Assembly: GCF_000981445.1 (NCBI RefSeq)
Contig: NW_012237284.1
Span: 1 to 38,715 of the forward strand
Reading direction: 5' to 3'
From: Babesia bigemina
Taxonomy: Eukaryota
Length of the DNA stretch: 38,715 nucleotides
Each line of letters starts with the position of its first letter. Positions within the stretch are counted from its first letter, which is position 1. The translations under genes and the position numbers were made by a program. Positions 1 through 38,715 of the stretch are shown piece after piece. Under the pieces are notes generated by a model. It was not told where the DNA came from. It was given only the letters and a program-made list of their open reading frames with translations, and did not search any database.

Positions 1-2171
1 CTCACTAGGTCAGCGCGTAGGTCACTCACTACGTCACTCACTAGGTCAGGGCCTAGGTCACTCACTAGGTCAGCGCGTAGGTCATCGTTAGGTCACTCAC
101 TAGGTTATGGCCTAGGTCACTCACTAGGTCAGGGCCTAGGTCACTCACTAGGTCAGGGCCTAGGTCACTCACTAGGTCAGCGCGTAGGTCACTCACTAGG
201 TCAGGGCCTAGGTCACTCACTAGGTCAGCGGCTAGGTCACTCACTAGGTCAGGGCCTAGGTCACTCACTAGGTCAGCGGCTAGGTCACTCACTAGGTCAG
301 CGGCTAGGTCACTCACTAGGTCACTCACTAGGTCAGGGCCTAGGTCACTCACTAGGTCAGCGGCTAGGTCACTCACTAGGTCAGGGCCTAGGTCACTCAC
401 TAGGTCAGGGCCTAGGTCACTCACTAGGTCAGGGCCTAGGTCACTCACTAGGTCAGCGCGTAGGTCATCGTTAGGTCACTCACTAGGTTATGGCCTAGGT
501 CACTCACTAGGTCACGCACTAGGTCATCGTTAGGTCACTCACTAGGTCACTCACTACGTCACTCACTAGGTCAGGGCCTAGGTCACTCACTAGGTCAGCG
601 GCTAGGTCACTCACTAGGTCAGCGCGTAGGTCACTCACTACGTCACTCACTAGGTCAGGGCCTAGGTCACTCACTAGGTCAGCGCGTAGGTCACTCACTA
701 GGTCATCGTTAGGTCACTCACTAGGTCACGCACTAGGTCATCGTTAGGTCACTCACTAGGTCATCGTTAGGTCACTCACTAGGTCACGCACTAGGTCAGG
801 GCCTAGGTCACTCACTAGGTCAGGGCCTAGGTCACTCACTAGGTCAGGGCCTAGGTCACTCACTAGGTCAGGGCCTAGGTCACTCACTAGGTCAGGGCCT
901 AGGTCACTCACTAGGTCAGCGCGTAGGTCATCGTTAGGTCACTCACTAGGTTATGGCCTAGGTCACTCACTAGGTCAGCGCGTAGGTCACTCACTAGGTC
1001 ATCGTTAGGTCACTCACTAGGTCAGGGCCTAGGTCACGCACTAGGTCATCGTTGGGTCACTCACTAGGTCAGGGCCTAGGTCACTCACTACGTCACTCAC
1101 TAGGTCAGGGCCTAGGTCACTCACTAGGTCAGGGCCTAGGTCACTCACTAGGTCAGCGCGTAGGTCACTCACTACGTCACTCACTAGGTCAGGGCCTAGG
1201 TCACTCACTAGGTCAGCGCGTAGGTCACTCACTAGGTCAGCGCGTAGGTCACTCACTACGTCATCGTTAGGTCACTCACTAGGTCATCGTTAGGTCACTC
1301 ACTAGGTTATGGCCTAGGTCACTCACTAGGTCACGCACTAGGTCATCGTTAGGTCACTCACTAGGTCAGCGGCTAGGTCACTCACTACGTCACTCACTAG
1401 GTCAGGGCCTAGGTCACTCACTAGGTTATGGCCTAGGTCACTCACTAGGTCAGGGCCTAGGTCACTCACTAGGTCAGGGCCTAGGTCACTCACTAGGTCA
1501 GCGCGTAGGTCACTCACTAGGTCAGGGCCTAGGTCACTCACTAGGTCAGCGGCTAGGTCACTCACTAGGTCACTCACTAGGTCAGCGCGTAGGTCACTCA
1601 CTAGGTCACTCACTAGGTCAGGGCCTAGGTCACTCACTAGGTCAGCGGCTAGGTCACTCACTAGGTCATCGTTAGGTCACTCACTAGGTCACGCACTAGG
1701 TCATCGTTAGGTCACTCACTAGGTCAGCGGCTAGGTCACTCACTAGGTCAGGGCCTAGGTCACTCACTAGGTCACTCACTAGGTCAGGGCCTAGGTCACT
1801 CACTAGGTCAGGGCCTAGGTCACTCACTAGGTCAGCGCGTAGGTCATCGTTAGGTCACTCACTAGGTTATGGCCTAGGTCACTCACTAGGTCACGCACTA
1901 GGTCATCGTTAGGTCACTCACTAGGTCAGCGGCTAGGTCACTCACTACGTCACTCACTAGGTCAGCGCGTAGGTCACTCACTAGGTCATCGTTAGGTCAC
2001 TCACTAGGTCACGCACTAGGTCATCGTTAGGTCACTCACTAGGTCATCGTTAGGTCACTCACTAGGTCACTCACTAGGTCAGCGCGTAGGTCACTCACTA
2101 GGTCAGCGGCTAGGTCACTCACTAGGTCAGGGCCTAGGTCACTCACTAGGTCAGCGGCTAGGTCACTCACT
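1..2171. repeat. 12-bp-unit satellite (probably subtelomeric): constant GTCACTCACTAG interleaved with a small set of variant units
   Basis: About 180 units. Variants: GTCAGGGCCTAG, GTCAGCGCGTAG, GTCAGCGGCTAG, GTTATGGCCTAG, GTCACGCACTAG, GTCACTCACTAC and the 11-bp GTCATCGTTAG. It ends abruptly near 2171 and runs off the window start. Confidence 0.95.
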
Positions 2172-2327
2172 TGAACAGATTGTTCGTAAGTGCCATGGGT
2201 ATACATGAGAGCACAGTGGAAGTGACACTGAAACCACCATTAACAACTAGTCGACAACACAATACGAATAACAGTAAAACACTTCAAATCACAGAACGTA
2301 CAATGTACTACGTAACTGCGATAATTA

Positions 2328-5300
2328 CTACTTTAAGTTGAGTAGCTCGTTGGGGTCGTCGTCGAAGTAATTGGCGTCGTACAGGGACATCATCTTCTTA
2401 TTGTCGGAGAGCAGCGCCTTGACGTCGATGAGATGGGAGGCCTTGGTGCGGATAAGATGTGACCTGATGTGGAGTATGTCGATGCGGTACAGCATCGTGT
2501 TGGCGAAGATGAGTAATGCTGTGGACCACAGTGCGACGAGCGTGAAGATGAATGGCTCTCGGATGTTGTAGAGGAAATTGTCCATGGCAGTCATGAGTGA
2601 TGCGATAGGCTTGCCGTTGACAATTTCCTTCAGCTTTGCGATAATCTGTTGACATGTGAGTGGCAACTGCGATCCCACCTCCGGCGGCGTGAACCCGTGA
2701 GTGTAGAGGAGGGGCAGCGCAACGGGACATGAGTGGAGGGATTTGCCATCGAAGCAATTATGCTTCTTTAGATCATAGTACATTTTTTCAAGTGACTCCC
2801 ACAGTCTGTCCGGCAGGTACACCGTCCAGCTGAGGTAGGTGTGGGCGAAGCTCTGGGAGTACAGGGCGTAGGCCCGGTAGGTGATGGGAGACATACGTGG
2901 ATGGCAGCTGTCAGGGTCACTACCGCAGCCAACCAGTGTGGACAGGGTACGGGGATGTGCATTGTCGTGGTTGTGATTGGAGACGGAGTTGAGAGACTCT
3001 GTACCTCGGACGCCACTGACAGCTTGGAGGTCGTGGCGACCAAGATGGTCCCAGTCAGGGCAGTCGAGATGCGGAGTGCGGAGTGAGTTTCCTAGTGGAG
3101 ACAATGACTTTGAAGCATACCCGTGCATCTCATTCCCGAAATTGTGGAAGAACGACACAAGCTCCCCGGTGGTGCGCGGCGTCCGCCTGGTGAGGCAGTT
3201 GAGGTAGGAGCACAGTGTCAGCAAGGGGTCCTCACCGCCGCAGCTGGGAGTGAGGATAGTGGAAAGGGTGTTGCCTGTTTGTTGACTACTCGGTAAGTCT
3301 TCATCCCTAAATCCCATCCTGACGCGGCTCTTGAGGCACAGGTTGCACGGGTCGAAGAGGTGCGTCTCGAAGGTGGAGTCCCAGCCGTCGGTCAGGAACG
3401 CCTGGAGGGGGGAGTTAGAAGCAGTGATGTCACTGCCGTAGTTACAATTCTGCCAACCACCATACGTGGAGTTTCTATTACACTGCGCCTTGAGGAACTG
3501 AAACTGGTGGTGGCAGGCGTATGCGTAGTCACGCAGCTGGCAGAGGAGGGCGCAGCAATCAGGCTCGTCGGATTGGGTAGAGGACATAGGCTTCACAGCT
3601 CTTGATGACAGACTTGCTATCCAGTTAGGTGCGATGGATGTGAGCACTGAACCTGCAAACATGGCGGTAAGCTGGAGTATGTCGAAGACATCTGTGGGTC
3701 TGACTTTGGTGTGGTTGATGAATAGCGCAAGGTGTGAAGGTTCATGATGTAAGCCACTAAAGGCCTTGTTAAAACATTCTGTGAGAGTGCTATGATGCTT
3801 TGGGTGCCTAAGTCCAGCTAGCCACTGAAGCATCTCCCGTACGGTGCGCGGCGCCTCGGAGGGGAACAGCTCCGTCTCGGGGATATCGGTGGAGCCAGGA
3901 GTGGGTGTCTGGGTTGTCCAGGGAGCGAGGCATAGTGTAATGTCAGGATGTTTGATGGTTTTTTTATCGAAGTCTTCGGGTGGCTTAAGTTTTGGATCAA
4001 CTACTGGTGGGAAGGTGAGATTGATGGCGGGAGTAGCTGAGTACACTGGTTCAATCGGTTTGATGTTTGGGGGAGGTGGAGGGTCGTATCCCAGGTCTAT
4101 GTCATATGAAGAGTCTTGTAGCGTACGGTCGGGGACTTGGATTTGAAGATCTAAATAATTGGGATCGTCTTGTTTTCTGGGAGTGCCACGTTGTGCGTTC
4201 TCAATCAAAACTCCAGGTACTATAGGATCTAAACGCCTAGAGAACAGTGGGTCGTCTCGTTGGAAGTCGAAGGCTAAATGCGTAGGCCTAAAACCAGAGT
4301 TTGATGGATCATCCAAATTGCTAGACATTCTATCTGGAATTTCAATAGTCATTTGCGGCGTTGTGCGGTTCAGACTATGCTGAACAATGTTAGGATCGGG
4401 ACGTTCTGAAATCGTTCGGCTATGTGGTGGGACATAGATATCGAGAGTGTCGACTGTGTCAGTGTATGCAGGTTTTAGTTGATGAGTAATGTGGACATCA
4501 CCGCCTCTGAAAAGGTCTTTATATAACGTCTTCTGAGATATGGCTCTTACAGTTGCTTCTAGGTTATCCTGTTTTTTTCTAGCATCTTTGAATCGCTTAT
4601 TAAGTTCATGTTTACTGTCAGCGAACATCTTTTCATAGGCTGGGTTATTTCTAGAAGTATCATTGATTACGCTGCCGTGGGAAGCAAATGGCTCTCGCGT
4701 CAAAAAAGGTTTATACTCTCTATTCTGTATAACGGAGCCATGCAGAGTATTTCCTTGCATATATTTTTGAAACAGCTTTTGTTCTGAGTCATCTGGCTGC
4801 GAGTCATTGGTGTCTGCGTCACTTTTCACCACTATCCCATCCAAGGGAAACGAATGTGGAAGTACACTACCTGACGTAAACATTGCATGGTCATTTGACT
4901 TTGCCAGCTGATCTTGAATGTCTTCCTGCATCATTTTCAGAAAGCGGATTTTCTGCTCTTCTTGCCATTTTGCCTTCGCTGCCACCTGTTTTTCGAATAC
5001 ACCGTCAGAGCCGTCGTCATAAACATGACCGTCCACTTTACTGCCAAATTTAAAATTGGGCAATACAGGCTTATTAATATCACGAACCGCATTTCCGACA
5101 AATCCTAACGGAATTTCTTCGTCTACATGCTCCATATTTGGCATAGCATATGTGTTAATTGCTGCACCGTCTAGGCCTAACACTTCGTAGTCATCAGAAG
5201 ATGACACTGCTGTATTTCCATGGCTAATAATTGCTTCATGCCCATCAACGTTAAAAATGGCGGGCTTAACTTCAGCGATAGTCTTGCGGTTCTCTGCAAT

Positions 5301-7787
5301 ATCATTTCCGTCGACATAGATTATCTCCTCGTCACCACCAGACACATCGGTCCCCTCAACGTCCATATCCACCACACCCTTAATATCGACAATCATCTCG
5401 TCCTTATCAACCACTTCCTCCATAACGTCCTCTAATAGTCCCCTTTGCATAGCTTCCCTTAACCTATTTTCCTCTCGCTTCGCTTCCAAATCCCACAATT
5501 TTTTTTGCTCCTCTACTGCCTTTTGTTTTCGTTCTTTCTCACGTCGTTTGTAGGACTGATCCTCTATGGCGTCGCCGCCGAGAATAATATAATCTCCCTG
5601 CCCTCTATCCCTTCCCCTTAGTTCGTAGTAATCACGCTCATGAGCATTATGTTCACCGGTAGACTGAAGGGAGCGTCTGGAAGTGGAATGGCTGGAACGG
5701 CTTTTCGAAGTGAGGGAATCAATACGTGAATTTCGTTTTGAATGTATTTCTCGTAAATCTTTATACTCCGTTTCCAGCATTCCTTGTCTTTGAGCATCTA
5801 AAACTTTATCTTCATCTTGAAAGTTTGGTTTTTCAACACAGAATTTCATGCTGCCAAAGTTAAAAGAAGATTTACCCGGAGGACAGGCAGCAACGCTCGC
5901 CTTTGGTCCACTCCCCCCAGCTCCACCAGCGCCTGAACCTAAATCCGAGCCAGTGTATGCCGTAGTAGCATCGGTCGTAGGATCTTGCGATGTACTTTGA
6001 CCGCTTCCTTGAACAGGCGCAGAAGAACCCGTCTGGCCATCCTGCCCCTGACCACCACTGGAACCAGAGGCACCAGATGACCCAGAGTCCGCACTTGGAA
6101 CACTTGAAGGCTGACTTTGTACTGCCTTTGCAACTGGTGAACTAGAAGTATTTCCCACACTGTGACCATTTCCTTGGTTCTGTGCTCCCTCCACTTTCTT
6201 GCCCTGGTTCTGTGCTCCCTCCACTTTCTTGCCCTGGTTCTGTGCTCCCTCCGCTTTCTTGCCCTGGTTCTGCGCTCCCTCCGCTTTCTTGCCCTGGTTC
6301 TGCGCTCCCTCAGCTTTCTTGCCCTGGTTTGGAGTTGCGTCGCCTTTGGTGACCACAGGCTTCGCGGCCTCGGTTTTGGGCGCTTCGCTTTTGGTTTCAG
6401 GTAATTCCTCATCGGATTCTTCATTCATCAATTCTTCATCAGAATCAGGCTCAGAGTCAAGATAATACTCATCCTCATCCGCAGGCTCAGGCTCAGGCTC
6501 AATCTCAGGCCCAGGCCGAGGCTCTGGCGTAGGCTTAGGCTTCTTCTCAGGCTTCTCATCCTTGTGTCTACTCGCACACTGGTTGCCGTTCAAAATTCTC
6601 ACGAGTCCGTCCAAACCGTCATTCGTTTTCTTGAGCTCATGGATTGCACCATTCCAACTGTCAAACAAATCTTTATAGGGGGTAGTCTCCACTTTATAAT
6701 TGTTATGATATAATGTGAATCCGTAGCGTATGAAGTTATTTGTAAAATATGCCATAAAAGCTTCGGGATATCCCCCAGACAGGGTGTTACCTTTCCGTAT
6801 GTGTTTACCACTCAGCGGATATTTTTTCGTACTGTCAAAGGGTTCGATTGACTTCAATTGTTCCATCACATCACTTAAATGTGTTTTGAACCACTTGGCC
6901 ATTTTCTTGGCAATGTTTTCCGTGGAAAGATATTGAGGTTCGCGCGCATACCCGGTGAAAGAGAATCGGTTTCCGTTGAATATTTTTTCAAGGGACTTTT
7001 TTAGTTTGCTGCAATGTTGTTGTAAGTCTCGCCAAGCAATGCAATGATGCCTGGCTTGTAAATTATTTTTGAAATCGTCCTCATCCCTAACTTTTTCGAA
7101 AATCCCACAAAAGTCTTGCACCAACCGAAGAGCGTTCGCAACATTGGACATATCAGCGCCATGCTTACCAAACACCGAAGTGACGAATACATCGAGAAAT
7201 ACGTTGAATCCACGACCATGTTTTTCTGAAATATCTATAAGGTCAGGCATCATTTTACTACCAGGGGAATAACCACTCCTATGACCCATATTCAGCTCAC
7301 GTGGCGCAAATCCTCCAGGGATTACACCGTAACCATTCGTTTGTGTTGCAATTAGATATTTATCAATCTGACTGCCATAATATACTGATCGTGCGACCAA
7401 TCCAACCTGGTTTTCGGCCCATCCCCCACCACCAAGTGCTTTGAAATTAGCGTCAACTTTGTAGCGCAGGAAATATATAGCGGAAAGCAATCTGGGAATA
7501 CATGCTAACAGAGCGTAGAGTACATCCCTAGGGCTTTTATTACCAAGGTAATGACCGCGAGCATTTTTGCATAATTTCGTATGAAACTTGGATACTCCGC
7601 TAAGGAATATGGAAAGTGCTCTTTCAATTTCACTTTGAGTAAAACCTTTATATCTGTTTTTAAGCAGCCTTTTCAGTCGATTGGCAACGCTGCTTTGCAT
7701 ACCCGTCTTGTCATCTTTCAACCAATAAAGAAATTCCATACACTCCTTAAGGGTATTGAAAGCAGGAATCGTACCTTTCGCCGCCAT
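2328..7787 (-). CDS. Large Babesia VESA-related variant antigen ('ribosome-binding protein 1'-type), 1819 aa, C-terminal TM
   Basis: Uninterrupted ORF. N-terminal 'TLKECMEFLYWL'. C-terminal Cys-rich domain with 'APRTVREMLQWLAGL', 'SPLQAFLTD', 'PRTTGELVSFF', 'YLSWTVYL', then a TM and the tail 'DILHIRSHLIRTKASHLIDVKALL', typical of Babesia ves-like families. Motifs are shared with the other large ORFs here. Confidence 0.88.
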   Translation of the reverse strand: MAAKGTIPAFNTLKECMEFLYWLKDDKTGMQSSVANRLKRLLKNRYKGFTQSEIERALSIFLSGVSKFHTKLCKNARGHYLGNKSPRDVLYALLACIPRLLSAIYFLRYKVDANFKALGGGGWAENQVGLVARSVYYGSQIDKYLIATQTNGYGVIPGGFAPRELNMGHRSGYSPGSKMMPDLIDISEKHGRGFNVFLDVFVTSVFGKHGADMSNVANALRLVQDFCGIFEKVRDEDDFKNNLQARHHCIAWRDLQQHCSKLKKSLEKIFNGNRFSFTGYAREPQYLSTENIAKKMAKWFKTHLSDVMEQLKSIEPFDSTKKYPLSGKHIRKGNTLSGGYPEAFMAYFTNNFIRYGFTLYHNNYKVETTPYKDLFDSWNGAIHELKKTNDGLDGLVRILNGNQCASRHKDEKPEKKPKPTPEPRPGPEIEPEPEPADEDEYYLDSEPDSDEELMNEESDEELPETKSEAPKTEAAKPVVTKGDATPNQGKKAEGAQNQGKKAEGAQNQGKKAEGAQNQGKKVEGAQNQGKKVEGAQNQGNGHSVGNTSSSPVAKAVQSQPSSVPSADSGSSGASGSSGGQGQDGQTGSSAPVQGSGQSTSQDPTTDATTAYTGSDLGSGAGGAGGSGPKASVAACPPGKSSFNFGSMKFCVEKPNFQDEDKVLDAQRQGMLETEYKDLREIHSKRNSRIDSLTSKSRSSHSTSRRSLQSTGEHNAHERDYYELRGRDRGQGDYIILGGDAIEDQSYKRREKERKQKAVEEQKKLWDLEAKREENRLREAMQRGLLEDVMEEVVDKDEMIVDIKGVVDMDVEGTDVSGGDEEIIYVDGNDIAENRKTIAEVKPAIFNVDGHEAIISHGNTAVSSSDDYEVLGLDGAAINTYAMPNMEHVDEEIPLGFVGNAVRDINKPVLPNFKFGSKVDGHVYDDGSDGVFEKQVAAKAKWQEEQKIRFLKMMQEDIQDQLAKSNDHAMFTSGSVLPHSFPLDGIVVKSDADTNDSQPDDSEQKLFQKYMQGNTLHGSVIQNREYKPFLTREPFASHGSVINDTSRNNPAYEKMFADSKHELNKRFKDARKKQDNLEATVRAISQKTLYKDLFRGGDVHITHQLKPAYTDTVDTLDIYVPPHSRTISERPDPNIVQHSLNRTTPQMTIEIPDRMSSNLDDPSNSGFRPTHLAFDFQRDDPLFSRRLDPIVPGVLIENAQRGTPRKQDDPNYLDLQIQVPDRTLQDSSYDIDLGYDPPPPPNIKPIEPVYSATPAINLTFPPVVDPKLKPPEDFDKKTIKHPDITLCLAPWTTQTPTPGSTDIPETELFPSEAPRTVREMLQWLAGLRHPKHHSTLTECFNKAFSGLHHEPSHLALFINHTKVRPTDVFDILQLTAMFAGSVLTSIAPNWIASLSSRAVKPMSSTQSDEPDCCALLCQLRDYAYACHHQFQFLKAQCNRNSTYGGWQNCNYGSDITASNSPLQAFLTDGWDSTFETHLFDPCNLCLKSRVRMGFRDEDLPSSQQTGNTLSTILTPSCGGEDPLLTLCSYLNCLTRRTPRTTGELVSFFHNFGNEMHGYASKSLSPLGNSLRTPHLDCPDWDHLGRHDLQAVSGVRGTESLNSVSNHNHDNAHPRTLSTLVGCGSDPDSCHPRMSPITYRAYALYSQSFAHTYLSWTVYLPDRLWESLEKMYYDLKKHNCFDGKSLHSCPVALPLLYTHGFTPPEVGSQLPLTCQQIIAKLKEIVNGKPIASLMTAMDNFLYNIREPFIFTLVALWSTALLIFANTMLYRIDILHIRSHLIRTKASHLIDVKALLSDNKKMMSLYDANYFDDDPNELLNLK
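6171..6345 (-). repeat. 30-bp coding tandem repeat, about 5.5 copies, encoding NQGKK(A/V)EGAQ
   Basis: Plus-strand unit TG(T/C)GCTCCCTCC(A/G)CTTTCTTGCCCTGGTTC, in frame in the 1819-aa ORF. Confidence 0.95.
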
Positions 7788-7836
7788 CGTGCCCTGTTCC
7801 AGTTACCCACTGAACCACTCTCACAAAACACCACTG

Positions 7837-7956
7837 CTAGCCTCCAGGACTATGTGAACTGGGAGACACTAGAGTGATCACCCACTAATCCACCCTTACA
7901 AATCACCACGTCTAGCCTCCAGGACTATGTGAACTGGGAAACACTGGAGTGATCAC
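7837..7956. repeat. 45-bp direct repeat (7837-7881 and 7912-7956) just upstream of the 1819-aa gene
   Basis: CTAGCCTCCAGGACTATGTGAACTGGGA(G/A)ACACT(A/G)GAGTGATCAC occurs twice with 2 mismatches, period 75 bp. Confidence 0.9.
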
Positions 7957-8579
7957 ACCTCCAGGGTGACACCTCTTAATGCAGCACGGCAGACAACTAA
8001 GTGTGCTGAGTGAAAGGGTTATGAAGTAAGACGTAGAGTGACAACAATACGCATCATATTAAAACAATGACACACCTAAACCATCATCATAAATCCATGA
8101 ACCATCACAAGAATCCTATAGACACACCACTCACCAGAGGAGGGAATGCGACAAGCCGAGGCAGCCATGCTGGAGTGAGAGCGTGGAGCATGATTGGAGA
8201 GGTGCGTTGTCAAGACAGTGTACCATACTTGAATCGTTGGGTCTTCCGTTCCGGTGTCTGGCTCGTGCTATCTCGGCGCTTGGCGTGCGTTACTGTTCAA
8301 AAGCCCGCAGATTTTCTCAGACCCGGAACGCCGCCTTGCCTCTGCGCCTCTCACGCTACATTCGCGCCGCAATCGTGGATTCCACGCTTCGATGCCGCCA
8401 GTTACACCACATCGAACGCGAATCACGCCCTGGTTCGTCCCCAGCAATATGCATGCAAACGATGTCGTTTTCTATCGCACCAATCTACAACTCATAACGC
8501 ACCACGCATCCCAACGCACTGCCAACCAAAATCCAGGTAAACGATGAATCCAAGATTAAACCCCGTCCGTAGTGAAAAC

Positions 8580-11500
8580 ATAGTCAAAATTGCCTTCAAA
8601 AATGTTAGTAATTTGGTTAGTAAAACGCTGATCAACTGGTCAAATTGCAATACCATTTTTTGACGGTCCGTCAACGTTTCGTATACAGCAAAAATTATCT
8701 CAATAGAAATTTTTTAGTCCATTCCTAGACTTTACAATTTGCGTTTTTATTTTAATTTAAGGTGTCAGGCTAAGTGCGTAGTTTCGACTATTTTTTGTTT
8801 ATTTTTTTATTTGCACCTGTCCACATAGTTACCTAAATCTCAAAAGATGTTTTATAAATATATTAAGGGAGTTGGAATCTTCTGTGATTTTGGGGGAAAC
8901 TTTGAGAAACGTGTTTTCTCGGGTTTATCACAGAAAGGAAATTTTTCCGATGTCACTGGGGGGTGTATTGAAGGCCAAAAGTGCGGAATTAAAGCGGCAA
9001 CATCGCGAGGCGAAAGGCGGCCACACAGGCGCGCTGGATAGACGAACAAGGTACCAATGGAGAGCTCACAAGAAGTGCAGCTGAGCAGTCAAATCGATGA
9101 GGACGGAGACCTCATGGTTATTGACGTGGACGTCCCCGATGGGATGGACATCGATGCTCCGCTTGCCACCGTGGGGCGCCGAGAGTGTCGGCAACCCGAA
9201 AGGCGGCATGAATCCAGAAAACCGGTACAAAGCGGTGTTCAGGGCCCTAAAGGTAAACCCACAAATTCGAAGGGGGCCGGCCGTGGCGGCGAAAGCCGGC
9301 CAATCCCGCAGGCAAGCCGGAAACGACACCAGCCCGGAACCACTCCGGCTGTGAAGGGCGCTGGAAACAAAGCGCGGAACGGCGGTCCCCAGGGCCAAAA
9401 GGGTAACAACCGGAAGGCCAAAAAGACAGGAAACACGGCTCAAACGCCGCCTGTCGTGGTTTGCAACGCCGGGCCGAGTTCCTCGGAACGCGCACCCGTG
9501 TGTGTGCAGACACTGTCTACCCTGCAGCCACCGGCAGGGGAGGTTGTCGGAAACGGTGGCTGCCGCTCTCCGACCGTGTATTCCATATCGTCGGATGACT
9601 TTATGGACGTGGACGAAGAGGAACCTGAGCAAGTCGGGCCTGTGAGAGAATCAAACAACAGTATAGCACCGGGCACCGCCAGTGAGGTGGCGCTCACTGA
9701 GACGGCTGCGTTGCCGAGGGCACCCGAAGGGCACGCCCCGCAGGCTGAACGGGCCGGGAACACGCCACAAATGCCGCCGAACTACGCTAGGCTGAATGCC
9801 AAGTTACAGTTCCTGCACTGTGTCATGCGTCAGATCGATGGACCATGGTGTCATTGGGTACCGGACGTCTACAAGGCAGTAGTGACGAAGTATCAGAGGA
9901 TGCCACGAGGAGGATGGAAAGTCCTCGCGGAATATGCCAACGAGCATTTCGAATTCCACAAGACCCACAAGGAGGTGGAGCAGATGGCAAGACAGGTAGT
10001 CGCCAAAGCAGCGCGGAGCCAACCGACGGACGTTGGAGAAATAGCATCGCTGCACGACGTCGACTCATACAACGCCCTGCAGGAGGATTTCGACCGGATC
10101 ATGGCACAGAGGTTGAGGGAGCCTGGTGTGATTAGGACAGTAAAGAACAAAAGACACACCATGGACTCCCTCGACTTCACGGCGATAAGGTCGCTGGATC
10201 TAGTGGTCCACAACTACGTGAAGCACAACCCAGTCACTGACATGGGGATGCTAGCCGTCTTGTATCAGACGGCACAGGACTGCTACGACAAGTACAGCGC
10301 AAAACCATCGTCGTCCTCGGGAAAGAAGGAGGCAGCTGAGAGGAGGATCAAGGAGCTGGAGGAGATAGGAGCATTACTTCTGAAATACAAGCAGAAGGTC
10401 CCCCTGGAGAAGGAGGATAGGAAACGCGTTTATCGCCAAATGGACAAGTACAACATGATCGCGGACAAGCCGCAGGAACTGTCATACGTGATCAGCAGGA
10501 CTCAAGAGGAGCTCCAAAAGGAGCAGGACAAACTCAAGAACGCCAAGTTCAAGAAGGAGTTGTACAACGACAACCGCATGTTCGAGCTCTACACGGGACA
10601 CTTCTACAGGACACTGGAGAACAAGCAGGACGCGGACGAGTCGGCGATAAACGAGGGGATGATGATAGAGTACTGGGCGCAAATGTGGGTGAAGCCAAAC
10701 GCACCGCACAACGGTGAAGGATATCTGGTCGAAAGACCACCGGCAGAGAACAAGGCAGGCTTTCCCACATACGAGGAATTCGTCACGATCGTCAAGAAAT
10801 TGCGAGACTGGAAGTCGCCCGGTGCGGATGGGATCTACAACTACTACATTAAATGGCTCACGTCCCTTCACAGAGTCATTTACAGGCTAGTAGAGGAGGC
10901 ATGCCAGCAAGGCAAAGTGCAGGACGACTGGTTCTACTGTGGGATCACGTACCTACTACCGAAGAACAAGAAACCAAAGTCCGCCGCACAGTACAGGCCT
11001 ATCACATGCATGTCCAACCTATACAAGCTAACTACCCGCTGTGCAACGGAGACGCTTAAGCGAGAAGTCGATGGCAGGGGACTACGGTCCGAGAACCAGA
11101 TGGGCACGAGGAGCAACGTACAGGGTGCAAAGGAGCACGCGTTAGCGAACATCGCGCTCAACGAGAAGCACAAGGGGAAGTTACTTGCAACGTGGGTCGA
11201 CGTCATGAAGGCGTACGACTCAATCGACCACGCGTACCTGGCAAGGGTTATCGACAACCTTAACCTACCAGGGTGGTTATCAAACTTCATCAAGCAGACG
11301 ATCAAGAGGTGGAATATAGAGATACGGTGGAACAAGAACACAATCATGCACAAGAAAGTGGAGAGGGGCATTCTCCAAGGCGACAGCCTATCGCCCCTTC
11401 TCTTCGTGCTGTGCTTGGACCCGCTGAGCAGGCACCTGACTCGCATCTTCCCCAAGGTGGAGTTAAGCGTGACCGGCGGCAGGATATTCGCCACAAACCA

Positions 11501-13182
11501 CTTTCTCTATATTGACGACCTCAAGTTCTTCGCCCACGAGGAAAGTACGATGAGAGGAATGGGCCGAGAAGTGGAGAAGTTCTTCAACGACATAGGACTC
11601 AGGATCAACCGCGACAAGTCGGCAACCAACACGGAGGCGTGCGCCAGCATCGCCAAGCAGATGGAAGGCCCGGAAACGTACAAGTACTTGGGAGTCACAG
11701 AGACTTCAAACTCACTGACAAGCGACGGAATGTTCGACATAATACTACAGGAGATATGCAGGAGAACGGAGCTACTGGCTGCGTCAAAGCTGTCGGGGAA
11801 AAACCTCTCGATGGCCATCAACCAGTACGCCCTCAGCGTCATAAACTACTACATAGGCGTGATCCCCATGGACATCACGCACATCGACAGGATTGACTTG
11901 TAGACGCGCACAAGGCTCTCGGCAAAAGATGAACAAGTAACGTGGACGAACACACAACGGCTCTACCTCCCCCGGAAAGAGATGGGGAGAGGGCTCCACA
12001 GCATGGTATTCAGAGCGGAAGCCATGCTGCTACGACTGTGGTTGACGTTTTCAGCAGACGAGGTGACGTCAACCAGGAGGGCTGCGATCATGCAGCATTT
12101 TCGCGACACATACGCGCACATATCTCATATCAAGATGCACCTGGAAGGGAGATATGGAATGGAATTCGGAGTGGAGGACACGACGGACAAGAGCCTCAGG
12201 GACCTCAGGGTGGCCCAAAACAAATGGCTGTACAACAGAATGCACGTAAAATCAACTCATAAGGTTCTGTATGCCAAGCGTGAGGACCCCAAGCTGGACA
12301 TCGAGGCGTCGTCATTGTACCTGACGTGTGGAATACTCACCCCGGAAGAAGAAGCGAAGGTAGCAGAAGTCCAGGACAGGAATCTGCAATGGATGACTTC
12401 GTCCAACAAATGCTCAAGATGCAACAACGGCAAGAACGTGGACCACCTCGCGACGAAGTGCCCGAAACTACTACACCTTGAATATACGAAGAAGCACAAC
12501 GAGGTAGCAAAACGGGTCCACTCAGTACTCGGGAGGCAAATAGGACTACCCAAGGAGAAGATAGACGCCCACAAGATCGAGAGTGAAGTGCACGGAAAAT
12601 ACGGATGGATCGCGTACGACAAGACGGTCAAGACTCAGAAGACTAAGGAATACAACAGGCCAGACATCATCCTGGCGGATCGGCGGAGGAACACCATAAC
12701 CATCGTGGAGATAGGAATCACCAATCAAGACAACCTAGTGGATACGGAGAAGTTCAAGAAGCAGAAGTATGAAGACCTTATCGAGGACCTCAAGGCGCGA
12801 CAGTTTAACCAGCAAACCAAGATCAGGGTTATCCCCTACGTTATGACGTGGGAGGGAATAGTGACAAAGGAGCACAGCAAGTACAGACGGGACCTGGGCA
12901 TATCGGATCGCATGGAAGCCCACATACAAAGGGTAGTGATCCAAGAAACACATAAAATAGTGATGAGGGATATGAAGCCGAAAGAAGACTACGATTCCGT
13001 AGAAGACCCTCAAGCCCAAACTGTATGGATGCCCGCATGGATGGCACCAGTGACGTCCGGCAATGGACCGGCGTGGATCCCGCAACCGGTTTCAGCGTGA
13101 GGCGTTAGCCCCGCAAACACGAAAACCGGCCCAAGGCACGTAGCCACATAGCACACTACAAGATGAGATAACTTAAATTAAT
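8580..13182 (+). mobile_element. Non-LTR retrotransposon copy 1 (RLE-type, R4-like); 5' boundary uncertain
   Basis: Single long RT/endonuclease frame 9057-13100 plus an 82-nt 3' UTR ending ...AACTTAAATTAAT, identical to copy 2. Homology to copy 2 spans 9287-13182. The 5' limit is only guessed from the AT-rich stretch starting near 8580. Confidence 0.88.
9057..13100 (+). pseudogene. Retrotransposon ORF (RT + CCHC + PD-(D/E)xK endonuclease) interrupted by one in-frame TAG at 11901-11903
   Basis: ORFs 9057-11903 and 11982-13100 share a frame. RT motifs: KSPGADGI, YRPITC, DVMKAYDSIDH, GILQGDSLSPLLF, YIDD, YKYLG, then RLYLPRKEMGRGL. C-terminal motifs: CSRC..DHLATKC, KHNEV, RPDIIL..IVEIGIT..KY. 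Confidence 0.92.
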
Positions 13183-13207
13183 AGTGACTGCGTGACGCTA
13201 GAAGAGA

Positions 13208-13414
13208 TTATTGGAGTCTCGGCTTGGAATCACGAAATCCATCACGTATTTGGCGGAATATCTCTCCGAGGCTTACGTTATAAATTTGGCCCATGATGTA
13301 AAGTACCAAGACAAGGAGGGCCGAGAAACCAATGAAGCCGGCGAAAGCAATTCCTAAAAATTTTAAGGCGCAACCAGTTTTGTTGTTGCAAGTGCTACCA
13401 CAGAAGCATGCCAT
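13208..13414 (-). CDS. Small single-TM protein with a Cys-rich N-terminus (about 68 aa from the first ATG)
   Basis: MACFCGSTCNNKTGC, a hydrophobic segment (FLGIAFAGFIGFSALLVLVLYIM) and a basic tail. Same architecture as the ORFs at 14254 and 30905. Confidence 0.55.
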   Translation of the reverse strand: MACFCGSTCNNKTGCALKFLGIAFAGFIGFSALLVLVLYIMGQIYNVSLGEIFRQIRDGFRDSKPRLQ

Positions 13415-13930
13415 CTTCCCGAAACTCACAATACCACTAACCCTGCACAGCTATGAATCACACACCTCAATACTCTAACACCCTCAGCCAACTCGATGCA
13501 CCATGACCATACCCCCACCCCTACCATGCCATCCGCCTTGTGCTGGGGCAACCGTAAATCCGGATATCCCAACGCTGACATGACATGAATATCCAATCCA
13601 GCATGCACTAATAAGACATGTCTTCACCGTGATTTATCACTACAGCGACTAACAATGTATTGTCAACGAGAAGTGCCAGGTCTCTCTAACATCTGCCTTG
13701 TTCCATCCTGCTTATTCTGATATCTGACCAGCTTACCTAAGCCGCTTGCGTGACGTTTCCGATCAGTGCAATGCAGCCACTAAGCACGCCACCATACAGC
13801 ACCATGCCACTTGCTAACCTAACAAATGGCCCATCACGTCACACGGAGCACGACTCATCAGGTGACGGACTTTATTACAACCCGATAAGTTTTACTTTTC
13901 TCTTGATATGAGGTCACCCACCCCAACTAA

Positions 13931-14209
13931 TTAACCAGAGCGATGCCATGTTAGCAGATTTCCATTAACTAAATCTTGCCGGTTAGGTGAGGCTATACTG
14001 GAGTAGAAAGATAGGCGGTGCCTTAGGCGCAGGTTTTGCATCCATTGTAAAACTTTTCGTTGCAATCGCCACTCTCTGTATTTAAGAAGCATAAGCCACA
14101 AACCTTCATTCATCATGAAAATGATGACGGCGGCGATGGCGTGGATGTAAGGGGCGGGGATTGTGATCATCTCGCTGTTCATGTGATTGTTCATCAACGC
14201 AATCATCAC
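13931..14209 (-). CDS. Small hydrophobic ORF or second exon ('MIALM..' module), diverged copy
   Basis: MIALMNNHMNSEMITIPAP..AIAAVII aligns with ORF 30662-30859 and sits in the same position downstream of a Cys-rich ORF. It diverges after about 30 codons. Confidence 0.4.
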   Translation of the reverse strand: MMIALMNNHMNSEMITIPAPYIHAIAAVIIFMMNEGLWLMLLKYREWRLQRKVLQWMQNLRLRHRLSFYSSIASPNRQDLVNGNLLTWHRSG

Positions 14210-14253
14210 TCTGTCTAGACATTAGATATGAGTTGGCAGTTGGGTTATAGTAA

Positions 14254-14583
14254 TCAGCCGCGCAGTAGATACCGCACCCTGTGGAACGGCCGGATGCGGA
14301 AGTAGATCATGACACAGACGACGATGAGGAGAATTATAAAGCATGTGACAGCGACACCTACCGTAACAGGTAGTATGGCTCTTGTTTTACAACAAGGACA
14401 GTCACAATTTGCCCCATATTCATAGTCACATTTTGGACATTCATAACGATCGCAAGCGGTGAGACGCCCTATGTAATAATCGCACGCTTTGCACGCGCCA
14501 TAATTTCTACATCGTTTACAACACCATGGACAGCATATACATCTGCCATTACAGGGTGTGCCACACTTACACCCATCACTCAT
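14254..14583 (-). CDS. Small Cys-rich single-TM protein, 109 aa
   Basis: Dense CxC/CC/CxxC N-terminus, a TM, and the tail VMIYFRIRPFHRVRYLLRG, nearly identical to paralogue 30905-31306. Confidence 0.72.
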   Translation of the reverse strand: MSDGCKCGTPCNGRCICCPWCCKRCRNYGACKACDYYIGRLTACDRYECPKCDYEYGANCDCPCCKTRAILPVTVGVAVTCFIILLIVVCVMIYFRIRPFHRVRYLLRG

Positions 14584-15328
14584 TTTTTTTCTTACCTCTC
14601 CCTACCCATCAACCTACGAACCATGAATCACGTACCTCAGACCCGTACACTGAGCGTCTCCCATCTGCGCCCCAACAATCGGGTGATCGCCATCCGGCGC
14701 ATCGCCACTTACATCACTACTATGCAGCCATCACAACTAAAGTACTACCAACGTAGCGCATGTCGACGCTGTCCTGGCCGTGACATGCAGGTTAGCGGGT
14801 ACCAGTTCCTCGGCGAACTCCATCCACCACAGGCCGACGTTACCAATGCGTACGACTGCTGTTACATATGTGTTGTAATGAGTTCCTGAGTGAGATACAC
14901 GTCCTCATTAGTATGTCTCTTATGTACGCTGCTACCACCAATGCCACCTAACTACGCCGTCCATTGGCCATCACGTAGGAGAGTAGCTGTGGCATTTCCA
15001 GGTGACGTACATTGCCTACACGGCAACTAGTAACTCTACAACAACATAGTAACTCACCTGCTATGGCCATCGCCAGCTGCCTACGTTGGTGGCCAACAGC
15101 ACAGCTCCACCTATCACTTACAGAGTGGTACTATGCGAAGACATGTAAAGGGTTATGCAAAACTCAGATCACCACACTGTATCATCCATTAAGTTGGCAA
15201 CATGAACCAGGTTATGCCTGGCGGCAGTGACGCTTTTTTCACACCATGATGCCGCAGGTGCTGGAGTAACACAACTACTACTACAGCGCAACCTATTGCG
15301 ATGTAAAATGACTACATTAATGTGATAA

Positions 15329-18300
15329 CTATTGAACTGCAAGTTGACCAATAGCGTCCTCGTCGAAGTAGTCGACGTCTTAGAGTGATAGCATCTTCCC
15401 GCCTTTAGTGAGTAGCGCCTTGACGTCGATGAGATGGTAGGCCTTGGTGGTCAGGAGATGTGATCGGATGCAGAGGACGTCCGGGCGGTAGAGGAAAGTG
15501 TGGAGTAGGTACAGCGCCACGAGAGACCACAGTGCGATGGAGCAGTAGAAGAAAGGCATCCGTATGTGCCACATGAGTTTGACGATTTGCCGGAACAATT
15601 CAGTGAAGTGGCCAGAGTGCAGCGCCTTTCTGAGTTGTGCGTTGAGGTCTCCGCAGCGTATGCCAACGTTTTCAGTGACCAGGAGATCTGCGTTACTATA
15701 CGTGAATCCGTAACGTTAGAGGGTTGGCAGTGGCCCGGCGCACTGGACGATGGAAGGGCAGTGGCAGGTATCCTTCCCACCGTGGGTGCCGGGTTTACAG
15801 GGGCATGTGGCACACCCGGACGCCGTGCAGTCGATGTTATCCAGCGCGTGGAGTAAGTCACATAGCAACTCCCAGAATCGCCATGCCAGGTACATTATCC
15901 ACGTGATGTGTAGCCCGGCGTGCTTCTGCGGGTAGGTGTGATGGGCGTGGAGTCCTAGGGGTTGGAGGTAGGGAGCGCATCCACGGGGTGACTTGCAAGT
16001 GGAGTCGTGGAAGAGGGTGGACAACGCATTGTGGTTTTTGTGGCCATGGCCGGAGAGTGATGCGATGGCACTAGTGAGCTGGTGATTTTCATAACTGCCA
16101 TGGAGCAGTGTCCACAGTGGGAAGAGGCTGTCGATGCCGTCAGTGTTGAGGTGCGATATGAAATTGGAGGCATCGGTGTACGTGCCGCCACGGTGCTCAA
16201 CACGGTCATGAGAGTCCCACTTCCGAAGCAGCTGAGCATACAATGCAAACACGTCGGCGAGTGATGACGGTGCAGCGGGACACGACAAGAACAGAGTCCA
16301 ACAGAGCACGAACAGGCATGAATCGGAGTCACGGCACATATCGCCGAGGCGCTTGGCGAGATCTAACCCGGTGCCACTTATGGAGGCAGCAAAGCCAAGG
16401 TCCCAGAAGCCGAGCGGAGTGAGGCACTGCTGGCCGAGTTGGTTGGAGGTGCAGTTGGCACATTCGATGACCATGTCAGCAGCGGTAAGGGTATGCGGCA
16501 GAAGTCCGTGGCAGCAGTCACAGAGGAACGACTGGAGCGGCGAGGTGGGCGGGCAGCCGTGAATGGTGGTGGTGGAGGAAGTGGTAGTTGTAGTAGTTGC
16601 AGCAGTAGTAGTACTGATAGTACTAGAGTAAGTGCCGATTTGTTTACACTGCCAGTGGTGTGACTGCACCTGCCGGCCGTACGCGCACTCCCGCCACCCC
16701 TTGACCCGGGCGGTGCTGCGGCAGCACTGGGAGTACAGGAAGTAGAGCACTCTACTAAGACGGCATGCTATCTCACGTAGCATATCAAGCAGCGCATCTG
16801 GTTCATAGGGGTAGTGGAGCTTGGCACGGTTGTTGGAGGAGTCCGCCGAATACGGGTAGGCGGCGAAGTCGATGCCGTGGCCGTTGCCCTGGATGGCGGT
16901 GAGCAGTGCGGTGGAGTGTGAACATGTTGTTGCGATGGTATATGGTAGCTCATCAATGCACTTGGCCATGACAGAATCGTCCCTGTTGGGTGTGTCGCTG
17001 TCGTGGCATCGGCGGTCGAGCAGAGCCTTGCAGTGGCCTGGCAGCTTGTTCGCCACCTGTGTATACTGCAGCCCGGAGAGCCACGACAGCATGTCCCTGA
17101 CCGTGCAGGGGTATCGTGGCTCAGGGGGAGCAGGGATGTGGCAGACCTGGAAGTATTGACATAAGAGGTTGTGGAGCAGCGACATGATGGTGACCAAGTT
17201 GATTCCATTTTCCAATGGCTCACCGTCAATCATCATCTCGATAGCCACACCCTCAATTGGAGTTGCAAGTAACTCGTATATCCCACCGCCAGTAAACATG
17301 TTGTTCAACTCGCCGTCTTGCCCACTGTCGGAACTAGACACCCTGTACCCGCACCTGGTGAGGTAGTTGCCAAGTGGGTTATCCCTCTCGTCAGCAGTGA
17401 ACTTACTAATGTGAAGTGCTTTACACTCACCTTCACATTTCGTCGCCAACTTGGTAAGCGCTTGGTGCGTCATAGGTATAATGCTGAGGAACACCTTAGC
17501 GTACTTGTGGGCGTGTTCCTCCCTGCACCGCTGACCGGAGTAGGTGGAGATGTAAGTGTTGCCGAGCTCACCGGTGAATTTGGAGAGACCAATAGAGACA
17601 GTGTCGAGCAGCGGAGTGGACGGGTGCTTGAAGTAGAAGGGTGCCATATTACTCAGCGCCTTGCTCAGCCTCTCAACCAGCTCGGTGAGTCTGTCGGTAC
17701 CTCTATCATTGTCCCTTAGGTAGGCGAGCAGCGCAGTGAGCGCGTCATAAACATCATTGAGCTTGGGCGTGTAGGGCTCTTTGGTTGGTGGCAAAGAGGG
17801 ATTCTTCTCCTTGTTTTGCTCATCGTGCAGCCTGGTGATTTCCCCTGCGACATACTTCTCAATTTGCTCGAACACCTCCTGGAATGCGGATGATAATTCT
17901 GCGACGCTCTGTTCCTCACCTGTTAGATCGGAGCGCAGCGGTCGTTGCAAGTACTTCATGAACCCTTTATAGCCCACGTACCTATCCCTGTTTATCTCAT
18001 GTGGCAGCAGGTTTAAATCCTCGTTGACTTTCTTGGCAAACAATTCCAACGCCTCCCTCAGCGAGTCCACGTACAGCCCACGGGCTTCCTTGGTGAGGTC
18101 CTTGATGGCGTCGTCCACCTCACAGTCGACGTGCTTCAAAAGGGCATGGACGGTGTTCTTCTCTATCTCGTCGGCTTTATCAAGGAAGTCGTCACACAAC
18201 CTGATGGCTTCGGCAAGGTCGGTGAGTCGGAGGTTGGTGAGACCACCTTGTATGCCTTTGAGTTTCCCGTCAATATGCGGAATCTCAAGCTGGTTCAGAT

Positions 18301-19517
18301 TCCAGCCAGCATAGGCACCAGCTTTTTGGATGGCTAAGCTCATCTTACCTAAATTGTCAGTGATCCCTTTGCCCTGGTCGTTCTTGAGGGACTCCATTTC
18401 ACGTTTGATTTTCTTAAGGCCTTCATTGTCACTTCGACCAATGTGTTTTGTCATGAATTCCAGATTCTTGACTACGCCTCGATATTTGGGATCCTCGCTG
18501 TCCGTGCCCTGCAACTCGGTTCGGAGACTCTGAAGTTCGTCAGTTATCTCCTTCATACCTGAGCTTATTATTTCGGGTTGGTGGGATAACTGATTTTGTT
18601 GACTCTGAACATTGCGCTTAATATGGTCGAAGCCCTTGACATTTTTCCCATTCCATTGCTCACTGCCACCGAACTCCTTGTCCAGGAGATCAGTTAACAT
18701 AGTGCTAACTTCATCTTGTAATTCACCTTTAAGCTTCTTAAGATCCTTTTCAATTTCTTCCTTTGCTTGTCCGATTTCTTTGAGTCTATTAGTAAAAGCA
18801 TTTGCCTGCAGACTACTAATCTTTTTTTTGATTTCTTGAAGACTTCCATCGTCACTTTTAGCAAGACCAATACCAATCTTCCTTTGCAGCAGCTGTAAGT
18901 TGTGCACAATGTCATCTTCAGGAATGAGTTCATGACTCAATTTCTTTCTAACATTTCGGAGAACACTTTGGGTTTGTTGCAGTACACTCTCGGTTGCTTG
19001 TTCAATGTTTTCACTTGCCTCAGACAACTGCGTATTCTTCTCATGGAGTTCATTGTTGATTTTACTGAGACCATCTTTACTATTTTGCCACTCCTCACCA
19101 CCAAGTCCTTTCGTTAACAAGTCTCCCAACCTGTTTATCAGACTATTATTAGGACTTCCAGACTCGCTTTTTAACTCTTTTCTAAGCTCTTCAAGCACAG
19201 TGGTAATGAGGTGGACGCCAGAGCCGAGTAGTGTGGGCTGGCCGGTCAACCAATTCAAGTGAAGTTGAAGTTCCTTTTCAATTAACTCATGGCCTTTTTC
19301 GTTATAGTATTTCTGCCATTTACCATTGCCAAGACCGGTACCCCTCAAATCCTTGATTGTCTCAATGACTTCATTGTTCAACAGATGGTGAAGCACTGCA
19401 AGCTTACGTCTGATTACGCCGACGGCTAGGCCGATGTCCCTGGGTTTCTCACTAAAATGCTTTGCCTGTTGCTTGCTAATCTCCGTAAGTATGCTCATGA
19501 GATTATTTTGATATTTG
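15329..19517 (-). pseudogene. VESA-related large antigen pseudogene (coiled-coil N-region), 5' end replaced by retrotransposon copy 2, two in-frame TAA
   Basis: The frame is open from the element junction at 19517 to TAA 15716-15718. It continues in frame (RYGFTYSN...IALWSLVALYLL...IRSHLLTTKAYHLIDVKALL) to TAA 15380-15382, then DVDYFDED to the natural TAG at 15329-15331. Confidence 0.85.
16563..16628 (-). repeat. Thr/Ser-rich trinucleotide-like tract inside the antigen pseudogene
   Basis: Encodes SSTISTTTAATTTTTTSSTTT. Confidence 0.6.
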
Positions 19518-22500
19518 ATTAATTTAAGTTATCTCATCTTGTAGTGTGCTATGTGGCTACGTGCCTTGGGCCGGTTTTCGTGTTTGCGGGGCTAACGCCT
19601 CACGCTGATACTGGTTGCGGGTTCCACGTCGGTCCATTGCCGGACGTCACTGGTGCCATCCATGCGGGCATCCATACAGTTTGGGCTTGAGGGTCTTCTA
19701 CGGAATCGTAGTCTTCTTTCGGCTTCATATCCCTCATCACTATTTTATGTGTTTCTTGGATCACTACCCTTTGTATGTGGGCTTCCATGCGATCCGATAT
19801 GCCCAGGTCCCGTCTGTACTTGCTGTGCTCCTTTGTCACTATTCCCTCCCACGTCATAACGTAGGGGATAACCCTGATCTTGGTTTGCTGGTTAAACTGT
19901 CGCGCCTTGAGGTCCTCGATAAGGTCTTCATACTTCTGCTTCTTGAACTTCTCCGTATCCACTAGGTTGTCTTGATTGGTGATTCCTATCTCCACGATGG
20001 TTATGGTGTTCCTCCGCCGATCCGCCAGGATGATGTCTGGCCTGTTGTATTCCTTAGTCTTCTGAGTCTTGACCGTCTTGTCGTACGCGATCCATCCGTA
20101 TTTTCCGTGCACTTCACTCTCGATCTTGTGGGCGTCTATCTTCTCCTTGGGTAGTCCTATTTGCCTCCCGAGTACTGAGTGGACCCGTTTTGCTACCTCG
20201 TTGTGCTTCTTCGTATATTCAAGGTGTAGTAGTTTCGGGCACTTCGTCGCGAGGTGGTCCACGTTCTTGCCGTTGTTGCATCTTGAGCATTTGTTGGACG
20301 AAGTCATCCATTGCAGATTCCTGTCCTGGACTTCTGCTACCTTCGCTTCTTCTTCCGGGGTGAGTATTCCACACGTCAGGTACAATGACGACGCCTCGAT
20401 GTCCAGCTTGGGGTCCTCACGCTTGGCATACAGAACCTTATGAGTTGATTTTACGTGCATTCTGTTGTACAGCCATTTGTTTTGGGCCACCCTGAGGTCC
20501 CTGAGGCTCTTGTCCGTCGTGTCCTCCACTCCGAATTCCATTCCATATCTCCCTTCCAGGTGCATCTTGATATGAGATATGTGCGCGTATGTGTCGCGAA
20601 AATGCTGCATGATCGCAGCTCTCCTGGTTGACGCCACCTCGTCTGCTGAAAACGTCAACCACAGTCGTAGCAGCATGGCTTCCGCTCTGAATACCATGCT
20701 GTGGAGCCCTCTCCCCATCTCTTTCCGGGGGAGGTAGAGCCTCTGTGTGTTCGCCCACTTCTTGTGTCCGTGCTTCGCGTTAATTATTCTCCGTACTGCC
20801 AGGTCGATCTTGTCGAAATGCGTGATGTCCATGGGGATCACGCCGATGTAGTAGTTGATGACGCTGAGGGCGTACTGGTTGATGGCCATCGAGAGGTTTT
20901 TCCCCGACAGCTTTGACGCAGCCAGTAGCTCCGTTCTCCTGCATATCTCCTGTAGTATTATGTCGAACATTCCGTCGCTTGTAAGTGAGTTTGAAGTCTC
21001 TGTGACTCCCAAGTACTTGTACGTCTCCGGGCCTTCCATCTGCTTGGCGATGCTCACGCACGCCTCCGTGTTGGTTGCCGACTTGTCGCGGTTGATCCTG
21101 AGTCCTATGTCGTTGAAGAACTTCTCCACTTCTCGGCCCATTCCTCTCATCGTACTTTCCTCGTGGGCGAAGAACTTGAGGTCGTCAATATAGAGAAAGT
21201 GGTTTGTGGCGAAGACCCTGCCGCCAGGCACGCTTAGCTCCACCTTGGGGAAGATGCGAGTCAGGTGCCTGCTCAGCGGGTCCAAGCACAGCACGAAGAG
21301 AAGGGGCGATAGGCTGTCGCCTTGGAGAATGCCCCTCTCTACTTTCTTGTGCATGATTGTGTTCTTGTTCCACCGTATCTCTATATTCCACCTCTTGGTC
21401 GTCTGCTTGATGAAGTTTGATAACCACCCTGGTAGGTTAAGGTTGTCGATAACCCTCGCCAGGTACGCGTGGTCGATTGAGTCGTACGCCTTCATGACGT
21501 CGACCCACGTTGCAAGTAACTTCCCCTTGTGCTTCTCGTTGAGCGCGATGTTAGCTAACGCGTGCTCCTTTGCACCCTGTACGTTGCTCCTCGTGCCCAT
21601 CTGGTTCTCGGACCGTAGTCCCCTGCCATCGACTTCTCGCTTAAGCGTCTCCGTTGCACAACGGGTAGTTAGCTTGTATAGGTTGGACATGCACGTGATA
21701 GGCCTGTACTGTGCGGCGGACTTTGGTTTCTTGTTCTTCGGTAGTAGGTACGTGATCCCACAGTAGAACCAGTCGTCCTGCACTTTGCCTTGCTGGCATG
21801 CCTCCTCTACTAGCCTATAAATGACTCTGTGAAGGGACGTGAGCCATTTAATGTAGTAGTTGTAGATCCCATCCGCACCGGGCGACTTCCAGTCTCGCAA
21901 TTTCTTGACGATCGTGACGAATTCCTCGTATGTGGGAAAGCCTGCCATGTTCTCTGCCGGTGGTCTTTCGACCAGGTATCCTTCACCGTTGTGCGGTGCG
22001 TTTGGCTTCACCCACATTTGCGCCCAGTACTCTATCATCATCCCCTCGTTTATCGCCGACTCGTCCGCATTCTGCTGATTCTCCAGTGTCCTGTAGAAGT
22101 GTCCCGTGTAAAGCTCGAACATGCGGTTGTCGTTGTACAACTCCTTCTTGAACTTGGCGTTCTTGAGTTTGTCCTGCTCCTTTTGGAGCTCCTCTTGGGT
22201 CCTGCTGATCACGTATGACAGTTCCTGCGGCTTGTCCGCGATCATGTTGTACTTGTCCATTTGGCGATAAACGCGTTTCCTATCCTCCTTCTCCAGGGGA
22301 ACCTTCTGCTTGTATTTCAGAAGTAATGCTCCTATCTCCTCCAGCTCCTTGATCCTCCTCTCAGCTGCCTCCTTCTTTCCCGAGGACGACGATGGTTTCG
22401 CGCTGTACTTGTCGTAGCAGTCCTGTGCCGTCTGATACAAGATGGCTAGCATGCCCATGTCAGTGACTGGGTTGTGCTTCACGTAGTTGTGGACCACTAG

Positions 22501-23413
22501 ATCCAGCGACCTAATCGCCGAGAAGTCGAGGGAGTCCATGGTGTGTCTTTTGTTCTTTACTGTCCTAATAACACCAGGCTCCCTCAACCTCTGTGCCATG
22601 ATCCGGTCGAAATCCTCCTGCAGGGCGTTGTATGAGTCGACGTCGTGCAGCGATGCTATTTCTCCAACGTCCGTCGGTTGGCTCCGCGCTGCTTTGGCGA
22701 CTACCTGTCTTGCCATCTGCTCCACCTCCTTGTGGGTCTTGTGGAATTCGAAATGCTCGTTGGCATATTCCGCGAGGACCTTCCATCCTCCTCGTGGCAT
22801 CCTCTGATACTTCGTCACTACTGCCTTGTAGACGTCCGGTACCCAATGACACCATGGTCCATCGATCTGACGCATGACACAGTGCAGGAACTGTAGCTTG
22901 GCATTTAGCCTCGCGTAATGCGGCGGCATTCGTGGCGTGTTCCCGGCCCGTTCAGCCTGCGGGGCGTGCCCTTCGGGTGCCCTCGGCAACGCAGCCGTCT
23001 CAGTGAGCGCCACCTCACTGGCGGTGCCCGGTGCTATACTGTTGTTTGATTCTCTCACAGGCCCGACTTGCTCAGGTTCCTCTTCGTCCACATCCATAAA
23101 GTCATCGGACGATATGGAATACACGGTCGGAGAGCGGCTGCCACCGTTTCCGACAGCCTCCCCTGCCGGTGGCTGCAGGGTAGACAGTGTCTGCACACAC
23201 ACGGGTGCGCGTTCCGCGGAACTCGGCCCGGCGTTGCAGACTGCGACAGGCGGCGTTTGAGCCGTGTTTCCTGTTTTTTTGGCCTTCCGGGTGTTACCCT
23301 TTTGGCCCTGGGGACCGCCGTTCCGCGCTTTGTTTCCAGCGCCCTGTACAGCCGGAGTGGTTCCGGGATGGTGTCGTTTCCGGCTTGCCTGCAGACTTGG
23401 CCGGCTTTCGCCG
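19518..23413 (-). mobile_element. Non-LTR retrotransposon copy 2, 5'-truncated, inverted relative to copy 1
   Basis: The reverse complement matches 9287-13182. Homology ends sharply at 23413 (5' end, inside the ORF) and 19518 (3' end). No poly(A) tail or target-site duplication is visible. Confidence 0.95.
19600..23202 (-). CDS. Reverse transcriptase / restriction-like endonuclease of copy 2 (RT, CCHC and RLE intact; original start lost; first in-frame ATG at 23097, 1165 aa)
   Basis: Uninterrupted frame with all catalytic motifs (YIDD; RPD..E..K). The frame stays open up to the truncation at 23413. Confidence 0.9.
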   Translation of the reverse strand: MCVQTLSTLQPPAGEAVGNGGSRSPTVYSISSDDFMDVDEEEPEQVGPVRESNNSIAPGTASEVALTETAALPRAPEGHAPQAERAGNTPRMPPHYARLNAKLQFLHCVMRQIDGPWCHWVPDVYKAVVTKYQRMPRGGWKVLAEYANEHFEFHKTHKEVEQMARQVVAKAARSQPTDVGEIASLHDVDSYNALQEDFDRIMAQRLREPGVIRTVKNKRHTMDSLDFSAIRSLDLVVHNYVKHNPVTDMGMLAILYQTAQDCYDKYSAKPSSSSGKKEAAERRIKELEEIGALLLKYKQKVPLEKEDRKRVYRQMDKYNMIADKPQELSYVISRTQEELQKEQDKLKNAKFKKELYNDNRMFELYTGHFYRTLENQQNADESAINEGMMIEYWAQMWVKPNAPHNGEGYLVERPPAENMAGFPTYEEFVTIVKKLRDWKSPGADGIYNYYIKWLTSLHRVIYRLVEEACQQGKVQDDWFYCGITYLLPKNKKPKSAAQYRPITCMSNLYKLTTRCATETLKREVDGRGLRSENQMGTRSNVQGAKEHALANIALNEKHKGKLLATWVDVMKAYDSIDHAYLARVIDNLNLPGWLSNFIKQTTKRWNIEIRWNKNTIMHKKVERGILQGDSLSPLLFVLCLDPLSRHLTRIFPKVELSVPGGRVFATNHFLYIDDLKFFAHEESTMRGMGREVEKFFNDIGLRINRDKSATNTEACVSIAKQMEGPETYKYLGVTETSNSLTSDGMFDIILQEICRRTELLAASKLSGKNLSMAINQYALSVINYYIGVIPMDITHFDKIDLAVRRIINAKHGHKKWANTQRLYLPRKEMGRGLHSMVFRAEAMLLRLWLTFSADEVASTRRAAIMQHFRDTYAHISHIKMHLEGRYGMEFGVEDTTDKSLRDLRVAQNKWLYNRMHVKSTHKVLYAKREDPKLDIEASSLYLTCGILTPEEEAKVAEVQDRNLQWMTSSNKCSRCNNGKNVDHLATKCPKLLHLEYTKKHNEVAKRVHSVLGRQIGLPKEKIDAHKIESEVHGKYGWIAYDKTVKTQKTKEYNRPDIILADRRRNTITIVEIGITNQDNLVDTEKFKKQKYEDLIEDLKARQFNQQTKIRVIPYVMTWEGIVTKEHSKYRRDLGISDRMEAHIQRVVIQETHKIVMRDMKPKEDYDSVEDPQAQTVWMPAWMAPVTSGNGPTWNPQPVSA

Positions 23414-24663
23414 TGAAAGGTGCCACCTCACAAATAGTGGAACCAGAGTTGTGAACAATGGTAGGTGCGGGCGAGGATCGGGGAAATATTGGTTTACCAG
23501 GCAATGTGGCAGTCACATAACGCAACAGTATCAACGCGTCGATTTTGCGATATCTGGTGAGAGTAGCGGGATGTAGAATCTGCCGGCCATGGGGAATGAT
23601 AATGTCGAACGATGCGGGAACCACGATGAAAGCCCCGTAGATATTGTTCGAAACATTTCAAGACCATTTGACCAGAATGACACGTACGAAGAGCATGACA
23701 CACGTCGGCGTGACTCTGTATGGCACTGTATATACCAAGTGAGGTTACTCGTTGTAGGTCACTCGCAGATGTATGCGCTGAGTGGCTCCAAAAAACACGC
23801 GCTAACATGCCAATGGCATTGTGGCATAGCAATTAATATACAATGCAACTGTCCCTATTACACAAGTCCAATTATGCAGCGTTACGCGCTCTAAGTGTCC
23901 TACCCTGAGGTCTGTAGCTACATCGTACACGTCTTAGGCAATAGGGCTGTTATACTACCTTGACGCATCGTGTATGTCTTCTCATGACAATAACAAACCT
24001 ATCGCTGGTCATCGTGTAGAACACATCAAAGGAAGTTCAGAACTTCGGCGACTACCTCCGCAAGTTGAGATTATTTACGCATTACGGCGGTACTGACACC
24101 GAAACTAATACTTTTCCCCGCACATAACGCACGTACATTTATACGCTCCTGTTTATTTAATGGCACTGGCAACTGAAAAAAACGGCAAAGTCGTGGAGTC
24201 ATGGAGGCAACGTCGGGCGCGTCGACATGGGTGTTGAGGGTGCGCGCATGAAACAAAAGCGAAGGAACATCTAGGATGTTGACTTCATATTGTTATTAAC
24301 GTAGTATATATGTATATGAATATGTATCGCAATTTGGGGGACTAGTAGGGCAACAAAGCCATTCCGAGCGTAGAAGCTACAGACTTCAGTGCAGGATGTG
24401 ATAGCGAGCATGTTTACCGCTACTTAAATATATGTGGGAGTCTCATGTGGCGGATATTGTCTATATTCGTGTGCCAGATATGGTTTAACGTGCGCCACGT
24501 CACATTGTTGGCATAGGTGCGTAGCAACTACAGCTGCAAAAGGCAGAGGTTTGAAATGTAGTATAATTATCGCAGCCTAAATGCAGTTACGATTTCGCAA
24601 CGTTGAACACAGGTAGCAACTGCAGTGCCCTTATGGAGTAACTAATGTGAACAAGACTCGAAA

Positions 24664-26193
24664 ATGGCGGCCAAACAACAGTCAGCGAAAGATTGTAATC
24701 CTATGCTCGCACGCGTTGCAGCTTTTTTGAAGGGGCATAGTCTTACGCAACCGTTGGAAGTTTGCTTGCTAGGTTCTTCGTTTGCCATGCAGAGATTTGG
24801 ATACAGTCCCGATGCCGTTTCAACCTTTGTCGGAACGTGTCACACGGCAATAGAAATCTTTTATCTTTTTTCGGCGCTGGGCACCTTTGGAATACTTACC
24901 GTGCTTCGGTCCATATGTAAACTGCCAGCGGACACCTACGCAGCATATGGGTGCGTTTGTTCTGCATGGGTCATCGTTGTTGTCAATGTATTCCTGCTAA
25001 AGTCGTTCGCTCTAGGAAAGGGTAATGCAACTATCACATTATACTTCTGGATGCTAATTGCCGCCAATAGTGTTGCAGGAATTGACGATATGTTCATGTT
25101 GACGGTTGCTCCCGATGACGTCTCGTCATACGATCTGGGCATATCGTTTACCGGCATTGTAGTCGGTCTTTTCCATTGGTGGGTGCCTATAACACTTAAG
25201 AACCGCAATATGGATGTAAACTATTGGCTTATATTTTACCAACTCCTTGCGATATTGACCCTTTCCTTGTGTACTGCAGTAGTTTGGACATGGTACACCT
25301 TTAAAGGAGGGTTGCTAGAAGCAATCGAGGAAAAGGATAAGTCGAAAAGTGCTGATGCCGGAAAAAAGGAGTCCGAAATGGATCAAACTTTTTTGCAGGC
25401 TTACTGGGCGACGTTCCCCATGACTTTTATGAGTTCTATAGGTTTTGGTTCTATATACGTCATATATCCTCTTATATCGCCGTTCGAAATGGTGGGATTC
25501 GAAGACCAGCATCCAATACAAACTGCTTGCCTCGTTGTACACGCGGTGTCTGGCATCTTAGTATGGATTCTAGACAAGTACTGCAGACTAGGTGAGAAGT
25601 GGGACAAGGAGTTAAAGTATTACCATTTCATATGGCTTCTCGCCGTTCCATTTTTCGGTATTGGAATCATGTTTATACGCATCATGCATTATCCGAAGTC
25701 ACTTATCGCGAGAGCCGTGCACATGAAACCTGTGGTTGTAGGGTTTCTCACTGTAATATTTTATTTTTCGGGGCGTTTCTTCATAGCAGCTGCGTATGCT
25801 GCAATCGATGGAAACGCTAAAGCGGCTAATTTCACACAATATGATTGCGAAAACGCTAGTTCTTCAGCATCCAGTGGTAGTCAAGCTTCAAGTTCGGCAC
25901 CTGCCGCAAATGGCAAAAAATCTGACCATGCGTCAACCATCTCGAGCATGAACCTGGCGCTCAATTTACTGGTTCTCAACATTGTCAAGTACATATCGGA
26001 AGGCTATATCGAACATTTCAGGGAATCAAGGGAAGAGTTCGAATATGGTGAGCCGTGGCCCACTGAGGGAATGGGGGAGCGCGAAGCATTCTTCTACTGG
26101 CTTAAGGAGGGCGCTGTCCTGGGATTCAAGAATTTCAGGAAACTGGCCGTTCAGAATATCAAAGCAAAACTCGCACCGTACACCCAAACATAA
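24664..26193 (+). CDS. Multi-pass membrane protein, Tpr-related piroplasm family (nucleoside-transporter-like topology), 509 aa
   Basis: About 10-11 hydrophobic segments. C-terminal 'SEGYI...WPTEGM...AFFYW' and 'HYP.S.IAR....KP......T.IFY' resemble the conserved Theileria Tpr membrane domain as I recall it. Confidence 0.75.
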   Translation: MAAKQQSAKDCNPMLARVAAFLKGHSLTQPLEVCLLGSSFAMQRFGYSPDAVSTFVGTCHTAIEIFYLFSALGTFGILTVLRSICKLPADTYAAYGCVCSAWVIVVVNVFLLKSFALGKGNATITLYFWMLIAANSVAGIDDMFMLTVAPDDVSSYDLGISFTGIVVGLFHWWVPITLKNRNMDVNYWLIFYQLLAILTLSLCTAVVWTWYTFKGGLLEAIEEKDKSKSADAGKKESEMDQTFLQAYWATFPMTFMSSIGFGSIYVIYPLISPFEMVGFEDQHPIQTACLVVHAVSGILVWILDKYCRLGEKWDKELKYYHFIWLLAVPFFGIGIMFIRIMHYPKSLIARAVHMKPVVVGFLTVIFYFSGRFFIAAAYAAIDGNAKAANFTQYDCENASSSASSGSQASSSAPAANGKKSDHASTISSMNLALNLLVLNIVKYISEGYIEHFRESREEFEYGEPWPTEGMGEREAFFYWLKEGAVLGFKNFRKLAVQNIKAKLAPYTQT

Positions 26194-27166
26194 CGGCTAA
26201 TGCAACCTGATACACGCTGCATTCGACGAGCGGACACCCTTTGCTTGTATTTCAGTTGTTGTACTTTCTACAAGTGGCTTCGCTTTTCACGATTACAACG
26301 TAGCCACTTCATCGCACCACTCATTTTAAACGTTAACGTAGGTTCGCGAAATGCGATCTGCTAATTTTTAATATTAGTTTTACAATGGTGGAACGTGGTG
26401 CTTATTATTCAGCCTTGCGTAAGCTGGGTACATGTAAGATAAATTGCAAAATGTTTAATTTCGCGGCTCTGATTATGCGGTGTATATGGCTGTTTTGTGG
26501 GATTTGGAGATCCATAAGGCGGTCATTGCATATGCACTGTTTCCTTCCTATATTGGTGCGCCTTCTGAATAAATTACATTTGGTCACGGATTCATGCTTT
26601 GGCGTTTTTTGGCCAATTTTGTGATGTTTCAGTGTTACTCCACTACATTAATGTGCTTATCGTTTGTATAAATGTATGTGAACCATATTTTTTGCCGTGA
26701 CATTCATATCAACAGGCATTGGAATTGTCTTGTATTAACTTTATCCGGTATACACAACGCTACCTCTACTAGCCAAGCTGTTGTTAAGTTGCCGAGCGCC
26801 TAGACATGCCACTGTGGGGTGAAGTGGGGTTGCCATGTTGGTGATGTCTACAGTGCGGCCCACTGACGCCACGTTTCCACACCGTTTCGCAGCCGTCACG
26901 TTAGACTTGTCACCTTTGGTGCTCACTGCTTATTCACGAGCAAAATAAACACCACAACATACCATACAGCTAGCAGACAGATGAACAAAACCCTCAAGTT
27001 ATGAGACGCATTAACCGGTAGCCTATGTGATCAACATCCGGCCTTCGCATACTACTGTAGTCATTGGGGAGCACCGTCACATATAAAAAGTGTTTTACAG
27101 CTCAACATCCCAAAAAACAATCGTTTTAATGAGTTGAATACATTAGACAGTGGGTTTGGAGGTAGG

Positions 27167-29400
27167 TTAGGCGGCGGGGGTTTTGCTTTCGGTAGCAATT
27201 GCCAGAGATTCGTAGTGGGATTTGACTTTGCAATCCGCGACGCAGGTTTTTTCGTGGCAACGTGATCCAGCAGATGTAAAGTTTGCGCAGCATTCCTTGT
27301 ATAACTGCTCAAGCAACTTGTATAATGTCTCAGTAAGATACACTATCCACGATAGATACTTGTCTGCGTTCCCCTTTGAAAACACCGTCCATGTGTTCAT
27401 GCCAAAAGGTTGCAAGTACCGGCCGCAGTTGGTGACCGAGATGTTGTCACCGCCACAAACAAGACTTAACAAGTCACGATTTTTGTTATGCTCCGAATGA
27501 TTACGATCGAACAGAAGTGATACGTTCATATCTGTGTATCGTTCTCCGAAATAAGCTTTGGTGACTGCATCATCAAATGCATCCTCCCTGTGCGCCTTGT
27601 CGTCGTCCTTGCCTTGTCCTTTAATCTGCCACCCATACAGGAAATTATAGTAAAAGGCAAACATGTCACCTAATGTCTTAGGCGGCGTACTTAATAAGCA
27701 CGTCAAATATTTACACAATTGGCTAAGAGGGCTACCCGCGTTTCCACAGAATCTTTCGAGAGCGTTCCCAATGTGCTCGCCTTGCTTAGTATGCGATGCA
27801 ACGTTGCTAATGTTACCAAAGCCTAGTGGCGTTTTGCACGAAATTCCGGCGTGATTGCTCACCGAACATTTTACGCCGCAGCCAACTTTTGTAAGTTGAT
27901 GTGGAAGGAACCCTTGTAAGCCGTCTTCCAAAAACGACTGCAAGGGTGACTTGATACCGCACTTAGGGTGCTGGTCACAGGTTTGCCTAGCGATTTGGTT
28001 AGCATTTTGGTTACTCTCTTGGTCAGCCCTTTGGGGACATGCTTGGTTAGCACATTGCTTATCGTTGCACCGCCAGTCAGATCCACCGACGTACCTACCA
28101 TACCAGCAGTCGCGCCAACTGTTCGCGGCCTCGGTGCTTTGACACTGCGTCAATAAAAAGCATAATTGCTCATGCACTCGATGTGATACGTCTACGAGCA
28201 TATCGAAGCATGATGCAGCGTGACTCGGATATTCCAGTTTTTCCGCGTTCGTGCGGAAGTCAACAGCTTAACGTCCACCAGCGTGACCGTGGCCGAGGAA
28301 TGCAAGCAATACTTCATGAGAGTACAAAGTAACGTCTGTCAATATTCTGCCTGCTAAGTTTACGTACGTAAAATCTGTGGTAGCGAGAAGCTTCATTTTG
28401 TCGCGATGAATGTCCTTGTAATCCTTGTGCTTGTCTTCCTCCGGTTTGGGGAATGATTCCTTGAAGCACATGTAAAGTGGTCTAAGAACAGGATTATGCC
28501 GTATGCCGCAGAGCCATAGTAGCATCTGATATATGTTACACGGCTGCTTAGGTGATGAGATACGCTCCATGTGGCTAACTTCGTAGTATGTGCCAAGGTA
28601 GCCGACGAGGTTCCGAAGGACACTATATAACTTACTAGCAGACGGATCATACCGTTCGTCAGCGTCGTTAACAAGTCTAAATTTGTTTCCTTTGGGCGAC
28701 ATATTTCGTTCTTTTACGAGTAACTCAGTGTAAATCTGCTGACCTGTTAACTCCTTATTACGCAATTCACCGTTGTGGTTGTCCTTGTCATCGGACACCT
28801 CGAAGCCACGTCCCTTAAACCAAGCACCAAATGCGTTCTTATTTCTATGGCCACTATTCACATCATACATACAGATATGTTTAGTTTTGCACTGAACGTT
28901 ATTCTTGCATAGTTTTCTCAATTGACTCAGATCATGATAGAGCGTCTCCAAAATCGTCAGGCAGACCTTGGCGCAGTTGCGGCCCTCAGGGGTTAAAACA
29001 GTTTCAGGGGTGGTGAGTTGTTTTGAATCAGCAGCAGGGTTTTTAGTACTAGACTGAGTAACTAAAGCCCCGTTGAAATGTTTACCCGAGTACCTGTTCA
29101 CGTACGCGAGGCCGAGTTGCGCGGCGAAGTTGGAGAGGCCGCGCTTGAGGGGGGCGAGGAGGAGGGGGGCGAGGAGGGGGGAGGGAAGGTCACCAAACTT
29201 TTTGGGAGCAAAGTTGTCAAGGGCGTTTTGGAGGTCATTTAGGTTACTGTGGAAGGTGTGGTCGAAGTGGTGGACATTAAGATGACCAAAATTTGGTCGA
29301 GTTCGGTTAAGGTAATTTTTTTGGAGGCGATTTAGGCAAATTTTAGGGGTCGAAGAAATTGTGCAAAATTAGGTGAAAGGGCAGTCAGGGAGGTTAAGGG
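27167..29400 (-). pseudogene. Internal fragment of a VESA-related ('ebh'-type) antigen gene, truncated at both ends, in-frame TAA at 28268-28270
   Basis: ORFs 28268-29101 and 27167-28201 share a frame and align with the C-half of 32582-38014 (NCAK.., GELRN, IYQM..WL, GHGHAGGR, KSPLQSFLEDGLQGFLPH, TLGDMFAFYY, YLSWIVYL). No C-terminal TM. The upstream limit is approximate. Confidence 0.85.
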
Positions 29401-29560
29401 AGGTGGATAAAAAGGTGAGGGAAGTGATGGAGACTAAGATGACAAAAATTTGGTCAAGTTTGGATAAGGTAATTATTTGGAGGCGATTTAGGCAATTTTT
29501 AGGGGTCGAAGAAATTTCGCAAAATTAGGTGACGGGGCAGTCGGGGAGGTTAAGGGAGGT
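29278..29560. repeat. Imperfect duplication of about 127 bp (29278-29404 and 29435-29560)
   Basis: TAAGATGAC.AAAATTTGGTC.AGTT...GGAGGCGATTTAGGCAA.TTTTAGGGGTCGAAGAAATT...GGGAGGTTAAGGGAGGT occurs twice. Confidence 0.85.
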
Positions 29561-29591
29561 AATGAAGTGGACTGTAAGTGTAATTAAAGAA

Positions 29592-30395
29592 GCGATGTAG
29601 AGTGGATAAGGGGCGATGTAGAGTGGATAAGGGGCGATGTAGAGTGGATAAAGGGGCGATGTGGAGTGGGTTAAGGGGCGATGTGGAGTGGGTTAAGGGG
29701 CGATGTAGAGTGGGTTAAGGGGCGATGTAGAGTGGGTTAGGGAGCGATGTAGAGTGGGTTAGGGAGCGATGTAGAGTAGGTTAGGGAGCGATGTAGAGTG
29801 GATAAAGGGGCGATGTAGAGTGGGTAAAGGGGCGATGTAGAGTGGGTTAAGGGACGATGTAGAGTGGGTTAGGGAGCGATGTAGAGTGGGTTAGGGAGCG
29901 ATGTAGAGTGGGTTAGGGAGCGATGTAGAGTGGATAAAGGAGCGATGTAGAGTGGATAAAGGAGCGATGTAGAGTGGGTTAGGGAGCGATGTAGAGTGGA
30001 TTAGGGAGCGATGTAGAGTGGTTAAAGGGGCGATGTAGGGTGGGTTAGGGAGCGATGTGGAGTGGGTTAGGGAGCGATGTGGAGTGGATAAAGGGGCGGT
30101 GTGAAGTGGATTAGGGAGCGATGTAGAGTGGATAAGGGGCGATGTAGAGTGGATAAGGGGCGATGTAGAGTGGATAAGGGAGCGATGTAGAGTGGGTTAG
30201 GGAGCGATGTAGAGTGGGTTAGGGAGCGATGTAGAGTAGGTTAGGGAGCGATGTAGAGTGGATAAAGGGGCGATGTAGAGTGGGTAAAGGGGCGATGTAG
30301 AGTGGGTTAAGGGACGATGTAGACTGGATAAAGGGGCGATGTGGAGTGGGTTAAGGGGCGATGTGGAGTGGGTTAAGGGGCGATGTAGAGTGGAT
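29592..30395. repeat. 21-22-bp G-rich minisatellite GCGATGTAGAGTGG(GTTAGGGA/ATAAAGGG), about 37 units
   Basis: Directly visible tandem array. Many units contain GGGTTAGGG. Confidence 0.95.
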
Positions 30396-30431
30396 GATAA
30401 TCACCACTCTGGTCAGCTGCTTGCTCACCAC

Positions 30432-30510
30432 TGTCATCGCTGCCGTGACCAAGACATCGCTGCCGTGACCAAGACATCGCTGCCGTGACCATGTCATCGC
30501 TGCCGTGACC
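30432..30510. repeat. 20-bp tandem repeat, 4 copies (CATCGCTGCCGTGACC-ATGT/AAGA)
   Basis: Visible array followed by CTTAACTTGGTCAG, as at the window end. Confidence 0.92.
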
Positions 30511-30661
30511 CTTAACTTGGTCAGGTGGTTGGTCACCTCGCTGCTCATGTCATTGATCATCAACGCAATGATTACGCTGTCGATAACATTAGATGTCAGT
30601 TGCCAGTTGGGTGATCAGTGGGATTTGGATTAACAACGTTTGCGCTAACAAATTATGGACT

Positions 30662-30859
30662 TTAGCTGTAGAACGCGATGCAGAAGGGTATCTTGCGGAC
30701 TAGGAAATCGCGGATGTTGCGGCCCACCGGGAAGCGGAAGATGCACAGGTCGAGCAGGATGATGGCGACGATGATGGCAACTATGACGGCGGCGATGGCT
30801 TGGGGAGAAGGGGGGATGATCACCTTACTGCTCATTTGATTGGCCATCAACGCAATCAT
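30662..30859 (-). CDS. Small single-TM ORF or second exon (MIALMANQMSS..)
   Basis: Strong TM (AIAAVIVAIIVAIILLDLCIF) and basic tail. It could join 30905-31306 in frame via a 63-nt GTGCGG...TCTAG intron. Confidence 0.6.
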   Translation of the reverse strand: MIALMANQMSSKVIIPPSPQAIAAVIVAIIVAIILLDLCIFRFPVGRNIRDFLVRKIPFCIAFYS

Positions 30860-30904
30860 TACTGTCTAGACATTATATGTCAGTCACCAGTCAGGTTATT
30901 GCGA

Positions 30905-31306
30905 TTAGCTGCGCAGTAGATACCGCACCCTGTGGAACGGCCGGATGCGGAAGTAGATCATGACGCAGATGACGACGATGATTAGGGCGACGGGGACGAT
31001 GATGATGGGAAGGACGGCGGGGGAAGTGTAGGCCGAAAATGAACGCTGTGCACTGGTGGAAGCGTAGGCAGTTCCTGGGCGTTTTTTTTTACAGCACTCA
31101 CATTGACACGTGTCCAGCTTGTCCTTACATTGTTTGTCACATACTGATGTATCACACTCGTGTCTTTTTTGACCTTTTTTGAGCTGTACGTAGTCCTGCA
31201 TACAAGCAAAGCATTTGCTTGGATCATTACATTTTGTACAACACCAGAAACAGCACTTACAATTGAACGTTACACAGCTTCCACCTGGACACTCGCATTG
31301 TGCCAT
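30905..31306 (-). CDS. Small Cys-rich single-TM protein, 133 aa
   Basis: Cys-rich N-terminus, a TM and the tail VMIYFRIRPFHRVRYLLRS. Paralogue of 14254-14583. Confidence 0.75.
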   Translation of the reverse strand: MAQCECPGGSCVTFNCKCCFWCCTKCNDPSKCFACMQDYVQLKKGQKRHECDTSVCDKQCKDKLDTCQCECCKKKRPGTAYASTSAQRSFSAYTSPAVLPIIIVPVALIIVVICVMIYFRIRPFHRVRYLLRS

Positions 31307-31324
31307 CTTCCCCTTCCCGCTCCC

Positions 31325-31638
31325 CTCCCAGTCCCCTCAATCTGCAAGCATGTCAATCACCTAGCAACGCACTCACCAACTGCAACACTACCACTGCCGC
31401 TCCCAGTCCCCTCAGCCTGCAAACATATCAATCACCTAAGCAGCACTCACCAACTGCAACACGTAACACTGCCACTGCCACTCCCCTCAACCTGCAAACA
31501 TCAATCACTCAAGCAGCACTCACCAACTGCAACACGTAACACTGCCACTGCCACTCCCCTCAACCTGCAAACATCAATCACCTAGCAACGCACTCACCAA
31601 CTGCAACATACATCAATCACCTCACCAAGGCACTCACC
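31325..31638. repeat. ~74-bp tandem repeat, about 4 copies, upstream of the Cys-rich gene
   Basis: Core CACTCACCAACTGCAACA at about 31370, 31444, 31517 and 31591. Confidence 0.85.
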
Positions 31639-32134
31639 CCTGTATCCCCCCAGCCCAGGCCGCCGACACCCACGCTGCCCGGGATACCACAGATGCCCTG
31701 ACGCGACGCATGTGATCGGCACCAACTGTCACTCTATATTATTCACTATTCGCAACGCCATAAGAATTGCATCGACCCGTGCGCTCAACTGCCACAGTGC
31801 AGCAGCACCGTCCTACGAGCCGCGGTATAGACGCCATACTGGCGGAGCGTGTCGGCTACGTGCCTAAATGTGTTACTAACGATCGCTACATTGTTCCCTA
31901 TAAATGCCATTTAACCAGGCCAAGCCGATTACGCCACCCTGCCAGTGACTCGCAACACACGACTTTGGTCACCCGCCGCGGCCCTCACGACCGCCTACCT
32001 TAGCAACCAATCACCCAGCCTCACGTGACACTGACTCAATGGGCAACGCAGATACCTCTCACAGTCAACGCCTAACTCAACGCAACAGGCAATCAACGTG
32101 CTACAACACCTACCAAATTACGGTTCATCCGCCA

Positions 32135-32434
32135 GCTTATCACTTTGCCTGGTTGCTTGCTCAGCGCTTTGCCTGGTTGCTAGGTCAACACTTTGCCTGG
32201 GTGCTAGCTTTTCACGTTGCCTGGTTGCTAGCTTTTCACTTTGCCTGGGTGCCAGCTTAGCACGTTGCCTGGGTGCTAGGTTAACACTTTACCTGGTTGC
32301 TAGGTTAGCACTTAGCCTGGTTGCTAGGTTACCACTTAGCCTGGTTGCTAGGTTACCACTTAGCTTGTGTGCTTGCTTATCACTTTGCTTGTGTGCTAGG
32401 TTAGCACTTTGCCTGGGTCCTAGCTTAGCACGTT
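32135..32434. repeat. Array of 25 12-mers arranged as 24-bp dimers (e.g. GGTTAGCACTTT + GCCTGGTTGCTA)
   Basis: Strict 12-bp phase with no indels; two unit types alternate. Confidence 0.9.
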
Positions 32435-32581
32435 GCTTCGTCGTTCAGTCATAACCTAATTTAGGGGCTATCTAGTTCACAGGTTGCCGCTAGAGTAATT
32501 CGAGACATTAGACTACGTTTGTTATTTAGGTGAGTAGGTGATTTGCTAAGTGAGTTGTGTTAATTACAAATGTGACGATGA

Positions 32582-35500
32582 TCACGGCTGTAGATACGAT
32601 ATCTTGGCAAGCCTTCCGACTTGCGCTGCAGCCAACAGCGACTGCGCCGTTATCCTGTGCGACGACGGTATCCTCAGGTGCGAGCGTATGTGGAGCACAT
32701 CCAGTCTGCCAACCATGACAATAATGAGATAGAAGAATGAGGCGGACCAAAGAGCGACGGTGGTCCAGAAGAATTTCTCCCTGATTTGCCACAAGAATTT
32801 GGGGATGTATTCGTGGACTAATCGCGCCAGTACAGAACTGTCGGAGCATACTTTTTCTAATGCTTTGCAGAAATCTTGGCACGTACGTTTCGTTTTTTCA
32901 GCGTGGTCAGTGAGTGCGGATGGACTTCCGAAGGTGAAACCTGCGGCGTATAATGTTGCGTGGGTATTGCGACATTGGACAATGGAAGTGCACAATTTTC
33001 CGTGTCTGATATTAGCTATAAATTTCCCCGACTCTTGTCCGGGGGTGGGAGTGTTATGTTTATAACAGTAATTAACTTGGCAATCCCTGACACAACTTCT
33101 GTCGTGACATCGCGACCCGGGCTTATTGCAGTTCTTGCAACACTCATCGTATAGTTTTTTGAGTAAATCGTAGAATGTCTCCGTCATGTATACCACCCAC
33201 GATAAATAGGCACCGCCATTATTCTTCGAGAAATATACCCGCATATCATTGCTTAGCGACTGCAAATATGGTCCGCAGGGAACAGTTGCCCGCGTGCTGC
33301 GATTACAGAAAAATAAGGTGAATAGATCACCGGTATAATTTTTGCCGTCATTGGAGACATGCTTTTTGTGATCACTGCTATTCTGTATAGATGCGACGTC
33401 CAACTCTGTCGTTGAATCCCCGAAGTTTGCTCTTTTAACGGCCGACTCGAAAGCCGGCTTTTTGTGCTCGTTATCTTTACTCCACTGGTCGAGGAACCTG
33501 TAGTAGAACGCAAACATGTCACCAAGAGTCTGAGGCGCCTGGCGTAATAGGCAGTTCAGCATACCACACAGCTTGGCAAGGTGTGTCTGCGAGCTGCAGA
33601 AATTGTGAAGCGCCTCCTTGAGATACTTGCCGTCCTTTGTATGCGAGGCGGCGATGCCAATATCGCTGAAACCCATTGGCGTGAGACACGGTTTACCAAA
33701 GTGGTTGGTCACCAAACATTTTACGCCGCAGCCAACCTTAGTAAGCTGGTGCGGGAGGAAGCCTTGTAACCCGTCTTCTAAGTAGGACTGCAAAGGTGAT
33801 TTCACGCCGCACGTAGGGTGTTGGTCACACGTTTGGTCGGCTGCTTGCTTTCCGTTTTGGTCAGCGGTTTGGCCAGCTGTTTGCTCACCAATTTGCTCGG
33901 TCTTTTGGGGACATGATAGGTTGCCACATTGTTCTTCGTTGCACGTCCATGCTGATCCACCGACGTGACGACCGTAATAGCAGTCTTCCCAACCGCCCCT
34001 AGTGCGGCCATTGTAGCACTGCTTGTACAGGAAATACAATTGGAAATAGACTCTATTCAACACGTCAACCAGCATATCGAAGCACGCGCTAGGACTGCTA
34101 GGGTAAATGAAATTGTCCTCGTTGGTGAAAAAGTCAGCGGCATACCGTCCACCTGCGTGACCATGACCTACGATGGCAATCAACGTGTCGTGGGAGTATA
34201 GACAAGCATTTGCGATTTTGTTTTTTACGTCGTCATATTTAATGTTTGTCGTAGCGGAAAGTTGCAATTCACCAACGGGAATTTCGTCATACTTTTTATC
34301 CTTATACCCGTCGGGTTTGCTGAACAATTCTTTAGCGTAGTCACACACCTTACCGAACATTGGATTGAACACCAGCCCCGGAAGCCATTGCATCATCTGG
34401 TATATTGTCGTCGGAGATATGGGATTGGGACGGTAAGTGAGATGGCAGACTTTGTAATAATCACGGAGCATGAAGCGGTAAAGGAAGGAGAGAACGTTAC
34501 TGAGTTTTACTTCTTCACCATCTAGGATTTTATACGATTTCAAAACGTCCTTGATTGTTGACTCAACGCCTTTAATTTCATTATCACATAGCTCCGTGAT
34601 TTTTGTTCCTTTCAATCCTTCCGAATTGCGCAACTCCCCGTCCTGAGTATTCTTATCTTTCGGTACCTTGTAACCACGACGCTGGAACCAGTGACCAAGT
34701 GGGTTGCCATTGGCTTTATACTGCTTATCTACGTCATACAAACATATGTTGTCATTTTTCCACTTACCTTTGTTGTCTTCACACTTCTCGTAGAGGTCAT
34801 ACAAATTTGTACGTAATGTTTTCAAAATTGTCAAAAAAATCTTAGCACAATTTTTTCCATCATCTGTCATCAGTTTTGTGTTAAAACCGAAAAATGTAAC
34901 GTTTTCTGACCCATCATACCCGTTCACATACACCCTCCCCAGCTCCTTGACAAACCCATCCAGCCCCGCTCTGACCGCATCGAGCAGCTCCGGGTGCCGG
35001 GGGTTCGCGAAGTGGGAGGGGGATAGGAGGTGGAGGGAGGAGGAGAGGGTGGTGAGTAAATCAACGAAAGTTTTATCGTAATTATACTTTTTAGTGCTAT
35101 TTGAGGCACTTAAATGAGTAAGTAATTTGTCGAAGTCATCTTTGATTTTGGTTAGCTTGCTGGCTGGGTTGGTGGGCGGGGGGGAGGTTGGAGGTTTGAC
35201 TTGATCCTTGATATAGGTGTCAACGTTTTTATAGTAGTCGTGGAATTTGGTAGATAATTGCGTGAAATGCCCTTTCGTAAACGGAGTTGAAAGAGGTAGA
35301 TCCTTCTTAATATTGTCAAGGAGTTCCGTTGTGGATGTCGGAAATGTAGGACTGTCAGAGGAGATAATTGTGACTTTCATACCGTTTACAGCCTTCAGAA
35401 GACCTTTAATTCCGGTCCTTTTGTCTTTGTCTATGATCCCCTCGATAACCTTCATCTGCTCCTCCACCACCCCCTTGAGCGCGTGGAGGTCGGCCTTTTT

Positions 35501-38014
35501 CTGCTCGGCGAAGAGCGTGCGGACGGCGGCGGTGAGGGTGGAGAAGGCGGAGGAGATGGTTGCTTGGCATTTAGCAACGGCCTGTTTCAACGCATTGTTG
35601 ATGCTATCGATGGAGCTTTGTATGTCCGTTTCAGCTAGTGTTACGTTGACATCCACATTATCAAGCAGCTTGTGTAGTAAATCGATATTGCTTTCTAATG
35701 CCATCATTTTCGTAAGCGCCGTTCTTCTCCTTTCCTCTACTTGTTCGGGGATCTCTTCGAGATACTTGATGATGCGTGCGATCTCCTTAGTGTCCGCGTC
35801 ACCATTTGTAGGTATATTGCAGATTCTGCGATGCAGATCAGCAAGTTTGGCTTGAATATTCATTAGCCCTTTCACACTTACAGCCGGGAGTGGTGGCAAA
35901 TATTTCGCAAGAAGTTTCACATCGTCATTGTTAAGCGTCATCATGGTTTTCAAATCGGCTAGGTAATCATTCACAGTCTGCTTGGTCTTGGTAGGTTCTT
36001 CTTTAACCATCGTAGATATGCTCACAAGCTGACTTTCAATATTCCCTACCGCTTCGGTGATTTGAGCATTATTGGTGTCGATTGCGGATACGACAGCATC
36101 AACGGTTGTATCTACAGTTTTAATCGCCGTAATTTCCCGCGCTGCCTGTATCTGCCTGTTCAATTCGTCTACGCCTTTTTGAGCCGCCTGCTGCAAAAGT
36201 GTGCCTAGATTTGTTTTAAATGTGTCTGCAATAGCTTTGGTACTAAAAGCGCCTTTGAGATCTTTCAGGATATCATGAGACGAAAACTCAGATGGAAGTT
36301 CCCCCCAATGCACCATAGCCTGCTTGAAATGACTAAGAGTGATTTCCAAATTATATAATGCATCATTTATATTATTATGAGCTTTCGAATTGGCCTGTTG
36401 CAGCACGCCTCCTAATATCTTCAACTCCGTTCCCAGATTACCATTTTGCAAAGCTCCAACCAATTTTGTAACACCTGGTCTCAAATTACCCGACCAGCTG
36501 GCACTTGCTGCTGCGTCAGTAAATGTTGCCGACAACTCCTTCATATACCCCTCAACATTACTTGTAATCGAGCTTGTAAGTGCAACGATTTGACCATTAA
36601 CATTCCATTCAACGGCGCCATTATTAAAATCATCAAGTCCTTTCGGCACCTTCTCCTTAACGTCGGTATGAAGCGTTCCAAGTTGCTTAAACGCAGCCTC
36701 AGCTTTCTGAGCAACTTGCTGAAGCTTATTATTTGCACCCTGATAGGCATCGTTTAGCTCCGTCGCTTTCAACTTGACACGATGCAACGGTGTTTTCAAA
36801 TCGTTATTCGACGTTATATTTAGCTTCTCAACAACATCTTCACATGTTCTCATAGCGTTTTCCAAAACATTTCCAGCGGCCACCTTCCACTCTGCTAACT
36901 CCACATTGCTGCTGCCAATTTCAATACCAATATTGCTCACTTTCTTTTTTATTTGGCCAAATAGTTCGTTGAGCTTGCATTTTCTTTCCGGGCCAGACTT
37001 TTTTGTGATATCGTTCAGTGCAATTGTGACCTCTTTAAAAAGTCTGTCAATCTCATTGTTGTACGTTCCTTTGTATTCTGAAATCAATTTATTAGCTTCT
37101 ACCTTGGCTTCTTTCACAACGTTTTTGAGACGGGCAAACTTTTCATCCTTCATTTCGGTTAAAGCAGTCAAATTTTCTCGTAGATTTCTAAATTCCTGAG
37201 CCATCCTATTTTCAATGCTTCTCCGTTGACGGAGTAACTCCTCATCGACAGCCTTCAGCTCCTCCGCCAATTTCTTGTTTCTCGCCGACTCTTCCAACAA
37301 TTTAACCGCATCTTTTATTGCCGTTACCGGCGTCTCTAACTTTCTTATTAGTTGTGAATCTAATTTATCTTGCGCCTTTTCAGCCACATCAGCGTGTCCG
37401 AGATACAACTCTAATATATGTTTCCATGCCTTATGCTGGTCTCTGAGTGTTTTATTTTTTTGCTCTTGAAACTTTTGTTCGACATTATTAATGTCATTTC
37501 TTATAAGTATCAACGGCGTTTTTACATCTTCGCATTTTTGATTAACACTCTTTCCATACCCCTCCAACCACTCCTTCACCGCGCGGACAGACGCCGCAAG
37601 CCCAGCACGCCCGGAGCCAATATTTTTAGTTAAGGTGTCTAGTACTTCATTAAGCTTTTTAGTCATGTAATTATCATAAGTTGTCACTTCATTTTCGTTT
37701 TTCACCGCACCAAGCACACCACTCAAAAATCCCATCACCGCATCGCACAGCCTGTCCAGGTCAGAGTACACAATCCCAGTGCCGTCGTAGCCTTTGGACT
37801 CAGAGTTGAAGCCGAGGAAGGTTTCGAGGCCGGTGCAGAGGTTAGTAAGGATGTTGATAGGGTTATTAGTTGAGGTAATTTTTAGGTTTAAAATTTTGTC
37901 AAATTTCTTGTCAAGCTCCCTAGGCGGCACATGGTCAGGGCAGTGGCAAGAGGTGAAGGAAGGGAAGTGAAGGGTGACAAGGCACAAGTTATTAGGATGG
38001 TTTATAGAGGTCAT
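32582..38014 (-). CDS. Large Babesia VESA-related antigen ('extracellular matrix-binding ebh'-type), 1810 aa, coiled-coil N-half, C-terminal TM
   Basis: Motifs 'LCTGLETFLGF..KGYDGTGIVYSDLDRLCDAVMGFL', 'FANPRHPELLDAVRAGL' and 'KSPLQSYLEDGL', then a TM and the VESA1-like tail 'RLDVLHIRSHLRIPSSHRITAQSLL'. The true start is uncertain because the frame runs into the upstream satellite. Confidence 0.9.
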   Translation of the reverse strand: MTSINHPNNLCLVTLHFPSFTSCHCPDHVPPRELDKKFDKILNLKITSTNNPINILTNLCTGLETFLGFNSESKGYDGTGIVYSDLDRLCDAVMGFLSGVLGAVKNENEVTTYDNYMTKKLNEVLDTLTKNIGSGRAGLAASVRAVKEWLEGYGKSVNQKCEDVKTPLILIRNDINNVEQKFQEQKNKTLRDQHKAWKHILELYLGHADVAEKAQDKLDSQLIRKLETPVTAIKDAVKLLEESARNKKLAEELKAVDEELLRQRRSIENRMAQEFRNLRENLTALTEMKDEKFARLKNVVKEAKVEANKLISEYKGTYNNEIDRLFKEVTIALNDITKKSGPERKCKLNELFGQIKKKVSNIGIEIGSSNVELAEWKVAAGNVLENAMRTCEDVVEKLNITSNNDLKTPLHRVKLKATELNDAYQGANNKLQQVAQKAEAAFKQLGTLHTDVKEKVPKGLDDFNNGAVEWNVNGQIVALTSSITSNVEGYMKELSATFTDAAASASWSGNLRPGVTKLVGALQNGNLGTELKILGGVLQQANSKAHNNINDALYNLEITLSHFKQAMVHWGELPSEFSSHDILKDLKGAFSTKAIADTFKTNLGTLLQQAAQKGVDELNRQIQAAREITAIKTVDTTVDAVVSAIDTNNAQITEAVGNIESQLVSISTMVKEEPTKTKQTVNDYLADLKTMMTLNNDDVKLLAKYLPPLPAVSVKGLMNIQAKLADLHRRICNIPTNGDADTKEIARIIKYLEEIPEQVEERRRTALTKMMALESNIDLLHKLLDNVDVNVTLAETDIQSSIDSINNALKQAVAKCQATISSAFSTLTAAVRTLFAEQKKADLHALKGVVEEQMKVIEGIIDKDKRTGIKGLLKAVNGMKVTIISSDSPTFPTSTTELLDNIKKDLPLSTPFTKGHFTQLSTKFHDYYKNVDTYIKDQVKPPTSPPPTNPASKLTKIKDDFDKLLTHLSASNSTKKYNYDKTFVDLLTTLSSSLHLLSPSHFANPRHPELLDAVRAGLDGFVKELGRVYVNGYDGSENVTFFGFNTKLMTDDGKNCAKIFLTILKTLRTNLYDLYEKCEDNKGKWKNDNICLYDVDKQYKANGNPLGHWFQRRGYKVPKDKNTQDGELRNSEGLKGTKITELCDNEIKGVESTIKDVLKSYKILDGEEVKLSNVLSFLYRFMLRDYYKVCHLTYRPNPISPTTIYQMMQWLPGLVFNPMFGKVCDYAKELFSKPDGYKDKKYDEIPVGELQLSATTNIKYDDVKNKIANACLYSHDTLIAIVGHGHAGGRYAADFFTNEDNFIYPSSPSACFDMLVDVLNRVYFQLYFLYKQCYNGRTRGGWEDCYYGRHVGGSAWTCNEEQCGNLSCPQKTEQIGEQTAGQTADQNGKQAADQTCDQHPTCGVKSPLQSYLEDGLQGFLPHQLTKVGCGVKCLVTNHFGKPCLTPMGFSDIGIAASHTKDGKYLKEALHNFCSSQTHLAKLCGMLNCLLRQAPQTLGDMFAFYYRFLDQWSKDNEHKKPAFESAVKRANFGDSTTELDVASIQNSSDHKKHVSNDGKNYTGDLFTLFFCNRSTRATVPCGPYLQSLSNDMRVYFSKNNGGAYLSWVVYMTETFYDLLKKLYDECCKNCNKPGSRCHDRSCVRDCQVNYCYKHNTPTPGQESGKFIANIRHGKLCTSIVQCRNTHATLYAAGFTFGSPSALTDHAEKTKRTCQDFCKALEKVCSDSSVLARLVHEYIPKFLWQIREKFFWTTVALWSASFFYLIIVMVGRLDVLHIRSHLRIPSSHRITAQSLLAAAQVGRLAKISYLQP

Positions 38015-38044
38015 AGCGGTAATATGGCAAGGTGATTCGAGGGT

Positions 38045-38583
38045 TGTAGAGTGGACAAGGGGCGATGTAGAGTGGGTAAAGGAGCGATGTGGAGTGGGTT
38101 AGGGAGCGATGTAGAGTGGATAAAGGGGCGATGTGGAGTGGGTAAAGGGGCGATGTAGAGTGGATAGAGGAGCGATGTAGAGTGGGTTAAGGAGCGATGT
38201 GGAGTGGGTTAGGGAGCGATGTAGAGTGGATAGAGGAGCGATGTAGAGTGGGTTAAGGGGCGATGTAAGGTGGGTTAAGGGGCGATGTAGAGTGGATAAA
38301 GGGGCGATGTAGAGGAGGTTAAGGGGCGATGTAGAGTGGGTTAGGGAGCGATGTAGAGTGGATTAAGGGGCGATGTAGAGTGGATAAAGGAACGATGTGG
38401 AGTGGGTTAGGGAGCGATGTAGAGTGGATTAAGGAGCGATGTGGAGTGGATGAAGGGGCGATGTAGAGTGGATAAAGGAACAATGTGGAGTGGGTTAGGG
38501 AGCGATGTAGAGTGGATTAAGGAGCGATGTAGAGTGGATGAAGGGGCGATGTAGAGTGGATAAGGAGCGATGTAGAGTGGATA
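38045..38583. repeat. Second array of the 21-22-bp G-rich minisatellite, about 25 units
   Basis: Same unit as 29592-30395 and the same right flank ATAATCACCACT. Confidence 0.95.
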
Positions 38584-38596
38584 ATAATCACCACTT

Positions 38597-38702
38597 GTGA
38601 CCATGTCGTCGCTGCCGTAACCATGTCATCGCTGCCGTGACCATGTCATCGCTGCCGTGACCATGTCATCGCTGCCGTGTCCATGTCATCGCTGCCGTAA
38701 CC
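38597..38702. repeat. 20-bp tandem repeat, 5 copies (CCATGTCATCGCTGCCGTGA)
   Basis: Same unit and same CTTAACTTGGTCAG flank as 30432-30510. Confidence 0.92.
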
Positions 38703-38715
38703 TTAACTTGGTCAG

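What the first reader, a model, noticed from the sequence alone, without database searches (positions are those of the whole stretch)
6171..6345. Mammalian RRBP1/p180 decapeptide repeat inside a parasite variant antigen: host-derived insert or mimicry
Seen: ...DATPNQGKKAEGAQNQGKKAEGAQNQGKKAEGAQNQGKKVEGAQNQGKKVEGAQNQG in the low-complexity hinge of the 1819-aa protein. Known: NQGKKAEGAQ/P, with KKVEGAQ and TPNQGKK variants, is the tandem ribosome-binding repeat of vertebrate RRBP1 (p180). A 10-residue unit that also matches its variants is unlikely to arise by chance. Inference: host mRNA or DNA was captured, possibly by retrotransposition since an RT lies under 3 kb away, or this is molecular mimicry. 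It probably explains the automatic 'ribosome-binding protein 1' label on this family.
Basis: partly seen in the sequence, partly recalled or inferred. Interest (0 to 1): 0.85.

Follow-up and report, generated by a model that had tools for sequence, protein, structure and literature searches.

The report
Parasite antigen wearing host protein repeats
A variable antigen of the cattle blood parasite Babesia carries a predicted flexible stalk made of near-exact copies of mammalian protein repeats (RRBP1 and collagen VI here, titin in sister genes), and the same RRBP1 repeat recurs in predicted surface proteins of three unrelated pathogens, likely as camouflage against antibodies.

Summary
The repeat is real: five in-frame NQGKK(A/V)EGAQ units (6171-6329, minus strand) in a Babesia bigemina ves1a variant antigen, with a 37-residue exact match to mammalian RRBP1. 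It is not a one-off insert beside the retroelement: 30 of 33 ves1a homologues from B. bigemina and B. ovata carry it. It is one module of a host-like cassette. The 17 residues upstream match bovine collagen VI alpha3 at 15 positions (42 of 44 in a B. ovata paralogue), and other paralogues carry up to 25 exact residues of titin PEVK. The same decapeptide also sits in Mesomycoplasma P97 adhesins (the known R2 repeat), Trypanosoma vivax GPI-type proteins and a Plasmodium coatneyi KIR. In the searches run it was found only in mammalian RRBP1 and these pathogens. Best reading: a disordered ectodomain spacer built from host self-sequence, likely kept because tolerance blunts antibodies to it. Origin (old capture of host nucleic acid versus stepwise convergence) is open, because no host DNA could be compared. 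The 'ribosome-binding protein 1' label is a misannotation. Closest known case: CD99 mimicry by P. knowlesi KIRs. I found no paper reporting these matches.

The parts
2328..7787 (-). ves1a variant erythrocyte surface antigen gene (P0001, 1819 aa, one uninterrupted ORF)
   Evidence: nearest homologue P0114 = CDR97436, classed ves1a
6558..7778 (-). N-terminal folded helical domain (about aa 4-410), conserved across ves1a; no fold match in PDB
   Evidence: AlphaFold2 pLDDT mostly above 85; Foldseek no hit at E<=0.001
6345..6395 (-). Collagen VI alpha3-like segment, T465-K481: 15 of 17 residues identical to PDB 9han_C 2761-2777 (bovine cornea collagen VI), with an 11-residue exact run
   Evidence: E 0.35 alone, only PDB hit; paralogues P0132 E 1e-11 and P0150 42 of 44 identical; source of 9HAN
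6171..6335 (-). RRBP1-type decapeptide array: TP plus five NQGKK(A/V)EGAQ units plus NQG (aa 485-539)
5868..6485 (-). Predicted disordered hinge (aa 435-640) that holds both host-like modules, an acidic run and a Ser/Gly-rich tail
   Evidence: pLDDT below 50 over nearly all of aa 435-635
2496..2552 (-). C-terminal hydrophobic helix (about aa 1746-1764) in the conserved VESA1 C-terminal domain
   Evidence: hydropathy; C-terminal homology to P0002, E 3e-29
9287..13182 (+). Neighbouring RT element, split in two ORFs; not part of the feature
   Evidence: PF00078; 97.7% identical to the inverted copy at 19518-23413

Best explanation
The decapeptide array is one module of a host-like cassette in the hinge of Babesia ves1a variant antigens, a predicted disordered ectodomain spacer that copies mammalian RRBP1, collagen VI alpha3 and titin repeats and is likely kept because host self-tolerance blunts antibodies against it. 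Shown: the matches, their fixed order (collagen VI- or titin-like piece first, RRBP1 array last), their family-wide spread in two species, and the same decapeptide in P97 adhesins, T. vivax proteins and a KIR. Predicted: hinge disorder and extracellular position. Inferred: an exposed stalk of linear epitopes is an antibody target, self-identical sequence is spared, and slippage plus gene conversion expand and spread the modules among paralogues. On origin I put about 55% on old capture of host nucleic acid, before or around the bigemina/ovata split, and about 40% on stepwise convergence under antibody selection.
For: (1) 30 of 33 homologues found by the N-terminal domain alone have at least one RRBP1 unit, 12 of 33 an exact 7-9-mer collagen VI word, 9 of 33 a titin run of 7 or more; 32 of 33 have at least one, and in all 19 co-occurrences the RRBP1 array is last. 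(2) B. ovata P0150 aa 414-457 is 42 of 44 identical to 9han_C; only 12 of 40,320 orderings of its eight pentamers come within 2 mismatches. (3) Titin: 25 exact residues shared by P0151, P0152 and P0155 with a galago titin fragment; shuffled hinges reach at most 8-9; PF02818 passes its cut-off in 5 of the 6 non-titin hits. (4) Of the best 150 hits among 1.84e9 representatives, the 26 new ids with a unit of 7/10 or better are 5 RRBP1 or RRBP1-like pieces, 15 ves1a, 2 P97, 3 T. vivax and 1 P. coatneyi KIR; the other 109 new ids have none. Only Mesomycoplasma came up in 185,579 GTDB genomes; none in metagenome or viral contigs. (5) In the T. vivax and KIR proteins the repeat lies between the folded domain and the C-terminal anchor. 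(6) In mycoplasma arrays synonymous differences exceed non-synonymous ones in 9 of 10 genomes (e.g. 977 vs 143), so the peptide is what is kept. (7) Precedent: KIR/CD99 exact matches up to 36 aa.
Against: No immunological test supports silence: on a published T. vivax array the 5 repeat-overlapping peptides show no response, but neither do the 6 other peptides of that gene. RRBP1 repeat and titin PEVK are intracellular in the host, where B-cell tolerance is weaker (general knowledge). Jackson et al. found little ves1a expression in a cultured isolate, although two 'Ribosome-binding protein 1' genes are over 120-fold up in blood stages. Surface exposure of B. bigemina VESA1a is assumed from B. 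bovis. P97 R1/R2 have reported adhesive roles. The synonymous count used units preselected at 7/10 identity, which favours conservation. Only 120 of 175 and 150 of 294 hits were listed. The KIR and T. theileri cases rest on one database protein each. The collagen match in the window alone is weak (E 0.35).
Confidence: 0.6

Rival explanations
1. Ligand mimicry: the Lys-rich host-like repeats are adhesive or signalling modules that bind glycosaminoglycans, fibronectin or host receptors, and are kept for binding rather than for immune silence.
For: P97/Mhp271 R1 and R2 are reported to bind heparin, fibronectin and cilia, and Mhp271 R1-2 binds GRP78; R2 is the same decapeptide and R1 has 9han_C as its only strong PDB hit. 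B. bovis VESA1 mediates cytoadhesion.
Against: Polycation binding does not need residue-for-residue identity to three different host proteins, two of them cytosolic. Copy number varies from 0 to 17, and collagen and titin modules replace each other among paralogues.
Confidence: 0.22
2. Recombination seam or neutral spacer: a host-derived or self-made repeat is kept as a shared DNA homology block that lets ves1a genes swap N- and C-terminal halves.
For: Repeat DNA is close across paralogues (100 of 111 and 103 of 116 laid contigs at 90% or more in two runs) while N-terminal domains are 34-71% identical in protein; ves1 recombination is documented.
Against: Does not explain why the peptide equals host sequence, why three host proteins are copied, or why mycoplasma arrays diverge in DNA while keeping the peptide.
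Confidence: 0.1
3. Recent RT-mediated insertion of host RRBP1 mRNA at this locus.
For: An RT element starts about 1.5 kb upstream of the gene; repeat GC3 is 0.70 against 0.40 in the N-terminal domain.
Against: Present in 30 of 33 paralogues in two species across the tree; RT copies are young; no poly(A); GC3 is also 0.66 in the C-terminal domain; only 5 served sequencing runs hold any sampled 31-mer, and the two laid with flank cover are Babesia ves1a paralogues.
Confidence: 0.03
4. Functional ribosome or mRNA binding, as in p180.
For: [quoted passage not shown]
Against: 5 units against 54; predicted ectodomain position; mature erythrocytes lack ribosomes (general knowledge); the same unit occurs in a mycoplasma surface adhesin and GPI-type proteins; no beta-helix in the model.
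Confidence: 0.03
5. Chance similarity of low-complexity sequence.
For: About 14 shared 10-mers are expected between proteomes of assumed size.
Against: P(42 or more of 44) under the segment's own composition is 3e-31 per alignment; 25-residue titin identity; carriers found are confined to mammals and their pathogens.
Confidence: 0.02

Closest known systems
Plasmodium knowlesi KIR / P. cynomolgi CYIR mimicry of host CD99
   Same: Variant surface antigen family with long exact host matches (up to 36 aa; 56 aa similar in CYIR) in the extracellular part. A P. coatneyi KIR carries the RRBP1 repeat itself.
   Different: CD99 is an immune surface receptor and the match is in 7 KIRs. Here three structural or ER proteins are copied in a fixed order, in 32 of 33 family members examined, and one module is shared with a bacterium and a trypanosome.
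Mesomycoplasma hyopneumoniae P97 / Mhp271 R1 and R2 repeats
   Same: R2 is described as GTPNQGKKAE, a phase shift of the same decapeptide; R1 resembles the same collagen VI alpha3 region. R1 precedes R2 in P0199, as in ves1a.
   Different: Known as adhesion repeats; none of the passages read links them to host proteins. The R1 match to bovine collagen VI is compositional, not exact. Third codon positions match the window at only 303 of 980, so no DNA kinship.
BbigVes1a / B. ovata ves1a (Jackson 2014; cluster 2 of PMC5660447)
   Same: This is a member: conserved C-terminal domain, TM helix, variable low-complexity region.
   Different: The low-complexity region was noted only as such; its identity to host proteins is not mentioned in the passages read.
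Vertebrate RRBP1 / p180 ribosome receptor
   Same: Decapeptide consensus and several variants; 12 of 49 distinct Babesia units occur exactly in 7 mammalian proteins.
   Different: No N-terminal anchor, no PF05104, no homology outside the repeat; 1-17 units instead of up to 54; a frequent Ser6 variant (24% in Babesia, 2% in the mammals sampled).

Membership tests
Babesia ves1a (VESA1a) | Conserved VESA1 C-terminal domain with one TM helix | tested here: met
   Pfam VESA1_N not hit in P0001, weak in 2 paralogues
Babesia ves1a (VESA1a) | Clusters with genes classed ves1a | tested here: met
   6 of 6 B. bigemina homologues looked up, including the nearest (CDR97436), are ves1a in the supplement of PMC5660447
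Babesia ves1a (VESA1a) | Variable-length low-complexity region | tested here: met
Babesia ves1a (VESA1a) | Head-to-head pairing with ves1b (35% of B. bigemina cases) | tested here: not met
   upstream lie a 157-aa ORF and an RT element; not obligatory
Babesia ves1a (VESA1a) | Expression on the infected erythrocyte surface | not testable with these tools
   little ves1a expression in culture; two such genes up in blood stages
RRBP1 / p180 | Decapeptide tandem repeat | tested here: met
RRBP1 / p180 | N-terminal anchor with PF05104, and C-terminal coiled coil | tested here: not met
   no PF05104; masked BLAST gives no hit for P0001 and 2 weak hits (E about 5e-4) for 1 of 34 proteins
RRBP1 / p180 | Ribosome binding | not testable with these tools
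   needs a binding assay
KIR/CD99-type linear host mimicry | Long exact host match inside a variant surface antigen ectodomain | tested here: met
   37 aa RRBP1, 42 of 44 collagen VI alpha3, 25 aa titin; ectodomain position is predicted
KIR/CD99-type linear host mimicry | Match specific to the natural host lineage | tested here: inconclusive
   collagen match is to the bovine-tissue entry 9HAN, the only one that hit; no other species' chain was available; RRBP1 and titin matches are to non-ruminant mammals
KIR/CD99-type linear host mimicry | Effect on host immunity | tested here: inconclusive
   published T. vivax array: repeat and non-repeat peptides of the gene all unreactive
Retro-captured host mRNA insert | Single-locus insert with poly(A) or target-site duplication | tested here: not met
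   family-wide; no poly(A) at the junctions; target-site duplication not searched formally
Retro-captured host mRNA insert | Synonymous-site identity with the host gene above chance | not testable with these tools
   no mammalian RRBP1, COL6A3 or TTN DNA was obtained
Pentapeptide-repeat beta-helix (PF01469) | Folded beta-helix | tested here: not met
   no hit in P0001; array pLDDT below 50; longer arrays do hit PF01469 and were not folded

The most novel reading that the evidence does not exclude
Mammalian proteomes contain a few 'safe-harbour' tandem repeats (RRBP1 decamer, titin PPAK, collagen VI alpha3 Lys/Pro repeat) that are holes in the antibody repertoire. Unrelated pathogens (a piroplasm, a malaria parasite, two trypanosomes, a mycoplasma genus) have independently walked onto them residue by residue under antibody selection, reaching 25-44 residue host identity with no gene transfer at all.
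Probability: 0.3. Interest if true: 0.95.

Novelty: new variant of a known kind. Interest (0 to 1): 0.86.

Why it matters
It turns an annotation error on a large gene family into a testable immune-evasion feature, and ties together four pathogen lineages that share one host peptide. It bears on whether long exact host matches in parasite antigens arise by transfer or by selection, and supplies a case (bovine COL6A3, 44 residues) where synonymous sites can decide. It matters for vaccine design: P97 R1/R2 are used as pig vaccine antigens, and self-like segments could be poorly immunogenic or cross-react with host. It also predicts where the host antibody repertoire has holes.

Tried and rejected
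No whole genome is held for the window, so paralogues came from protein databases. Host DNA: peptide-pattern scans of metagenome and viral contigs found nothing; the p180 cloning paper is held as abstract and references only; no host RRBP1 contig was recognisable, but human-like contigs are filtered, so this is no evidence. The synonymous-site comparison with host genes is therefore still open. No RNA holder listed. Runs X3-X5 held under 5 words; X4 and X5 were laid, X3 was not. Pfam gave no family for P0001. PDB sequence searches with the repeat, the PEVK stretch and whole P0001 gave nothing useful. Foldseek found no fold match. ESM Atlas hits were all 0.80 or lower, leads only. Babesia-mycoplasma transfer rejected: third-position identity 303 of 980. 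Contamination rejected. The tree is the quick version, 59 of 60 rows, and was used only to show that the modules are spread across it; its 57 of 60 count is biased by repeat-based retrieval, so 30 of 33 is the count used. My in-phase counter scores P0148 as zero although it holds a phase-shifted unit. Three papers sought by recalled ids (P97 cloning 1997, P97 heparin binding 2006, P. knowlesi genome 2008) are not held; they may already note an R2-p180 likeness or further KIR host matches. One of four supplements of PMC4066756 could not be searched. Earlier findings of the scan: none.
Full report
Observation. The window's ORF 2328-7787(-) encodes a 1819-aa protein, P0001. A 30-nt tandem repeat at 6175-6329 (5.2 copies, 97% matches) encodes N487-G539: three NQGKKAEGAQ, two NQGKKVEGAQ and NQG, preceded by DATP. 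A region search returned 175 proteins, of which 120 were listed: 7 mammalian RRBP1, 14 B. bigemina or B. ovata 'ribosome binding protein 1', and 99 Mesomycoplasma P97-family adhesins. The longest exact match to a mammalian RRBP1 is 37 residues. The p180 consensus NQGKKAEGAP x54 is given in the abstract of PMC2120505 and in passages of PMC12491259.

The gene. P0001 falls in a cluster with a B. bigemina protein. Its nearest homologue is CDR97436 (71% over the N-terminal domain). All 6 B. bigemina homologues looked up are classed ves1a in supplement 2 of PMC5660447. The C-terminal domain is homologous to the window's other VESA-like protein P0002 (E 3e-29) and ends in a hydrophobic helix near aa 1746. 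AlphaFold2 on aa 1-640 with 60 sequences gives a confident helical domain to about aa 410 and pLDDT below 50 over nearly all of aa 435-635. By analogy with B. bovis VESA1 (surface location listed in PMC4413850) the hinge is inferred to be extracellular. With repeats masked, P0001 has no similarity to RRBP1, so the database label comes from the repeat alone.

Distribution in Babesia. Searching with the N-terminal domain only (aa 1-410) gave 33 proteins, all B. bigemina or B. ovata. Thirty of the 33 carry 1-10 units at 7/10 identity or better, at the same hinge position; proteins found through the repeat carry up to 17. No graded precursors appear. Passages of PMC10463595 place the ves1a expansion after the split from B. 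caballi and report RT-gene expansions in B. caballi and B. ovata. The two RT copies in the window are 97.7% identical over 3.9 kb. The array is thus older than these copies and not a local insert. In two runs that hold ves1a flanks, 100 of 111 and 103 of 116 laid contigs are at least 90% alike to the window stretch, and depth on the repeat is roughly 100 times that of the flanks. This fits homogenisation among paralogues (inference).

A cassette, not one repeat. Other hinges carry a titin PEVK (PPAK, PF02818) piece. A search with a 40-aa stretch of P0130 returned 7 proteins: a galago titin fragment (P0149; its cluster includes mouse titin), 5 B. ovata ves1a, and a 347-aa Trypanosoma theileri protein with hydrophobic N- and C-termini. 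Exact runs shared with P0149 are 25 residues in three B. ovata proteins and 21 in T. theileri; 2000 shuffles of each of four hinges reach at most 8-9. A third motif matches collagen VI alpha3: a 42-aa stretch of P0132 has one PDB hit, 9han_C (E 1e-11), and P0150 aa 414-457 is 42 of 44 identical to 9han_C 2745-2788. 9HAN is the microfibril refinement from bovine cornea (passages of PMC12354898); that the deposited sequence is bovine is inferred from this. Under the segment's own composition P(42 or more of 44) is 3e-31, and 12 of 40,320 orderings of its pentamers come within two mismatches. In the window, T465-K481, directly upstream of the array, is 15 of 17 identical to 9han_C 2761-2777 (weak alone, E 0.35). 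Two variants seen in paralogous contigs turn the following GD into AE, the collagen residues. Among the 33 unbiased homologues, 30 have the RRBP1 unit, 12 an exact collagen VI word, 9 a titin run of 7 or more, and 32 at least one; the RRBP1 array is last in all 19 co-occurrences.

The same decapeptide in other pathogens. HMMER over 1.84e9 representatives gave 294 hits, 150 listed, 135 new to the session. Twenty-six of these have a unit of 7/10 or better: 5 RRBP1 or RRBP1-like pieces (one unnamed), 15 ves1a, 2 P97 (M. hyopneumoniae, M. dispar), 3 T. vivax proteins from three records, and 1 P. coatneyi KIR (PF05795); 109 have none. In T. vivax and the KIR the array lies between the Cys-rich or VIR domain and the C-terminal anchor. 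A T. vivax protein shares 57 exact residues with galago RRBP1. A scan of 185,579 prokaryote genomes confirmed 5 loci, all Mycoplasma sp. 'Moose RK' or M. ovipneumoniae. In the order of M. ovipneumoniae 15 of 400 sampled genomes matched, one was not scored, and 12 of the 15 hold true units. PMC9542919 describes P97 R2 as GTPNQGKKAE and R1 as AAKPV(E), with adhesive roles (passages). P97 R1 has 9han_C as its only strong PDB hit (E 2e-15, not exact). Among 106 mycoplasma units, synonymous differences exceed non-synonymous ones in 9 of 10 genomes with more than 3 units (units preselected at 7/10), and third positions match the window at 303 of 980. The peptide is conserved and there is no DNA kinship with Babesia.

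How it likely works. Shown: sequence identity, order, spread, recurrence. Predicted: disorder, ectodomain position. Inferred: a long disordered stalk presents linear epitopes; replacing them with abundant, repetitive host sequence spares them from antibodies; slippage and gene conversion tune and spread the modules. Binding to polyanions or matrix is the main rival, but it does not need exact identity to three host proteins. The only immune data found are uninformative: in supplement 9 of PMC9529106 all 11 peptides of TvY486_0030430, 5 overlapping the repeat, are unreactive (section 23 read). Against the reading: little ves1a expression in a cultured isolate (PMC4066756 passages), offset by two such genes up 136- and 175-fold in blood stages (PMC9806345 passages); and two of the three host proteins are intracellular.

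Origin. A 44-residue collinear match with ordered variants is what a template would give, which favours capture of host nucleic acid followed by selection. Repeated arrival at the same RRBP1 unit in four lineages, and a muscle-protein repeat in blood parasites, sit as well with stepwise convergence under antibody selection. No host DNA was obtained, so synonymous sites are untested.

Comparison and novelty. The closest known case is KIR/CD99 mimicry (passages of PMC4413850, PMC3759362, PMC3050887). The main text of the mimicry screen PMC3050887 has no 'titin' or 'ribosome'. A full-text search for the motif found 3 papers, two on p180 and one on Mhp271. Searches (listings only, apart from the papers cited here) showed no paper linking ves1a, P97 R2, T. 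vivax or KIR proteins to RRBP1, titin or collagen VI. PMC11414289, PMC3932138 and PMC6039474 were read as passages and add nothing on this. Three older primary papers were not held, and annotators have evidently seen the likeness ('ribosome-binding protein 1', 'putative titin'). Verdict: real; a new variant of known linear host mimicry, notable for its three-protein mosaic and for one host peptide shared across a bacterium, two apicomplexans and a trypanosome. Interest 0.86.

Noticed in passing
window 9287-13182 (+) and 19518-23413 (-): Two 97.7%-identical inverted copies of a non-LTR-type RT element (PF00078; downstream Cys/His and PD-(D/E)xK-like motifs seen by eye); one has an intact 1165-aa ORF, the other is split. 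RT expansions are reported for B. caballi and B. ovata.
   Followed up: partly
P0199 (M. hyopneumoniae P97) R1 region: R1 repeat resembles the Lys/Pro-rich region of collagen VI alpha3 (only strong PDB hit, E 2e-15), giving the same collagen-then-RRBP1 order as ves1a. Pig COL6A3 was not available.
   Followed up: partly
P0153 (T. theileri ORC90036): Mucin-like predicted surface protein with 21 exact residues of titin PEVK.
   Followed up: partly
P0117, P0119 (Mycoplasma sp. 'Moose RK'); L003, L005: The decamer array also occurs in P110/LppT-type adhesins, so it has spread between adhesin paralogues in one genome.
   Followed up: no
L001, L002, L006, L009: GC3 of mycoplasma repeat codons is higher than for the same amino acids elsewhere in the ORF (48/134 vs 91/426; 15/43 vs 39/278): a donor trace or selection against slippage.
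   Followed up: partly
B. ovata ves1a hinges, e.g. P0082, P0128, P0142: Gly-X-Y collagen-like runs follow the RRBP1 array in several paralogues (loose pattern); P0142 lacks all three modules and has an Arg/Gly/Pro-rich hinge. Possibly further host-like modules.
   Followed up: no
window 1-2171; 29592-30393; 38045-38582; 32137-32436 and 27995-28057: Long 12-nt, 22-nt and 24-nt tandem arrays flank the ves genes.
   Followed up: no
window 32582-38014, 15716-19498, 27167-28201 (-); 24664-26193 (+): Further VESA-like ORFs without the host-like words and a multi-TM protein that may belong to the mfs family expanded in B. bigemina and B. ovata (family named; not tested).
   Followed up: no

What the first reader, a model, noticed from the sequence alone, without database searches (positions are those of the whole stretch)
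8580..23413. Recently active RLE-type non-LTR retrotransposon family embedded among variant-antigen genes of a piroplasm
Seen: two copies of a single-ORF element with all RT motifs, a CCHC knuckle and a PD-(D/E)xK nuclease. They differ at fewer than about 20 residues outside one patch, and both are flanked by Babesia-type genes. Known: this architecture plus the RLYLPR..GRGL motif fits R4/Dong-like elements. Most Apicomplexa, piroplasms included, are described as lacking transposons, and the exceptions I know are mainly LTR/Gypsy elements. Inference: a young, probably horizontally acquired LINE that was mobile recently and is remodelling antigen loci.
Basis: partly seen in the sequence, partly recalled or inferred. 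Interest (0 to 1): 0.92.

Follow-up and report, generated by a model that had tools for sequence, protein, structure and literature searches.

The report
Microsporidia-type jumping gene in Babesia
These are two copies of a copy-and-paste jumping gene in the cattle blood parasite Babesia bigemina, a kind already noted in print; its protein groups with those of microsporidia (parasitic relatives of fungi), so it likely entered Babesia's ancestors by an ancient horizontal transfer and was likely still jumping recently.

Summary
The element is real and host-integrated: a 4.3-kb single-ORF retrotransposon (RT, CCHC, restriction-like endonuclease) of Babesia bigemina. Copy 1 (8867-13181) is full length, but it is a mosaic with an in-frame stop. 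Copy 2 (23413-19519) is 5'-truncated with an open frame, and abuts a headless ves-like gene.

LINE-like elements were reported in B. bigemina, B. ovata, B. divergens and Theileria equi in 2022 (PMC9141347). The family is not young either: Babesia copies form one clade whose divergence tracks a host gene.

Activity is likely recent. There are at least 8 near-identical full ORF records, dN/dS is 0.15, flanks differ in other samples, and one sample gives a likely 11-bp target-site duplication.

Not found in ten literature searches: the piroplasm elements nest among microsporidian Dong/R4-like elements (support 100/99; the alternative is rejected, AU p=0.006). This points to an ancient microsporidia-to-piroplasm transfer; one versus two events is unresolved.

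Antigen-locus remodelling is plausible but untested. No listed contig bridged this window's junctions.

The parts
8867..13181 (+). Copy 1, full-length element (4315 nt); mosaic of subfamily A and B sequence; ORF interrupted by one in-frame stop
   Evidence: 5' end from loose ends of X1 (8867) and X2 (8864); 3' end shared with copy 2, X3 and X4 at 13181; mosaic
8867..9056 (+). 5' UTR, 190 nt; no significant fold or Rfam match
   Evidence: (z -0.69)
9057..13100 (+). Single ORF of 1347 codons, TAG at 11901-11903
   Evidence: same length as intact B. bigemina records P0125-P0127 and P0005
9855..9998 (+). Likely Myb/SANT-like helical domain (W...RMPRGGW...F), shared with T. equi and microsporidian relatives; approximate limits
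   Evidence: alignment; Atlas lead Myb_Rap1 at 0.79, a lead only
10974..11699 (+). Reverse transcriptase domain of copy 1 (YIDD aspartates at 11514 and 11517)
   Evidence: Pfam RVT_1
11880..11960 (+). Divergent 27-codon patch with the stop; 33 of 81 nt differ from copy 2, no length change; not seen in contigs of X1-X4
12411..12461 (+). CCHC zinc knuckle of copy 1
12660..12770 (+). Core of the restriction-like endonuclease of copy 1 (PD 12660-12665, E 12708, K 12756)
   Evidence: predicted sheet
13101..13181 (+). 3' UTR, 81 nt, ending in an A/T-rich TTAAATTAA; no poly(A)
19519..23413 (-). Copy 2, 5'-truncated (subfamily B); frame open from the truncation to the stop at 19600; RT 21726-21001, knuckle 20289-20239, nuclease core 20040-19940
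15356..19518 (-). ves-like gene missing its 5' part; coding similarity begins right at the 3' end of copy 2
   Evidence: a relative has over 1000 more residues upstream and similarity starts at 19516; no ves-like match beyond the 5' end of copy 2
2328..7787 (-). ves-like host gene upstream of copy 1, divergently oriented
24664..26193 (+). Tpr-related membrane protein gene (host; used as divergence comparator)

Best explanation
This is a Babesia bigemina family of single-ORF, restriction-endonuclease (RLE) non-LTR retrotransposons, likely of the Dong/R4 group, that likely entered an ancestor of Babesia from microsporidia long ago and was likely still transposing recently. Shown: a 4.3-kb unit with a 190-nt 5' UTR, one 1347-codon ORF (RT, CCHC, RLE) and a short A/T-rich 3' end; a 5'-truncated copy; many near-identical intact records; purifying selection between subfamilies; nesting among microsporidian elements. 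Inferred from R2-type biochemistry: the protein binds its own RNA, nicks DNA with the RLE and copies the RNA from its 3' end by target-primed reverse transcription, leaving 5'-truncated copies and, in at least one case, a duplication of about 11 bp. Insertion is not confined to one fixed site. Copies likely persist in ves arrays because these tolerate disruption, and likely serve there as homology for gene conversion and rearrangement, which would explain the mosaic copy 1 and the headless ves-like gene. Neither copy in this window is likely autonomous.
For: Host: 98-100% identity to B. bigemina proteins, some on 2.8 and 3.5 Mb contigs; relatives on Mb-scale contigs of B. ovata, B. caballi, B. 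divergens and T. equi. Fold: model with pLDDT 91.5; the best 7 PDB matches are all R2 proteins. Activity: 8 GenBank accessions carry 4 distinct full 1347-aa ORFs that differ by 1-4 residues; dN/dS 0.15 over 2592 nt, Fisher p 8e-12; other 3' flanks in X3 and X4 and other 5' flanks in X1 and X2; an 11-mer ends the X1 5' flank and follows the X3 3' tail, both from sample S1, and a match this long arose in 2 of 198,371 random flank pairs. Origin: piroplasm rows lie in a 100/99 clade with Vairimorpha, Hamiltosporidium and Pancytospora elements, with Enteropsectra and Dictyocoela elements outside; placing them outside is rejected, p-AU 0.0057; a shared N-terminal motif, not seen in 5 of 5 outgroup rows printed. 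Age: Babesia rows form one clade, 100/100; 78% identity to B. ovata for both the element and the neighbouring host gene.
Against: No listed contig bridges any junction of the two window copies. Neither window copy shows a clear duplication: 3 bp for copy 2, which 35% of random pairs reach, and nothing clear for copy 1. The 11-bp duplication joins flanks from two runs, so the pairing is inferred, and the same 11-mer occurs 3 times in a ves-like repeat in this window. Near-identity could be inflated by gene conversion, by unplaced duplicate contigs or by the Phrap/iCORN assembly (PMC4066756). The Babesia stem is long (0.41-0.97 changes per column). The AU alternative was named after a first tree had been seen. 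No verified R4 or Dong reference was in the trees.
Confidence: 0.7

Rival explanations
1. Same element, different donor or direction: an unsampled host (an arthropod, or another protist behind the unnamed environmental hits) gave the lineage to both microsporidia and piroplasms, or a piroplasm-side lineage seeded some microsporidia.
For: 73 of 120 listed hits are unnamed, and octopus-, mite- and MAG-labelled rows fall inside the clade; an unnamed row is the weakly supported sister of the Babesia clade (89/76); microsporidian elements do not follow a single species tree.
Against: 26 of the 38 organism-named non-piroplasm hits are microsporidia, and named microsporidia lie both basal to and beside the piroplasm rows; Dong-R4 LINEs are abundant in microsporidian genomes (PMC13174016; PMC7313128 supplement).
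Confidence: 0.15
2. The copies are near-identical because ves loci are duplicated and converted as blocks, or because the assembly homogenised them; the family no longer transposes.
For: Copy 1 is a mosaic whose residues 969-1337 match copy 2 at all but 1 position; ves1 genes move between loci by conversion (PMC4066756, passages); no RNA holder was confirmed.
Against: Identity stops at the element ends with unrelated flanks; purifying selection between subfamilies; a likely target duplication at a site absent from this window; T. equi independently holds 5 full-length ORFs at 98.2-99.5% identity.
Confidence: 0.12
3. No horizontal transfer: an ancient eukaryotic RLE lineage inherited vertically by alveolates and microsporidia and lost elsewhere.
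For: Non-LTR elements are usually inherited vertically and RLE lineages can be very old (Utopia, PMC4640811); PMC9141347 reports unclassified or R2-like LINEs in Eimeria, gregarines and Cystoisospora that were not available here.
Against: 49% RT identity to Vairimorpha apis, as high as to T. equi (48%); nesting inside the microsporidian radiation with the outside position rejected; no other apicomplexan among the organism names of the 120 of 500 and 120 of 219 hits listed.
Confidence: 0.08
4. A young invasion specific to B. bigemina.
For: Very low divergence among B. bigemina copies.
Against: Relatives in B. ovata (78%), B. caballi (59% RT) and B. divergens (57% RT) form one clade with a long stem; no non-piroplasm hit exceeds 57% identity even over partial matches.
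Confidence: 0.03
5. Contamination or chimeric assembly with microsporidian DNA.
For: Closest outside relatives are microsporidian; this window's junctions were not bridged.
Against: Present in five independently assembled piroplasm species on Mb-scale contigs and in runs of several studies; the Babesia rows form their own clade.
Confidence: 0.02

Closest known systems
LINE-like elements of B. bigemina, B. ovata, B. divergens and T. equi (Rodriguez and Makalowski 2022, PMC9141347); reverse-transcriptase gene cluster 03 of B. caballi (PMC10463595)
   Same: Almost surely the same family: same species, RT-bearing models Bdiv_22 and Bova_19, 133,787 nt in B. bigemina. Sequence identity with their models was not tested.
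   Different: Those papers give partial models classed as Unknown, LINE-like or R2. In the parts I read there are no element ends, duplication, selection test or RT tree, and a word search of the main text of PMC9141347 finds 0 occurrences of Dong or microsporidia.
Microsporidian Dong-R4 LINEs (Vairimorpha, Hamiltosporidium, Pancytospora, Nucleospora, Astathelohania, Enteropsectra, Dictyocoela; class label from PMC13174016 and the PMC7313128 supplement)
   Same: Same single-ORF layout, 33-49% identity over RT and downstream domains, shared N-terminal motif, one supported clade.
   Different: Host in another eukaryotic supergroup; longer low-complexity N-terminus (1347 against about 1140 aa); GC3 0.69. 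That these microsporidian proteins are the ones labelled Dong-R4 in the papers is inferred.
R4/Dong clade of animals (Dong of Bombyx, R4 of nematodes; PMC7998251)
   Same: RT plus RLE, no N-terminal zinc fingers, likely a divergent Myb/SANT domain, A/T-rich TAA-like 3' end.
   Different: Dong inserts in (TAA)n and R4 in rDNA; the flanks seen here are neither and differ from each other.
R2 retrotransposon proteins (PDB 9nl3, 8gh6, 9nl2, 9dou)
   Same: Best structural matches, TM-score 0.58-0.62 by query length; RT, thumb, CCHC and RLE align in order.
   Different: About 15% identity, no N-terminal zinc fingers, no 28S rDNA target, no ribozyme match in Rfam.

Membership tests
RLE-type (R2 group) non-LTR retrotransposon | Single ORF with non-LTR RT | tested here: met
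RLE-type (R2 group) non-LTR retrotransposon | C-terminal CCHC knuckle followed by a PD...D/E...K endonuclease | tested here: met
RLE-type (R2 group) non-LTR retrotransposon | No APE domain, RNase H, integrase or long terminal repeats | tested here: met
   Pfam finds RVT_1 only; no terminal direct repeats
RLE-type (R2 group) non-LTR retrotransposon | TPRT footprints: shared 3' end, variable 5' truncation, target duplication | tested here: met
   3' end at 13181 in both copies, X3 and X4; copy 2 truncated; one inferred 11-bp duplication. The window copies themselves show no clear duplication.
RLE-type (R2 group) non-LTR retrotransposon | Nicking and reverse-transcription activity | not testable with these tools
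   needs a biochemical assay
R4/Dong clade | RT groups with verified R4 and Dong elements | not tested
   no named R4 or Dong reference came back; the support is indirect, through papers that label microsporidian LINEs Dong-R4
R4/Dong clade | Divergent N-terminal Myb/SANT domain without zinc fingers (PMC7998251) | tested here: inconclusive
   conserved W...GW...F helical motif; Atlas Myb_Rap1 at 0.79, under the 0.9 line; zero-score alignment to the R2 N-terminal region; no N-terminal Cys/His finger in the sequence
R4/Dong clade | Insertion into rDNA or microsatellites such as (TAA)n | tested here: not met
   the 4 flanks of the window copies and the loose-end flanks printed are unrelated, none is a microsatellite array, and Rfam finds no rRNA at 8400-24700; only short TAA-like tails
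R2 clade proper | 28S rDNA target and N-terminal zinc fingers | tested here: not met
LINE-like family of PMC9141347 | Sequence match to models Bdiv_22 and Bova_19 | not testable with these tools
   the model sequences were not in the supplement parts read

The most novel reading that the evidence does not exclude
A microsporidian Dong/R4-like retrotransposon crossed eukaryotic supergroups into piroplasms, perhaps twice (Babesia and T. equi) and plausibly in a shared tick host. It is still active in B. bigemina and T. equi, breaks and reshuffles ves antigen genes, and supplied the reverse transcriptase behind the proposed retrogene origin of B. bovis ves1-alpha before B. bovis lost it.
Probability: 0.3. 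Interest if true: 0.8.

Novelty: new member of a known kind. Interest (0 to 1): 0.55.

Why it matters
It answers a question left open in PMC9141347 (ancestral presence or invasion) with a candidate donor, and would be a transfer of a LINE between two groups of intracellular parasites in different supergroups. It gives exact ends for a likely active mobile element in a phylum with few transposons, so insertion polymorphism can be typed directly. It offers a source of reverse transcriptase for the long-proposed retro-origin of ves1-alpha (PMC4066756). It also shows that some Babesia gene models are element-ves fusions. The mere presence of LINEs in Babesia is not news, and that caps the score.

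Tried and rejected
No whole genome was held, so copy number, the genome-wide target consensus and ves enrichment were not computed.

No RNA holder was listed. X5 is only a guessed RNA run and was not used as evidence of expression.

Summed contig depth rises from about 5-7 to 101-113 towards the 3' end in X2 and X4. This fits many truncated copies, but the tool states it is no copy number, so it was not counted.

A joint 8193-14179 in X4 is not taken as an empty site: its ends lie 670 and 1000 nt from the element ends, and 14179 lies in a host repeat.

A single-sequence fold failed (pLDDT 36.5); the alignment-based fold worked.

The UTRs fold no better than shuffles. Rfam gave one sub-threshold hit and no tRNA was found.

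The ten outgroup-like clusters looked up gave only one organism name, a beetle, so no verified R4 or Dong reference was obtained.

The 40-row careful tree did not finish; its quick tree was used as a check only.

In the proteomics table of PMC4066756, the fused model BBBOND_0308820 has 9 peptides and 3 other element models searched have none. The peptides may come from the ves part, so this is not evidence for the element protein. A mass check was not run, as the script machine was lost.

The second structural alignment (VIA) was not obtained.

The start at 8580 was rejected: 8580-8866 is A/T-rich host DNA.
Full report
OBSERVATION. The window holds two inverted copies of one element sharing 3895 nt at 97.6% identity. 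Both carry Pfam RVT_1, YIDD, a CX2CX7HX4C knuckle and a PD...E...K nuclease core. The three RT aspartates, the knuckle H and last C, and the nuclease P, D and K are invariant in 105 of 105 aligned relatives. A model built on that alignment has pLDDT 91.5, and its 7 best PDB matches are R2 retrotransposon proteins, ahead of LINE-1.

BOUNDARIES. Contigs of two other runs follow copy 1 up to 8867 (X1) and 8864 (X2) and then continue in unrelated DNA, so the 5' end is there, not at 8580. Copy 2 and contigs of X3 and X4 leave at 13181. The unit is 4315 nt: a 190-nt 5' UTR, a 1347-codon ORF and an 81-nt 3' UTR ending in TTAAATTAA without poly(A). Copy 1 has a TAG at 11901 in a 27-codon patch. Copy 2 lacks the first 420 nt but is open to its stop. 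The copies differ at 37 residues, 23 of them outside the patch.

COPY 1 IS A MOSAIC. Residues 1-941 are identical to the intact type A record P0125. Residues 969-1337 match copy 2 at all but 1 position and differ from A at 10. The last 10 residues are A again. Contigs of X1, X2, X3 and X4 that reach the patch carry the standard sequence. Of the 14 patch changes, 3 match the B. ovata relative, a weak hint of a donor from an older subfamily. Gene conversion and a local assembly mis-join (capillary 8x, Phrap, iCORN; PMC4066756, passages) are both open.

HOST. The ORF is 98-100% identical to B. bigemina proteins, and the window's own products sit in the same clusters as records on 2.8 and 3.5 Mb contigs. 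Relatives lie on Mb-scale contigs of B. ovata, B. caballi, B. divergens and T. equi. The neighbour at 24664-26193 is a Babesia Tpr-related gene. The gene at 32582-38098 matches VESA1_N-bearing clusters at 0.94, and the genes beside the element resemble it (E 2e-83 and 9e-27). Ten listed runs from 5 named studies hold part of the stretch; X1 differs from the window by 61 letters over the element. Contamination is rejected for the family. No listed contig bridged the junctions of these two copies.

ACTIVITY. Eight GenBank accessions carry 4 distinct full-length ORFs that differ by 1-4 residues; some may be duplicate unplaced contigs. Between the A-type half of copy 1 and copy 2 there are 36 synonymous and 20 non-synonymous changes, dN/dS 0.15, p 8e-12, so both lineages descended through functional copies. 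In sample S1 the 5' flank seen in X1 ends with an 11-mer that reappears after a 16-nt A/T-rich tail in the 3' flank seen in X3. Random flank pairs reached 11 letters in 2 of 198,371 draws. I read this as a target-site duplication. The pairing across two runs is inferred, and the 11-mer also occurs in a ves-like repeat here. The window copies show no clear duplication, as expected if they were rearranged. T. equi holds 5 full-length ORFs at 98.2-99.5% identity, so it was likely active there too.

AGE. The Babesia rows form one clade (100/100, 27 rows). Identity is 78% to B. ovata over 656 residues, and 59% to B. caballi and 57% to B. divergens over the RT region. The neighbouring host gene gives 78% to B. 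ovata and 50% to B. caballi; it is one fast-evolving comparator only. B. ovata also holds a second, more distant lineage (about 48-50%). The family is therefore old in Babesia.

ORIGIN. Of the 120 listed hits (500 passed), 9 are piroplasm, 26 named microsporidia, 4 octopus, 3 mite, 1 psyllid, 4 bacterial-MAG labels and 73 without organism; none is named as another apicomplexan. The 120 of 219 short hits show the same pattern. Trees on 121 rows (FastTree), 40 rows (quick), 23 rows (careful) and 27 rows (careful, RT only) all place Babesia and T. equi elements in a clade with Vairimorpha, Hamiltosporidium and Pancytospora elements (100/99 in both careful trees), with Enteropsectra and Dictyocoela elements outside. 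The rows for the smaller trees were picked by hand from the larger set. Forcing the piroplasm rows to the outgroup side is rejected (p-AU 0.0057; hypothesis named). A single piroplasm clade is not in the best tree but is not rejected (p-AU 0.26), so one or two transfers remain open. An N-terminal W...RMPRGGW...F motif is shared by piroplasm, Enteropsectra, octopus-labelled and unnamed ingroup rows, and is not seen in the 5 outgroup stretches printed. Limits: the outgroup is arthropod-labelled or unnamed, the Babesia stem is long, and the animal and MAG labels may hide microsporidian DNA (untested). That ticks carry microsporidia is recalled, not from a call.

ANTIGEN LOCI. Coding similarity of the ves-like gene at 15356-19518 begins at the 3' end of copy 2, a relative has over 1000 more residues upstream, and no ves-like match lies beyond the other end of copy 2. 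The gene's head is missing rather than displaced. Two further B. bigemina gene models and one B. caballi model fuse the element to ves-like sequence. This fits insertion followed by recombination, but ves loci are rearrangement-prone regions of weak selection anyway (PMC4066756, passages), and enrichment was not tested.

MECHANISM. Shown: anatomy, truncation, selection, several different flanks. Inferred from R2 structures and general knowledge: cis-binding of the RNA, RLE nicking, reverse transcription primed at the nick from the 3' UTR, and staggered second-strand cleavage giving a short duplication. Odds: real RLE element 0.97; recent transposition 0.85; horizontal origin 0.88; microsporidian donor 0.7; active role in ves remodelling 0.35.

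WHAT IS KNOWN. PMC9141347 (read: parts 1-2 of 5 of the text, discussion, keyword passages, supplement parts 1-2 of 5 and one search; its Tables S5 and S6 were not in the held archive and may bear on classification) reports LINE-like TEs in these species and leaves ancestry versus invasion open. PMC10463595 (passages) notes an RT gene cluster in B. caballi. PMC13174016 (passages) and PMC7313128 (passages, supplement search) label microsporidian LINEs Dong-R4. PMC7998251 and PMC4640811 (passages) define R4/Dong and the RLE clades. PMC4066756 (passages, section 22 part 1, supplement search with file 1 unsearched) describes ves families and the proposed reverse-transcription origin of ves1-alpha. 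PMC4202319, PMC5081931, PMC5660447, PMC4053351 and PMC2474625 (passages) added nothing on this family. Ten searches found no paper linking piroplasm LINEs to microsporidia; subscription journals and Repbase were not searchable. The scan's notes held nothing on this family.

VERDICT. It works like an R2-group element and is a member of the RLE group. R4/Dong membership is likely but not established, since no reference was in the tree and the target-specificity feature is not met. Its presence is known; its anatomy, likely recent activity and likely microsporidian origin appear undescribed. Interest 0.55.

Noticed in passing
window 1-2171: Degenerate 12/24-nt tandem array (about 182 units of 12) at the contig end, likely a subtelomeric satellite.
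   Followed up: no
window 29592-30393 and 38045-38582; 30435-30510 and 38597-38702: A 22-nt G-rich tandem array followed by a 20-nt array lies upstream of two ves-like genes, a possible conserved ves upstream module.
   Followed up: no
window 27167-29368 (-): ves-like pseudogene with one in-frame stop, 44% identical to the gene at 32582-38098.
   Followed up: partly
window 14112-14330, 30530-30581 and 30771-30981: Dispersed repeat of about 200 nt at 82% identity, with high contig depth in X2 and X4; perhaps a small exon or a ves-associated repeat.
   Followed up: no
P0134, P0132, P0012: Public gene models that splice the element ORF onto ves-like exons; likely annotation artefacts, though P0134 has peptides in a proteomics table.
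   Followed up: partly
P0058, P0061, P0071, P0103, P0064, P0098, P0110, P0043, P0049, P0073, P0087: Octopus-, mite- and bacterial-MAG-labelled proteins inside the microsporidian clade: likely microsporidian contamination of those assemblies, or further transfers.
   Followed up: no
P0015 against P0358: B. ovata holds two distinct lineages of the element (about 49% and 78% identity to B. bigemina), so the family split within Babesia.
   Followed up: partly
window 12844-12877: A 34-nt match with long unrelated flanks recurs in X2, X4 and X9; probably another organism's DNA or a short fossil of the element.
   Followed up: no

What the first reader, a model, noticed from the sequence alone, without database searches (positions are those of the whole stretch)
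19600..21800. Retroelement protein resembles microsporidian R4-like elements, a candidate horizontal transfer
Seen: C-terminal motifs 'VEIGITNQDNL..TEK.K..KYE.L', 'IPYVMTWEGIVTK.H..Y' and 'EAHIQ..V...T'. From memory these closely parallel RT/endonuclease proteins of microsporidia such as Hamiltosporidium and Nosema; this is unverified recall. Inference: transfer between co-infecting intracellular parasites in an arthropod (tick) host is plausible.
Basis: inference. Interest (0 to 1): 0.75.

Follow-up and report, generated by a model that had tools for sequence, protein, structure and literature searches.

The report
Babesia retrotransposon borrowed from microsporidia
A cattle blood parasite (Babesia) carries a jumping gene whose protein falls, in family trees, inside a group found mostly in microsporidia (unrelated fungus-like parasites), so its ancestors likely picked it up by horizontal transfer, possibly inside a shared animal host such as a tick.

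Summary
The window is Babesia bigemina DNA (98% to annotated proteins). It holds two inverted, 97.6%-identical copies of a ~4.3-kb single-ORF non-LTR retrotransposon: RT, CCHC finger and an R2-like restriction-like endonuclease. In ML trees, including a site-mixture model, Babesia elements form one clade (100/100). It nests inside a 100/98 clade with Vairimorpha, Hamiltosporidium, Nucleospora and Pancytospora; Enteropsectra and Dictyocoela elements branch outside. Microsporidian monophyly without Babesia is rejected (p-AU 0.005). No tick, vertebrate or non-piroplasm alveolate appears among named hits. LINEs in Babesia and T. equi are already published (PMC9141347), but ten searches found no paper on a microsporidian origin. 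Three things remain open. The donor lineage is not identified (polytomy). A tick setting is untested, and mite-like animal contigs carry the same clade, so an animal intermediate is possible. One versus two transfers (T. equi) is unresolved (p-AU 0.18).

The parts
19519..23413 (-). Retrotransposon copy 2: 5'-truncated (lacks the 5' UTR and the first ~77 codons); reading frame intact over the rest
   Evidence: Ungapped 3896-nt, 97.6% match to copy 1. Three runs continue into the missing 5' part at 23413.
19600..23427 (-). Single ORF, 1275 aa stop to stop; first Met at 23097 gives the 1165-aa annotated product
   Evidence: 97.5% identical to the full-length 1347-aa B. bigemina copy P0110
21988..22935 (-). 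All-helical N-terminal region (residues 165-480), conserved in the clade at about 14-36% identity; no Cys/His zinc finger found
   Evidence: AlphaFold pLDDT 84.9, pTM 0.54; no PDB fold match at E<=0.001; zinc-finger regex empty; alignment A4
21001..21726 (-). Reverse transcriptase core (Pfam RVT_1), catalytic YIDD at 21181-21192
   Evidence: nearest solved structures are R2 and LINE-1 proteins
20239..20289 (-). CCHC zinc knuckle (C1047, C1050, H1058, C1063)
   Evidence: C1050, H1058 and C1063 invariant in 63 of 63 rows of A3
19750..20043 (-).
   Evidence: Model of residues 960-1250 (pLDDT 88) matches only R2 retrotransposon structures at E<=0.001 (7 of 7; best 3e-8)
19519..19599 (-). Short 3' UTR ending in an AT-rich AATTAA terminus; no poly(A)
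   Evidence: the end at 13181/19519 is shared with runs X2, X4, X5
8867..13181 (+). Retrotransposon copy 1: full length (~4315 bp, 5' UTR ~190 nt, ATG at 9057), interrupted by a stop at 11901-11903 inside a 41-nt divergent patch (11901-11941)
   Evidence: 5' end from loose ends in X2 and X5 at 8867 and an X1 piece starting at 8864
15356..19528 (-). Host gene between the two copies, starting right after the 3' end of copy 2; ves/VESA-like by recall only
   Evidence: 67% identical to the non-RT part of B. bigemina P0118. Pfam gave no family, so the ves label is recalled and comes from no call.

Best explanation
This is one copy of a multi-copy, single-ORF non-LTR retrotransposon (reverse transcriptase plus R2-like endonuclease) in Babesia bigemina whose protein nests among microsporidian elements, and it was likely acquired by an ancestor of Babesia through horizontal transfer from a microsporidian, possibly in a shared host such as a tick. 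How it works (inferred from R2-type structures, not assayed): the protein binds its own RNA, the endonuclease nicks AT-rich host DNA, and the RT copies the RNA from its AATTAA 3' end using the nick as primer (target-primed reverse transcription). This gives 5'-truncated copies and short target duplications. History: the transfer is old (before B. divergens, B. caballi, B. ovata and B. bigemina split), the element has since evolved in Babesia, and it was copying itself recently in B. bigemina. Shown: architecture, integration, multi-copy state, nesting in the tree. Inferred: horizontal transfer and its direction, TPRT, recent activity. Untested: the tick setting and the donor species.
For: Architecture. 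Real Babesia DNA: relatives lie on 0.8-4.0 Mb contigs of B. bigemina, B. ovata, B. caballi, B. divergens and T. equi. Four independent runs cover the element, with many different flanks. Nesting: LG+G4, 67 rows, Babesia 100/100 inside a 99/98 and a 100/99 clade. C20-PMSF, 39 rows, inside 100/98, 100/99, 97/95 and 100/100 clades. Still nested at 100/98 and 97/95 after dropping all 5 Dictyocoela rows, the 7 in-clade rows without an organism name and 2 long outgroups (25 rows). AU tests reject microsporidian monophyly without piroplasms (p 1.4e-5) and without Babesia (p 0.0048, mixture model). Named hits: 41 of 107 rows named (9 piroplasm, 23 microsporidian, 6 animal-labelled, 2 bacterial MAG, 1 plant at E 2e-4); 49 of 120 listed (15, 25, 7 animal, 2 MAG; 348 hits in all); 40 of 120 listed (13 piroplasm, 27 microsporidian; 146 in all). 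These span eight microsporidian genera, with no tick, vertebrate or other alveolate. An index-free HMMER scan of 1.84 billion representatives found nothing nearer to Babesia than this clade among its best 150 rows; 20 short rows were left out of the tree and checked by BLAST. Babesia versus microsporidia (40-45% for the inner-clade genera) exceeds Babesia versus Dictyocoela elements (31-33%). Age: Babesia elements are monophyletic, 51-58% identical between species and 78% for the bigemina-ovata pair. GC3 is 0.69, against 0.33-0.61 in three unnamed inner-clade relatives. Recent activity: four full-length 1347-aa proteins at 99.8-99.9% identity; pN/pS about 0.25 between the two window copies outside the patch (30 non-synonymous/2916 sites, 33 synonymous/816 sites); loose 5' ends at 8 or more positions; an 11-bp repeat on both flanks in run X5. 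Ticks do host microsporidia (PMC8760655, abstract).
Against: No microsporidian sequence is sister to the Babesia clade; it sits in an unresolved polytomy with unnamed environmental sequences (P0005, P0015, P0051, P0205) whose hosts could not be determined. The clade is not purely microsporidian: L006 and L011 are intron-rich, AT-rich animal-type contigs (PHF3-like neighbour, best PDB hit PHD finger protein 3 at E 1.8e-20; ankyrin gene with GT-AG introns) that group with the Dermatophagoides-labelled protein. Octopus- and Polistes-labelled proteins are also inside the clade, and contamination could not be told from real insertion. The element tree does not follow the microsporidian species tree (recalled: Enteropsectra and Pancytospora are close relatives, yet their elements are far apart), so paralogy or transfer within microsporidia complicates rooting arguments. 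Transposon proteins of ticks are often unannotated (recalled), so their absence from protein databases is weak evidence. Microsporidia were rare in the I. ricinus survey (0.8% of unfed, 3.2% of fed ticks; PMC8760655, abstract). The window's own copies show no convincing target duplication (only TCA for copy 2). Several rows differ in amino-acid make-up.
Confidence: 0.68

Rival explanations
1. The clade is microsporidian in origin, but the immediate donor to Babesia was an animal genome (tick or other acarine) that had itself taken the element from a microsporidian.
For: Mite-like animal contigs carry integrated members of the clade (L006, L007, L011). Octopus- and Polistes-labelled proteins lie on 100-650 kb contigs. 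T. equi pairs with the Polistes-labelled protein at 98/97 under LG+G4. Piroplasms live inside tick cells (established knowledge).
Against: The mite group is sister to an Enteropsectra element and lies well outside the 100/98 clade that holds Babesia. No tick-labelled hit appears among 41, 49 and 40 named rows. The T. equi-Polistes pairing dissolves under the mixture model.
Confidence: 0.17
2. The donor was another, unsequenced eukaryote (for example a rozellid or protist) represented among the unnamed environmental sequences at the same polytomy.
For: Unnamed ~1140-aa ORFs on 3.5-4.5 kb contigs score as high as or higher than named microsporidia, and several lie at the polytomy with Babesia. 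Their contigs hold no host gene or Rfam RNA.
Against: Many unnamed rows pair tightly with named microsporidia: P0017 with V. apis, P0032 with Pancytospora, P0038 with V. necatrix (100/91-100/100). Nesting holds when the unnamed in-clade rows are dropped.
Confidence: 0.1
3. Vertical inheritance: an ancient paralogous lineage retained in piroplasms and microsporidia and lost everywhere else.
For: Non-LTR elements with this endonuclease are ancient. PMC9141347 (passages) considered presence in the Babesia-Theileria ancestor with later losses. Microsporidian elements show deep paralogy in our trees.
Against: It needs 40-52% identity kept over 450-750 aa across the split between eukaryotic supergroups, more than Babesia shares with Dictyocoela elements. 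It also needs loss in every other alveolate and fungus among the named hits. AU tests reject a sister position.
Confidence: 0.04
4. Assembly contamination of the Babesia genome with microsporidian DNA.
For: Similar proteins appear in bacterial MAGs and perhaps in animal assemblies, so this clade does contaminate databases.
Against: Two copies are embedded among host genes in this contig. Copies lie on Mb-size contigs of five piroplasm species and form a Babesia-specific clade. Independent runs carry the element at mostly 90-99% identity with varied flanks.
Confidence: 0.01

Closest known systems
LINE-like elements of Babesia bigemina, B. ovata, B. divergens and Theileria equi (Rodriguez & Makalowski 2022, PMC9141347; abstract, passages, section 3.2 and Table S1 seen; Tables S2-S6 not held)
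   Same: Same species set; almost certainly the same repeat family (0.97% of the B. bigemina genome in their Table 2). B. caballi and B. ovata RT-motif expansions are also noted in PMC10463595 (passage).
   Different: That paper gives no clade for the B. bigemina element (B. divergens: 'LINE R2' by MGEScan) and no source. 'Microsporidia' and 'horizontal' occur 0 times in its main text. It leaves one gain versus two gains open.
Microsporidian LINE/Dong-R4 elements (de Albuquerque et al. 2020, PMC7313128; passages and rows of supplementary files 4 and 5 seen)
   Same: In Nosema apis BRL 01 the only LINE class scored is Dong-R4 (47% of TEs), and in Hamiltosporidium it is 12-24%. Proteins of these genomes are the nearest named non-piroplasm relatives (41-45% identity).
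   Different: The Babesia protein has a ~180-aa low-complexity N-terminal extension (1347 aa versus ~1140 aa), higher GC3 and a long stem branch (0.69 substitutions per site). The Dong-R4 label is a RepeatModeler class and was not tied to individual proteins.
R2 retrotransposon proteins (PDB 8gh6, 8iby, 9dou, 9nl2, 9nl3)
   Same: Single ORF with RT, CCHC knuckle and restriction-like endonuclease; the C-terminal fold matches at E 3e-8.
   Different: No N-terminal zinc finger found and no fold match of the N-terminal region to R2; not inserted in rDNA (no Rfam match in the window).
Horizontal transposon transfers between microsporidia and animals (Parisot et al. 2014, PMC4202319; passages)
   Same: Microsporidia acting as donors of transposable elements.
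   Different: The donor cases named in the passages seen are DNA transposons (Merlin) moving to animals. Here a non-LTR retrotransposon has reached an alveolate parasite.

Membership tests
RLE-type non-LTR retrotransposon | Single ORF with non-LTR reverse transcriptase and catalytic (Y/F)xDD | tested here: met
   RVT_1 E 2.6e-30, YIDD at residue 746; nearest solved structures R2 and LINE-1
RLE-type non-LTR retrotransposon | C-terminal CCHC knuckle followed by a PD-(D/E)xK restriction-like endonuclease | tested here: met
   Motifs at residues 1047-1063 and 1129-1169; the fold matches R2 structures only
RLE-type non-LTR retrotransposon | Dispersed copies with a shared 3' end and variable 5' truncation, no LTRs | tested here: met
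   Two window copies with different flanks; many different 5' loose ends in runs X1, X3, X4; no terminal direct repeat among the 20 of 22 families shown
RLE-type non-LTR retrotransposon | Target-site duplication | tested here: inconclusive
   An 11-bp repeat on the 5' and 3' flanks in run X5, but on two separate contigs; none convincing for the two window copies
RLE-type non-LTR retrotransposon | Target-primed reverse transcription activity | not testable with these tools
   Needs a biochemical assay
R4/Dong clade | RT phylogeny groups it with named R4, Dong, Rex6, EhLINE references | tested here: inconclusive
   No named reference could be fetched. The outgroups are unnamed except one Callosobruchus protein; some have (TAA)n or (TACA)n flanks, Dong-like by recall. 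Indirect support: N. apis LINEs are all scored Dong-R4 and its protein is in the clade.
R4/Dong clade | No N-terminal CCHH zinc fingers or protease (unlike R2, NeSL; feature recalled) | tested here: met
   No Cys/His finger pattern in residues 1-500; no Pfam domain other than RVT_1
R4/Dong clade | Sequence-specific target (28S rDNA for R4, microsatellites for Dong; recalled) | tested here: not met
   No Rfam RNA in the window and no microsatellite at the junctions; flanks differ among copies
Horizontally transferred transposon | Phylogenetic nesting within a distant lineage, alternative rejected | tested here: met
   AU p 1.4e-5 and 0.0048
Horizontally transferred transposon | Patchy distribution in the recipient's relatives | tested here: met
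   Named alveolate hits only from four Babesia species and T. equi; absent from B. bovis and other Theileria per PMC9141347 (passages). Only listed rows were seen.
Horizontally transferred transposon | Element divergence lower than host-gene divergence | not tested
   No genomes of the two hosts were held; only element-versus-element identities were compared
Horizontally transferred transposon | True integration in the recipient genome | tested here: met

The most novel reading that the evidence does not exclude
Microsporidia are serial donors of this retrotransposon clade across eukaryotic supergroups. They passed it twice independently to tick-borne piroplasms (once to Babesia sensu stricto, once to Theileria equi, whose element is 46-52% identical to inner-clade microsporidian elements but only 38-42% to Babesia's), and also to mites. 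In B. bigemina the element is still mobile and sits among variant-antigen genes, where it supplies reverse transcriptase and dispersed homology for their rearrangement.
Probability: 0.25. Interest if true: 0.82.

Novelty: new member of a known kind. Interest (0 to 1): 0.66.

Why it matters
Apicomplexan genomes are nearly free of transposons, and the patchy LINEs of Babesia and T. equi were left unexplained between ancestral loss and fresh invasion (PMC9141347). A microsporidian source answers that in favour of invasion. It would be a transfer of a non-LTR retrotransposon between two unrelated lineages of obligate intracellular parasites, and it makes specific predictions for tick and tick-microsporidian genomes. 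Near-identical full-length copies point to a recently mobile element in an apicomplexan. That bears on genome plasticity at variant-antigen loci, where gene movement is frequent and a retro-origin of ves1-alpha has been suggested (PMC4066756, passages). The element itself and its mechanism are of a known kind.

Tried and rejected
No whole genome was held for the window, so copy number, flank pairs and target preference could not be counted genome-wide.

A first guess of a 6-bp target duplication placing the 5' end near 8576 was dropped when runs put the end at 8864-8867. Swapped flanks between the two window copies were checked by eye and gave no duplication. The 41-nt patch in copy 1 is not an inversion and has no 14-mer match elsewhere in the window.

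No RNA holder was listed by the run search; this says nothing on expression, and only contigs could be laid, so depth is not copy number.

Viral contigs: 0 of 100 pattern matches were relatives. Genome contigs: 2 of 30, both short MAG contigs, read as contamination. Rfam: 0 matches in 16 sources. ESM Atlas: only generic RVT_1 clusters. The N-terminal model found no fold match; the wider VIA search was not run.

Naming unnamed representatives mostly failed: 3 of 10 clusters had an organism name (two Dictyocoela, one bacterial MAG) and 1 of 10.

The T. equi + Polistes pairing (98/97) is not relied on, since it vanished under the mixture model. Piroplasm monophyly was neither recovered (2-6% of bootstrap trees) nor rejected (p-AU 0.18, LG+G4 only).

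Heinz 2012 (PMC3486916) and Mikhailov 2017 (PMC5381614) report ancestral microsporidian non-LTR elements (passages), but T. hominis has no Dong-R4, so those may be another family; they are not used as support. PMC13465657 links B. bigemina to BovB and L1, which are different elements (passages). PMC4053351, PMC5753468, PMC6944219, PMC12558613 and PMC12914980 (passages) held nothing on this link.

Full report
Observation. The ORF has a Pfam RVT_1 domain (E 2.6e-30) with YIDD, then a CCHC knuckle and a PD...E...K-type region. An AlphaFold model of residues 960-1250 (pLDDT 88) matches only R2 retrotransposon structures at E<=0.001 (7 of 7). The N-terminal region is helical, with no zinc finger and no fold match.

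Host and anatomy. The protein is 98% identical to annotated Babesia bigemina proteins. Its two 90% clusters hold 14 proteins, with full-length 1347-aa members on 2.8 and 3.5 Mb contigs that are 99.8-99.9% identical to each other. The window carries a second, inverted copy, ungapped over 3896 nt at 97.6%. Public runs fix the element ends at 8864-8867 and 13181 (copy 1, ~4315 bp); copy 2 (19519-23413) is 5'-truncated. Copy 1 is interrupted by a stop in a 41-nt divergent patch. Outside the patch the copies differ at 33 of 816 synonymous and at most 30 of 2916 non-synonymous sites, a ratio near 0.25. Runs X1, X3 and X4 show element fragments ending at many different 5' positions with unrelated flanks (19 loose ends shown, 15 more not shown). 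Run X5 has the same 11 bases on a 5' and a 3' flank, on separate contigs. The window's copies show no convincing duplication. This is the anatomy expected from target-primed reverse transcription (mechanism as summarised in PMC5753468, passage); activity was not assayed.

Relatives. Three indexed searches listed 107, 120 (of 348) and 120 (of 146) proteins, of which 41, 49 and 40 carry an organism name. Named rows are piroplasms (B. bigemina, B. ovata, B. caballi, B. divergens, T. equi) and microsporidia of eight genera (Vairimorpha, Nosema, Hamiltosporidium, Enteropsectra, Pancytospora, Nucleospora, Dictyocoela, Astathelohania). The rest are a few Octopus-, Polistes- and Dermatophagoides-labelled proteins, two bacterial MAG contigs and one distant plant protein. 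None is from a tick, vertebrate or other alveolate. An index-free HMMER scan of 1.84 billion representatives (best 150 seen) showed the same picture: full-length clade members score 329 bits or more and the next group 305 or less, at about 30% identity. In a 189-row FastTree (20 short rows dropped and checked by BLAST) no new row fell nearer to Babesia.

Trees. With 67 rows and 732 columns under LG+G4, six Babesia proteins form a 100/100 clade inside a 99/98 clade with Vairimorpha, Hamiltosporidium, Nucleospora, Pancytospora, T. equi and unnamed rows. Enteropsectra, the Octopus-labelled rows, a mite group and Dictyocoela branch successively outside. With 39 rows and 680 columns under LG+C20 PMSF the nested branches hold at 100/98, 100/99, 97/95 and 100/100. 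They hold at 100/98 and 97/95 when the 5 short-contig Dictyocoela rows, 7 unnamed in-clade rows and 2 long outgroups are removed. Forcing the 13 named microsporidian rows together against piroplasms and outgroups is rejected (p-AU 1.4e-5; against Babesia alone under the mixture model p 0.0048). The root rests on mostly unnamed outgroups (one Callosobruchus protein). Babesia has no resolved sister. T. equi is closer to inner-clade microsporidian elements (46-52%) than to Babesia's (38-42%) and never joins Babesia in the best trees, but their union is not rejected (p-AU 0.18).

Results against the simple story. Metagenome loci L006 and L011 carry clade members amid intron-rich, AT-rich animal-type genes (TFIIS_M plus SPOC with best PDB hit PHD finger protein 3; an ankyrin gene with GT-AG introns). 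These, with L007, group with the Dermatophagoides-labelled protein. So the clade has entered animal, probably mite, genomes, and an acarine intermediate for Babesia cannot be excluded, although this group is not near Babesia. The hosts of the best-scoring unnamed sequences are unknown. Ticks carry microsporidia only rarely in one survey (PMC8760655, abstract). The element tree does not track the microsporidian species tree (species relations recalled).

Most likely account. A microsporidian retrotransposon invaded an ancestor of Babesia sensu stricto, and either the same or a second event seeded T. equi. The element then diversified with its hosts (51-58% between species, 78% for the bigemina-ovata pair, two lineages in B. 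ovata). It was lost in B. bovis (absence per PMC9141347, passages) and was recently copying itself in B. bigemina. Odds: microsporidian as immediate donor 0.68, animal intermediate 0.17, other unknown eukaryote 0.10, vertical 0.04, contamination 0.01.

Known versus new. LINE-like elements in these species are published (PMC9141347: abstract, passages, section 3.2, Table S1; Tables S2-S6 were not held and might give finer classes; PMC10463595: passage). Microsporidian LINEs scored as Dong-R4 are published (PMC7313128: passages, supplementary rows), as is microsporidia-animal transposon exchange (PMC4202319: passages). Ten full-text searches returned no paper, among those listed or read in passages, that links the piroplasm elements to microsporidia. 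Subscription journals and Repbase were not searchable. R4-clade membership is indirect only, and the rDNA or microsatellite targeting of R4 and Dong is not seen here.

Verdict. A real element of a known kind with a well-supported and apparently unreported origin from the microsporidian clade; the route and the tick setting remain hypotheses. Interest 0.66.

Noticed in passing
L006:8534-12178, L011:3-1604, L007:626-4048: Members of the same retrotransposon clade sit in intron-rich, AT-rich animal-type contigs (PHF3-like and ankyrin-gene neighbours) and group with a Dermatophagoides-labelled protein, sister to an Enteropsectra element: a candidate separate transfer from microsporidia to mites.
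   Followed up: partly
P0050 cluster (Theileria equi): Thirteen proteins at 90% identity, several full length (1312-1314 aa) and nearly identical, so T. equi also has a young family; it is closer to microsporidian elements than to Babesia's.
   Followed up: partly
window 11843-11958: Copy 1 has a same-length divergent tract with a stop; its translation shares residues with the B. ovata element P0163 rather than with other B. bigemina copies, suggesting gene conversion from an older subfamily.
   Followed up: partly
window 8867-23413: The two copies face each other as 4-kb inverted repeats around a ves-like gene (label recalled), and copy 2 ends about 20 nt before that gene's first ATG. Annotated fusions of the element with host genes exist: P0118 (4034 aa), P0116, and B. 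caballi P0045 with VESA1_N.
   Followed up: partly
window 1-2171: Long 12/24-bp tandem array (about 182 units of 12 bp) at the contig start.
   Followed up: no
window 29592-30393 and 38045-38702: The same 22-bp and 20-bp tandem arrays occur twice about 8.1-8.5 kb apart, upstream of long minus-strand host ORFs, suggesting a duplicated locus unit.
   Followed up: no
window 2328-7802, 27167-29368, 32582-38098: Further long ORFs related to the gene between the two copies (26-30% to P0118), one split by a stop at about 28268; no Pfam family passed its cut-off.
   Followed up: no
L016, L018, L022: Outgroup elements flanked by (TACA)n or (TAA)n microsatellites, Dong-like by recall.
   Followed up: no
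P0037, P0046, P0218, L077, L078: Members of this eukaryotic clade are filed under bacterial MAG names on 1.5-4.2 kb contigs, i.e. binning contamination.
   Followed up: no
P0059, P0066, P0175 and relatives (Octopus sinensis), P0062 (Polistes dominula): Several lineages of the clade under animal labels on unplaced-size contigs; real insertion versus microsporidian contamination not resolved.
   Followed up: no
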